A stretch of DNA of 64,000 bases from Ruditapes philippinarum. Lineage: Eukaryota. Location: the NCBI RefSeq assembly GCF_026571515.1, contig NW_026859650.1, forward strand, positions 496,001 to 560,000, written 5' to 3'. Shown piece after piece: positions 1 to 64,000 of this stretch. The notes under the pieces are model-generated. The model saw only the letters and a program-made list of their open reading frames with translations, was not told the DNA's origin and ran no database searches. Position 1 is the first letter of the stretch, and each line of letters starts with the position of its first letter. The position numbers and the translations under genes are program-made.

Positions 1-671
1 GCAGATGGGTTACCTGAGCAAAACGAAACAGATCAGCGTGAAGTCGTTTCCAAGTACGGAAAAACATAAAGGTGACAAGTGGGTTTATCCTGGAGTCTTT
101 CAACAAACATAATAACACTGAATCTATTTAGAGTTTAAACCAGCAATTGTGTTATAAAAGCATTTTAATATGAAATCTCCTCGTTTCCTTCTTTGTGTGA
201 AAAACTTTGCAAAATTTATTGGAAATTTGATCCTATATACCAGTAATACAAAGATTATCAATGTCTTCTGACTTTTTCCTGAGTATTAATAAATTTTCTT
301 AAATCCAATACAAAATTATTCAATTTAATAGCAAGATATACCCACATGTCATCTCTAAGCAATTTCCGAGAAATACTCAGCAGTCCTAAAAGGGAGTAAA
401 TATCTTGTCTAAACATGTAACTCTTGAGGTGTAAACATTTAATGTTTAAATACATATATATTACATATTCAAGTACACATTTGTGTGTAAAGTATTCCTT
501 TTCACATTTATTCCAAACCCCTTTCTTTTTTCCTAGTGGCAATCGAAAAAAGGCACTCGTATCGTTTGAGAAAAACAAAATTAAACAAAGATCTAACAGC
601 AAATTCATAGCCAAAGTACTGCACCTCTGTGATTCTTAAAACAAATTAAAATTTAACAAGTTTAATAATAT

Positions 672-677
672 TTTATT
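672..677 (-). terminator. Candidate polyadenylation signal AATAAA, implying a 3'UTR of about 2.8 kb
   Basis: tttatt on + followed by a U-rich tract on the minus strand (640-660). Other AATAAA hexamers occur near 3152 and 1278, so the true site is uncertain. Confidence 0.3.
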
Positions 678-1369
678 GTTACAAGTTGAAAACAGAGCTG
701 CTCTGACAGTTGTATAAGGCAGTTAAACTGACATAAAATAGTGTTATAACATGAAACATACAATAACGTAACTTTCAATAAGGCCTTCAATATCTTATCC
801 TGGGTTTTAACAATTTATTAACTTGAGAAATTTGACTTTGCCAGAATGTTAACAGTACACAGCTGACATCAGCCAGCAAAATGGTGCCGTGTGACCAGGT
901 TTTATACCGCCGTCTGCTCAATTTTAGAATATTAATAACAACATCCCCTAACATTACCAATGGACAGTTCCAAATTTCAAAGTGAGACGAGTTCATTATA
1001 CAAATATAGGAGTGGTCAGCTTCAATTTCCCGAATATTACTAAATTAAGTTCAAGGGTGGTGTTAAAATGACTGTCCACATTCATTAGTATCATAGCTTC
1101 TTTAATTTGGAGGGTTGTTTGTTTGCAGTTACAGCAAAATAAGTCATTCTGTCACGTCCCTTACATTACTTGTACAGTTCATTAAAAATCGTGAAAGGTG
1201 AAGAAAAATAGAAAGAAATATTGTAACAATATAATTCAACAACAATGTTCTTAAAACAATAATCATTTATACATACATTTTATTGTGAATACCTTCACTA
1301 TATATAAAGTCCCTGCAATTTCTGACAGAATCCTCTTTTATAATTTTGTCACATTTATATGAGGCTGTA

Positions 1370-1635
1370 ACCTTAAAAGGAGGATTTTTTTCTGAAAAGG
1401 AGTACTTTTCTAAAAGGGGATTTATTTCCACTAAAAGAGAACTTTTTCTTTAAGGCGATTTTTCCCATTTAAAAGAGGACTTTTGTCTCTGTCTAAAAGG
1501 GGATTTTGTTTCCACTAAAAGAGGACTTTTGTCTAAAATGGTGTTTTCCCCCACCAAAACAGAACACTTGTCTAACAGGGGATTTTTCCCCTAAAAGAGG
1601 ATTTTCTTTGCACTAAAAGAGGATTTTGTCAAAAA
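1370..1635. repeat. Degenerate minisatellite, unit about 18-22 bp (CTAAAAGAGGACTTTTGT-like)
   Basis: About a dozen recurrences of taaaag(a/g)gga(c/t)ttt. Confidence 0.8.
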
Positions 1636-3460
1636 TCCGAAGCTTTACTTATCAAAAAACAAAAATTAATCCAACTCCTAGACAATTTCATTATCTAGTC
1701 TTTTTAAAAGTAATAAAAAAAATCAAGCATTAAAATTTTCAAAAAAAAGAATCTTTAACACAACTTAAATAACATAAATAAAATATAACAACAGAAAAAG
1801 AAGAAGAAATATAACAGATGACAAGAACTCTCTTAAAGCTCCAACCTGCCAGAACAAAAAGGTTGAGTACTTTGCAACCCGTCTGCACATCCAAAAAATT
1901 AATGGAAACTTGGGCTGGTCCACTTTAAAAATTCTGCAGGTTAAGGATTTAAAAATAAAACAAAGATCCACAAACAAAATATATACATAGATTAATGTGA
2001 TTAAAGAAATTATTTCTCTCACAGTATTTTGTTAGTGATGAATGAGATATCTGAGACTATAGGATGAAAATTAAAAAAACCAACAAAAAACACTGATGTT
2101 ATTTAATAACAACAATTTTTGAAATTTATGTACGTAGCTAGGAATTCCGCAGACAAATACCTCAATATTTAACATCTGCATTGAGTTGCATTCTGAATAA
2201 TTTCAGCTAAATATTAACTTTCATAATAAACAGTTGTCGTAAGAAATTGACAATTTTCTAACGAAGGAAAGAAAGAAAAAAAAAACTTTTCTGTAATGAA
2301 GAAACTTGTTGAATATCATTTTATAGATAACCTTTCACTAACATTACATTTCAACACTACCACAGAACTACAGCAATCATATCACAAACACTTTTTTTGC
2401 CAATATTCATAAATTATTTCAACTTGTAATAATATTTACTAGACATGTTTGAATCTTGAAAAAAACATAAAAAAAATTTGGTGAAGAAGCTTTCCTGTTA
2501 GATTTTATGACTTTTAGAGTATTATTTAAAATCCATTACACTAAGAAATATGGTGTTCCTTTAAAATTTAATTTCAAACCTTCAACCTATCGGGGAAATG
2601 AATTCAATTTTATTACCAAAATAAAAATTGTCTGACGTTCTGAACTGTCAAGTGGACTTTTTGCTTTTTTTTAACAGTCTGTTTTAATAATTTGCGAGTA
2701 TATTTCTCTACGTCTTCCATTTTCCATCTCATTGAAAACTTGTTCTCCTTTTTCTTTACAAACATAAATGCAGTCAGTAACAGAGTTTCAAATGATAAAA
2801 AATCAGTTCACCGGTTTCTATTACTGCACATAAGAATCTAAAAACTCTCTCTCTTATATACTTTTTTTTATCCTAAGTACCACTTTAAAACATCAAAAAT
2901 AAAAAAAAACTTTCAAGAACAGGCTTTTCCAATTAACCATTAATACAACACCTTTTCCATCATCACACTTTTTTTCCAAACATCAAAATAGAATCATCAA
3001 TCGGAGATCTCTAGTATTATAATAATAATAATATATGGCAATATTTCATTTATGCGTACAACACCTAAACATCTTTACACTGAGGTAATAGCAGAATTGA
3101 GGCTGTACAAATAAACTCTATGGACGTAATTTTTTGTTATCACGTAATTTTTTTATTATTTATCACTATTACTACTAATTTACAGAAAAAATAAAACAAC
3201 ATTACATCTACGAGCAAATACGTACTGGCGGGGGTTTTCTCCAAAACAAGCGATAATCTGCTAGTAATGACGATGTGAACATGCTACGTTCAAATCAACT
3301 ATAAATCTATCCCTGTAAGTTGGATGGCAAAAGTCAAAATCTATAACTTTTTTTTTCCTTTTAAAAGTACAGACTCAAATACAAGACTATTCTCATTCCT
3401 TAAAATGTTGCCTAAAATAAATCGGCAATTCAACTGTAATGATCTAAATATAGAATGTTC

Positions 3461-4334
3461 CTATGGCGATGCAACTGATGACGAATCACTATCTGTTTCC
3501 GATTTTTTCAGGTGCAAGTCCATAACTTCCTTCATCAATGGCTGAATACCTTCGGGATTCAGTTTCAACAAAACTTGCGAATGTTCCTCATTCAAGTTGC
3601 GAATATCTGTTAGCTTCATCAAAAGCTTTGGGTAGATGCTACGAACTACGTGACTTGGGTATTTGGATTCGAGATACCTTTGAAGTAAGAGCGCGTATTT
3701 ATCCTGCTCTGCGGATATGTACACTTTATCCTGTACACAGGGACGATCGGGCGAGAACAGTGACAACATTAGTAGTAATATCAACACTGTCTCATCGGCT
3801 TTCAAGTCTATCGCTAACGATTTGACAAATTTCATATGCTCGTCAAAGAGTCCGCCACCTTGATTGAATCCTGGCAAACCTGGCATGCCCTCGAGACCTT
3901 CGACTCCCGGTTTCTCGATGCCCTCCCTAAGCTGATCAGCTGACATGGCCAAAGAGTCCTTATCATAAGGATCTAGAAAATAATTGTTTTCCTTATCGAA
4001 TGAGATAACAGATCTAAGAATGAGCAATTCTATACTTCCTCCCTTTAATAAACCAATCTGGTCAGTCTGTGATAAAGCCTTAAAAGCTTTCAATTTTTTG
4101 GCCATATCCACTACCCTACGTACACTCACTTCAGCGATATTAACTAGCGCGGCAAAATTGGCATTATCTCTCGGAACCTTTGACTCGATGGGTATAGACA
4201 GAGATGCGCGGTAAGCCTGAACAATTTCATTTATTACGGCTTCTTCTGCGGGTTCCAAGGGTCGGAGCTTCTGTGTTGATGACGATGTGACGACCCCAGA
4301 CTGTGACATTTTCTTTTCGAGGTCTCTCATCCGT
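3461..4334 (-). CDS. NR1J: NR1J last coding exon: ligand-binding domain and Ser-rich C-terminal tail
   Basis: LBD signature AKKLKAFKALSQTDQIGLLKG, LFSPDRP and the AF-2-like PLMKEVM. Acceptor ttgcag at 4340-4335, stop TAG at 3463-3461. The ORF-track start at 4363 lies in the intron. Confidence 0.95.
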
Positions 4335-4859
4335 CTGCAAACGATATAAACAATTTTTTTCAAATTCTGACGAAATCACAATTAATCTTTTATTATATGT
4401 TCAATAAAATTCAATCTAAAATCAATGTTTTACTATTGCAAGTTTTATCAATGAGCATTCATGCAGTACAACAGTGTGATGATCATACTGTCAAGTGAAA
4501 TACTATAATTAACTGCAACCTTTATTAACCAAGGGCATTATCCATGAATAACACATAAAAGTAAAAGTGACAGTTCGCTCCCTTTATTTGTAGTTTTTCA
4601 CTGAATCATTTTTAAACAAAATTCTGTTGATATAAGCAGGAAAAGCTGGCCTGGATGTCACTTAAAAAATAATCTAAATGGAAAAAAGATCATCTTGTTC
4701 TGATTTCTTCAAAATGATAAATAAAAGATGAGACCAGGCGGGATATAAAATATTGATTTGAAGTATTTAACATTAAAAGATATTAGCCAAACTAAAATTT
4801 GAAGCAGATTTATACACAAAATAAAAATAAATACTAGCACAAATTCAAGCCACAGGCAT

Positions 4860-5105
4860 CAGTTAAATCCCTAGCCACTTGCCTTCATATGCAGGTTCAA
4901 ATCCCACCAAAGACTTTGAATTCTTGCATGAATGAAAGCTATTTAGCTCACTTATAGAATGTCTGTGGTTGTATTCTGGTGCCGCAGCTTTCGAGTAATA
5001 ATAAAATTCAGCATCACCGAACATCTTCCTCCACCGTAAAGCTCGAAAGTTAATAACTGAACGACGTTTCAAAATGTCAGTATGACACTTCAAACCGAAC
5101 ACGAA
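4860..5105 (+). mobile_element. Degenerate tRNA-derived SINE (bivalve-type) in NR1J intron 3
   Basis: Pol III B-box GGTTCAAATCCC at 4894-4905. Body motifs TCTTCCTCCACC..AAAGCT.GAAAGT and the tail resemble a recalled bivalve SINE consensus. Confidence 0.7.
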
Positions 5106-5151
5106 TATAATGAAAAGAGAGTAAAAAATTGGATGTTTTTCTTACCCATAC

Positions 5152-5318
5152 CTGTTGTCGTCAATTCGTTGTTTCTTCCGCATCTTCTCCTCCTCAGTGA
5201 GGATATATTCTTTACGCATACCAATCTCAAAACATTTCCTCAACCGACATCTCTTACAGAATCTTCTGTTGGAGACGTCCATCTTACATTTCTCTTCATA
5301 AGGGCACTTAAAGTAATC
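5152..5318 (-). CDS. NR1J: NR1J exon: second C4 zinc finger and C-terminal extension
   Basis: DYFKCPYEEKCKMDVSNRRFCKRCRLRKCFEIGMRKEYIL. Acceptor ttgcag|GAT, donor AG|gtatgg (an alternative donor GG|gtaaga lies 6 nt downstream). 167 nt, phase 0 to phase 2. Confidence 0.95.
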
Positions 5319-5338
5319 CTGCAAGTAGAAAATAGTAC

Positions 5339-5658
5339 GGCTGAACTAATGTATGAATACAGGTCAAGAACATGGATACAGAAGGTCGAAAACATAGAAA
5401 AAGGTCAATAATTGTGGTTACGCAGTTCTAATGGCTTAACTGATGTAGATCCACAGAAGGTCAAAACAAGAAAAAGGTCAATATTCCTTGTCACAAAGTT
5501 CCTCTGGCTGAACTAATGTACATACAGAAGATGAAAAACACAGAAAAAAGGTCAATATTCCTGGCTATGCAGTTCTTATGGCTGAACTTAATTGCTAAGA
5601 TCCACAGAAGGTCAAAAACACAGAAAAAGGTTAATATTCATAGTTAATCAGTTCTTCT
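5339..5658. repeat. Tandem repeat, about 74 bp x 4, next to the exon acceptor at 5318
   Basis: Units start GGCTGAACT/GGCTTAACT near 5339, 5433, 5506 and 5580. Each contains CAGAAG(GTC)...GAAAAAGGT(C/T)AATA...AGTTC. Confidence 0.9.
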
Positions 5659-8468
5659 GCAGTTAGAATTCAGGTTCGACTTCTTTAACAATATAAAGTA
5701 TTATTGAATCATCTGACACATACATTTACATAGTAGTATGTTTTGTTTTTAAAGGGATTTGTTTAATAGATGGAGAAAATGATGATGGAATTCCAATATG
5801 AAAGTTGCAGATTTATAAAATAATACCAGGAAAAATCCATCAGTCAAATATTTCGGAACTTTAAAAGTCCTTCCTAAGATCACTTAAAGCAATGTCAAAA
5901 CATCTGTTCTAACAAAAAAAATTGCTATTTACATATTATTTAAAATGAGATTGACCATCTTTAAAAGATGAATAGCTTTAACATGCTGCTGATAAAAACA
6001 CATACATGTGTCAAAACCTCAAATGACTTCCTTTAACTCTTCTTACAACAACATCTGTATATATGGTAATATTAGATATTGATGTACAAGCATGAGTCAC
6101 GTATAACACTCCTAAAAATACCACAACACAAAATGTGGAGTAGCTAAAACAGCAAAACTCCATGGAAAACAGATATGCAAACTGTAGCTGCAAAGCATAT
6201 AAACTTAACAAGCAAAAATGTGCAATGATCAATCTTTTTCTAAATCAAGGACAAGTCAGATCAATTAATCTTTTTTTCGAAATCAAAGATCACCATGACA
6301 GTGTAACTGTGTCATCTCACAGAGGCAGGAAAAAAATTTGGTTTTTAATTCATTTAATGGAACTTGGGATGAACGCAAAAATTCCCATGTTAAAAAATAT
6401 GTGATTAGGAACTACAAGCTAAATATAGCCAACATTTTTAAGTATTCTGAAAACCAGATCTGACCAATGGATAATTAGACCACAGATAACTAGATTCATT
6501 TGGTGTTGTTTATTGACCAAGGAACTCAATTAGTCACCGTCACCTTTCCAATTAATCCCGCCTCCCACACATCTATCTGTTTTACTAATACAACAAATCA
6601 GGCATTCAGCCTCATTCTTTTACTGAGACCCTTAACTATCTTTAATCTAATCAAATTTCATATTCCACGCAATAATCAACTATTTTTGTTTCTCAGTGAG
6701 TGGCGGCAGTTGCGACAATCTGCAATTATTCCGCCCGGAAGTTTGCAATCAAGACGTTCAATATGATCATCCGTACATATCCAATCAGTCCCTGGGACTC
6801 GTGATAATTATTTTTCTTTCCATGTTTTTAAATCGGCTTCAACGGTATTAGCACAGATACATTTTCATTAAAGCGGGAATTATTCGTATCCCATGATCCA
6901 TCTCAATTGATCAAATTCAATTGAATTCCTGCATTCCGTAAATTGGTAATCGATAACTCGAACAAAGCTACCTGTAGGTCGGCTACCAGAAAACATTCCA
7001 AATTGAAATCAACAAACACTTGACATGCGTGTCCCCGTGCAGTATTCATCCATCACATTTTCATATTAATTATTGATGAAAACTTTTCCTCACTTTAATT
7101 TATCATAAATGCTAATGTAGAAAATCCTCAATACAAAATGTTAACCACAACGGAAATAAACAAAACTAAGGAAATAAATTCATAAGCCAAACATTCTGGA
7201 AAAGCATTATGTAAAAAAAAAAAATCATTGATTTAACTTTACAGTATACATATTAAGTTTTGTATATTGTAAAGTACAAACGTCCTTAATTAAATTACAC
7301 TTCTGAAGTTTAAAACTGAGAAACAGAGCCTTCAAGTTTTTCCAATAAAAAAATTTAACAAAATGAACGTAGGTTAATTCCCGAGGAAAAAATTAATTAA
7401 GAGAAATAATGCATTATCTAGGTATATTTTTCAGAACTCAATTATGAATACAAATCCGAGTGATTTTTCTTGACAAGGATCTTGAACAAAAAAAAAAAAA
7501 TAGTGTGCAACTGTTTAAAAAAGTAAAATTTTTTCGATGCCTAATTTTCTCTTATTTATAACTAAATGTAATGCCAATTCATAACAATGTGCTTTATTTA
7601 AACCCTCTCTTCATAAATACTCAAAAAAAGGGTCAAGAAGAACAGACTGCTTTTGTGAAAAGCATTTCCCTCCAAATTTACGAGGCAAAAAAATAAAATA
7701 AAAGCCATCCTAATAAAAAATCAGCCCACTTAACAAGTTGTACAAAATGTCACAATGGAGGAATGACAAAAACTGTAGAGAAATGAGTAATTATAATGTA
7801 ACGGCCAGCATAAAATACATGTCTAGCTTATTCATAACAATAACCGCGGTGTTTTACATTTTCAACAAGAAACTTAATTGCGAACAAAAACAAGTAACAC
7901 CGTAAAAAAAACATGAAACATTATCATCATAGCCTTCAAGGTATTTTCAAATTTTACCTTCATATACTACCCCCCCCCCCCCCCTCACCTCTCTATTATG
8001 GAAAAAACTAAACCTTGTGTGTGTTTTGAGCGAATAAATCACTGCGCGGCTTTTGATATACATGAGACCGATGGTTATCTTATACCAGGGTTCATTCGGT
8101 ACATTTCTCTCCGATATTGTATATAATGGAGCAGAGCATGAATAAATTTGTATATTTAAAAAAACCACATGTTGATACGCTTTACCCATATTTTTTTCCA
8201 GCGCTGGTTAACCACAGGGATTTGTGGGGCATGGATTTAGCCGATATAAACAATGTAAATGCTATTACTAGCTTGAAATGACCAAAATTATTTTGACACC
8301 ATTGTCTTCAAACAAAAACTTAAACATGCAATAATTAACTATAGAAATCAATCCAAAACACAAGATAATAAAAGTACAAAAAACATTAAATTTCAACCAT
8401 TAGGTTTTATTATATAATTATCTTAGGAACATTTTGCAGAGAGATGCAAATGTATCATAAAAGATCTT

Positions 8469-8550
8469 GCCATGGCTAGGATTCGAACTCGCAACCAGCA
8501 GCATTATATAATAATTGAAAGTAACAATGCTACTGACCACTGAACCATAG
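8469..8550 (-). mobile_element. tRNA-like SINE head or tRNA pseudogene
   Basis: On the minus strand: A-box TGGTTCAGTGG and B-box GAGTTCGAATCCT. The anticodon arm is disrupted by AT-rich sequence. Confidence 0.6.
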
Positions 8551-11500
8551 AATTGATTCCCTGACGCAGATGTCAGAGGTTCCACAATAAGAATGCACTC
8601 AACATAATTATATAACCATTTACTTTAATATCAAAACTGGTATTGAAATCACTACTAATTGAATTGCATCAGTCATGAAATATAACATTTTAATCAATTT
8701 ATTTTTGCTAAATTTCACGAATTTCATTGTTTGATTTTTCAACAACAATTAAGAAATACATGGACAATAAGATACAAGGTATGGGACATTTATGGTATGT
8801 TTAGTGTCACCTGGTTGCTGACAAGTGATGTTTTACATTGGTCCCTGGCTCCACAAGTCTTCAATGTCAAATCAATTTTACAGACGAGAGCTTGGACAAC
8901 AATGATATATACTTGCTATAAAAACTGTACTTTTTCTAAATTTTTCAAAATAATTATCTATTTTAATTAAAGATACATCTAAAACTCTGCATTCATAAAA
9001 TGACTAATCGTTTGAAAACTGTACCAAGATACCAAAAATAATAAGTTTTTGTGAAATTAAAATGACAGCATTCAAAGGCACAATGGGCCTTTAAAGTGCG
9101 TTCCTAAACTTCCTAAATCTTAGATCCATCACACTTAAAGAAATTCACCTACATAACTTTACCAAATAGAATTTTAATAAACACTTCATGGTAATCTTTT
9201 AAAAGTCATCTAAACAGGAATATAACTTTATAAAATGCTTTCTTAAATTGACAAAACATTCTTTCAGCGAACAATTAAAGTTAGGCATACTCGTTCCTTA
9301 AAAATGTTTAAATACACTCGATAACCTTCCATCAAATTGAATATATATCAAAACCTTTATAAAATTTTTTATTTTTGGTACGAAAGGCTGCAGTTACAGC
9401 TTTTCATTACAGTAAGCAAAGATCATTTGAACAGAATTTGTCAATAAACCTATTCTATGAGACACATTGCAAGCTTGAACACAATGGCTCTCAAGTATCT
9501 ATTCGACTCGAAAAAATATTATGCTCCCCTAGGCAAACATCAATTTAACTTAAAATAGAAAAAAAATATATCTTAAAATATTGCATAAAAAAATATCTTT
9601 TGAGAAAAATCTCCTTCTCAAGTTAATATAGCCTCATTCAGAACATCTTGTGTAATGTTTTGAACTTGGTGAAATCACAAATGATGTATGTTTGTTTAAA
9701 ATTTACGATGACATAGAACAGTTTGACATTAGTCGATGAATGAACAGAAACGGCTTTTGAAATGCAGAGTAAATATTTGCTTAATTTCCCTCTTTTCAAC
9801 ATTTACAAGACTTGTATTTTAACCACTTCACAAAATTATCACGGAGAAATAAAGAAATCATCAATTCTGGCTATAACGTAAATGCGGGTGTAGAAAAAAA
9901 AGACGTTTTTTTTTATTTTCATGATCACCAATGGCATCAAATGGGTAAATAAAATACGAATATTTTCTTTTCTCATAGTATAGAATTGTTCATTTTAAAT
10001 AAATAAAAATCTTGTCAGAAAGCGGAAGAAAAAAAAAATATATTTAGAAAATATATCGATGGATTTTTATACTTTTCAGTGCATAACATCAAAGACTTCA
10101 AGTTTCAAAGTATTCTTAAAAATACAACAGGTTAGAGCTGATAAAATACCATCAATTTTTCTGCAATTTCATAACGACAATCGAAACTTTTGAAAACTAT
10201 ATGCAACGAAAATATGGAAAGTGATATAGGTAACATCAAGGATTATCCGAGGAATTTTGGTTTAAAAAGAAAGATCGCAGCCCAGTATAAGCTTTCATCT
10301 TGCAAATTCACTCAGCTTTCATCAAAACATGTGCTACCTATTTTAACATTATAATCTCTTTAAAATTGAGCAGAGATATGGAACGAATATTTCTATCAGA
10401 AAATCAATAAAGATGTCGTAAAAATATGATCAAGTTGGCATAAAGGTTAATTGACAGCAATGTACACTTCCGGAGCATCAAAATGTTACTATTTTTAGCT
10501 TTAATGAATCAGTGCTATGAATGTATTTGTATTGCAATAATAAAACTTTACCCCAGCAATTCTAATGTCATCTCAGACTGAATTTTTTTTGTTTTTCCCC
10601 CCCCCCCTTTTTCTTATAATCTTTTTTTTTCTGTGTGTGATAAACTGACACTTTTCAATAAATTAAATACTTCAAACTTTTAAGTATCAAGGCAAAAATC
10701 TTAATTTTTTTGTGTCTCTTTTTTTTTTCTTCTAAGAAAATGCATCTATTTTCAGGACAAAAAGTGTATTGAAAGGAAAATAGTAGATAATTTGAAAAAT
10801 AAAATTAGAAACAAGGCAGGTATCTGAATTCTTGCTAACAAAATTATAGTCAAAAAGGGTTTTAATTAAAGTAGGAACTTAATTAGACCCTTTAAGTTTC
10901 AAATTTGTAATAAATTTGTTCATTGATCCTTGTCCATAATTTAGACTAAATATTTTTCTTAGAAATAATAAAATCAACATCATATTTTTTTTTTTTAATT
11001 GAACCCTTGAATTATTTATTTCTTAATAACATACAAAATTAATATGACAAATATTATTTAGTCCTGAACAACAAATATTTCAGTCCTTCTAGTCTATTGA
11101 CAATAGACACAAAAAGTGTATAATTTAATGTTACGGCTAAATACATCAAAACAACCATGAATATTTAGCAGCTTATAAAGAACACAAAAATAACAAAACA
11201 AATGGTTAATCTGTTCAAATCACTTTTATGTCATAATCATATAAATAAGTTAAGGAGTTATGACTTCTTGATAATACAGATGGCCTCATTTCCTCACTTT
11301 TTCTTATCTCCATCATTACGATAAACTGTTGGGTGCATTACGGTACATTAGGGTACATTAGTGTACATTGGTGCCATATGTTGCAAAACTTGTTTGTTTT
11401 AGATTACAATACTGCTTAACATGCATCAGAGGTGTCCAAACTTATTAAATCTATTCAGCTGCTAAGATTGCAACATAGCTTGCGCACAGCTATAAAAACA

Positions 11501-13070
11501 AACATTACAAACTGCAGATAAAAAACGAATCAATGCAAAACAGCTTCATAAACAAACCATTACACAAGCTGCCTCAGAAAAAAAAATGTACGTTTCCCGG
11601 AAAAAAAGAAAAACAAAAGGCGGGAAATTGAACATAGGGAAATATTGTAAGGATCAGTTGAGCATTTACTTGGAATTGCATACAACTTAAAATTGCCCTT
11701 TCAGTAACAGATGTTAAAGGATTTCTATTGATTTTCAAAAGCCTAAAATTCTGTGCATAAAACAACTGGGATACATGTACTTAAAACAGAATGATATACA
11801 AAAGAATATTAGGAATATACTCATTGAAAATTGTATTTAAAAGTCCTATCCTAAGCCCGATTTTCAACACTTTTCAATTTTGGGAGTCAATTTCCATAAA
11901 CAGAATAAATTTTCTAGAAAAACTTATTGAGCCAATGGACACAAGTTATTATATACATTATATATACATCAAAATCATCTGCATAAATCTCGAAAAAAAT
12001 GTACAATTTTTCTAAAATTAGTAACTCTGACACCAATAAAAACAAACCATAATTTATGTTTTAATAAAAATATCTTAAAACAAAAATGAAAAGTTAAATT
12101 CTATTCTAAGCGTCATGATTTAAGGTGCATCAGTAAAGCTTTAGGATCTTTTTATGTATCAGTCATTTTTTTGCAGACATCCTGGAATTTTAATTCCAGC
12201 AATAGGTTCGGCAATCTGAGAAAACCACATGACATTTAAATATTTATTCATTTATAAAAAATAAATTATGTTTTGCCACCAATAAAAAAGTATGAATAAA
12301 AAAGAAAAACCATTATATTTCCAAAAATCAAATGTTTTTTTTTCCAAACACATACCGGGTATTTTTCTACAAGATCATTCCATTAAACTTTTTCTAAACC
12401 TATACAAAAACTGCATAATAATATCATACATTACAAAGAAACTTTTAACTTTTCAAAGGAAAAATCAAAGTACAAACTGGTTTGAGGAACCTAAAAATGA
12501 GCGAAATTGATAAACAAAATTTTCTATATTCAACCAGTGACCGTGACCTTAGTATAACATTCATCATGTATTATAGAATCAGTCACAAAGGTTTTCTAGT
12601 CTAATAGACCATCTAAAATGATCATCACTATTCCCTGATAATGGCTCTCTATTTTCTGGCGTGACATTTTCCATATTGACAGGGCGTTTACTAGGAATTC
12701 TAATTGTTCATAGTGACTAATTGACGTTCAACCCCAAAGTTTTCCTGTGATTGTAACATAATGCTAAGATAGTATCACAGCATTTGTACTTTAAAAACTA
12801 AAACAACAGAACAAATAAACCACAAATCAACAAGAACAAAAACACATTATCATGCATGAAATGTTATAAACTAATCTCCTAACATTATTAGTCAGTCCTG
12901 AACCCAGAATGTTTGTTTACATTATCGATGCCAAAAAACGTACTCAGTAACCCCTATACAGTACGGGATTCAAATACTAAATGCAACTTAATGTATATGT
13001 ATAGATGTATTTCATAACATACAGCTTTTACATATAAATACATGTCATTAGATATATGAATTCATAGAAA

Positions 13071-13133
13071 CAGGCCTATATGACTGAAATACTGTTGGAA
13101 AAAGGCGTAAAATGAAACAAACAAACAAACAAA
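13071..13133 (+). mobile_element. 5'-truncated SINE 3' end with (CAAA)n tail
   Basis: TGACTGAAATACTGTTGGAAAAAGGCGTAAAA followed by AAAC repeats, matching a recalled mollusc SINE tail pattern. Confidence 0.6.
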
Positions 13134-13289
13134 TCATAGAAACAGATATATAAATACTTCATATATAATAATAATACACGTTTGTAACGTCACCTTTCAA
13201 TGGATAATCCTAACTTTTATATGGTTTTATATATACGAATCACACTTTCTTTCTCAAAAAAGCAAGTTTGCGGTTTTATATTAAAATTT

Positions 13290-13415
13290 GTTATAAATAT
13301 TCCTGACAGGTTATATGACCGTATATCAATATAACCCTTGCCTAGCAGCTTGGGTTATATTTCCAAACAGCATTTATATAGGGCCATATAACCTGTCAAA
13401 AATCTTAGTTATAAC
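13290..13415. mobile_element. Small (about 126 bp) foldback MITE with nested inverted repeats
   Basis: GTTATAA / TTATAAC ends; TGACAGGTTATATG (13304-13317) / CATATAACCTGTCA (13385-13398); inner ATATAACCC / GGGTTATAT. Confidence 0.75.
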
Positions 13416-14543
13416 TATTAATAATTTACAGATATATGAACATATGTACAGATATAATATACAAATACAGATAAATAATATAAATACATAATTATATATA
13501 TTATAAACATGTATACCGAGCAATTTCATTTGCTATTTGATTGACTTATCATGATTTTCATTCTAGAAGTACAAAATATATTTTATTAAAATTGATATAC
13601 TGATTATACTTTTTTTCGCAATTTCAGCGTTCTAGTGAGGAAAAGTAAACAAAAAACGTATGAACTTAACATTTATACAACAATGCTATATTTAGAATTA
13701 CTTTTCTAAATATCAAAAGGTAGCATAAACCAGATACAGGGCAGGAAAAAAATTCACTCCAACAACGTTCTGCACGACATGGAGTCTCCATCAAAATGTC
13801 ATGTTATGCAATATAAGTTTAAACACATTTCCAATGTGGCTGCAGTTTTTGTTTGTTTGCTTTGGTTGACAAGGATTTCAAACATATTCTGCTCTTTGTT
13901 TTAACCATTGTATATGTAAATGGACCTCATTGAAATCGAATTTAATGTAATTATTTGCAATGTAATTGAACAAAATAATTACGGTAATGTTCGATTTGTA
14001 TTTGAAGTACTAGACATAATCGCGTTTGCGCGATTTGACTTCCTATAAAGTGTATTATGGGTAGCACGACATTGCTTAGTACATACTATAGAACCTGCGT
14101 TGCAATTAAAACATAAATTTTGAATGTATATACATGCATGTGTTTTATAGCAGAATACCATTATGAAAATCGTGCCCGTGTTAAAATCAATGTGACTGTG
14201 TGTGTTAAAAAGAAAATATAAATGTGTTTAAAATACCATAATTATACATTTTGTTGCAAGGTATTTTCAAAGTAGTAAACCTTCTATATATATGTTGAAT
14301 TAATTTTCTACATTGTGAATTATTTTCTATTCTGTATTGTAAAACAAACTGTGAGTTTACTTAGCTGTTGCAAAAATTATTCCTCAATAACATTGCCATT
14401 TTCTGTGAGCTTTTTCTCAAGCTTGTAATTTTGTGTTGCGTAACATATTTTTGTGTTGTTAGATAATTTTCTGTGTTAATTAACACAAATATTATTTTTG
14501 TATTATTGGCCAAAAATGATGAAGAACTGATGAACTAACTTAC

Positions 14544-14772
14544 CAGGCCTTTAGGAGCATTTCGTCTGAAGAAAGCTTTACATGATTCACATGAAATAGC
14601 GTCAAAGTTGTATCCAAGAGCTCGGTCCCCACAAACCCCACAGTATTTGTCCTCCTTATTTTTACGACTTTTATGCATTGGTTCAATGCCATTGTAATCT
14701 GGTCTCAGGTCCATGGGTCTGTACGGGTTGGGAATTCCGTCTCCATACCCGTTACTGTTCGAGTCCTCAAAA
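14544..14772 (-). CDS. NR1J: NR1J exon: A/B region and first C4 zinc finger with P-box
   Basis: Manual translation [76 protein letters not shown]. Acceptor ttttcag, donor CTG|gtaagt. 229 nt. Confidence 0.95.
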
Positions 14773-15954
14773 CTGAAAATAGAAAATCATCAGAAAATGA
14801 AGATAATTTTCCTATGAAAATCAATGGAAAAATTCTAGATTGATAAACTGTAAAATTCTATAATTTATCTATTTATTTTCATAATGGGTCGAGACCATTC
14901 AATCCATCATACTGTCAATGGTTAACAAAATTAAAACACATAACAATCTTTTTTTTTTGTAATTATGTGCTTATTTGAAAGCAACGGGGAAATTATCTTT
15001 GCAAAGGACTGAAAATTACTACATTCGTAGCTAAGTTCGTTTTTTTTGTGTGTTTTTTTTCTCCGAGTCATATTTTTTTGTCACCTACTTCTGCTTCAGT
15101 TAATGCCCAAACAAAAAATTGTGTGGGTACGTGCTTATACAAAAAGCATACTGTGCTATTATACCCCATCATGCTAACTAATACCTTATAATTTCACAGG
15201 CCGATGAGCAGGAATTACTTTTAAATATTCGGAATGGAATCTCTGATCCCGAACACGCATATTTCAATGACCTCATAACAAATGCACCTGGTGAACTCCC
15301 ATTGATCCACTACTTACACAAAGATAGCCTACGGCTTATGACCTAAATTCATGCAAATGAGGCAATCCTTCGATACAAGTAAGCGCAGAGTATACTGAGA
15401 CACTTATTCTAATATCCTATTTCACCCCTCAACAAATCATTATTTGCCAAACAAAGTATGTTTTCTCGTTTTTGCAAGGACATATACAACTAAACAAATA
15501 TTTACATTTAACAAACTGTTCACCATTAAGTCAACATTTTTCAATACATACATGGAGTCCCATGCCGAGAATCAATTAATACGTCAATGCTAAATGTTTT
15601 CCCTACAAATATATGCACATAATGAAAATATTTGCAACCCAAGTAAAAGATACATCTATCTGGTAATAGAGTGTTCTAACTAATTCCAGTTGTTAAATTA
15701 TATAATTTTTCACATTTAAAGTCTAAATTTTAAGACAATAGATGACTGGTAAATAAACACGAATTAAGGGCTGTGGAGGTATTATGATCTACATTACTAG
15801 ATCATACCTATTGTACTTGTCAGATCAGTCAGTTTAAATATTTAACCTTAAAACTTTGATACATTAATACATATATTCCTTCTCGATTAGACCAAAAATA
15901 TTATAATAGTACATTTATTTATAGATATACGGATATTTTAAATTATGTTGTTCA

Positions 15955-16200
15955 TGGTGATAATGATGATTAAGTTCATGATAATGGTGTTTTAAGTGAT
16001 ATTGTTGACGATTATAATGATAATTTGGTGATAATTAAAAGTAATAAATAATTGAAGTCATACAAGAGGGGAATTAGATGGGGAAGTTAAAACAGATGAT
16101 GATGATGATAATAATGATGATTATGATGTTGATGATGAAAATAATGATGATGATGATGACAAATATGATAACGAAGATGATGATGATAAATGATGACTTT
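15955..16200. repeat. Degenerate (GAT/ATG)n microsatellite
   Basis: Runs of gatgatgat; accounts for the spurious poly-Met ORF 16078-16272. Confidence 0.9.
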
Positions 16201-16899
16201 GAGAGCAAATTTATGATTAATATATTAAACTGTTTTTACAAAACACCATTGAATGATTTACATAAACACTAGAAGAGCTTAATCACAATAAAATACAAGA
16301 CATTGTTCCATAAACATTAGATTTATTATATATATCTTTAACTTTTTTTGTTGTTGTTAAAAACACCATTGAGATATTTAAATGAACACTAAAAGAAATT
16401 ATTCACATAATATTTAATATAACAAAAATATTTTTTTTTTCAAAAATATAATATTAAGTCTTATAAAATTTTTTAAAAGAACAATTTTTTTTATCAAGTA
16501 TACAATTAAACTCCTCTATAACTGCTAATGAATCTTCTACTCTCATATAAAAAACAACTTTACTTTCAATAAAAGTGTCATATAGGTCAAAACCATGTAG
16601 TTAAATTGCCAGTTTTCAAAAAAACAAAATCTCAGCTCAGGGTGTAAACCTGTTCCAGCAGACATGTTGAAGTAATTAGGGCCACCTGCATAGAAAACTT
16701 TTCTCTTATTAAGTGAAATACCAAGGGATGAGAATTTATAATTCCTATTTTCCATTTTTTATGAAGAATTGCAAAAGAAATATATCACTTTTAGTTTTTG
16801 AATGTAAAAAAACAACATTCATAATATTATATCGGATGATTCAGATACATTTAAGTAGCAAAGTAAAATATAAAAGAAAAGAAATTATAATGTAGTCCA

Positions 16900-17025
16900 A
16901 GAGTTAATTCCCTTTATTCAATTAACTAAAATGAGTTCACTCCCTTTATTACAAAACAAAAAGAGTTAATTCCCTTTATTCAATTAACCAAAAGGAGTTC
17001 ACCCCCCTTTATTACATAATTCCCT
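16900..17025. repeat. Tandem repeat, about 31 bp x 4 (GAGTTAATTCCCTTTATT...), in alternating A/B units
   Basis: gagttaattccctttatt and gagttcactccctttatt alternate. Confidence 0.8.
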
Positions 17026-17689
17026 CAATAATTTCAATCACCAAGATCTATAGAAATATTATTGATAAATCATAAAACTAATAGAAATTCAAATTTGTCA
17101 AAACAAGTAATTTTCACAAATATTTATTAAATATTTCTTATCTTTAGAGTCATAAAATCATCTGAACATTTAATGTGTCTACAGCAAAATCGGTTAAAAG
17201 TGCACCTTATGAAAATTCATAGAATTATTGCAATTTTGCGGTTTTCCTACTTTATCAAAATATAATAACCACAAAAAGTTTGCATTTATAATTTATAAAT
17301 TGCTTAATTAAAATATGAAAGAGATGACAGTAAATTACTTTATCTTTTATTCTGGGCATATACAAATAACTGATGAATGTAAAAGGTTTAATTATTTATT
17401 TTCTTCACTTAATTATGCAGACTGTTACATATCACAAATCTACAAATAGATCAAAACTAGAAAAATTACTTTATTGGCAACATAAATTAGATAATTCAAC
17501 ATAATTAACACTGAAATCTTATGTAACAGTATATCAATTGCTTTATCACTGATTTGGCAAAAACAACTTGAAATATTATTAATTAGTGCAGATTTATTGG
17601 TTAAAATTTGCAATGCTTCCTTTAACTAACAAGTCCACATTTAGATTTGCATTGCTTGGAAAAATTATTAAGACAAGTTTTGGATTTGC

Positions 17690-17910
17690 AATAAATAATT
17701 AATAAGACCAGATTTAGGTTTGTGATATATGGAATGATTAATAAGACCATACTATCGTTTGTAATATAAGGAATAATTAATAAGACCAGATTATGGTTTG
17801 TGATATAAGGAATAATTAATAAGACCAGATTATGGTTCGTGACATATGGAATAATTAATTATAAGGACCAGATTATGGTTTGTAATATACGGAATAATTA
17901 ATACGACTGG
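17690..17910. repeat. Minisatellite, about 39-41 bp x 5-6
   Basis: AATAATTAATAAGACCAGATTATGGTTTGTGATATA.GG repeated, with more decayed copies flanking to about 17590 and 18000. Confidence 0.9.
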
Positions 17911-18053
17911 ATTTACATTACCAATGCTTGGAACAGTTTAAAAAGTCCACAATTAGACCTGCATTCTTGGAACAATTTAAGTAAGACCGAATATACAAAT
18001 TCAACTTTTGAAACAATAATATAGAAATGCTTGTATCAGTAAGTACTAGCTTA

Positions 18054-19619
18054 TGCCCCGGTCACATATTCACGGATAATGCCACGGAAGAGCAACGGTC
18101 CAATTGTTCACGGATTACAACGGAAATGTGAAATACCGTAGTCCGCTACGGTTCCAGTACGGACACACAACGGTATGAGTACGGAGTTCGACGGATTTAC
18201 CACCAAAAGCCCCGGGAGAGACAGGGATTGTTACGGACCGACACGTTTTGATACGGAGCGACACGAATCAGGAGGGACGCACTACGGATACACTACGGTC
18301 TGCTACGGTATAAGCACGGGTTAGTACGAATAAGTACGGTCTGATACGGAGAAGAACGAATTGATACGGAGAAGAACGAATTGCCACGGATCTATACGGA
18401 CCTATTATATCCGTCCACAACCTCTTGCATGCTCAATGTCTCACAAGAAAAGAACACCTGGAAAACGAATTGCAGAGTTCAATGATTTTGGCGGAAATGA
18501 TTCGGCCTCATCGCGTCCGACCCCCGAGACATATCAGGTCTGATTATAGTGAATTTCTTGAAGGACGCCGGATCCTCAACAAGTTCGGCCATGAGAGCCT
18601 CATACTAAACATGAAGGGGTCTTCGTAAAAGCCCATCTCTAGTCAACCATTACCTCTGTCTTCTCTTACCTGATTAGATATGGACCAGTAATCATTAATG
18701 AAAAATGTTGATCAATACTGCTTCTCTTTTGATTTTAAAAGGTGCTGTTCATTTACAATTACATTAATTATCGTGAATGTTTATGTTTTAAGAATATGTA
18801 AAATGCTTGTTAATTAATCTTAGTATCACTCAAGGGCCAGCGTCCGAGGCTTATGAGACACTTCGTTTTATGTACATATTTACTTCCATTTCACAATTCA
18901 ATGGTTTGTAAAATATACTTATGCATTGTTGTACGATATTAACATATTTTTTTACCTCTATGCATGTCATGAAGCAGTTCGACCACTGCCTCCGTATTCT
19001 GAGCCATATCAATATACAGTTGCAGCCAATTAATGGCAATTATCATTTATTGAATGTTCACACAAATATCTGTTTTGAACAAGCAGGCAGTAAAAAGTAC
19101 ATGATACTTAATTTATCCGTACTAAACAGTGGTGGACCGTACCATTCCGTACCGTTTCGTGATGCAACGCAATAAACCGTAAAAGACCGTGCTAATCCTT
19201 GCCTCTCCGTAGTAGAGCGTATTACGATCGTGGCTTTCCGTGATAATGCCGTATTAATCCGTATTAAAACCGTAGCTTATACGTAGGGTAACCGTACACA
19301 TACGTAGTTCTCCGTACCAAACCGTGGACAAGTTGGGGCCTACGAATCAGTACGGACTAGAACGGTTTACGTACGGACAAGTACGTATCAGTACGGTTTA
19401 ATACGGACTAATAGGGATACGCTACGGTTGGTTTTTCCGTAGCAAATTTTTGTGCATGTTCAAAAATTGTCAAGGATCGCTACGGATATACAAGGAATAC
19501 TACGATTGATCACGGTTACAATACGGAGAGCTACAGACCAGTACGGGTAACTACTGACGATGCCGAAATTAATCCGTGGCTCTTCCGTAGGCGTTTTCCG
19601 TGAATATGTGACCGGGGTA
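18054..19619. mobile_element. Non-autonomous PIF/Harbinger-type DNA transposon, 1566 bp
   Basis: Imperfect TIRs of about 46 bp (T[G/A]CCCCGGTCACATATTCACGGA...ACGGAAGAGC.ACGG). 3-bp TTA TSD at 18051-18053 and 19620-19622. Subterminal arms are saturated with ACGG/CCGT motifs. Confidence 0.88.
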
Positions 19620-20889
19620 TTATTGAAAATAATAAACAGGTGCTAAAAAACGTTTCAAATTTTACAATCAGTGATGACGAAAACTGCAAATAACTAATAG
19701 CAAAGTTATCATAAATACTGAAAAGAATTTGATCAAACTTTACGATACGTCATCCCACCTGATGGCTGTCAAAGTGTAAAGAAAATCTTGACTATAAATA
19801 GTAACAATTGTTGAAAAATGCCTCTATTAGGGGCTTATCGAAATAAGATAGAATCTTTGTCAAGTGCAAAATATAAATATATAAAAGCTCTTGTCTTCTA
19901 ATCATAAATCTATATTTAATAATATCTACTTTTTTTTAACTAAATTTAACCGCCCGTCATAGTTTAACAATACCCCACGAAAACAATTCAATCATTACAT
20001 CTTACAAATATGGCGGTATACAAACATTTGTACCGACTGAACTCTAAACTACATGCTCGACAACTTTGACACACAATCCAAGTGTCTTAATATACAGGCG
20101 CATACGTTTAAGATACGTCCGTAATACAATAAAAACATGACAAAAGAAAACCCAACTCAAACCATTGTACAAAAATGTAAATATCATTTGGACATGGAAG
20201 ACAAATTATGTAAATTTTTCAGCCCAGTCTATTTAAAGATATTTAAATCGCGATGCTAATTTGATTGATCAGGAAATTGTATATTATAAAAATTATTTTT
20301 CAACTGAATCCACTTGTCTTTAAGCTAGGGTGATCACTACATCAAATGGCATACAATAACAAACAAGGACCCCGAACTTCATTTAAAGCGTTCAAATTGC
20401 ATCGCCTCAATTAAAACTATTCATCACATCTATCGCAATTAACATTAATACTTTATATAATTAAAATTAGCGAATGTAAATGACGTCCATGCTGTCTGTA
20501 ACAGTTTATAGATTTTACTACGTTAATCAACAATCCATAATAATTAATATATACAAGATTATAAAAAATCTAATTTACTGTTATTAGCGTTTGCATAATC
20601 TGTAAACGCGACATCAATAAAGGCCCTTTGTAACAAACCTCATAATCGGCTTCAAAAATACCAAACATTTGCAAATAAAGGGCAAAGATTGCAGGAAATT
20701 AAAACGAAAGAGAAATAAATAAGTTTTCTTGCGGCATTAATTGGATGGTAATAGATAAAACAAAGCCAATAAATGACAAAACAAGGGTAGACAAATCAAA
20801 TGGATACCAGTATCGTAATTAAAATTCAAAAATTACATTCCAGACCATATTTAAAAGCAAATTGTTTCCAAAGAGGACCAATCAAATTC

Positions 20890-20953
20890 AAGTTTCTGAT
20901 CTGCCGACTGGGCTACATCGAAGTTTCTCAGATCTGCCGACTGGGCTACATCG
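20890..20953. repeat. Local tandem duplication, 31-33 bp
   Basis: AAGTTTCT(CA)GATCTGCCGACTGGGCTACATCG twice. Confidence 0.9.
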
Positions 20954-23900
20954 ACAATCGTGTCTCTTAACTTCTAAAAAGCTCAGCTCAACTATGTAGC
21001 ATAGAAAACATATATTTCTCCGTCTTGATTAGACTACTTGATAGGAATTCATCTAAATACCTACCACACACAACATAATGTTTATTATACATAACCAACC
21101 GACCCAATATTTATAATACACCTTTCATAAGGTAAACAAAAATATGCACTTTGGTATGATACCACACTTTGATAATATGTAACATTTTGTAAGAGTAACC
21201 CTGAGGCTGTAAGATATAATGGCCATGTCTGTGTCAGTAAGTGTATTTTATGGTCAGGTAAAATAACTTGGCCAACTTGCAATTTGCTTACTTCCGCTAT
21301 ACAAACCAAATGAAACAAAGACTTAGGTATTTTACATTCTCTCTAAAACAAAATAAATGTATATGGCATTAATTTTGTTAATTCAGGTAATCACTATTCT
21401 AAATCATACAATTTGACTTCTTCCATTTTTGCAATAAAAAAAGGTTTTGTCAGTTACCTAATCCAGTTTAAATGTTTACCCTTCTTACAATAAACATGAA
21501 CATTGAATTTGCTTTTTAGGGGGGAGTTGAGCCTCAGAGAACAACAAGTATTGCTACTTATATAAGTACAATGTACCAATCTTAGATGTGAATGCCCTAC
21601 TGGCAACATGTCACCTTATAACGATCGAGAACTTCAAAAGAACCCGAGCTATAATCTGACAACAAAGATATCTTCCCACTTATATGATTTAATACTAAAG
21701 CAGCATCGTAAGAACATTGCTGCGCTATAGATTCATCCAACATTTCCACATGAGCAGATTTCCCAATTAAGTTATATTGATCATGTTCTTGTCACCAACT
21801 AATTCAATAGAGCCATCACGATTGTCAACCGGCATCAATATACCTGGCTGCATTAAAATCTATCATGATTTCCACTCAATATTCAATATCCATGCTCCAA
21901 TGCAAGGAAGCAAAATTGCTGGCATGCATGTACTGCACCAGATTGCACTGAAATGCACACTCTCTAGAAGTTCTCTAAGTTCTAAGTTCCTTGAAATGTA
22001 AGCATTTATGAAAATGATTGCCAATAGAATTCACAGGTAAAAACACCGGCACAAATTTTGCAACAAACACAGAGAGTTCGTTTGTATAATTGCGAATATC
22101 ATAATTAAAATGCTTAGTTCTTATCATAAACTCAGAGGTACTGTTGATTTAGAATTTAATTACAGATTTCAACATTTAACTGCATATCTGCAAGCTAAAG
22201 TCCATGCTGCGCTTTATTGAAACATTTCTTTGCAAAGGAAATGTATTTATGCAATAATGGTTCTTTTCAGGACCTAAGGGACTTTTGTTTTCCCATAAGA
22301 TTTTATTTTTAAATAAATAAAGCTATAATATGTAATGATACATTTGTATCAAATTTATAAACATTAAAATTATGTTGTTTCTGAAAAGTTATGGTTGATT
22401 CTTTAAAGACTTGTTACAGACATTGTCCCCATTAATATTTAACGCATGAAAATTGTCCATAAACTTTATGAAATGTTCCAGAACAAAATATTATTTACTA
22501 ACTTGAAAAGGATTTTTACCATTTAGCAATAATTCTGTGCCTGCGTCATTTGCTCTTCAGGAAATAGACAAACATATTTCTTTCATATGGGTATTTTTGG
22601 AAGTATTCTTTTTCAGAATCAAAATAAAAATTTTTTTTGCAGCAAATATATCATAAGCTTTATACACTTTAATCTTCCATTCAAATTTGTTTCTAAAGGT
22701 TTGACTTTGAAATTAATTCTACTTATTTCAGTTTAACAAGCAATGTTACTTCTACTTATTAAATGTTTCCTTTTTTTCTTTTGTATCAAAAGCTAATTAC
22801 AAGACAAAAGTCATACACTGGAAATGTCATTCATAAATGTACTCATCCCTTTTCAGACTCTTCACTTTTTTGAAAAGAGAACCTTGTGTTTCAAAGTTCA
22901 AAGAATGCAAGAAATTTGATACAACTTAACTTAATTATAGTGGAGTAAAAACAGCCCCCTGTCTAATACCAGATTTCGCTAAATTCTTTTTATGTAAACT
23001 TAGATTAAATGAGGCTAATTTAGGAATTGGTAAAAGGCATGAAGACACTGATAAACAGTCTCTAATTTCAAATGCCAAGTGATTGACTTCATTAAACACT
23101 CATTTTTTCACTCAAGAGAACATCATCTTGGGGGAGATTTTAATTCTGGTTTTTCTATCCTGTGAATTAAACCAGTTATTTTCATTGATCTTTCTGCCTA
23201 ACATTCAATCAACTTCAGACACATCTTTTTTCTTCTAATTAGGTGACTTCTGCAAAGTTGCATCAATTTTCTGTTACTAACTTATATGCTTCCTTAACAC
23301 TGACATGAATGATTTCAAAAACAATAAATCAATTAAACCTGTGACAGGATTTCCATTTAAGCTATATATCATGTGCAAACAGACTCCACATATAAATGTG
23401 AAAATGAACAGAGCATATTTTCTTTAATTTAATTTCCAGTCTTTAAGCAAATATTCTCTAAATAGACCAATAATCAGGTACCTGATGTTTTAAGGTCACA
23501 TGGAGCGGGACATCTGGTAAACTTGTGAACAAGATTTCTGTAAGTTCGATAAGTGCTTTCTCAGACATACGATGCCTGCATTGCTTTGGAGTTTGGCTTA
23601 AACAGATCAAAACTTAGCGCTTCGTCAGCTTTGCTAATCTTCTGGGATAATTGAATAAATACTAACGCAATAACAAACCTTTTTGCTAGATAAATTTTTG
23701 TTTTTACAACAAACTGTAACAGATAACAATTTATTACGCCAATTTTGAAAATAGATTGCTTCTTTTCCATCAATTTTCATTTCAACTGCAGTAAATTTAT
23801 TTAAGTTTGAAAAATTTATAGCTGCCGTGCACACAAACAGATGTTTAAAGTGTATTTTCCTATTGGAAACTTAAAAATCATCAAATTTGACTTGTGTGTG

Positions 23901-24648
23901 AAACTGCCTTGATAAAAATGACACCATACTTAAACTGTTTGAATCTTTTATTAGTTAAAAATTTGAAATTAATCAAAATGTTGAAGAAAAAAACAACACC
24001 TCTTGACACAAAATTCCATCATCATAAAATTTTCATTTCCATCACAAAAACTCAATCTTTTTATCAAAAATTAGAAGACTAAATTTTAAAAACTATTAAA
24101 GTTTGCACAGTATATAATGACATGTTTCAGATTATTACCATTCAAAACCTGAGAACATAATCATCACAAAAGAAGTTATAAACCATCATCTTATGCTAAG
24201 AAAAAGAGAGAGATTTTTATCATGCTTTATAGTACATAACAACTTAATTCTATATGTTGAAGATTGAGGTTGAACAAGGTTCTTTTTTTTCCCCTTCTCA
24301 CAAAATGGCTAAATAACTCAACAATACATGTCAAGCACAAGTCGTATTCAGATACCATCTCCTTTCGTTTCAAAAAGATTTCGCAGATAATGTCACCGAT
24401 TGAAAAATTTAAGAGATTATAGATATCAAAAACTAACAAATTATATGGCAGCATTCAATAGAGTCAATCATAACTTTACAGGCTGAAGTGAAACACTTGT
24501 ATGTTTCACTACCTAGTGTTCAATTTCTTTTAAAATTACTGACAATACCACACACAGACATTTTTCTTTCTTTTTCGGTTGTCACTGAGTCCTGAAAGAG
24601 CTTATAATGCACTGCTCTCAGACCGACATCTTTGAAAAGCTGGTTTAT

Positions 24649-24872
24649 TTAACCCTAACCTTACTTAAATATCTTAAATGAACTTGTCCATCTTTCATTC
24701 TGGACAAAACCATTCATTATTTTAAGGGGAAAATTTTAAAATAGTTCTAATGTGTACTAGAAACGTAACACATCCATGAACTTAATCCAGATTGCGATAG
24801 AAATGACGAGGCTATAATCTATTATGATAATGACACTGTAGTCAAGGGGGATAGAATTGTTAGCCAGCAGGT
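24649..24872 (+). mobile_element. Degenerate TTAA/CCCT-terminated MITE (piggyBac-like ends)
   Basis: Starts TTAACCCT...AATGAACTTGTCCATCTTTCA.T.TGGACA, resembling a recalled abundant bivalve MITE. Related remnants near 28850-29050 and 53890-54040. Confidence 0.55.
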
Positions 24873-26574
24873 AGTATAGTAACTCCTATGCTACAAAATG
24901 ATTACATTTTGTTGAGGCTTACGAACTAAATTCAAACAAATGAAGAAAAACGCAAAATGAATACTCTTACATTCTACCTTTGCTTCGGTATTCAGCTTGT
25001 TATTAGAAAAAGAAACATCCTTTTACATATTTTTACGTTTTTGTTTTTCAGTTTTTAAGTATTTTTAACCAAATGATGGAAATATATACACACATCTATA
25101 TATATAAACAAACAGCAAACAACCAACCAGAAAAAAAACATACAAAGTTAGTAGATTTGATTTATTATTACGAGATATCTTTGCATTAAAGGGCGAACAT
25201 AACAATCTGGAGATATTCTCACTTTTTGTTGATTTTTATCGAATCAGGCTCTCGTCTTTATTATATTCTTAGAGATTTAACATACTTTTCAATAAAGGCA
25301 CATAAAATGTACCCCAGGCTGTAATCCCAACTTCAAGAAAGGATTAGCTTTGCCGACCAGCAAGTTAATAATTTACTGCATATTATCATCCTCGGATCTT
25401 TATGCATTCTGCCACTCATCATTATATTTCATCATACCATTATTATAGTCCATCGATATAAGGTATATACTTCGACTTCTTAATACAGGAAATTTAGTGT
25501 ACATTAGAGCCAACGAGATCCATAAATTGTTTTTATATTTTTTTGGGAATTAACAATGACAAAACAATATTATTCTCAGATCATATTACTAAAATATACC
25601 TTAGCTCAAGAAGCTCTAAATGTTAAATAAATAAGTTTTATGCTAAAAATTAACTGGACAAATCATAATGGCTCTCCTTGTAGTCATACACAAATCGGAT
25701 ACGCACAGACTTATAATTCTTACACGACTAAATTACCATAGAGGGCAAGTTGAATTTTGTAACCTGTATACTATGAGATCCCTACAGAATCCAAAACCAC
25801 CCAACAAAACTAGCATGCGCTAATTAAGAAACAGAATAATAATGTTATGTCTTAAAAAAATTTCCCATTTCACAATAAACAAGGACAAAAGTGAATGTAC
25901 AATATACTTGTAAATTGAAATAATTTTGTTATCGAGCAATAGTCACATAATTTTCGACTGTTTATAGAAGGACAGTTGAATCTGATCGATATGATGGCAT
26001 GTGACATCAGTCATATGAGCTTGATCTTTTCAAAAATGTCTTTCCTACTTCATGATATGCGTTGCGAACTTTCTCCATTTTTGAAAACTGCTTAACCTAA
26101 TCAAATATATTCAAACATGTCAGAAAAAAGAGACAGACCATATATATTTCTGTCAATCCGCGTTTCTTAAGCTTTTAACCACCCACCCTTTATGTGCATT
26201 AAAAAACACTTAATTGCAATTACAAATATTCAGCAGCAAATATAGATAAAATAAAGAAAATTGTTCTCTAAACTTAAAAATCTGTGAAAATAACAAACCA
26301 ATTTGCACGTGTTTAAAATTCCCAAGATATAATAGCGAATAGTTCTATATTCCGCTACTCTTTGAAAGATACTCAAAGCCCTTACTATGAGAAACCAGAT
26401 ATATCTTGAAAAATCTTGGCTGTGAAAGACTACTGTCTGCTTTGTTGCAATAAAATGCATGTTATATGACTAGAAAATGTTGGCGAAATAATAGATATAC
26501 CACCTTCCTTTCGTCAGACAAAATAAAACCTATCCAAAATATAGGCGTGCAAAAATAGTTTAGACAAAAGATGT

Positions 26575-26825
26575 TTTTTATCTTACAAATTTCTTTACTC
26601 TGACATTCTTGGACATTAAAGTGATCTGAAATTGCAATAGCACACCTTATTACTCACACCTAAAAATGTTAACTTCCCTTCTATTACCCAAAAATTAATA
26701 ACATCCATAAAGTTATAGGGTCCGAGTATACATACACTGTCTACAACAATTTTTGAACCCTTCCTTGATACATATACATAGTTTTTTTCTTACAAATTTG
26801 TTTAATCTGACATTCTCGGACATTA
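26575..26825. repeat. Dispersed direct duplication of about 44 bp
   Basis: TCTTACAAATTT.TTTA.TCTGACATTCT.GGACATTA near 26581 and 26788. Confidence 0.75.
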
Positions 26826-28129
26826 CAGTCGAAAGCGTAGTTCAACACTTTTTCTACATCGCAAAATACCCTAATATATCTATCTTATTTTTGTTGTTTA
26901 CATTATTTCTTTATAATTTTTCTTAGAACCTTTTGCTCCCCCAGAACTTCAGTCAGAGAAATCATTATCAATTCACATTATCATTAGAGAATGAATATTC
27001 AGTAAGTTTGTTTGGTTTAGAAGCACTTTAAAATAAAATTGAATCTGAGGCAATCATTTACTTAAAAAATTGATCGCCTTGTATATACAGTACATTTCTA
27101 CAACAGACTACCAACACCTATATAATTACAACACTAGTTTAATTCTAGATAGGCTATGCTCATTAAAGCCCGGAGATAGTTTATTTCATATATCATGGGT
27201 TTACTATGTGAGAAATGAAAAATACAATATCATTTGACCCAGTTACTTTTAAATACAGATTGGGTCTCGTATTATTTTGTCACCTTTAAGAATCATGATT
27301 GACTATATCCCAATTTAAAAACTTGTAGTTCATAATTACTAAAGTTCGCCATCAATTAGGTATGCCATCAAGAATTAGCTGTTCTAGTTTTCAGAAAACA
27401 AAATATTACCGATATATTTTAATATTGCTAAATTACTCTGAAATGTATGAAAAAGAAAAAAAAACATTTTAATTTTTCATTAGTAGCTGCCTGGATCATT
27501 CTGAAATTCAATATTAAGAACAATTTTGTGAATTGTTTTATGAGCCCAATTAAACAATCTAGTGAGATAGAATGCGGGCATGATACATAGTCTCTGCCTT
27601 CACCTGTTCACCTCAAGAAAAAGTTCTTTTAATTGTCTCATAACAAACTACCTGTGAATATTTCTCATTAAATGAATTTATGAGGATGAGTCTTATTTTT
27701 AATAAAATCACCACAATAAACATCAATAAAATAAAGTTTCGCTGTCTTTACAAATCCACATTAATGTGTAATGCCAATGACTTAGTAAGAAATTAACTCA
27801 TACACACCTCTGTCCATATTACATGTTGTGGATCTAAAGTACAATCCTATAATGGAGTTTGATGAATTATGGATCGATAAATAATACCAGTTTCTCAATA
27901 AGAAATCTAAGTTCAAGGATTCATAAATTCGACAATAGTATTGCTAGCATTAAATTTATCCTTCTCAAAAAATCGATTTAAAAAGAAAGAAAATAATGAA
28001 GTTTGAAGATAAACAACCTTAAGAAATTAAAGAATATTAAAAAAACGAACATCTTTTCCTCCTAAGAAACAACTTATAAGTTCAAGGGATGTTTGAGGAG
28101 TAATACTAAAATTTTTTTTTTGCTAGATA

Positions 28130-28745
28130 TTACCGTGGAATGTCCAGACATAATGATTGTGCTATGGTACCAAGATAACTTAATATTTAAAGTTTAGAGT
28201 TAAACATCCTTGAAAAAAAAACATTTATAGTTGAAAAAGCTTGAAAAATTTAAATCAGAAATCTTGAAATTCAGCATATTTGTGGACCACGATATGCGCA
28301 ACCAAAATTTCAACATAGTAGAAAAGTAAGTATATCTGGTGAATAATCATCCAGGAGCTGTCCGATCATACCATTATTCAAGTTTCATAAAATCATTTTC
28401 AAGTACTTTTGAGAGATTCAATCACTGAAATTGTTTCCAGTACGTTAGATTTAAATTTGCTTCCATAATATTCAACCATCTTGTATGCCCATAGCAACCA
28501 AATTTCAACATAGAATAAAAATAAAAACGGATTCATAATCTCCATACTGCCACTCAGATATCCAATATATCAAGTTTCCATAAAAATATTTCGAGTTAGC
28601 TTGTGCAATTTACGCGGCATCAAGTTTGGTGACGACGAGAGCTGAAGCGGAGACTGACAGACACAGCAGACGGTACAGACAGACGACGAGGGTAAACTAA
28701 AGTCCTCTCCGTTTAAAATCGTTTTGGTTAGGGTAACGTAATTAA
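28130..28745 (-). mobile_element. Helentron-associated (HINE/DINE-1-like) non-autonomous element, degenerate
   Basis: Two internal units of about 200 bp (GCAACCAAA(A)TTT(T)CAACATAG near 28298 and 28494; CAAGTTTC(C)ATAAAA), an ACAG/GACG microsatellite at 28650-28690 and a decayed terminal hairpin. Confidence 0.6.
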
Positions 28746-31700
28746 TGGTTATTATCTTAAACGCAACCAAGTTCAAATAATATAAAAAAACTTATCACCT
28801 ATTTTGAACTATGCGTGCTTAATATGAAGACATATCATCAACTTTACAACTATTCCTAAATTACTAAATATCTTAAATGGACTTCCCTGGTTATACAATC
28901 TGGCTACCAAAAGCCAGATCGTCTGATAGTGAATATTTAAAAACAATATGTACGAACTAAATATTATAATCTAACTGACAGACTAAATACATTGATCGGA
29001 CCTGCACAAACGGTGTGTGTCGCAGACTGTAGATTCTGTCCTCCACAGCAGATATGGCTTATATAATAAAAAATATTCTACCGAACTCCTATTGACCCGG
29101 AGATTATTACATAGATAAGTACATATAAATTATAGTATAAAGATATGAATAGCTATATTCATGAGTCATAGATTTAACAAGTATGACTACACACACTAAG
29201 CCTTCGTTTCCTTACCAAATCATCAATGTCACACACATTTTCTACCTATATTTATACTAATTGTTCCTAATGTATTACAAACCATAACTTTTATCAAATT
29301 TTCGTTAAAATAGTGTTCCACGAAGTCTTTCAAGTCGAAAGGCACTACAAAGAGTACATATCTACTATTCATCTTTGCATTCATTCTGTGCTAGAGACCT
29401 ATTACTCTAAAATCTTGACGCATCTGCTAACGTATTTAGCGATAACACTCTACTAACGAACGACTATTGTAAAAATGTAAAAATTAATAGACACCTACGA
29501 TTAAATTGATAAAATCGTTAAATGTACAATAAAAACTGACATACACTAAAAGTGCAAATATAAACCATGTAGACGAAGACAATATAAAACTCCACCTTAA
29601 ATAAAAATATGATTCTACATTTACTATCGACACAAAAACTACTTAATAATCATTATTTAGCGTACCTCTGATTATTTTTACTGACACAATACACACACAT
29701 TAGAATCTATATGTACGTAAAGAACTTCTTTTTCCACAAACACTAGCACTATCATTCATAAAATTTCTTACAATCATAGACACAAATCTTATCATAGATA
29801 CGCAAGCGTGTCTGTCTGTGCGTATTATTATGAATACTTGATGTAGATTAAAATCACTCTCAATTCCAAAACATATTCTCAGGCTTACCAAATTGTAAAG
29901 AAAAATTCTAGTTATTCATATTGTGAAATTCACTTTGTATCCTTTGTTACATCTTTTTTGTCTCTGCCGCCTCAAAATCATTTGTTATACTGATTTAGAT
30001 ATACTATAAAAATTCTATCAACTTGTTATGGGCACGGAAGTGCAATATGCAAACATTACAGACCTTAATTCCATCCATACCTGAGTTAGTCTTAAACAGC
30101 TACACTTCTACAACTTAATCAGATCTTTTAATCATGCAGTATCTGCATTATCCTGCATCAAAGTGCAAATAGCCCAAAGATCTATCGCTTTTATTTAATG
30201 GAAAAACAAAAATGCACTCAGATTATCTCACTAGTAAACCAATAACATTAAATATCTGTTATATGTTCTTACATGCTTATAGACTACTAAATGATCTACA
30301 GTTAATAAAATTGTATCACGTAATTTACTTTTATAATTTATCCCCATGAGTAAACTGTATATTTAAATAACTGCAGCCGAAAAACATGATATTCCACATG
30401 ATGAATATACGCCTATGAGGCAACATATCACAGTAGTTATAATCTCAGTTGACAAAGTTATCTATATAAAACATGTACTATACACCAACCTGTGCAAATA
30501 AACTATTACTATGCCCTGAAGCCTTTGTGCAACAACAACAACAACAAATATTTCAAAGAAAATATACTAAGAAGATATACACATATCTGTGACAACAAAC
30601 AAAAAAACATATAAAACTTCCAATTACAAGACTTTTGCTTAATTCTTATTTGACAATTTTAACAGATATAATTTTCACAAAATTTTTACTTAATAGATCC
30701 CCACCTATTATACAAAAATAAATAGTTCTGCTATATAGCTACAACACAGCTTATATTATTCATTACTTTTAGTTATGCGAAAATTCAACACCAAATTCGT
30801 TGATTTGGTGACCAATTATTACATGTGCAGGACAAAGTCTAAAACTGTATCCGTATAAAGTATCTCGAGTCACAAATAGCAATTGTGGCAATCTGTTTCT
30901 CGAGAAAACTTATTAGCATAATTCACTAACGATGTCATCTGATCGCACATTCTATATGGTCCATAAACCTTAACAACAGCACTAAGAGTACCTGTAGATA
31001 GAAGAATGTCATAGCCTGATTTAACGTCTTTACATATGCACTAATTTGTATGAAATAGTAAATAAATTGCAGCTACTGTGTCAGTTGAAATTGACCATTA
31101 ATGACCCAGAGTTGTAAAAACTGCGACATTCAGAGCAGTGTACATGCAGCCCCGACCATCAATCAAGCTGTTAAAAAATGACAGCTGCTCATACCACCTA
31201 ACCCCAACTGACCGCACTACCTGCAAGAGATTAACAACATATATAGTATAATTAACGCCTATGCTCGAATGTCCAATATGTACATCATAGATAAATCAAG
31301 ATTGACTATTTGCTAAACATACACCAATATTCCGCAATAATTACCACAGTTCTCATCCATATAATAATATTCTACTTTCTCATACATTTTATTACACCAT
31401 GAAAACTCATTCGTCAGATGTACTGTGAATATATAATTATGCAAAGACTATAGCGTGGTTACTTTCGTTAAGAATAATGAGTTATACATTGCTGTTACAC
31501 AGCTAAGCATTTATATTGTTCGTGAGTAAACGACAGGAGTGAAAACAAAATCCCTTAAAGAACACCACAGACAAAAAAAAAACTTTTGAAAATATTAACC
31601 TTTTCATAAGATCTTATATGCAACTAGTATGATAGTCATCATAATACCAAATGACAATGAAAATTCAGATTACAGCTAAAATGACTAGAATCTTTCTTAG

Positions 31701-32491
31701 ATCCACTTATACAAAACCATAGAGCAATATTGATTAAAATAATATAAATAGAGTATAATAGCACCTAATGAAAAACATTGGAAAAATCCTTCAATTATCC
31801 TCTATCTACTATAATCCATTTACTAAAAATTCCCACAACAAACATGTATGAAAACTTCAACTAGTTGATCTATACCTATGCCGGGGTAGAAACACTTCAG
31901 ACCACCCATCTGCTTGAGCGTGTCTGACACACTGTAAATTAAATATAGGTCCGGAGTCAAATATGATACTCATGATTTGAGGTAGGTTGAATCCATTGTG
32001 GGCCGGCACCAGACGACACCATATTCAGAAAAACATCAATTATTTTACATCTAATCAACTCATGTTTGATAAATGTTATCACATATTTAAATATATACTT
32101 TTCCTGATTAATAACAAAACTTTCCGACAAAAAGAATCAAAATGCTCATAAAATTCTTAATAACATTCACACTTATCATCAGCATAAACCTATGAAAAAT
32201 ATAAAAATCCACGTTTTATTTATAAATAAGAAGCACGTATCACAAAATGTCCGGAACAAAATTTTTACTTTCGTTCATAAACCACACATAACTAAACCAG
32301 ACCAAAAAGTAAACATTCACGGAAAACAAACAACTTCACTATTCCATTAGACTGTTGTTTATGACCGACTCAATGTGAGTAAGCCAAATATGTAAATGTC
32401 CAGAAAACTCTTTGAACTAAAATATATTCCCCAATAATCAAATTCCTCTGGCTTTATAGAAGAAACATGACAACTGCATACTAATACTCAC

Positions 32492-32502
32492 CGATTTATC
32501 AT
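32492..32502 (-). CDS. NR1J: Probable first coding exon of NR1J (ATG ATA AAT CG|gtgagt), preceded by 5'UTR to about 32.7 kb
   Basis: Consensus donor GTGAGT at 32491-32486. Phase 2 matches the 14772 acceptor (CG+T = Arg, giving MINRFEDS). The sequence upstream is CpG-enriched (32580-32670). Confidence 0.6.
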
Positions 32503-35500
32503 TACAAAATCACCCCATCTGGTTTTCCTTTACTCTCCTTGTCTATAACTATTTATGTTAAATAAAATTACGTTAACATACAACGTACTCGCGGAACAAG
32601 CGTCTTCGATCACCAATCATATCCACGCCTCAAGCAATTTCGTTTACAACGAAACTCCGCCACTTACACATTTAAGAGGATTACTTCACTACTATGACTT
32701 AATTTATAACAACTATTATTGATTAGAGGAATTATACAAACTGTTTAAAGGACCCAGTTTAAAAGTTGAATGAAAGATAACTAGAGATCCAAACAGTCAT
32801 ATTCTTATTTATCCGCAAGAGGGTAACATAATGAAAATAATGGATATGTAGTTTTTGCAATCAGCTTCAAAAACATTTAAACTGTGTACTATAACCAGAT
32901 AGATATAAAGCATTTAAAGGAGTATTAGTATAGTTCTTGAGATACAATCATGAAATCTGTATTAGCCCTTTTTTGTTTTAATGATTAACATACAACTTAC
33001 ATCACATTTCAATTCTAAACACTACACAACATTTTCCACAAACTTTTCATCAAAAAATGTAAATGCCTTAAACAAAAGTAGATTTTTTTTATTTTAATTA
33101 GTGAAAATCCTGGTTACGAGATCTTTACTTATAAAAATCAGCTTTGAAATCAAAAAGATTTAGTTTCATTACGTAAAAAAGCGCCGAATTTGTTCATATT
33201 ATATCAACATACGATACTAATGTTAATCTATACACTAACAGTTTTCTTATGCCTTTTAAAATGATTTAGAATAACTCAATGTCCAGATTAAAACCGATCG
33301 TTATATACATTTATTATTATATTCAAGGTAACGGTTACCTCAAAATACCAATTAAATGTATCTATATATCTTATATTCCTAATCAATCATATGTAGTGCT
33401 AACTATTATTAATCTTAACGCGCAGTCAAAATTCATTAACTGTAAGAAAAGTATGGAACTTTGACAATTAAGGTAAATACCCTGAGCCCAAGCTTACCAG
33501 CAGAGTGCCTAGCATAACCATGCAGTCAGAACCATCAGGCATGATAACAGCCTGTCTGACCAGACCTTCAAATTAATTAAATCATCTTCATTCCCCCAAA
33601 TCTATAGAGTGACTTTGAGTTCTAAAAATTAGAGCTTGGCAACGTCCATTTAAGAAATATAGCAGTTTATAATTTTAATTGCAATGAAAAACATATAGAA
33701 TATTTCTTCGAGTTATGATGAGAATTACCAAGGACCTATATTCATACCAGCCTATTTTCTACGTTTGAAACTTAGTTTTACCATTGATGATCCACATACC
33801 CATGCATATTAACCTCGTTACCTCCAAATACATCCTCAAATTTTAATATGACAAAAAAAACATATGATTTACTTGTCCGGCTTGATTTCTATGAATTAGT
33901 ACAAACTAAACATTCGCACATAATAACATGAATCAAAACAGCTATTAAACTTCGCAAAAGACCGAAATTGCTAAAATTCTACCTAATTCCATCAAGAAAT
34001 GACTTTTTCTTTCTTTCCATGTCTAAAAACACCATTGTTCTTAAGACACATTTTTTTTAAATCGAATTTATGATTCATAAAAGAATTTCAAATAACAGCA
34101 AAAGAAGAAAAATCATCAATAAAATAGAATTAATGTAATAAGACTAAAATAATTACTCAAGTGTAGAAATATATGACGATTGCACTGAAAAAGAAAAATT
34201 CTAATTTTATTTGCCACAATATGACTAAGTAATCAAAGAAGTTCGGATCTGACGGACATACAGAAACAGAGAAAAGAGTCAACAAAAAAAATGCAGAAGA
34301 CCCCGTCAGACTTAAACATCAAAATATATGCACACGCAAAAAAAAAGGGGGAAACAAACATCGCATTGCTTTCCAGTGCATAAAGTCCGCATGTTTATAT
34401 GATATACAAAACAAAAGATCAAGAAGTTAAAATAGGCTATCATAAAGAAAAACAGTAATTTCAAATGCCTGAAGAAGGAAACAGAATACGTACACTATCA
34501 CCTACGTGGCAAACATATTGACATATCAAGCAATACTGTAGATAATTCAATAAACAGTACAAACTTCTCTGAATCTGACATTAAAATAGAAAGACAAAAT
34601 TCAAAATGGTATATAATTTATTATAACTTGAAAACAAAACAAAAAACAGGTAGTAAAACATGCTTTGTGTGAGATCACTTTACAAGAAAATCTTCTAACT
34701 AGCTGGAACAGACCCTTTTTACACTTACTGTGCTCCTACAAATCTTAGTAGACCCATCTTTTTTAGATTTTCATTATCGAATTGATAATATCTACATATC
34801 TCATACATACATAATATATCACCCAAAAGATTAGCTTTTATGCAAACATATGGGCAATAGAAACCAATCATTCAATCAGAAGCTGCTTATTCCCTATGTT
34901 GCATAGAATAACCAGATCCCGTGTGTGGTTCTTTTTTTCTTGCATATCTAGTACACTTCAATGATTCATAATTGAGCATTTCATTCACCACTTTTGAGTA
35001 TTTAGATATAACGTACCAAACTTTGAAGGCAGAAGGTACAGCAATCCATAAGAACTACTGAATAGCTTATAAAGCCCATAGTCGAATCAAAGACAAAACC
35101 CCCAAGTTATATTGACTGACAACACAATGTGTATGCTACAGAACCTTATAATAATAAAAACATCTTGTGCATAACTTCATCAGCAAGCCCAAAGTCCAAT
35201 CTATCAACTTAATTAAGTCAATTGCACCTATTCTTGTATCAATATTCATAAATTTGTAATTCATATGCACAGATTTTATCCATGAGTGTGGCCTCAGTGC
35301 TAAAGATGCCTGATTTATTGTCAATAGAAAACCCATTAATTGTTTAAGCCAATTTCGGTCACTCCCTAGTTATGTTCAACTTGAACATTTTTTCCCCAAA
35401 TTTTATTATTCATATCATAATGCTGTCATTGATACATGCATATTAATATAAATCACAAATAAATGGCAGCCCAATTATAATCATGCAAGCAAAATTAATT

Positions 35501-38500
35501 GTGCTGTTGTTTTTTTAACCAATGATTAACAACAGTCTGTCATATACTTTATGTTTAAACAAGAATAATATAATTCAAACAAGATATTCAATCCTCCCAA
35601 AAAATTAATATCATTGATACATATGAAGTAACAGTGATCCTTTTGGCGCTGCGCTTGCGCAAAGCGAAAAGCCAACTTAATAAGGCACAATCTCAGGCTT
35701 ACGCGAAACCTGAATTTCGGCTGAATTATACAATGCAACGTTAGGTAAAATAGTTTCCCAATATTTCTATAGTAGGTAACAAGTTAGAAAATCCGTACCT
35801 TCATTCAATACAGGAGGGTTTATCAACATTTTTAATGTATTATTAACGAAAATTACAGATAGAATTTGTTGCTGTACAGAAAAAATATCACAATTCTGCG
35901 AATTGATCACTGACAGTTCACTGAGTCACCCATGCTCTTCAACAGCTTGATTCGACTTCATTATTACAGACATCCAGATATTGAATGTAAATTGTAGAGT
36001 TTTCATTGAGCAATTTTGACAGATTTACCTCGTTTAAAAAGAAAAAACTTTATGAAACTGAACCACCCGTAAGATTAATTTTTGAAGATTAATTTGTTTA
36101 TCAAAATAAATTGTCGGTAAAGGGTAAACGATTCGCCACAGTGACGATTCCGTCCGAATTTTAGTGCGATTCGCCCCTAAAATTAAAAATTTTTTTTTTA
36201 AAAAAATACTTTGGGACAGAAAAATATTTAGGTTTGGGTTTTTTTTGGAATTGGTTTGGTAATATTTCCTTTATATTTAATAGATAAGCAGATAAAGGTT
36301 TAACAAAGAACTAACAGTATAATTAATAAAATTTAATTAAATTTCTAGATTCTCATTGTATCAAATAATATATTATGAGTTATTTAATTAACTTTAGAGT
36401 TTTAATAAATAAACTAGATAATAGATTGATGTAATAGATATAAGTATGATAATATATTGATTTTATTTACTCATAGATATTCGTTTCTAACACACAGGAT
36501 TTGTCATGAAACATTGTATTTTCTATTGCTCTATTGGCCAAATGGTAATTTGTCGGGCATGACATTATATAAGCAGATTGTGAATCAAAAATTATTGTTT
36601 TTATGTTTACAAATGCATATCAATAGAGGAAAAATAGAATCCTTAAGAACCACCCAAAAATGAACAATTGAAAAATGTTCAGGTTTCGGTTTGTTTGAGG
36701 CTAAACAGTACTGGAAAATAAAAGTTACTGTCCTTTAGGCCCCCCCCTAGACATACTGGCTTTAAGGCCCATTATGCCCCCCAGAAATGATTTTAATTTA
36801 AAATTTCTCAAAAGCCTGTTATTGGGCCTGTTATAACTCCAAAAAGTTACTCAATGGGCAATTATCTGAACCAACTTTTTTGCCTCAGCGTTTGTTTTTT
36901 TAGCAATCAGTATAGTTAAAGTGATTTAGTATTTTTGTATGGAAAAGTCAAAAAACTAACTTTGTTTAACAACAATCAAACAGAAAGGGGCCCTTACAAT
37001 GTAGTAAGTCTGTCCTAAGAGGAGGTGTCTGATTATTCTTAGGCTTCAGTTCTCACACTGACATCTAACTGAGTTCAAATATTTTGTCAAATTCAGTTTT
37101 CATAGTCTAGAGAAATAATTATTGAAACAATCTAAACCAAAGTTTTTGAAAATCGCAAAAAAATACACAGAATCTTGATGAACAGTATCCTTTTTTTGTT
37201 CAGTTCCCCCTTCTTTTTTTTTTCAATTAAGGGAACACACATTGGTATTCTTTGGGAATCATACGCCACTTTTCATGGACTGGCACTAACATGTCACATT
37301 GGAGTTCCATGATCACTGCCATAAAAATACACCTGCTAATGTTATAAATTTAAAAAAATTACCATTACATGTTTAAATGTTGAATACTGCTTAACCTGGG
37401 TGCTATTGGTGTGAACAGTAGCATGCACTTTCCAGTTTAAAAACTATCCATAAACTGGCTCAATCAAACTGGAGTCTGCAGCATTTTTCAAATAATTGGG
37501 CTATTTTTGGACTTTTTTTTGTAGAATTTCTGTTTCTCTTTATGTACCCTAATTACCTAGTATTAAAGCTTTAAAAATGAGCGAATAAAAGACCACATAG
37601 GAAAACACACAGGTGCAAACAACTGGATTTTTTTATTTTGCTCAAGCCCTGTCACTCAGTCATATTTACCTGTATTTAAAGAAAGATTCTACAACTAGAT
37701 TTTTTTTAGAAGGTAATTCCTGATCCAGAAGTGTTCTCCCACAACAAGTGCGTGGTTTCCCCATTTCTGCTCTATGCTAAAGTGCATACAAAAACGGACG
37801 ATAGTACTTAGAACTGTGTAATCAATATAACACTTTATTTACATGCATGATTAGGGGATTTTCTAATAATATGAAAAAATTGTTGATATAAGAAAAATAT
37901 ATAATTAAATTGATAACGTCATGGGATTTGACTGATTAATTTCACAAATAATCATTGTATATTATAAACATGAATGATATTGTCTGAATGGTTAAGGTCA
38001 ACATTTTACTTGCTTCTGATTGTCCCAATAAGTTTGATGCATTGACCTGTTTTGAGTTTGGTATTATACATGTACATGATGTAGCTGAATTTGACTATTA
38101 AGCCAAATGATTTAGATAACTATAAGTTGGGGAATGCTTTATTGTTGATATGAAAATCATATGAATGTTAAATAAGAAATGCATTTATTTCAGGTGTGTG
38201 ATATAATAAACTGTTGTGTGAGGTTTTTAAATGTGGACATGGTCAAGACATACTATGATAGTATTGTTCAGTGTAAGTTCTCTTTAAATGTTTGTTTATA
38301 AGAAAAACCCACATTTATTTTATTGAGCTCTGGAAAATTTGAAACACATATTTGACTTTAGTAGTCAAATTTAAGACAACACTACTGTCATGGAAGTATT
38401 TCCTGTACAAAAGCAGTATACCAGCTTTTTTTTGCAATAAATGCTGTTGTTTTTTCCTTGTGTCCAGAATGATATGCACATAGTCATACTATTAAGAAAT

Positions 38501-41172
38501 ATATTCAGAAATACATTGAAAATTGTATATTTGTGCTATTCTAATTCTATTCTTCCCAATACATGTATGAATCAAAAGCACTGTTCATTTTTGGGACATT
38601 TTACACTATTCATTTCAAGTAATCATTCTGGGAAAACAGAGCGAGTGCATGATCTGAAAATTTTTGCATATAGGTTTTTGCCAAGATCTACATCAAATAG
38701 AATATCAAATTATCAATCTTGAAATATTATTTCCATTCTGGGTCATGTCAAAAGCCTCAGTGGAGTCCCTTTAAGTAATTCATATATGACATTGACCTTT
38801 TAGATGACTGACCATCATGGTCAAATACTGAATTTTAACTTATTGTCATATTGTTAATATCTATTTGTTTTGTGTTCGCATATTAATTTATAAGAAGAAT
38901 TCCTTGAAAAATATTTACCTCATTTTGACTGGAAAAGTACATATATTATAACAACCTTAGCTAAAGGTAGTAATAAGAGTATGAGTCTGAAGTTTACAAT
39001 ATTTATGATTTCTCTTTGGTTACAGAGAGAAACAGTTTTTCTTTTTTGTATTTTATTATAAATATTGAAAATGTATAATTTGCTGTCAAGTTGTGTGTAA
39101 CTAAATATGTAGTACATTTTACATTAATCTTCTGTTCTTAGTGAATTAATCTATAGAGTAAGTGTATAGGTAAAAGAATCTCTGGTAAAAAAATATTTGA
39201 AAATCTTAAAAGCACAATATAATGTGTGACTGTCAGAGATAAATTAATTTTGTTAATTTCTTTAGAAAGGTCAAATATGTGTTCAATTATGTTTTTAATG
39301 ATGTATTTAGAGCATTTTTAAATGTTTAACCACTGAAAAGAGTAACACTGAACAAACAGTCATGTGTTGTAAAGGTAGCAAAATGTGAGCAAAGTATTAT
39401 TTTGACTTACATACAAAATATGAATTAATGTAATTATACCAATTGCCAGATAACTTATCTACATGTACATGGTCAATGAGTACATGTAACTATTTGAAAC
39501 TGCAACAAGATATGTAAAAGGAAAGTTTGAAAAATAAAAATGTTATCTTTTCTAAGGCTTAATGGACCTTTAAAAAGTTATTATTTAATATATATTTAAT
39601 GCAGATATCATATGTGCAGAAAAAATTGTGGTAAAATGATATAACTTGCTTGTTTAATACTGATTACTTGTGCATGATCTTTAATATATTATAAGACATT
39701 AAATTTTTGTTTGCTTTTTTTTACGGGTGACTTCTGTCATGTTACTTTTTTGATAAACAGTGAAGGTACAGTAGGTTCAGACAAGTTATATACATGTATA
39801 CAGGACAAGATAGCTCAAACTGGTAGTTTGTTATAGCAAAAAGTGATGACGTTTCAGCCATGAAAGTCTTCATCGTGAATGATGATCATCATGATCCTAT
39901 TTATAGATTCTTTTGCATTATCTGTAAGGAAGAGGTTTCTGCTGCAAGAAAGAAAAAAATTCATACAGGTTTGTCATTTTTTCAAATAATAAATTTAGGT
40001 CTGTTGTTGATTGCATGTACATTAAAAAAAGGTCTTTCCTTATCAATAAGGTTCTAAAAGTTTGTCATCTTGTGGTAATTACTGATCCCTTAGTAAATTA
40101 ATTACAGTCATCAAACTTTTTAAACATGTTTACTGTAATCACTTGTTGCATGGTGCATATGCCTGAAGCCTAGGATTTTGTGACAAATATCATCATGTTT
40201 TACTATTAGATTATGTGGAAAAATGATTAATAAATGAATTATAGTTTAAGGTTTTTCCAAAGTTTTCAAAACTTGCACCGATGTTGTTGTAATATCAGGG
40301 TTTTTACTTTCTAATGTTTGACTGATATCATTGCAGACCTTTACTAATTCAAAATCATGACAAAGTATTTAAAATTAAAATTTCCCTTTCCAGAATTACA
40401 TTAATTCATTGTAGGACTAGTAATCATACAAAAAAAATATATATTACTGTAAACATGTTACACTAGAAAATTAAAAATTGAAATGTATGCTCATAGTGAA
40501 ATGATCCATTCAAAAGTTAAATTTTCAATTATTTTTCTGAAAAACAATAACAGATTATGCCCTGCTTCTAGTTTCTTGTATTTGAACAAATTATGCTGTT
40601 TAATTGTTTTACTAAACCTTGCTCCACTTTGCAGTAAGAAGTTGCCGCCCACTCTGTTCAAATGAAGCTGTCTGAAGTACCAAGTAGAACAATGTATTAT
40701 TTCTGGAACAACTTAATTGAAGTGAAGCTTACTATGTGAAGGAGTTTTTCTGTATTCAAAAGGAAACTTCAGCATACAGAATACCAATTTAGGTATAGTA
40801 CACTTTAAATTTTTACTGTTATCCATCTAAAGAAAGCATGAGATACAAAAATAAGCGATAATAATTATTTACCTGACACCAGAATACACTATGGTTCTGG
40901 CTTGCAGTTAAGAAGTGGATGTTCTATTCTTTGTACATTCAAGCATTAATTGAAAACCAATATATTTGTCCTATCATTTAATTTGAAAAAGAAATTGACA
41001 ATATTCTTGGTTTGTTTTTCAGCAGCCATTTGTAAAAGTTAATTAAGTCTGTATATCACACCATCCATTGCTTTTGATTTTCTTGTGACCAGAAACTAGC
41101 ATTTTACATAGTGGTGCAAGCTTACTATGATAATTCATGCAAAGATATGATAAAGATATATATATATAATAT

Positions 41173-41435
41173 CCCCAGTAAAAATGTCAGTGGAATACCA
41201 GTGGAATACCACTGTATTCCAGTGGTAACCATAAATCCACTGGTATTCCACTGGAATACTACATAATACCAGTGGAATAACACTGCAATTTCAGTGGTTA
41301 TTATAATTCCACTGGTATTCCACTGGTTTTTTTTCACTGGTAATCTAATATTGAGTAGTGGTATGCCACTGGTCAAATTTATTTCAGTTGTAAACCACTG
41401 GATTTCCCAGTGTAAACCACTGGATTTCCAGTGAA
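41173..41435. repeat. Left subterminal array of CCACTGG / CAGTGGAATACCA motifs
   Basis: Many direct and inverted copies of ccactg / cagtgg with gaatac / gtattc. Confidence 0.9.
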
Positions 41436-42791
41436 CTTGGTGACTTCAATAATATATATACAATTTAATAAGGACACTTCCAGTGGACTAATTTTTACCA
41501 TTGGTATGTACAATTACGAACATGAAAAAAAGGTTCCATCAAAACTGTCTCTGATCATATTTGTGTGTATACATGTTGGTAATCTGAGGTCAAAAATAGA
41601 ATTCTAGGGTAAACATCATAATCAATATAGTCATTACAATTAAGTAATTGAATTATTATTTATTCACAGTTAAAAACAATTGAATAATATAATGTTTCAA
41701 TTATATGATAGAAATACAATCATAGTATAAATTTACTGGATGATTAGACAGTCATGGTTCAAACCAGTATATCGCCCCTGTGAAATAGTGTTCTTGAAAT
41801 CATGTACTTTTCAATACATTTAAGAACAGTTCATTAACTGGTCCTAAACACTTCATAATGATTGTTCAAGAACTTTAATATGTTCATGAACAGTTCTTCA
41901 AGCTTGTTCATGAACTGTTCATTGGCATAAAAAGAACGAAACCAAATTCTTTAAAGTTTCATGAACTTAGTTCAATGATATAATCAAAATTATTCAGTCA
42001 TTGTCATACATGCCATGGACAATCCCTGAAATAAGGTGTCTGTCCCGGAGATGATTTATGTCCCAGTAAAAAAAAAAAATCTAAAATAATCTACTCTGAA
42101 GCAAGAAATTTTACTTTTTTATATAATTTTATTGTCAAGTTTTTGTAAACTTATCTAGAACGCTAATAACAAACGATTATCCCCGAACAGCATTGCAATG
42201 GTGACACTAATCCTTTGATTGGTATATCTACGTGCCCCTTCCAACAAACAATTATCGACAATAATTTTGATTAATTAAAAGATTAATTACCCCTTGTGGC
42301 TTCCTGAGTGAAGGTGTCATACACTGGCCAACTGGACAGTATAAATTTAATCTGCCTGGAGACATTTATTAGTGGTCAAACACCGTGAAAATTACCGCTA
42401 AATATGAGGTGATAAAATCTACAAGATTCACCGAATGTTTCAGGTAAATGACGTGGGTAATTGTCATTACTTAACAAAGCTTTATTCTTTTCTGTGACTG
42501 ATTGAATTAACGATGCCTAAACACTTAAAAAAGATAGAAAAACAGTTAATAATTATTGACATTCTGACTTTGTTTATGGTGTCATTAAATTTGCAAGTTG
42601 TAATTACCGGTTATTATAGGGCCTATAGGTTGTATGCCACTATGTAAATTAAAAAAAAAAAGAAATACGTTTGCTGATCAATGCCCACCTTCAAATGAAA
42701 GTGTCCCGGAAATGAGTCTAAAAATTATGGCATGTAACTCATTGTATTGACGGCAAAAACAACGGAATTACACGAAATTATGAAAATCGAG

Positions 42792-42865
42792 CACATGTTA
42801 CTGACGTAGTACACATGTCACTGACGTAGTACACAGGTTTATTGCGTAGTACACAGGTCTATTGA
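42792..42865. repeat. 20-bp tandem repeat x 4 just upstream of the element's internal gene
   Basis: CACATGT.ACTGACGTAGTA twice, then two variants (CACAGGT.TATTG...). Confidence 0.85.
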
Positions 42866-42882
42866 GCGCGCAACATTCAAAG

Positions 42883-43020
42883 ACGGCAAAAACTTCGTCT
42901 CATACCAACAGTGAATTGATGATATCATCTCCCCAATAAAGATATACAACGAGGAAGGTGAAATTGCTCAAGCAAATTATCAGAAAAAGACCTTCAAAGC
43001 TGCAATCGGTGATATTCACA
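42883..43020 (+). pseudogene. Probable first exon of the decayed transposon-borne BEN gene
   Basis: Mutated start context AAGACGGCA (compare AAGATGGC). Open stretch IDDIISPIKIYNEEGEIAQANYQKKTFKAAIGDIH ends at a consensus donor A|GTGAGT (43021). Confidence 0.5.
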
Positions 43021-44696
43021 GTGAGTATTATCATAAATGCACCAGTTGATTTTTTTTCCAAACTGAACCGGCGTGTTTATGACTCCTCCAAGAAAAAAAT
43101 GAAGAGTCTATAATTAATTCAATGACCTTTCTTCACTTCTTAAAGCATTATTTTGTAACAACTTGCCGACTGTAACAATACAAATAATAATTGTATTTCC
43201 AGCTCATTCCTAGTTACAGTTTAGATAATTAAACCTTACTGGAAATATTGCGTAAACGGACATTTGTCACATATTTTCGCGACCCGTTTTTATTTATTTC
43301 TTTGTTGTTGAAAAGGATCGATATAAAATGAATAAAAAACAAAGCATCGTTGAAGATTGAAGACAGTTCTGCTTCCCTGCAGGCAATTATTTGCTAATGC
43401 CTTCTAAAAGATCATATCTAGTTTAAAATAGTTTTTTGAAAAATGCATGGTAGCAAGTTTTTTTTATCCCCAGATAGTTCAATACCCTAGTATGCAGACA
43501 GTTCACTACCTAAGCAATTTTCCCTTATATTAGAAAAAAAGTTTTTCATAAAGAGACAATATTTTTATATCACCCATTAATTTATGTAGTTTTATAATGG
43601 AATATGATCAACAAGGAAAATAGCACATGACTGTATTTTTAAATCCAAAAATTTAATTGGCACAGAAATCATGTTTTCTATTTGTTTGTTTTTTTGTTTT
43701 TTTTGGGGTGTGTGTTGGATTTAATCTCTAAGATTTCTGTGCATTTATAGGAATTATTGGACCACTAAAAAGTTGTGTGGGCCACCAAAATTTATAGGTC
43801 AGTGGTCCAGGATACGGCCTAGCTAAAATAGCTTGTCTTTGACACTGCCTAAGCTTATACTAGAGAATCTGAATACTGGTCCATTAAACTAAATCCCAAA
43901 TGATGATTTGCAAAGAACATAAATAGCATAAACAGTGTCATACTTGTAGCACTGACCTGAATACAATTGAATTCTCAGGCATTGAATTTAAGATTTTTTG
44001 AATTTTTGAATTTACTGGCCCGTATTCCAGTTTACAATTTATTCTACTATATATTTTACTAAATTCTCTAAAATTTACACTGGTCATGGTAATCTGTTAC
44101 TGTATTAGTAAGGGGCAGGATGTGAAGTGGTTGAACATGCTTGAACAAGATATTTTGAGTATTAAAACATTACTTAGAACATGCAAATTGAAAAAATTAT
44201 AATGATACCGTTACGGTTTGTCGATCAGGATATTTTAAAGATATTGGTCAATTGTTTATGATGTTAGAAGTTTCTTGATTGTGATTAATATTATAGGTCC
44301 TGCTGACAGTGTCCAATATGAAAGTTCATCGAAAAGGCAGGAACTGCTAGGGGTTGTAATGTGTAGTTGAGGCTAGATCTGACGGGTAAGCAATATAGTT
44401 GAGGTTACAAGGACCCAATTTTACAATTGTCTACAGTAGAACCAGATATTTTGTCATGGCAAAAATTCCCGAAATCTTAATTCAGTCTAATTTCACGAGG
44501 ATTAAAATTCGCATAATTAGCCTTTTCTTCTTAAATATTAATGAAAAACTGATTACCCTGACACTGGGGTATAAAAATAGGTTTGAAGGGTACTATGGAA
44601 ACGCATTTTTTCGTAACATTTGTGTGATGTTTAAAACTGTCATTTCAAACACTAGACATTATATTGTTGTTTTTTTTTTTGGTGTTTCCAAACTAG

Positions 44697-45055
44697 ATGG
44701 GAGGATGAGTGCAGAAGCCTGCATAGAAAGATTTGGCGCATGGAGGAGCGGATTACTGCTTTAGAGTGTCAGAATACAAAAGTGGAGGACCCCGAATTAT
44801 AAGCTGTGGAACATGTAAGTGATACTCAAGAAGTCTTGGTTACATTAGCAAAGACTATCTTCACTGTGGAGGAACTTAGAAACCACTCTAGGACTGGAAA
44901 GATGACCCAATAAGTGCAAGGATTACCCGAGACCACCACTTGAACCCATGAAACTCAGCAATTTTTAAAGACTAGTGAGGAAGAAAACCGGTGTATCAAA
45001 AGAAGTATTTAATAAAAAACTAGAGAACTTACAAAAGGTCATCAGAAGGAAATAA
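44697..45055 (+). pseudogene. Terminal exon: coiled coil plus BEN domain, with 2 internal stops and 1 frameshift
   Basis: After a poly-T...TAG acceptor: WEDECRSLHRKIWRMEERITALECQN...*...LVTLAKTIFTVEELRNHSRTGKMT/NKCKDYPRPPLEPMKLSNF*RLVRKKTGVSKEVFNKKLENLQKVIRRK*. This fits the BEN pattern L..hF+.EEL...S.TGK....RP.L(D/E)P.KL. Stops at 44800 and 44966; +1 frameshift near 44908. Confidence 0.78.
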
Positions 45056-45669
45056 ATCACAAAATAAGTGAAACATTGGAAACTAAACAAACTAATTTCA
45101 AGTTCTTGGTTTTTGCACTTTTGAAAATCAGCAAGCTGTATTGAAGAAACTATTTCTTAATTCTTGTTTAACAAAGATGTGTAGTTTTTAAATTTTACAT
45201 GTAGTTTTACATGTTTGTGGTTTACTTTTTAACAATATAGCTTAGAGCTTATGTTGAGTACATATTGTTTAGACTTGTCAGTCCACAAATTGATTGGTAT
45301 CATCTGTCTGCTCTGGTCTTGCATTTTTCATGAATGTGAAATAATGTAAATGTAGTTTAGGAACTGTTCATGAACTGTAGTACTTGAACTGTTCTTGCAC
45401 TTTTTGTGTTTTATTAAAACAATATTATTAACTTTAGGAAATCTTATTTGGGAGTAAGAGTGCATCTTTAACAAGGAAATATTATAAAACAAAGCAGAAG
45501 TGAATAACCAAAATAACTGTTTAGTTTAGATCTAAAAAAATGTGTTGAGACTCAATACTTACTATTATATATATATAAAGCCAACAAATGTATATAAAAT
45601 ATTTGCTATTATATCTGCTCTTTGGAATGATTTTGTATTTTCAACTTATTCAACTACTATATCCAGTGA

Positions 45670-45730
45670 TTTTTATGCCCCCGAAGGTGGGCATATTAAT
45701 TAAAATCGCACTGTCCGTCCGTCCGGCTCT
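45670..45730 (+). mobile_element. Terminal fragment of a HINE/DINE-1-like element nested in the 5-kb transposon
   Basis: TTTTT, then hairpin ATGCCC-CCGAAGGT-GGGCAT, then (GTCC)n. Confidence 0.7.
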
Positions 45731-45734
45731 GTAT

Positions 45735-46197
45735 TTGGTAGTATTCTACCAAAATTTACCGCTGGTATTTCAGAGGAATTCCACTAGAAAACCAGTGGTA
45801 AACTTTTAATGGAATACCACAAAAGTTTACCGCTGGTATTTCAGTAGAATTCCACTGGAAAACCAGCGGTAAACTTTTAGTGGAATACCACCAAATTTTA
45901 CCGCTGGTATTTCAGTGGAATTCCACTGAAATACCATCGGTAAAATTTGGTTGAATTCCACTGGTATTCCAGTGGAATTCCACTGAAATACCAGCGGTAA
46001 AATTTGGTGGTATTCCACTAAAAGTTTACCGCTGGTATTTCAGTGGTATTCCAGTGGAATTCCACTGAAATACCAGCGGTAAACTTTTAGTGGAATACCA
46101 CCAAAATTTACCGCTGGTATTCCACTGAAAATCCACTGGAATACCAGCGGTATTCCAGTGGTATTCTAGTGGTATTCCACTGAATTTTTTACTGGGG
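45735..46197. repeat. Right subterminal array of tandem palindromic units (TACCGCTGGTATTTCAGTGGAATTCCACTGAAATACCAGCGGTA)
   Basis: Perfect 32-bp palindrome at 45905-45936 inside a 60-bp near-perfect palindrome at 45891-45950; the unit is repeated several times. Confidence 0.92.
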
Positions 46198-47330
46198 ATA
46201 TATAAGAAATATGTCTTCGATTTTACTGGTAAATTGTTATGTATGGAACACATTGTCTTTATGATGTTGAATATATTCAGTGCCAGATAAACAATTACTT
46301 GCAACATGACAAATATATTTTATTTTCAGATATTTGTAGCTTCAGTTATGGGAGTACACAAGATTAATTGAACTGGAATCCCTTCAGACGTTGACATAGC
46401 TAAATTTCGCAGTTTCAACTATAAATGGACATTAAATTAATATACATTGGTTTTATTTTATACATGTATTTGTTAATATTTTTGTTTTCCATTATTTCCC
46501 AATATTGTTAATTTTGGATAATATAATGCCACAGAAAACTTGTCGGTCTTGGAGTATGGCTGTTTAACAAAAACACTACAGATTGTTCGTCAGAACAATG
46601 AAATTACAGTTTTGCTTGTTATAATGAACTAATTTACATAAATATATAATTTTTGTAAATATGAAGAAATTTGGAAACATATCATATAATGGGTATTTGT
46701 TTCTTTTGCATGCAAGATCCAAATATATTTCATAGAGTGAACAGCAGATTTAATATTTTCATGAATGGCATTGAAAAAACATATACAATGTATAACTTTG
46801 CCACAATGTTGGTAAATTGGAGGCTGCTATTTTACTGTGACTGAAAGTAGTTCAGATATGACACCTTATTATGTCCGAGGTCTATAGCCCATCATACAAG
46901 CCAAAGAGAGCAGATTTTTTTTTCTGTGTAGAATCATTAATTTTCAATGTTCAGATTTGAAAGTGATTCTGTCATATTTCCTGAATTTGTTTAATTTCCT
47001 TCATGATTTGCAAATATTAATTATCTACTTTTTTATTTTATCACATTTTTCTGAGAAATAAATGTATTTCCCACAAAATTTCTGTTTGTTTATAGGCTTT
47101 TCAATCTCATTCAAATAAGGGTCTGGCTACTTTTGAAATTATACTTTATTGTGAAATAATCTAAAAGTAATGTCATTTTTTTACTGTTGAAAAGAATGTT
47201 ATAAGTTATGGTGTTCAATTGATTTCTGAAGGACAACTTTTGAAGGAAATGAAGTGAGTTGATATTTGCCATGTTAGTATCAAAAGGCAGATTTAGTTTT
47301 CAATAAATTATTTTTGATGCTGTTATGCCC

Positions 47331-47960
47331 TTTTTAGCTCGACTTTTTTCTTTTTAAAAAAAATAGAGGTATTGTTTACAGTCATGGCAATTGCCGAGGT
47401 CATCCACAAACTTATACTTTGATCATTACTTTTTAGCTCACCTGAGCACAACGTGCTCATGGTGAACTATTGTGATCCCCCACCATCAGTTGTTGTGGGT
47501 CGTCAAAAATTTCTTTAAACAAATCTCCTCCGAAACCAAAGACTGCACAGTAATAAAACTTTGCAGGAATGACCCTACAGTTAGTGCCCTTAATTACTTT
47601 TGTCCAGTGCATAACTTGAAAACTAGTACATGTAGTTGGAATTCAATACAAATTCATACAATGGTCAAGCGAAATGAGAGAAAGTGCAGTGTACAATAAC
47701 CATTACTCAATCTGCAGTATTTATAGAGTTATTGATCTTTTTCCTTGTCTTTCTGGACTTATTATAGAGTAATTCAATAAAACTTCATCAATGGTCAACC
47801 ACATTGAAAGGAAATGCAACATACAAGAACCACAACTTACTTCTTTAATTGCCCACAAACATAACTCTATTTCAATTCTTTTACAAGGTATTCTGTTACA
47901 TCCTAATGTCCAAAGCAGTCTTGTGGGGGTATTAATCACATTTAGTGATAGTTCTAGTTT
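47331..47960 (+). mobile_element. Composite of Helentron-associated (HINE-like) elements
   Basis: Two starts: TTTTTAGCTCGACT (47331) and TTTTTAGCTCACCTGAGCACAACGTGCTCA (about 47430, hairpin TGAGCAC-AAC-GTGCTCA). The 3' end has a short hairpin ATCAC-ATTTA-GTGAT followed by TCTAGTTTT. Confidence 0.7.
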
Positions 47961-48677
47961 TAACTAATCATACTTTACTTATTGTTTTGTGAGAATTTCA
48001 TGAATCTCTCTGGATGAAATTGTGACTTTGATAAGTCATGTATTCACAATCACTGAAAGTTTATCCCTGATGGAACACTTATTACTAGTATGCATAGAAA
48101 CAGAAAGATTTTTCAACCATTTTCTTTTCGAGTTGTTTGAACACTATCCAGTCTATATGCACATGGGTTGATGATAACTTGAATATCAGATTGATAATAA
48201 CTATAATCCCCAAGAATGAGCATGTTTTTCATATGCCTTATAAGTAGATGATATTATCAATGCTAAGTCATTGTTAATAGAGGACTTGGTTATCTACTTC
48301 CAGCTTCTGCTTCTGTCAGTAGTGTACTCTTAAAATTTATCCAATTTAAAGTATTATTTTGAGGATATAAAGCAATTTGGTTTTTCGATCTCAACTGAAC
48401 CACTTGAGAAAAAGTACTGGTTTTAGTACTTTTGATAAACCGTGTTGTAATTGTTGGATGTCAATGATAAATCTCCCTGAATAAAATCATATGGCAAAAT
48501 ATTGCACTTTCCTTTGTACTCAGTCATTTCCACTTGAATATGACTTGACCCTTTAAAAAAAGTTGCAAAAGGACAGGAAATTTGGCCTTTCAAGTGATCA
48601 CCAGCAATATAATGTCATATAAATTTGTCAGCGCAAGCGACCCTCCAGTGCTTTCAGTGCTTTGATTTAACAAACTT

Positions 48678-48751
48678 GGCCACACATGAATTACATGTCT
48701 TATTTTAGCAAACAGGCCCACATATGAATTACATGTCTTATTTTAGCAAAC
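48678..48751. repeat. Tandem duplication of about 37 bp
   Basis: ATGAATTACATGTCTTATTTTAGCAAAC twice. Confidence 0.9.
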
Positions 48752-48984
48752 TCAGGCCAAATTGTTCTTTAAAATCTTGACACGGTCAATCAAAACAGAA
48801 TTACTTATAAATTATTTAACTGCATACTTTGGGATAAATAATATTTTGGATAACATGAAATTATATATCACAACATTAGCATTACAAAAAATATTGTCAA
48901 TCAGACTGATCTAAAAGTATTTAAAGACGTAACTAAAAACAAACGGTATTTTTTTTTTTTGGCATACTGCTATTTTTAATATTG

Positions 48985-49125
48985 TAGAAAATCTTCATAT
49001 GGATTTTTTTCTGGATTCTCTTTTTCAGGGAGAAAAATCTTCATATGGACTTTTTCTGGAGTCTCACTGTTTTTTTCACGGAGCAAAATCTACATATGAA
49101 TTTTTTCTGGATGAGGAAAATCTAC
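48985..49125. repeat. Degenerate tandem repeat, about 45-50 bp x 3
   Basis: AAAATCT.CATATG.A.TTTTTCTGGA three times. Confidence 0.8.
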
Positions 49126-51489
49126 TTATTTCTGTTTTTTTTTCAAGGAGCTTGAGCAGGGATTATGGCATGGGGTTTATAATTAATTGATGCTTCAATA
49201 ATAACAACATGAAATCCCACAATAAAACAGCAGTGAATTACTAGGTCCTCTAAAACTGTATGAGGTAATAGATTATGCATCAATAGACTTAGTTTTGTTT
49301 AGGTGTTCATGCTATTCTGCCATAATGAGCGGAATTGGAAATCTCACCATGGGCCGCTTGTAGACTTTAATGGGTCAATATACATGCAATGCTCACATAT
49401 AATATAGTATCACAGGCATCGAAATCTTCTAAATTGTCTCCTGGCTTGTATGTGGGGTTCAAACATGCAATCTTACGGTATCTTTAGCAAACTTGCAAAT
49501 ACTTTTCTTACCAGTATACCGGTATGCAACATAGCAATTTCCTATTGCAGAATTAATGAGTGTTTTTTTTTTTTATTAAGTTTTTTTTCTTCTAAAAAGT
49601 AGTATTTTTATCAGAAAGAATGTACAGTGTTATGCCAGAGGCTAAGTAAAGTATGTCACATTATTTTTGCCAAGTTCAGGTATAATGCTGAAACGGTACT
49701 ATTTCTAGAGCATTGTTTTGAGAAATTCTTACACTATTACGCACTTGACTGACATATACAGAATGAATGTACTTGACACTTAGCGACTATTTCACAACAT
49801 ATTGTTACTATAAAACACTTAATAATAATAACTGTTCTTTTACACAATCTTTTTCGCAACATAGATGTTTATATATATATATTACAAACAAACAAACAGA
49901 AACACATTTCCATCTCTACATACGGCCTAAAACGAAAACTTACTTATTGAGCTATAAGGCAACGTTACTTTTATTTCTATTCGAGAAACCTTTAATATAA
50001 ACGATATTTCATGTTCTTAAAAGGGTGTTCGTTATATTATAAAAGACGAGTCATTTCGCAACGTTGACTCCATTAAGACCCACCATCAAAGCTCCTTTCT
50101 CGCGTATTGTAGGGGGTCTAATGAAAACAAGATGTTATGAATATTGATTCAACTTATAACACGGAATGCGTTGAATTCATTTCAATAAAACTTATCAGGA
50201 TCTATTCAATAATCAATTAAGTATCAATTCACATGAATGCCTGTATAAGCAAACTCTGGTGATATAAACTGATCGAGCCGCAAATATATTACATTTGACT
50301 TTGATTCTGCCCACTGACGTCGGATTTACACGCGTCTTTAAATTTCAATGACAAATCATTTTTTATATGTACACTCCTCTTTTTCCATATCTAACATAAA
50401 ACGGAATGAAGAAGAACTAGGTGCATTTGAAAGATTGCCACATCTAAAATGATAAATGCAGCTAATACTGCAAAAAACGGCAATAAAAGTTGTATCATTC
50501 CACCACTGGAACTATTTTCTTCATGATATAAAGAACATCATTTAATTTACAAGGCATCCCAATTTTACTGACAAGAAAGTAAGGATGCTGTTTTAGTATA
50601 GAACTATAGAATCTCTAACTCTGAAATTAAATTCAAGAGAATTTAATCAGCTTGTTCACAGCAGAACGAGTTCTACATTTGAAACACAAAGAAAAGTCTG
50701 TAAAAGATAAACATTTACAAAAAAAAAAGATACAAGAGTTATTCAACTGAATTAATAATGAAACATCAGAATTCAACTTTTTTTTCTATAGCAGTCCAAT
50801 TCTGCAATGGAAAAAAAACTTCACATAAAGTAACAAACAAATTCAAACATTAGGTATCTAAGCAACATTAATTTAAATTTTGTGTATGTCGGTGCTTATA
50901 GAGTTACCCTCCTTGTATCCAAAATACAAGACACCGTCTCTATCACTGTACCGAGTAACTTCGTAAACAGATTAATCAGTCCCAATATATTGATCTCGAT
51001 AACGGAGCGTAAAATAACGCACTTGCATCAGGGGGAATTTGTTTTTGTCATTATTCGGCAGGGTGACTAGTACCGAAATACAAGTATTGGAACATTGTTG
51101 ATGAAATATCACTCTGATTTATCGCTTTCCTTGAGATAAATTGACAATCGGAGCCATAAACACGGCTACAAGTAAGCTAAAATCAGGAAAACAAGCTCAA
51201 TGACCAGCGTCTTAATCATAAATTGTTTCCTTCGCAAACTCCACTTTTCTCTAAAAGGGCAAATTATTCTCTTTTCCCTCTAAAAGGGCAACCAGTCTAT
51301 CGTGAAAACATTATCCTTGTTCCTGGCAAAGTTAATTCATAAGAATCTGTAACCCACGACTTTTTTTAAGTAAAACATTTCTTGCTGCACAGGTACGACA
51401 GTATTATAATTAGATATCAATTTTAATATAACTTTAATACAACTTAACGAGATCATAAAATTTACACTAATATAAAACAATATGTAATT

Positions 51490-51514
51490 GGCGTCCGCGC
51501 CGAAGCGCGGCGCC
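51490..51514. other. Isolated GC-rich hairpin, probably a rolling-circle (Helitron/Helentron-like) element terminus
   Basis: GGCG-T-CCGCGC-CGAA-GCGCGG-CGCC stem-loop in otherwise AT-rich DNA. Confidence 0.5.
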
Positions 51515-54500
51515 CTTATGGAATGAAATCAGATTTTGTAAAAGGGCGACAGCAACTTCTCGAGCCTTATAGTCGGTCATAATAAAAGCCGATCATTCCG
51601 ATCGGTATCAGGGTGCTTGTTGTTCTCTGGAATAGATATATAAACTAAGTCATGTGAAAGAAATTTACAGACATCATGGGTATCCATGGACCAAGCAGGT
51701 CATTTTTCCAACCCATATCACATAACATACATTAAAACAAGAAGCAAATAAGCTCATGAAGATTAAGTGGGATTTAATAATAGCAATGTTAAACTTGGCA
51801 AATATTACAATTTGTATATGGACTAATAAAATCATGTCGCCACCAATAAAAATAATGTTGCCATCAAGTATAATTATGTTATATTTACAAAATACTGACT
51901 TCAAGTTATTACCACGACCTTTCCGACTGTCTGGTCACTCAGTTCATCTCATCTAAAATATTCAGGTCAATCAAAATATGTCAATCGGGCTAAAAATAGA
52001 TATTTCAGTCAAACTTTCCAATAAAAAGTGCACTTGCAATATTGATGTTATTAATAGCCTTTGGTGACAGGTGGTTTGGCTATAAATAACTGTAATTTAA
52101 ATCTAACCAAATGAAGAAAAATCGGTTCTAAATATTCCCATGCAATTAATTACCTCCTCTTTTTTCTTAATTAATATTTTTCTTTCTTTTTCCTATAAAC
52201 CTTGAATGTATTTTATGCCTGTACAAAATTATTTATAATATTCTGAAAGAGTTATTTCAAAATACCTGTATGAAAAAAATATGTTTGTATATATTCTTTA
52301 AAGTGAACAGTGCATGCGTAATGCTTAAAACAGCAGCATTATATAATATATTTTGTTGCAAAATAATTTTTATTTTGTTTTACCAATAACAATATTCATG
52401 TGTGTTAAATAATAGAGAGATATTATATTATATTATTAAATTTTTCAAGAATCTGACATTAAGTTTATGAAAACAAGATAATTTTCCCAGCTATGTATCA
52501 TAAAAAATATTTCATTGAAAATTGTAACCCTTATACCATGCAGGGCCTTTAAAATCAGGAGGTCCTTTAAAATATGGGACTACACTCATAGATAATGCCT
52601 GGAAGATTAAAATCAATATGCCACGAATCTGGCCCGACATCAGTCCATTACCTTCAATGAACTAAAAGCTGTCGCCTTAAAAAATTGTAGCAATTGTTAA
52701 AACATTATGCATAATGACATGTTTTACATGACAACCTGAACAAATTTTAAAGGTCACATAATAAATTTACAAACCTTAGGGTTAATTACAGTGAAATAAA
52801 ATCACTACAATAATGTAAACTTGAGCATGCATCATTATTTCCCCCCCCCCTTCTCCTCTATATTTTGTTTGTTTTTTTTTGACGTGACTTTTTTTGTATA
52901 TATCAGTACAGTAATTAATGTCTTTTCACTGTAATAATATGCCCACTGTCTTAAATCTTAGTCATAAAACAAATATTATAATAACAACAACAACAGTTAT
53001 ACTGCATGCATAATTTAGATAATTCACTTAATTACAAACATAGTGCATAGTGCAAGGGTCAATTCCTTATTACCTAAAAACAATTTTACAATTTTACAAG
53101 AATGCATAATTTCACACGCAATAAAAGACAATTTCCTAGTTGAAAACAATAAATTGTCAAATTCTCATTGTATATCAGTATATCGTACTTATAAAAGATA
53201 ATTCTAGTCTGAACATATTGTGTTTTTTTACGCTTTCAAATGTTTGAATTCATTATTCTTACGTGTTCAATCAAATTATTAATGATCAAGTATAAATTGT
53301 CTATCAATGTCCAAATTGATATTCATCGGAATTTAAGGACCGTAATATTGTCATGATCAATCAGCAATGTGACTGTGCGTCTCGATAATATAAAAGAAAA
53401 ACAAAAATATATACATGTTCATTGAATTAACAATTTCCTTTCCTGATAAAATTGATAAAACAAAATGACACTGATTCTGTATAGAGAAAAAAAAATTATC
53501 CTATATTACATGGACTGTGTATCAAAAAGACTGGATAAGAAATCTTCGTAAAATTGCAGCATTAAGTCTTTAATGAAACCTCAAGGGGTTTGTTGTCGAC
53601 GAAGTCCATTTCACTTACATAAAAGCAATGTATAACCCATTGTTTCATGCATCCCTTTAAAATGCTATAATACCAGTAAATGATGCTGGCAATAATATAA
53701 TCATTAAATCTCCGACAAATAAAGATATTTTAATTCTACTATCATATATCTAATATTGAGTTTAAAGTTAAAATTCAATCTCTTTTTAACAAGAAATGTT
53801 ACAAGGTTATTAATCTATCATCCGCAAGTCTTTGATGCTACGGCAATAAAAAACGAGTAATATGACAAAAATACAAAGGAAACAGCCTTCAATTCTACCT
53901 AATAATATATACCCTGTTTTGAATTTGGAACAGTTCATTCAATGTGTGAAGGTTTTCAATATCAACATACACAAATGGATTTAAAAAATAAGTACAAAAA
54001 CTGTAGACAGAATTGCATGGATGTGCAGGCTGGCCTGCCGCATCAAATAATACTAGTAACAAATGATAATTATTTTTTAGTTCCTAAATATAAATATTAG
54101 TCTATATATAATCACAAAGGGGGTCAATTCAAGTTAAACTGGTTGGGGACTTAAATTAGCCCTTACTGGTTATAAGTAAACCAGTAGAAATAGGGTGAGA
54201 CTATTACTTCAACAGCACAATCATTATATTAAGCATGTAAAGATTTACTTGAATCTTTTTTACTTTTCTTAAAATCTGTGTTTCGATGTTCTTGAAATTT
54301 TTTGGCTCATCATTCTGTGTAAAAATGGCATGCAGCTTAAACCTCACTATGAAAGACCAACTGACCATACCTTAACTATACTGTGCTCATTATTAACCTT
54401 ATAGCTCCTTAAAAGACAAGTTTCATGCTCAAAGCATTTTAGCTGGGCTGCAGTCAGACTTTAGATAATCTATTTTTCTCTTACTTTTAACATCTTTGCC

Positions 54501-57500
54501 TTTCGCATTTTACAAATATGTACGTATATAACTATATTACAACACCCAGCTTGTAGATTATTCTTCGTTAATTTCCTCGCAAAATTTAAAATACGCCGGT
54601 ATTAGGTTCAGTGATTAATTGGAAAGAAATAAAAAACTTAATTCTTAATTATATAACTAAATAATATATGTTAGAAACATCCCTCATGTTATTGTATCAG
54701 TTACGGGGATTGATTTCTCACAGAAGCGGTTCTCCTGGTGCAAAAACATAACCTGACAATGATATCATCAAGATTTATTTATTTTCTACAACATAAAAAC
54801 ATGATACTGAAAGAAGAGAACTTTATTTAATTTAAGGGAAAAAAATAATCAAAAACACATTGAGTTAGTCAGGCTAGCACTTTCAATGAATTACCTCCCT
54901 TTGTGTCAATAGTGAAGTTCAAGAGTCTGAGTAACCTCCCCTTTTTTTAGACAGAACAATCAGCTACATTAAAAAAAATAAAAAAATGTTTCCTTACTCA
55001 TGGTGTTTGAAGTAATTTCAATGTCATCAAATTAAAATAAACCAAAACAAAAGCCTGAAAAACAATAATTTTTCTAACATTGTTCATTAGCTATAAATTT
55101 GATAAAAATAAAAATGAAAATCTTGAAGTCCAAATATCGGTAAAATTTCCGTTTTTCAACATGTGACACCTCTCATTCCACCTCATTTACATATGCCCAT
55201 CAACTTTGTCAGCGTACAATTTATTTCAAATTTGTCAGCCATTTTAAATAAAGTTATCAATCTGTGGAATCTGATATGTTGTGTTTGCCGTAGCTCCACA
55301 AATATTGTCACAAAACATGGCCCGTTCATACAATCAAAGCCTTGTAGCCGAACTAATATGAACGAAAATTGACGGTTTTAAGTTTCTAAATAGAGTCGAG
55401 AATTAACAAAGCTGTAATTTTTTCATCGTTAAAATCGTTGCAAGCTTTTCATTAAATGTGATCTCTTTTTCATTATCGCATGATAATGTCGAACCAAAGG
55501 GATAAATAGTTCCGTATTCGCTACTGCATGGAGTGTTCTTGTGGTTTTTACTGTACATAAGCTGTAATTAAAATGCAAAGGGTGGAAGGGAATTTAAGAC
55601 ATATGCAATGACTACGGGATTTTTTCCTCCCTACTGTACAGTATGTAACGATGATATATAAACGAGAGATATAAACACAGGGCATTGTCATCTCTTCTTT
55701 TAACGAACCGCAAAAGGAACAATGATATTTCAAGAATTCTCATTGTTAATGAAATAAAATATAAAAGTTTTGTTACCCAAAAATAATTTACCAATCCTTT
55801 AATATCGGAGATGTAATTTAGACATGTTTGAGTAATGAAAAAGATGACATATCACAATCTTTTTTTCGATACAATTCAATTGATTGACAAACACGCTTTT
55901 TTTTCCTACTAAAAAAATTTTTAAAGACAAAGCAAATGCACTGTTAATTTTAGCACTTTAAATATTTTGTAGATGAGAAATTATTTTATCATATAGCCAA
56001 AAGAAATGATTTCACAAAAACATGCAGAAATCTTTACCTTGCATAATATTCGCACAAATTTTTTGGCAAAATGTACAAACATATCCCTCAGGGTCTTCAC
56101 AAAATACCCATATAATGATTTACCTCCCTCTCTTTAAAATCAGAGTTATTGCCCCTGAAGGTAAAAACCTAACTGCAGCCACATGTTAGCTGGCTGCCGA
56201 AGAAATTCTTAATTAATCTCACCCTGGCAACGAAACAGCCCAAAATTAATCATATAAAGCTCAGAACAATAACGAACAACGTGTCTTCAGGTTGATTCAG
56301 AAATTTTATATAACAGATATATCTATGAGCATCATCAAACACTCACCTTTTATTGTATGTAGGTAATTATTAATTTATTCTTCTACTTACATACCAACAG
56401 GCTGTTTGGGCAATGGGACTTGTGCCAGTAATGTAAAAGATCTTCTTCCCATTTTAAGGGTGCCGCATATATATTCAGCAACGGTTGAGTTCGATTTAGT
56501 CATTCTGCTCAAGATAGATAATTCATCTATGAAATGTTCTTTCTTTTTTTTAATTGTATGATGAGAAAAATTAAAATTTTAATAACTAATTTGACTATTG
56601 AAGGTTTCGGTGTTAAAATGATTGCTTAGGTAACAATATTAAAGAAATAAATATTTACAAACCATTACTCTAAATGCCCCTCCACAAAAATTAAATCAGC
56701 TTTTTGTTATTTCATTTTCAGTCATTATGCAAAGTTTGAAGTGATTCTATCATCTTAAAAAAAATAATCTTAGCTCAAAAATATCTTGGTATAACTTCAA
56801 AATGTAAACATTTTTTTTTTTCTTTAAAAAAGGGGGCATAACTCTAAAAAAAATTCAAATTATTTTGCAAAAGCAACAATTATAATAGAATAACATCTGT
56901 CACATAGAATTTCAGAAATTTTGCACAATCTTGAATAAACAAGCAAATACAAATTTGAAATCAAAATTAATGAGTTGTTGTGTTCCACAGTTTTGAGTTA
57001 TCTCCCCTCTTCATTTATCTGCTCTTTTTTTTAATTTTTAATTTTTTTTTGGTCCATTAAATAAATTTATCATTTAAGATGGCAGACATGAACAAAATTA
57101 ATGTTTTAATATATAGCATAATCATTTATATAACTACAATCTTATGAAAAAAATTTTAAAAATCGCTAGAGGGCCGCTCAAAGTCAAATATTTACTGCAT
57201 CAATTTCAAAAGAATTTTTTTGGGAGGCAAAATGCATTTTCTTCCATAACATTGCAAGCTTCAAAAGATTATTGTCAAACCCACTTCCAGCAGCAGGCCT
57301 TTCACTTGACATATCGTTTCCCAGATAATGTTCATAGAAAATTAATGTAAGAAATAAATACATAATATCAAACACTTTTATTTTCCTAACATCAAAACGT
57401 TACATAAATTCTATTAATTAACAGACATGCCACAATTCTGGGAGCTTTATTGCAGCCCTATAACACTTTTGGCTATATAATAAGTATATATAAGCTAAAT

Positions 57501-57996
57501 ATATCAATTTTGTAAACTGATTATCATTGGTTGAAAATACCAGTAAATCTTTCGTAAGGACGGCTAAACATGCTATTTTACAATCAGGCCAGAAATTGTT
57601 TTGTACCAAACTCTCAAGTCGAAGATACATATGCTTTGCTGTTGCGATATCCTGGAAAAATTGAGGCAGAATGATGCTTAATTACTTATAATTTGTACCC
57701 ACAGGGATTCTCTTTTAAGATTTCACAGGATCATGTTCTTACCTACCGCTTGTTTAGCTTATAATCCGGGAATTTCTAGTGTTACGGAAAGTATATTTTC
57801 TGAAGATAAATGGGAAAAAGTAACATGTGAATTTCTTTTGATGCACACATTCATTACCTTAATCTGATGCTAAATTGACATGGAATAATGTCTGTATTAC
57901 TCTTATAGCTTATTTCTAAATTTCTAGTACATTATCTAATTTCTAATCAACCTATATCTGGAGCGAACACACTGTAATTGTAATAAAAGTGCTCGA

Positions 57997-58345
57997 GATG
58001 ATGATGATGATGATGATTTTAACAATAGTGATGACAGCTGCTGATGATGATGAAAATGATGATGATGATTATTATTTCTATGAACAAGATAATGATGAAG
58101 AAACCAACAATGTTATTTCTTTCTATAAAAGTGATGATGATGATGTTGTTTTTTCCCAAGAAAGTAATGAAGGAGAAAGTGATGATGAGGTTGATGGAAG
58201 TGATGAAAGGTTTACAGCCAATTATGATGAAAATGGTGAAAATAATGATGATATTGATAATGGTGATGATGATGATGATGATGTTGATGATGATAATGAA
58301 GAAATTAGTTATCAAGATCATCAAGAGAGTAATGATAAATATGAT
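57997..58345. repeat. Degenerate (GAT)n low-complexity tract
   Basis: gatgatgat runs generate Asp-, Met- and Ile-rich ORFs in three frames. Confidence 0.9.
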
Positions 58346-60810
58346 CTTATTTAACATTCAATAAAGGGAAGTAAATCTTGTAAATCAAACAGGAGTTTTA
58401 ATTATAGTACAGTACAAGTTATCTCCCTTCTTGGTCTATATAAATAAGTTTAAAATAATCTGACAGCTCCATAAGTACACTATCAAATACTATCTTCTAA
58501 TTTTTAATTCTATCTTTATAATGAAAGGATGTGATGATTAAAATTACATGTATTTAGATACATTTAACAATAACCCTGGTAATTTCAGTCACTGACTTGC
58601 CTTCAATTTGAAAAAGTCCATCAGAATTTATAAAAGGATTTTAAAAAAAGAAAGAAATGTACCCCAACTGTATTTGCGTAGCAAACAGTTAATTTTCTAG
58701 TCAAACAACACAGATTTATTTGATGTGGGCTCGTTTGCCCTTTACTGAGGCTTGTGGATGTGATTATTACAGCTAGCATAATGTTGAAAAGCATAGCATT
58801 TTTTAATTTTTTCTAGTAACTTAATCTCCAGGCAAAATAGCAAACAATTTATCTGAAGCACCCACTTCTTTTGTCAACAACACTATTTTTAGATGTGTGT
58901 AAACCACTTATGCTCACTGAGCCTGGATTTTTTTTTAAGACATACAAATACAAGTTCAAATACAAAATCGTTATCTTTACATTAAGCCAACAAGTTACAA
59001 ACTGTGTCATTTGTTTGAAATCTTTTAAAGATTGGTTGATAATGTCAACAATTTGTTGTTTTAAAAGCAGGATGAAATCAGTATTAACACTTCCTCTCTA
59101 GAAAATGCTAATCAGTCGGATTAGATCGAGGAAGGGCAAGAATCAATACTGGTCTGATTACATATAATTACGTATGTGATTATTTGAGTTTATCAGACAT
59201 TCACTGCACATTGTTGCCTGCTTACGCCTATAAAACAAGTCCTGCGCGTGATGATACGCAGTTGAAACTGCCTATAAAGATAACCATCTTCGGCAAGGCT
59301 TCTCTTTTTCACCATTTTAACGACTTTTCACTTTCTACAAAGATTTATTTGCAGAGTCATTATAAATTGAAAACAAGATTTTTGATGGAGGAAGATATGT
59401 GTAGTAATATGCATGATAACACAAAATAAAAAAGATTAAGCAATAAAAATAGTCCGACGTAATTTGCATTTTCATCAACATACTAACTGTGCAAGAAAGA
59501 CAACTTGCACAACCATTTATACATTTCTGACAAGAGTGAGCTCCCCTGGTTTCCATAATGCAATAAGCATGAAAAATGAAATATAACCCATACTGCCTTA
59601 CTCCAACAAGAGTAATTCCCCATAATACACTAATCAATTACATTTTGCACATTCAAAAAATAATTGCTGTAGTTATAGTAAAAGTACAATTAAATTTCAA
59701 GAATATATCATATTTCATAAATTGCCAAACTAAAAATGGAGGTAAAATTTATGCTCAATGACAACAGTACAATACAAAATTTGTATTTATTATTGTATCT
59801 ATTCAGCCTAGTTAATGACCAAAATAGCGTACACAATGGAATAGATAGAACAGATAGGAATTAAGAACCCAATGCCCCCCTACTTGGTTTTGACTTTTTC
59901 AATTAAATATCAAATATCATGTTCATAGATACTCCAGTATTTGAAAACTTGGAAACAAAAGAACTGGCAAACTTGATAAACTACAAAATCCAATATTAAA
60001 CTAGCCAAAACCTGTACCCTTTAACACCGATCCCCCCCCCCACCTCCACCATTTTTCTGCCATTCTTTATTTACACATAAAATACCATAGAACACTGAAA
60101 TTCAATTCGTATAATAGATAATAGTCAATTATGAAGCCTGTGTAATAGTGCATTAAAGCTGTACAAAAGAGTACAAATGACTTTTTGTCGTATTTCGTCA
60201 AAGAACAAAAGGAATATACGCATTAATTTAAAACATTATCTAAACAGCATGTTCAATTACGCGATAAATTTCAAACATAACTTATAATTCATCAGTTCTA
60301 CAAGGGGCAATTTGCTTATTAGTCGTTTTTGAAACTTCGACAAACGCAGCGAGTAAACATGAAAAACCCATGCACTAGCTTCGTATTCCTCTGTGATACA
60401 TTGCAATGTAATTAAATTTGATACTTTTTGAGATCTTTTCATCAACAGACCGAACATTATCTGCCACTACATCCCGTCAGTCAGAAAAAATTATGAAATG
60501 AACGAGAAATGCGCATGTAATATTTCATGACAGAGGGCCGTTGCATTTTCATTTCGCCCATTATATAATCTACTCCATAGAGGATACAATTAATCCTGGA
60601 GATAGCAAAACATATGTTGTAGTTAAGATAATTGCATCAGTCCCTGAATTATCTTTCCCAGCTATCAGTCGTCAAAACCAAAAAAAGTTGACATTTTATG
60701 ATATACTCATTTCATAAAGTTATATATATAAATATATACATACATGTATATATTTGAGTCAGCATTATTTTCATTGGTTGTTGATCCTGGCACTGTCGAA
60801 TCTAAAGTGA

Positions 60811-61070
60811 TTTGACAATTAACCCATATAACCTGCTGAATTTTGTAATGTACTACTTTGACAATTAACCGATCCATGTAATGTATTTTGACAATTAACC
60901 CATATAACCTGCTAAATAATCCACTGAATTTGTGTTATGTAGTACTACTATGACAATCAACTCATATAACCTGCTAAATTTTGTGTAGCGTATTTTGGCA
61001 ATTAATCCATATAATCAACTGAATTTGTATAATGTACTATTTTGAGAATTAACCTATTAACATGCTAATA
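60811..61070. repeat. Minisatellite, about 45 bp x 5-6
   Basis: TTTGACAATTAACCCATATAACCTGCT.AATTTTGT..TGTA repeated. Confidence 0.88.
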
Positions 61071-63829
61071 AAATACTTTAAATACAATCCCAGTATTCTC
61101 GCAATTATCAAGGACTGGTTTATAGCCCGTTTCTATAATGCTAATTATGAACAAAATAAATTTGTTATATAGATAATTTCATAAAATTTTTATAAATATA
61201 TAACAAGAATTAAACTACCATCTGAAAACTCTTTTCTGTATAACTAACAGCGTTAAACAATATTTTTATAATACTATATAAAAATAAAGATAATTTTTTA
61301 TTTAATTAATAAAATAGTAATTTCTTAGAAAACCCTCTGGCAAATAGGTGATCACTAAAACAATAACCCTCTGGCAGCGAAAGGGTTAACCCATATTACA
61401 TGCTGAATCAAGAACCTTTAAAATATCTTCAAGGACCAAAGAATCCGGCCATTATCAAGCTGACTTGAGTTTATCAACCTCTGTTAATTCTAAGCTGCTA
61501 CCATTTAATGAACAAAATGTGACTTCTTTGTTATATTGAGGATGAATTTCACTAGACATGTTATCTTTTTATCAAATCATCATCAACAAGGAAGTTAAAC
61601 TGAGCCTTTTCTGAAGACGTGCTTTTCTGTAAATGAACAGCGTTACAACAATCTTTACAAATTCATATCAATTAAGCGAGTCAAAGCAAATGTTTTCTTT
61701 CCTTTTAAATAATAAGTATTCATGAAGAAAAAGTCATAATTTCTGTCCCAAGTTGAAAAAAAAAAGTCAGTTTTTGCTCAGTCACAATGAAACAGAAATT
61801 AGTGGAACAAATATGAAGGAACGTCCCCCGTACCAGTTTAACATATATTTTCAAGGATTTAATGAAATATAAATTGCGATCATAATGTGGGAAAAATCTA
61901 TAAATTAGAAAATCTGTCATCGCTATGAAATTTGATACATCATTTAAAACCGACAAAAATCGTTGAACTTAAAATAACTTTAATTTCTAATTAGAGAAAA
62001 AAAAAATCCCCACCCTTACACTAAGAAGTGAAGCTAGATTAATATTTGACATCTTCAATCGTCAATGGCAGGTGCTTTTATTACAGATATGTTAATTGTC
62101 ATTTTCCATTTAAAAATGAACAAAAAAGCAAAAAAAAATGCCGACTCAGAAATTAAACTGTTCAAAACTTTCATTTCACGGCTATCAGATTTGATTTTTT
62201 TATTACAATAACAGACAAAGTATATCATGATTTTCTATCGGATATTTTATCTGTGAATACAATCTGTATCGAATCATATATTTATAAAATAATAAAAAAA
62301 ATATGTATATGGAAATAATCCTCGTTAATGTAAGCATAATAAAAATATGGAACATAAAACTTGTACCCGTTGATCTTGCGCGTAAAACGTACAAAAGTAT
62401 AAAAATCAGACTAAGAGCTAATTACAATGACATCATTTGACTTTCTTAACATTAATGGGGAATATATTTGAATATTTAAGTAATTAAAGTTTTGCGTAAA
62501 ATACCATCGCAATTAATTTAATGGCTTTTTCACTTTTTCATTGTCATACAAATTTTTTCATCTCCTGTTTTTACAGATTACTTAAGCGCAAAAATGTGAC
62601 ATTGTTCTGTTAACTGTAGAATAATGACATGACATGGCAGAAGATTTTTTCCCCCGTCTTCTCTTCGCAAAAAAAATGACCATGCCTTGCAACTATAGTA
62701 ATGTTGTCATTTGTAATTTATTTCTTATACAGAGACGAAAGACAACCTGAAGCTAAAGATACAAACATAGAACAAGAAAGAGTTAACAATGAAATGATAT
62801 TTCAATAGGTACAGTCTTAGCACGGCCTGTGTCCGTTTACACGCTGTCAGCTCGAGGACGCGCTCATGAATTCTAACAAAAAATCCCTCAAATTACACCT
62901 CAAATTAACAATTTCGACACTTTCACTTTTAAAATCAAAGTACCTTACAAAGTAATTACAAAAAGAAAATAAAAAAGGTCAAGGTCGTGGGATTTGACCT
63001 GTATTGTGTACTTCAACTCAAAATCCATCATCCATAGCCCACCTTTAACTTTTATTCAAAAATAGGAGATATAAAATTAATATATACTATGTATCATTAA
63101 TATTTTTTCTTAATATTGGCAACAGAATGACACGTACAACAAAAAACCCTGCTAAAATTCTCAGAATTGTTCAAAGGAATTTTTAAACAACACATGATGC
63201 TGTGTTGTACATAAGAGATAATACAGTAGTAAGCCTCGGAATGTTAATGATTTCTCTAGCCTTTCTAATGTTATGATTCATTTAGTTTTTCCTTTCTGCA
63301 ACGAACCTGGGGAAAAAAAGTATCTGGGAAACACATAATAAACTGTACAATCAATAAACTCATTCAGGGCAGGGTATTTATAATATAGGAAAGAATGGGA
63401 GAATGAAATTATCATCAAGGTTAAATTCCTCCACTCATTCATGTGGAATCGTTCAAACTCCCGCAGTGGTTACTTCCCCTGATCCATACTGAAACCATTG
63501 CCATAACAAGTAGAAGTTCGGTCAGTGACTATGAGAGTTTGGTATGCGTTATTGTAATATACTTCCTATCATTCTGTTTTCTTTCATTGAATTATTATGC
63601 TTATTGTCCACAAAGACATTGGACCCTTTAAATCTACCCTATAAGATGATCCAGCCAAAATGCTATTTGACATCAATAAACAAACATTAAAATAAACCTG
63701 TGCTTTCACTTTTATTATTAATAATGTATAGTACATTATTCACTTTAATAATTAATATTGTATAGTACAGTATACATGTACACCAGTATACATAATACAC
63801 CACTGCTGACGGCATTATAAGATTGATAT

Positions 63830-64000
63830 AAAGAATAAAGGGATATAACGAATAAAGGTAAATATGGCAATTAAAGATATGGATTAACAGGATATATGGA
63901 ATAAAGGGATAGACAAAATAAAGGGATATAGAAAATAAAAGGAATATATGGGATAATATACAGGTTGAAGGGCTATATGGGATAAAGGGATATATATACA
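63830..64000. repeat. Degenerate minisatellite of about 17 bp (GAATAAAGGGATATATG), running to the window edge
   Basis: About ten recurrences of ataaagggatata-like units. Confidence 0.8.

What the first reader, a model, noticed from the sequence alone, without database searches (positions are those of the whole stretch)
41173..46197. 5-kb TIR transposon carrying a spliced coiled-coil plus BEN-domain gene and large palindromic terminal arrays: candidate accessory-protein/target-site system
Seen: matched TIRs, ATAT flanks, hundreds of bp of CAGTGGAAT(A/T)CCACTG repeats at both ends, and a decayed multi-exon gene with a recognisable BEN motif that the ORF track misses because of stops and a frameshift. 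No transposase is visible. Known: BEN domains are sequence-specific DNA-binding domains (Insensitive, BANP, BEND3), and plant CACTA (TnpA) and Harbinger (Myb/SANT) elements use a second DNA-binding protein that coats subterminal repeats. Inference: this family may use a BEN protein as its TnpA-equivalent, with the palindromic arrays as its binding sites. This copy would be an internally deleted derivative, since the two surviving exons have mismatched phases (1 and 2).
Basis: partly seen in the sequence, partly recalled or inferred. Interest (0 to 1): 0.8.

Follow-up and report, generated by a model that had tools for sequence, protein, structure and literature searches.

The report
Dead chimeric clam transposon, BEN-gene relic
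This is a broken, two-layer jumping gene in the Manila clam that carries the remains of a BEN DNA-binding gene, which in a 24-kb relative sits intact beside a CACTA-type transposase.

Summary
The element is real: window 41173-46197, about 42-nt terminal inverted repeats, and a 2-bp target duplication (AT), not ATAT. It is one of about 10 copies of family A in what is almost certainly the Ruditapes philippinarum RefSeq assembly.

It is chimeric. The outer arms carry the GGAATWCC/CCACTGG arrays. They enclose a second element, family B, which has its own terminus at 41775 but lacks its last 342 bp. The BEN exon belongs to B, whose arms carry TTCATGAA repeats instead.

The gene is dead. 27 of 29 aligned copies share one stop codon, the A lineage adds a second, and the window copy adds a frameshift and a roughly 760-bp deletion. 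RNA reads show no splicing.

Both ends of B are 71% identical to the ends of a 23.8-kb element, C12075:6596-30411, with a CA duplication. That element holds Transposase_21 reading frames and, pointing the other way, the intact beta-domain/coiled-coil/BEN gene XP_060563109.1. In all, 5 of 17 Transposase_21 hits have such a neighbour.

So the idea of a BEN partner protein holds at family level. The pairing with the outer arrays does not hold, and DNA binding is untested. The scan already noted CACTA-plus-BEN elements elsewhere in this genome.

The parts
41171..41172 (.). Left copy of the 2-bp target-site duplication (AT)
   Evidence: All 8 A copies with both ends have identical 2-bp flanks. The window copy sits in an (AT)n stretch, which made the flank look like ATAT.
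41173..41214 (+). Left terminal inverted repeat of outer family A (CCCCAGTAAAAA...)
   Evidence: (pair I9).
41173..41774 (+). Left arm of family A, with GGAATACC/CCACTGG-type short repeats (arrays 41188-41433)
   Evidence: A genome search finds this arm at full length at 10 places including the window, all of them chimeric copies, plus one partial hit.
41775..41970 (+). Left terminus (CCCCTGTGAAAT) and left arm of the nested family B element, with TTCATGAA repeats at 41883, 41907 and 41958
41970..41972 (.). Deletion point: about 580-760 bp present in 7 of 8 sibling A copies is missing here
   Evidence: RNA-run reads from sibling copies run on unlike the window at 41970 (table 7).
42792..42865 (+). 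About three tandem copies of a 20-bp unit containing TGACGTAG, just upstream of the first exon relic; possibly a promoter element (inferred)
   Evidence: The function is inference only.
42915..43012 (+). Relic of the first coding exon (N-terminal beta domain); no ATG, with a stop just upstream in frame
   Evidence: 43% identity to P0002 residues 23-58, E 0.005.
43730..44285 (.). 556-bp stretch present in A copies and absent from B copies; part of it (43861-44196) is a high-copy repeat
   Evidence: B copies skip 43730-44285. table 2: depth up to 424 and 951 against about 10 nearby.
44698..45052 (+). Relic of the last exon (coiled coil plus BEN domain). Stop at 44800-44802 is shared by 27 of 29 copies. 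A 1-bp insertion in the C run at 44906-44908 is found in this copy only. Stop at 44966-44968 is specific to the A lineage.
41775..45408 (+). Body of the nested B element, which lacks the last 342 bp of B including its right terminus
45409..46197 (+). Right arm of family A, with a palindromic array at 45750-46186. Positions 45668-45730 are a piece of an unrelated high-copy repeat.
46156..46197 (-). Right terminal inverted repeat of family A
46198..46199 (.). Right copy of the 2-bp target-site duplication (AT)

Best explanation
Window 41173-46197 is a dead, non-autonomous, chimeric cut-and-paste DNA transposon.

Its core is a copy of family B. B is a 4.35-kb deletion derivative of a large two-gene transposon, best represented by C12075:6596-30411. 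That 23.8-kb element encodes a Transposase_21 (CACTA/EnSpm TnpD-type) transposase on one strand. On the other strand it encodes a protein with an N-terminal beta domain, a coiled coil and a BEN domain.

B kept both ends of that element: CCCC...GGGG termini and subterminal TTCATGAA repeats. It also kept the BEN partner gene and lost the transposase. The partner gene then decayed.

An old B copy became enclosed by the arms of a different element, family A, which has a CCCCAGTAAAAA terminus and GGAATWCC/CCACTGG arrays. B's last 342 bp were lost. The chimera then spread to about 10 places, making 2-bp target duplications.

Shown: the structure, the copy families, the duplications, the homology of the ends, the adjacency of the two genes, and the decay.

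Inferred: (1) mobilisation in trans by transposases of related elements; (2) that in autonomous elements the coiled-coil/BEN protein dimerises and binds the palindromic, CATG-core subterminal repeats, as TnpA does in En/Spm; (3) how the chimera arose, either as a B insertion into an A-type element followed by a deletion, or by recombination.
For: Family A:
- The left arm occurs at full length at 10 places. The right arm occurs at 13 places, full or partial.
- All 8 copies with both ends have unique flanks and identical 2-bp duplications.

Family B:
- 18 right ends are at least 92% identical. The 8 fetched copies are 95-99% identical to L043 over their aligned stretches.
- The termini are CCCCTGTGAAAT...ATTTCACAGGGG. 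Five of 8 copies have perfect 2-bp duplications.
- The window holds B's left terminus at 41775, and its homology to B stops at 45408.

BEN assignment:
- PF10523 scores 28.9 bits on an open sibling frame and 39.3 bits in the six-frame genome search.
- HMMER finds 48 relatives, including XP_060563109.1 of Ruditapes philippinarum.
- The best fold matches of that protein's model are solved BEN domains: BEND6, Insv, BANP and Bsg25A, with target TM 0.57-0.74 and probability 1.00.

Link to an autonomous element:
- B's right 342 bp match 71% just after that gene, at C12075:30075-30411, and at three paralogous places. The termini are aligned.
- B's first 136 nt match 71% at C12075:6596, which starts CCCCTGCGAAAT. 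Eight TCATGA sites lie in the next 290 bp. The flank is CA on both sides.
- A Transposase_21 hit (50.6 bits) lies at C12075:10173-10631 on the minus strand. The gene lies at 22601-29701 on the plus strand.
- 5 of 17 Transposase_21 hits have a hit of this protein family within 12 kb in divergent orientation. My own arithmetic gives about 0.03 expected by chance.

Repeats:
- All 11 TTCATGAA and all 19 TCATGA sites of B lie in its first 413 or last 430 bp of 4,350. Shuffles give 0.18 and 1.5.

Precedent:
- Insv binds the palindrome CCAATTGG as a dimer and needs multimerisation domains (passages of PMC6317261).
- NAC1/NACC1 BEN domains bind ACATGT/CATG (abstract starts of PMC7764960 and PMC11472053 in the listing).
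Against: - The termini are CCCC...GGGG, not the 5'-CA..TG-3' said to hold for most CMC-type elements (passage of PMC12730594).
- Both genes were shown to lie inside one bounded unit only for C12075. Its transposase is in at least two overlapping frames, so it is either broken or has an intron.
- The C-terminal frames gave no Pfam hit.
- A second terminus-like TTTTGCAGGGG lies at C12075:8350 and is unexplained. I take it for chance: no TCATGA repeats lie beside it, and its flank is AC rather than CA.
- No autonomous partner with A-type arms was found.
- No evidence of any kind shows that the BEN protein binds the repeats or acts in transposition.
- Between the A and B lineages the exon is barely more conserved than its flanks (3.7% against 5.1% substitutions). 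pN/pS is 0.38, resting on only about 11 differences per pair.
- RNA reads give no spliced joint.
Confidence: 0.7

Rival explanations
1. One reading: the BEN protein is the accessory protein of this very element, and the CAGTGGAATTCCACTG arrays of the outer arms are its binding sites.
For: The arrays are real, palindromic and confined to the arms. Every copy with these arms contains the BEN exon. BEN dimers are known to bind palindromes (PMC6317261 passages).
Against: The BEN exon lies inside a nested element that has its own terminus at 41775. The free copies of that element, and its 24-kb relative, carry TTCATGAA repeats and no GGAATTCC arrays. The gene carried stops before the A copies spread.
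Confidence: 0.07
2. The BEN-family gene is a passenger or a host gene. Either it was captured by these transposons, or the elements insert near such genes. It plays no part in transposition.
For: RefSeq annotates the intact copies as ordinary uncharacterised genes. Non-autonomous A and B copies spread with a dead gene. There is no clear purifying selection between the A and B lineages. Relatives also occur in fishes.
Against: 5 of 17 Transposase_21 hits have such a gene within 12 kb, always in divergent orientation. In C12075 both genes lie between homologous termini with a matching CA duplication. The deletion derivative B kept the gene next to the right end. The partners at C13513, C10405 and C12075 differ from one another (43-58% identity to P0002), as expected if each gene travels with its own element family.
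Confidence: 0.15
3. The partner protein acts on chromatin or on the host rather than on the element's ends. For example, it could tether the transposition complex to marked chromatin through its N-terminal beta domain, or repress the element's own promoter. The subterminal repeats would then be bound by the transposase.
For: The N-terminal region is predicted to be all-beta, with weak Tudor-like fold matches: KDM4A, probability 0.4-0.6, on a model region of pLDDT about 50. Known BEN proteins are repressors and insulator factors (PMC6317261 abstract).
Against: No test was made. The CATG core of the repeats resembles known BEN targets (abstract starts). The N-terminal model has low confidence.
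Confidence: 0.2

Closest known systems
En/Spm (CACTA) transposons of plants, with transposase TnpD and subterminal-repeat-binding TnpA; the CMC superfamily
   Same: - The autonomous relative encodes a Transposase_21-family protein and a second gene.
- Target duplications are short. Two bp lies within the 2-4 bp quoted for CMC (PMC4482050 passage).
- Multiple short subterminal repeats occur in both arms.
- Non-autonomous deletion derivatives exist.
   Different: - The termini are CCCC...GGGG, not CACTA/CA..TG.
- The second gene is a separate, oppositely oriented gene for a beta-domain/coiled-coil/BEN protein. It is not an alternatively spliced TnpA; the TnpA details are recalled, not taken from a call.
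- The host is a bivalve.
- The window copy has no transposase.
BEN-solo and coiled-coil BEN factors (Drosophila Insensitive, human BEND6, NACC1)
   Same: - A C-terminal BEN domain preceded by a coiled coil.
- Best fold matches are BEND6, Insv, BANP and Bsg25A.
- The known targets are short palindromes: CCAATTGG and ACATGT/CATG.
   Different: - Here the gene sits inside a transposon next to a transposase.
- DNA binding is untested.
- The N-terminal beta domain is not a feature of Insv, to my knowledge (recalled).
PIF/Harbinger and ISL2EU two-gene transposons (transposase plus a Myb/SANT or YqaJ protein)
   Same: A two-gene cut-and-paste design. ISL2EU also makes 2-bp duplications (PMC4482050 passages).
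   Different: ISL2EU duplications are strictly AT within A|AT|T. Here they are TG, TA, AT, TT and CA. The transposase family is Transposase_21, not DDE_Tnp_4. The partner is BEN.
Chimeric or nested non-autonomous elements that move on borrowed ends
   Same: A foreign element enclosed between working termini is copied as one unit. All 8 copies with both ends have clean duplications.
   Different: Here the enclosed element belongs to a related family, with similar first bases at its terminus, and carries a partner-gene relic.

Membership tests
CMC (CACTA/EnSpm-Mirage-Chapaev) DNA transposons | Encodes a DDE transposase of the CACTA TnpD / Transposase_21 type | tested here: not met
   The window element has no such reading frame. 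It is met only in the relative C12075:6596-30411 (PF02992, 50.6 bits), whose ends are 71% identical to those of family B.
CMC (CACTA/EnSpm-Mirage-Chapaev) DNA transposons | Target-site duplication of 2-4 bp | tested here: met
   2 bp in all 8 A copies with both ends, in 5 of 8 B copies perfectly, and CA/CA at C12075. The range is quoted from PMC4482050.
CMC (CACTA/EnSpm-Mirage-Chapaev) DNA transposons | Termini 5'-CA..TG-3' (CACTA-like) | tested here: not met
   The termini are CCCCAGTAAAAA (A), CCCCTGTGAAAT (B) and CCCCTGCGAAAT / CCCCTGCAAAAT (C12075). PMC12730594 says 'in most cases', so this does not exclude membership.
CMC (CACTA/EnSpm-Mirage-Chapaev) DNA transposons | [quoted passage not shown] | not tested
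   The transposase of C12075 was fetched only in part (L059).
BEN domain (Pfam PF10523) | Score over the curated cut-off of 23.2 bits | tested here: met
   Sibling open frame L043:8610-8855 scores 28.9 bits. Sibling A copies score 39.3 bits in six-frame search, read through one TAA. The window's own unbroken pieces reach only 12.5 bits.
BEN domain (Pfam PF10523) | BEN fold | tested here: met
   Tested on the intact relative P0002, not on the window copy. The region 175-302 has pLDDT about 90. The five best Foldseek matches are all solved BEN domains, probability 1.00, target TM 0.57-0.74, although E is only 0.013-0.041.
ISL2EU group of the PHIS superfamily | AT duplication within the target A|AT|T | tested here: not met
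   Only 2 of 8 A copies have AT. The others have TG (3), TA (2) and TT (1). The feature is quoted from PMC4482050.
Tc1/mariner | TA duplication | tested here: not met
   Only 2 of 8 A copies have TA.
TnpA-like accessory system (a second protein that coats subterminal repeats) | The second protein binds the element's subterminal repeats and is needed for transposition | not testable with these tools
   Only the association is shown, together with motif clustering.

The most novel reading that the evidence does not exclude
Animal CACTA-type transposons of this lineage use a beta-domain/coiled-coil/BEN protein as their TnpA-equivalent. It would bind, as a dimer, the palindromic CATG-core repeats in both arms. 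Each family would have its own repeat and its own BEN variant. BEN-domain chromatin factors of animals (the BEND, NACC and Insensitive type) could then descend from such transposon partner proteins.
Probability: 0.3. Interest if true: 0.8.

Novelty: new variant of a known kind. Interest (0 to 1): 0.5.

Why it matters
The window copy itself is genomic debris. Its value is as a thread. It leads to a bounded 24-kb element in which a CACTA-type transposase and a BEN DNA-binding gene travel together, and to four further loci with the same arrangement.

My literature searches turned up no paper that links BEN domains to accessory proteins of DNA transposons. This rests on listings plus passages of three papers. 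The library lacks most subscription journals, and Abhiman 2008 and Dai 2013 were not held.

If the partner protein binds the subterminal palindromes, two things would follow. It would be a second, independent example of the two-protein logic of En/Spm. It would also suggest a mobile-element origin for an animal family of sequence-specific chromatin factors. That is directly testable with one recombinant protein and a few oligonucleotides.

The chimera also shows how a dead element can keep spreading on borrowed ends.

Tried and rejected
- ISL2EU and Tc1/mariner were rejected on the duplication sequences. piggyBac and Kolobok (TTAA) were rejected on the flanks; the TTAA rule is recalled.
- The 3.4-kb extra stretch in B copy L044 holds no long coding frame, with one ORF of 70 aa or more. 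It is not a transposase.
- L057 (C14086) is an old B-like copy, 72% identical, with a decayed exon. It was not informative about selection.
- B ORFs other than the BEN frame gave no meaningful Pfam hit.
- L007, L008 and L010 hold other intact CC-BEN exons but no CCCC-type terminus within 1.5 kb.
- The 22-nt right-end pattern found right ends only, because the inverted repeat is only about 12 nt long.
- The 12-nt pattern gave 176 matches. The listing stopped before contig C12075, so it settled nothing. For C5185 and C169, which were within the listed range, no second site on the same contig appeared.
- The left end of the C12075 element was then found by fetching 5.3 kb.
- Pfam on the two C-terminal transposase frames found nothing. 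The protein atlas gave only a lead, a cluster in which 20% of members carry DUF4218, at score 0.94.
- Tests for selection were inconclusive.
- RNA: runs X1 and X2 are only guessed to be RNA. In the raw RNA runs X21 and X23, reads lie on both strands and over the proposed introns as much as the exons. Depth is 2-9 over the BEN exon against 20-60 upstream. 72-76% of reads continue into unlike sequence, so most come from related repeats. There is no canonical splice joint.
- Supplements were closed. Additional files of PMC4482050 (its ISL2EU tables and figures) might refine the comparison of duplications.

Full report
**The observation.**
The window is AT-rich (about 31% G+C) with no N. At 41173 and 46197 there are matched inverted termini: 12 identical bases (CCCCAGTAAAAA), then similarity out to about 42 nt. 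Both arms hold dense short repeats. TRF rows cover 41188-41433 and 45750-46186, and all 10 GGAATWCC sites of the element lie in the arms, against 0.1 expected from shuffles. None of the 16 ORFs of 40 aa or more looks like a transposase. I ran only one piece of these (window 44656-44799) through Pfam, and it gave no transposase family. The element is therefore real, and these features are not chance.

**Which genome.**
The window is G000:C8137:496001-560000 of a 1.41-Gb assembly. The protein XP_060563109.1 of Ruditapes philippinarum (P0002) maps to contig C12075 at 98% identity in its last exon. The source record gives its contig as 36,711 bases, which is exactly the length of C12075. I take the genome to be the Manila clam RefSeq assembly. 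An earlier scan note says the same.

**Copies and target duplication.**
The BEN exon (44690-45060) has 34 matches in the genome, 30 of them at 89-97% identity over the whole query. They fall into two groups.
- Family A. Ten places including the window have the full left arm, and 13 places have the right arm in full or in part. These copies align with the window from end to end.
- Of the 8 fetched A copies plus the window, 8 have both termini. Each of these sits in unique flanks with an identical 2-bp duplication: TG, TG, TG, TA, AT, TA, TT, AT. In the ninth, L055, my probe did not find the right terminus.
- The duplication is therefore 2 bp of variable sequence. The window's "ATAT" is AT within an (AT)n stretch.
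- Seven of the 8 fetched sibling A copies carry about 580-760 bp that the window copy lacks at 41970/41972. The eighth, L053, has a larger deletion at the same junction.

**The nested element.**
Family B copies match the window only from 41775 to 45408. They lack 43730-44285 and run on for 342 bp that the window lacks.
- B is 4.35 kb long. The 8 fetched copies are 95-99% identical to L043 over their aligned stretches.
- 18 right ends are at least 92% identical.
- The termini are CCCCTGTGAAAT...ATTTCACAGGGG. Five of 8 copies have a perfect 2-bp duplication; the other three differ by one base or are ambiguous.
- The window holds B's left terminus intact at 41775. This is one of only three matches to CCCCWGTRAAA in 64 kb, against 0.1 expected.

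The finding is therefore a chimera: A arms (41173-41774 and 45409-46197) around a B body that has lost its right end. A arms were found nowhere without B inside, apart from short partial hits. How the chimera arose is inferred. It could be a B insertion into an A-type element followed by a deletion, or a recombination.

**The gene relic.**
- An open 82-aa frame in B copy L043 scores 28.9 bits on Pfam BEN, above the cut-off of 23.2.
- Six-frame search gives 39.3 bits for A siblings, read through one TAA.
- The window's own unbroken pieces are too short to pass (12.5 bits).
- HMMER over 1.84 billion proteins found 48 relatives. The named ones are uncharacterised proteins of R. philippinarum, an icefish and Amia.
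- They share a coiled coil and a C-terminal BEN domain, and several share an N-terminal domain.
- The window's upstream exon relic (42915-43012) matches that N-terminal domain, with 43% identity over 37 aa and E 0.005. The coiled coil lies in the last exon together with BEN.
- A model of P0002 is confident only for residues 175-302. Its best structural matches are the solved BEN domains of BEND6, Insv, BANP and Bsg25A.
- The N-terminal part is predicted to be all-beta, with weak Tudor-like matches on a low-confidence region. "Tudor-like" is therefore only a lead.

**Decay.**
- 27 of 29 aligned copies carry TAA between the coiled coil and BEN. The two most diverged copies, and the relative P0001, have TTA (Leu) at that position.
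- The frame was therefore once open, and it broke before the A and B lineages separated.
- Eight of 9 A copies share a second stop, at window 44966-44968.
- The window alone has a 1-bp insertion at 44906-44908.
- The first exon relic has no ATG.
- Between the A and B lineages the exon differs by 3.7% and its flanks by 5.1%, while non-coding bins range from 1% to 10%. pN/pS is 0.38 on about 11 differences per pair. There is no convincing sign of constraint.
- Two raw RNA runs give reads over the whole element on both strands. Depth is lower over the BEN exon than upstream, most reads continue into unlike sequence, and no GT..AG joint appears at the proposed introns.
- Expression of a spliced mRNA from these copies is not supported. 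Absence is not proven either, because only 4-6% of each run was read.

**The autonomous relative.**
I treated it as a lead and tested the idea independently.
- A genome search with Pfam Transposase_21 (PF02992) gave 17 hits over the cut-off.
- Five of them lie on the same contig as a hit of the CC-BEN family, within 12 kb and always in divergent orientation: C13513, C12075, C10405, C9764 (N-terminal exon only) and C8901.
- With 101 family hits in 1.41 Gb, my own arithmetic gives about 0.03 such neighbours by chance.
- B's right 342 bp match 71% directly after the P0002 gene, at C12075:30075-30411, and after three paralogues.
- The alignment shows the same terminus (...CATTTTGCAGGGG) and conserved TTCATGAA repeats.
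At 6596 the sequence CCCCTGCGAAAT begins a stretch that is 71% identical to B's first 136 nt, with 8 TCATGA sites in the next 290 bp.
- The flanks are CA at 6596 and CA after 30411.

C12075:6596-30411 is therefore a bounded 23.8-kb element. It contains transposase frames on the minus strand (8941-10631) and the BEN-family gene on the plus strand (22601-29701). The transposase lies in two overlapping frames, so it is either broken or has an intron. Its C-terminal part has no Pfam hit and only an atlas lead to DUF4218. A terminus-like TTTTGCAGGGG at 8350 has no repeats beside it and a non-matching flank. I take it for chance, but it is unexplained.

**Mechanism.**
Shown: B has the ends of a two-gene Transposase_21 element, and its partner gene, but no transposase. 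A moves on other ends.

Inferred: both are moved in trans.

The subterminal repeats are strikingly confined. All 11 TTCATGAA and all 19 TCATGA sites of B lie within 430 bp of an end. They are palindromic with a CATG core. Known BEN proteins bind short palindromes as dimers held by coiled coils or adjacent domains: Insv binds CCAATTGG (passages of PMC6317261), and NAC1/NACC1 bind ACATGT/CATG (abstract starts in the listing). I therefore think it most likely, though only at about one in three, that the partner protein binds these repeats as TnpA does in En/Spm.

**Comparison and novelty.**
- The system works like a CACTA/En-Spm element: a Transposase_21 transposase, a 2-bp duplication within the quoted 2-4 bp range, subterminal repeats, a second gene, and deletion derivatives.
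- It fails the usual CA..TG terminus. The window copy itself has no transposase.
- ISL2EU and Tc1/mariner fail on the duplication sequence.
- Four searches combining BEN domain with transposon plus transposase, CACTA, EnSpm or DNA transposon gave 9, 2, 0 and 6 papers. From the titles, and from passages I read in three of them, none describes a BEN partner of a transposon.
- The library lacks most subscription journals, and two key BEN papers were not held.
- The scan had already noted the CACTA-plus-BEN theme on other DNA of this genome. My loci and tests are my own, and I did not examine theirs.

**Verdict.**
The copy is debris, but it connects to an undescribed two-gene transposon design.

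Noticed in passing
L043:4370-5204 and 9553-9901 (G000:C9182): This B copy is inserted in a tandem satellite with a period of about 179 bp. The same satellite phase resumes on the other side of the element, which independently marks the insertion boundaries.
   Followed up: partly
window 45668-45730: A roughly 60-bp piece inside the A right arm matches at least 25 other places in the genome at 81-87% identity. It is probably a fragment of an abundant unrelated repeat.
   Followed up: no
window 42013-42180 and 43861-44196: Contig depth in two runs rises to 94-456 and 74-951, against about 10 nearby. These stretches belong to high-copy repeats. The second lies in the 556-bp stretch that only the A lineage has.
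   Followed up: no
window 42792-42865: About three tandem copies of a 20-bp unit containing TGACGTAG (CRE-like; the label is recalled) lie directly upstream of the first exon relic. They are also present in B copy L043 at about 7130-7200.
   Followed up: no
G000:C6218:17632-19256, C9317:295742-297378, C10405:69147-77333, C13469:431-805, C15759:74780-75154: A further subfamily of the same protein family has open first and last exons of constant length (104 and 127-133 aa) at five places. At C10405 it lies beside a Transposase_21 hit. The compact copies may be another non-autonomous family with an intact partner gene.
   Followed up: no
L059, G000:C12075:8340-8350: A right-terminus-like TTTTGCAGGGG lies inside the 23.8-kb element, 590 bp beyond the end of the transposase frame. 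It has no TCATGA repeats beside it and its flank is AC. It may be chance or the scar of a nested relative.
   Followed up: partly
L057, G000:C14086:192600-198000: An old copy of a B-like element, 72% identical over about 2.9 kb, ends in CCCCTGTAAAAG. This shows that the transposase-less design with a BEN relic has persisted for a long time.
   Followed up: partly
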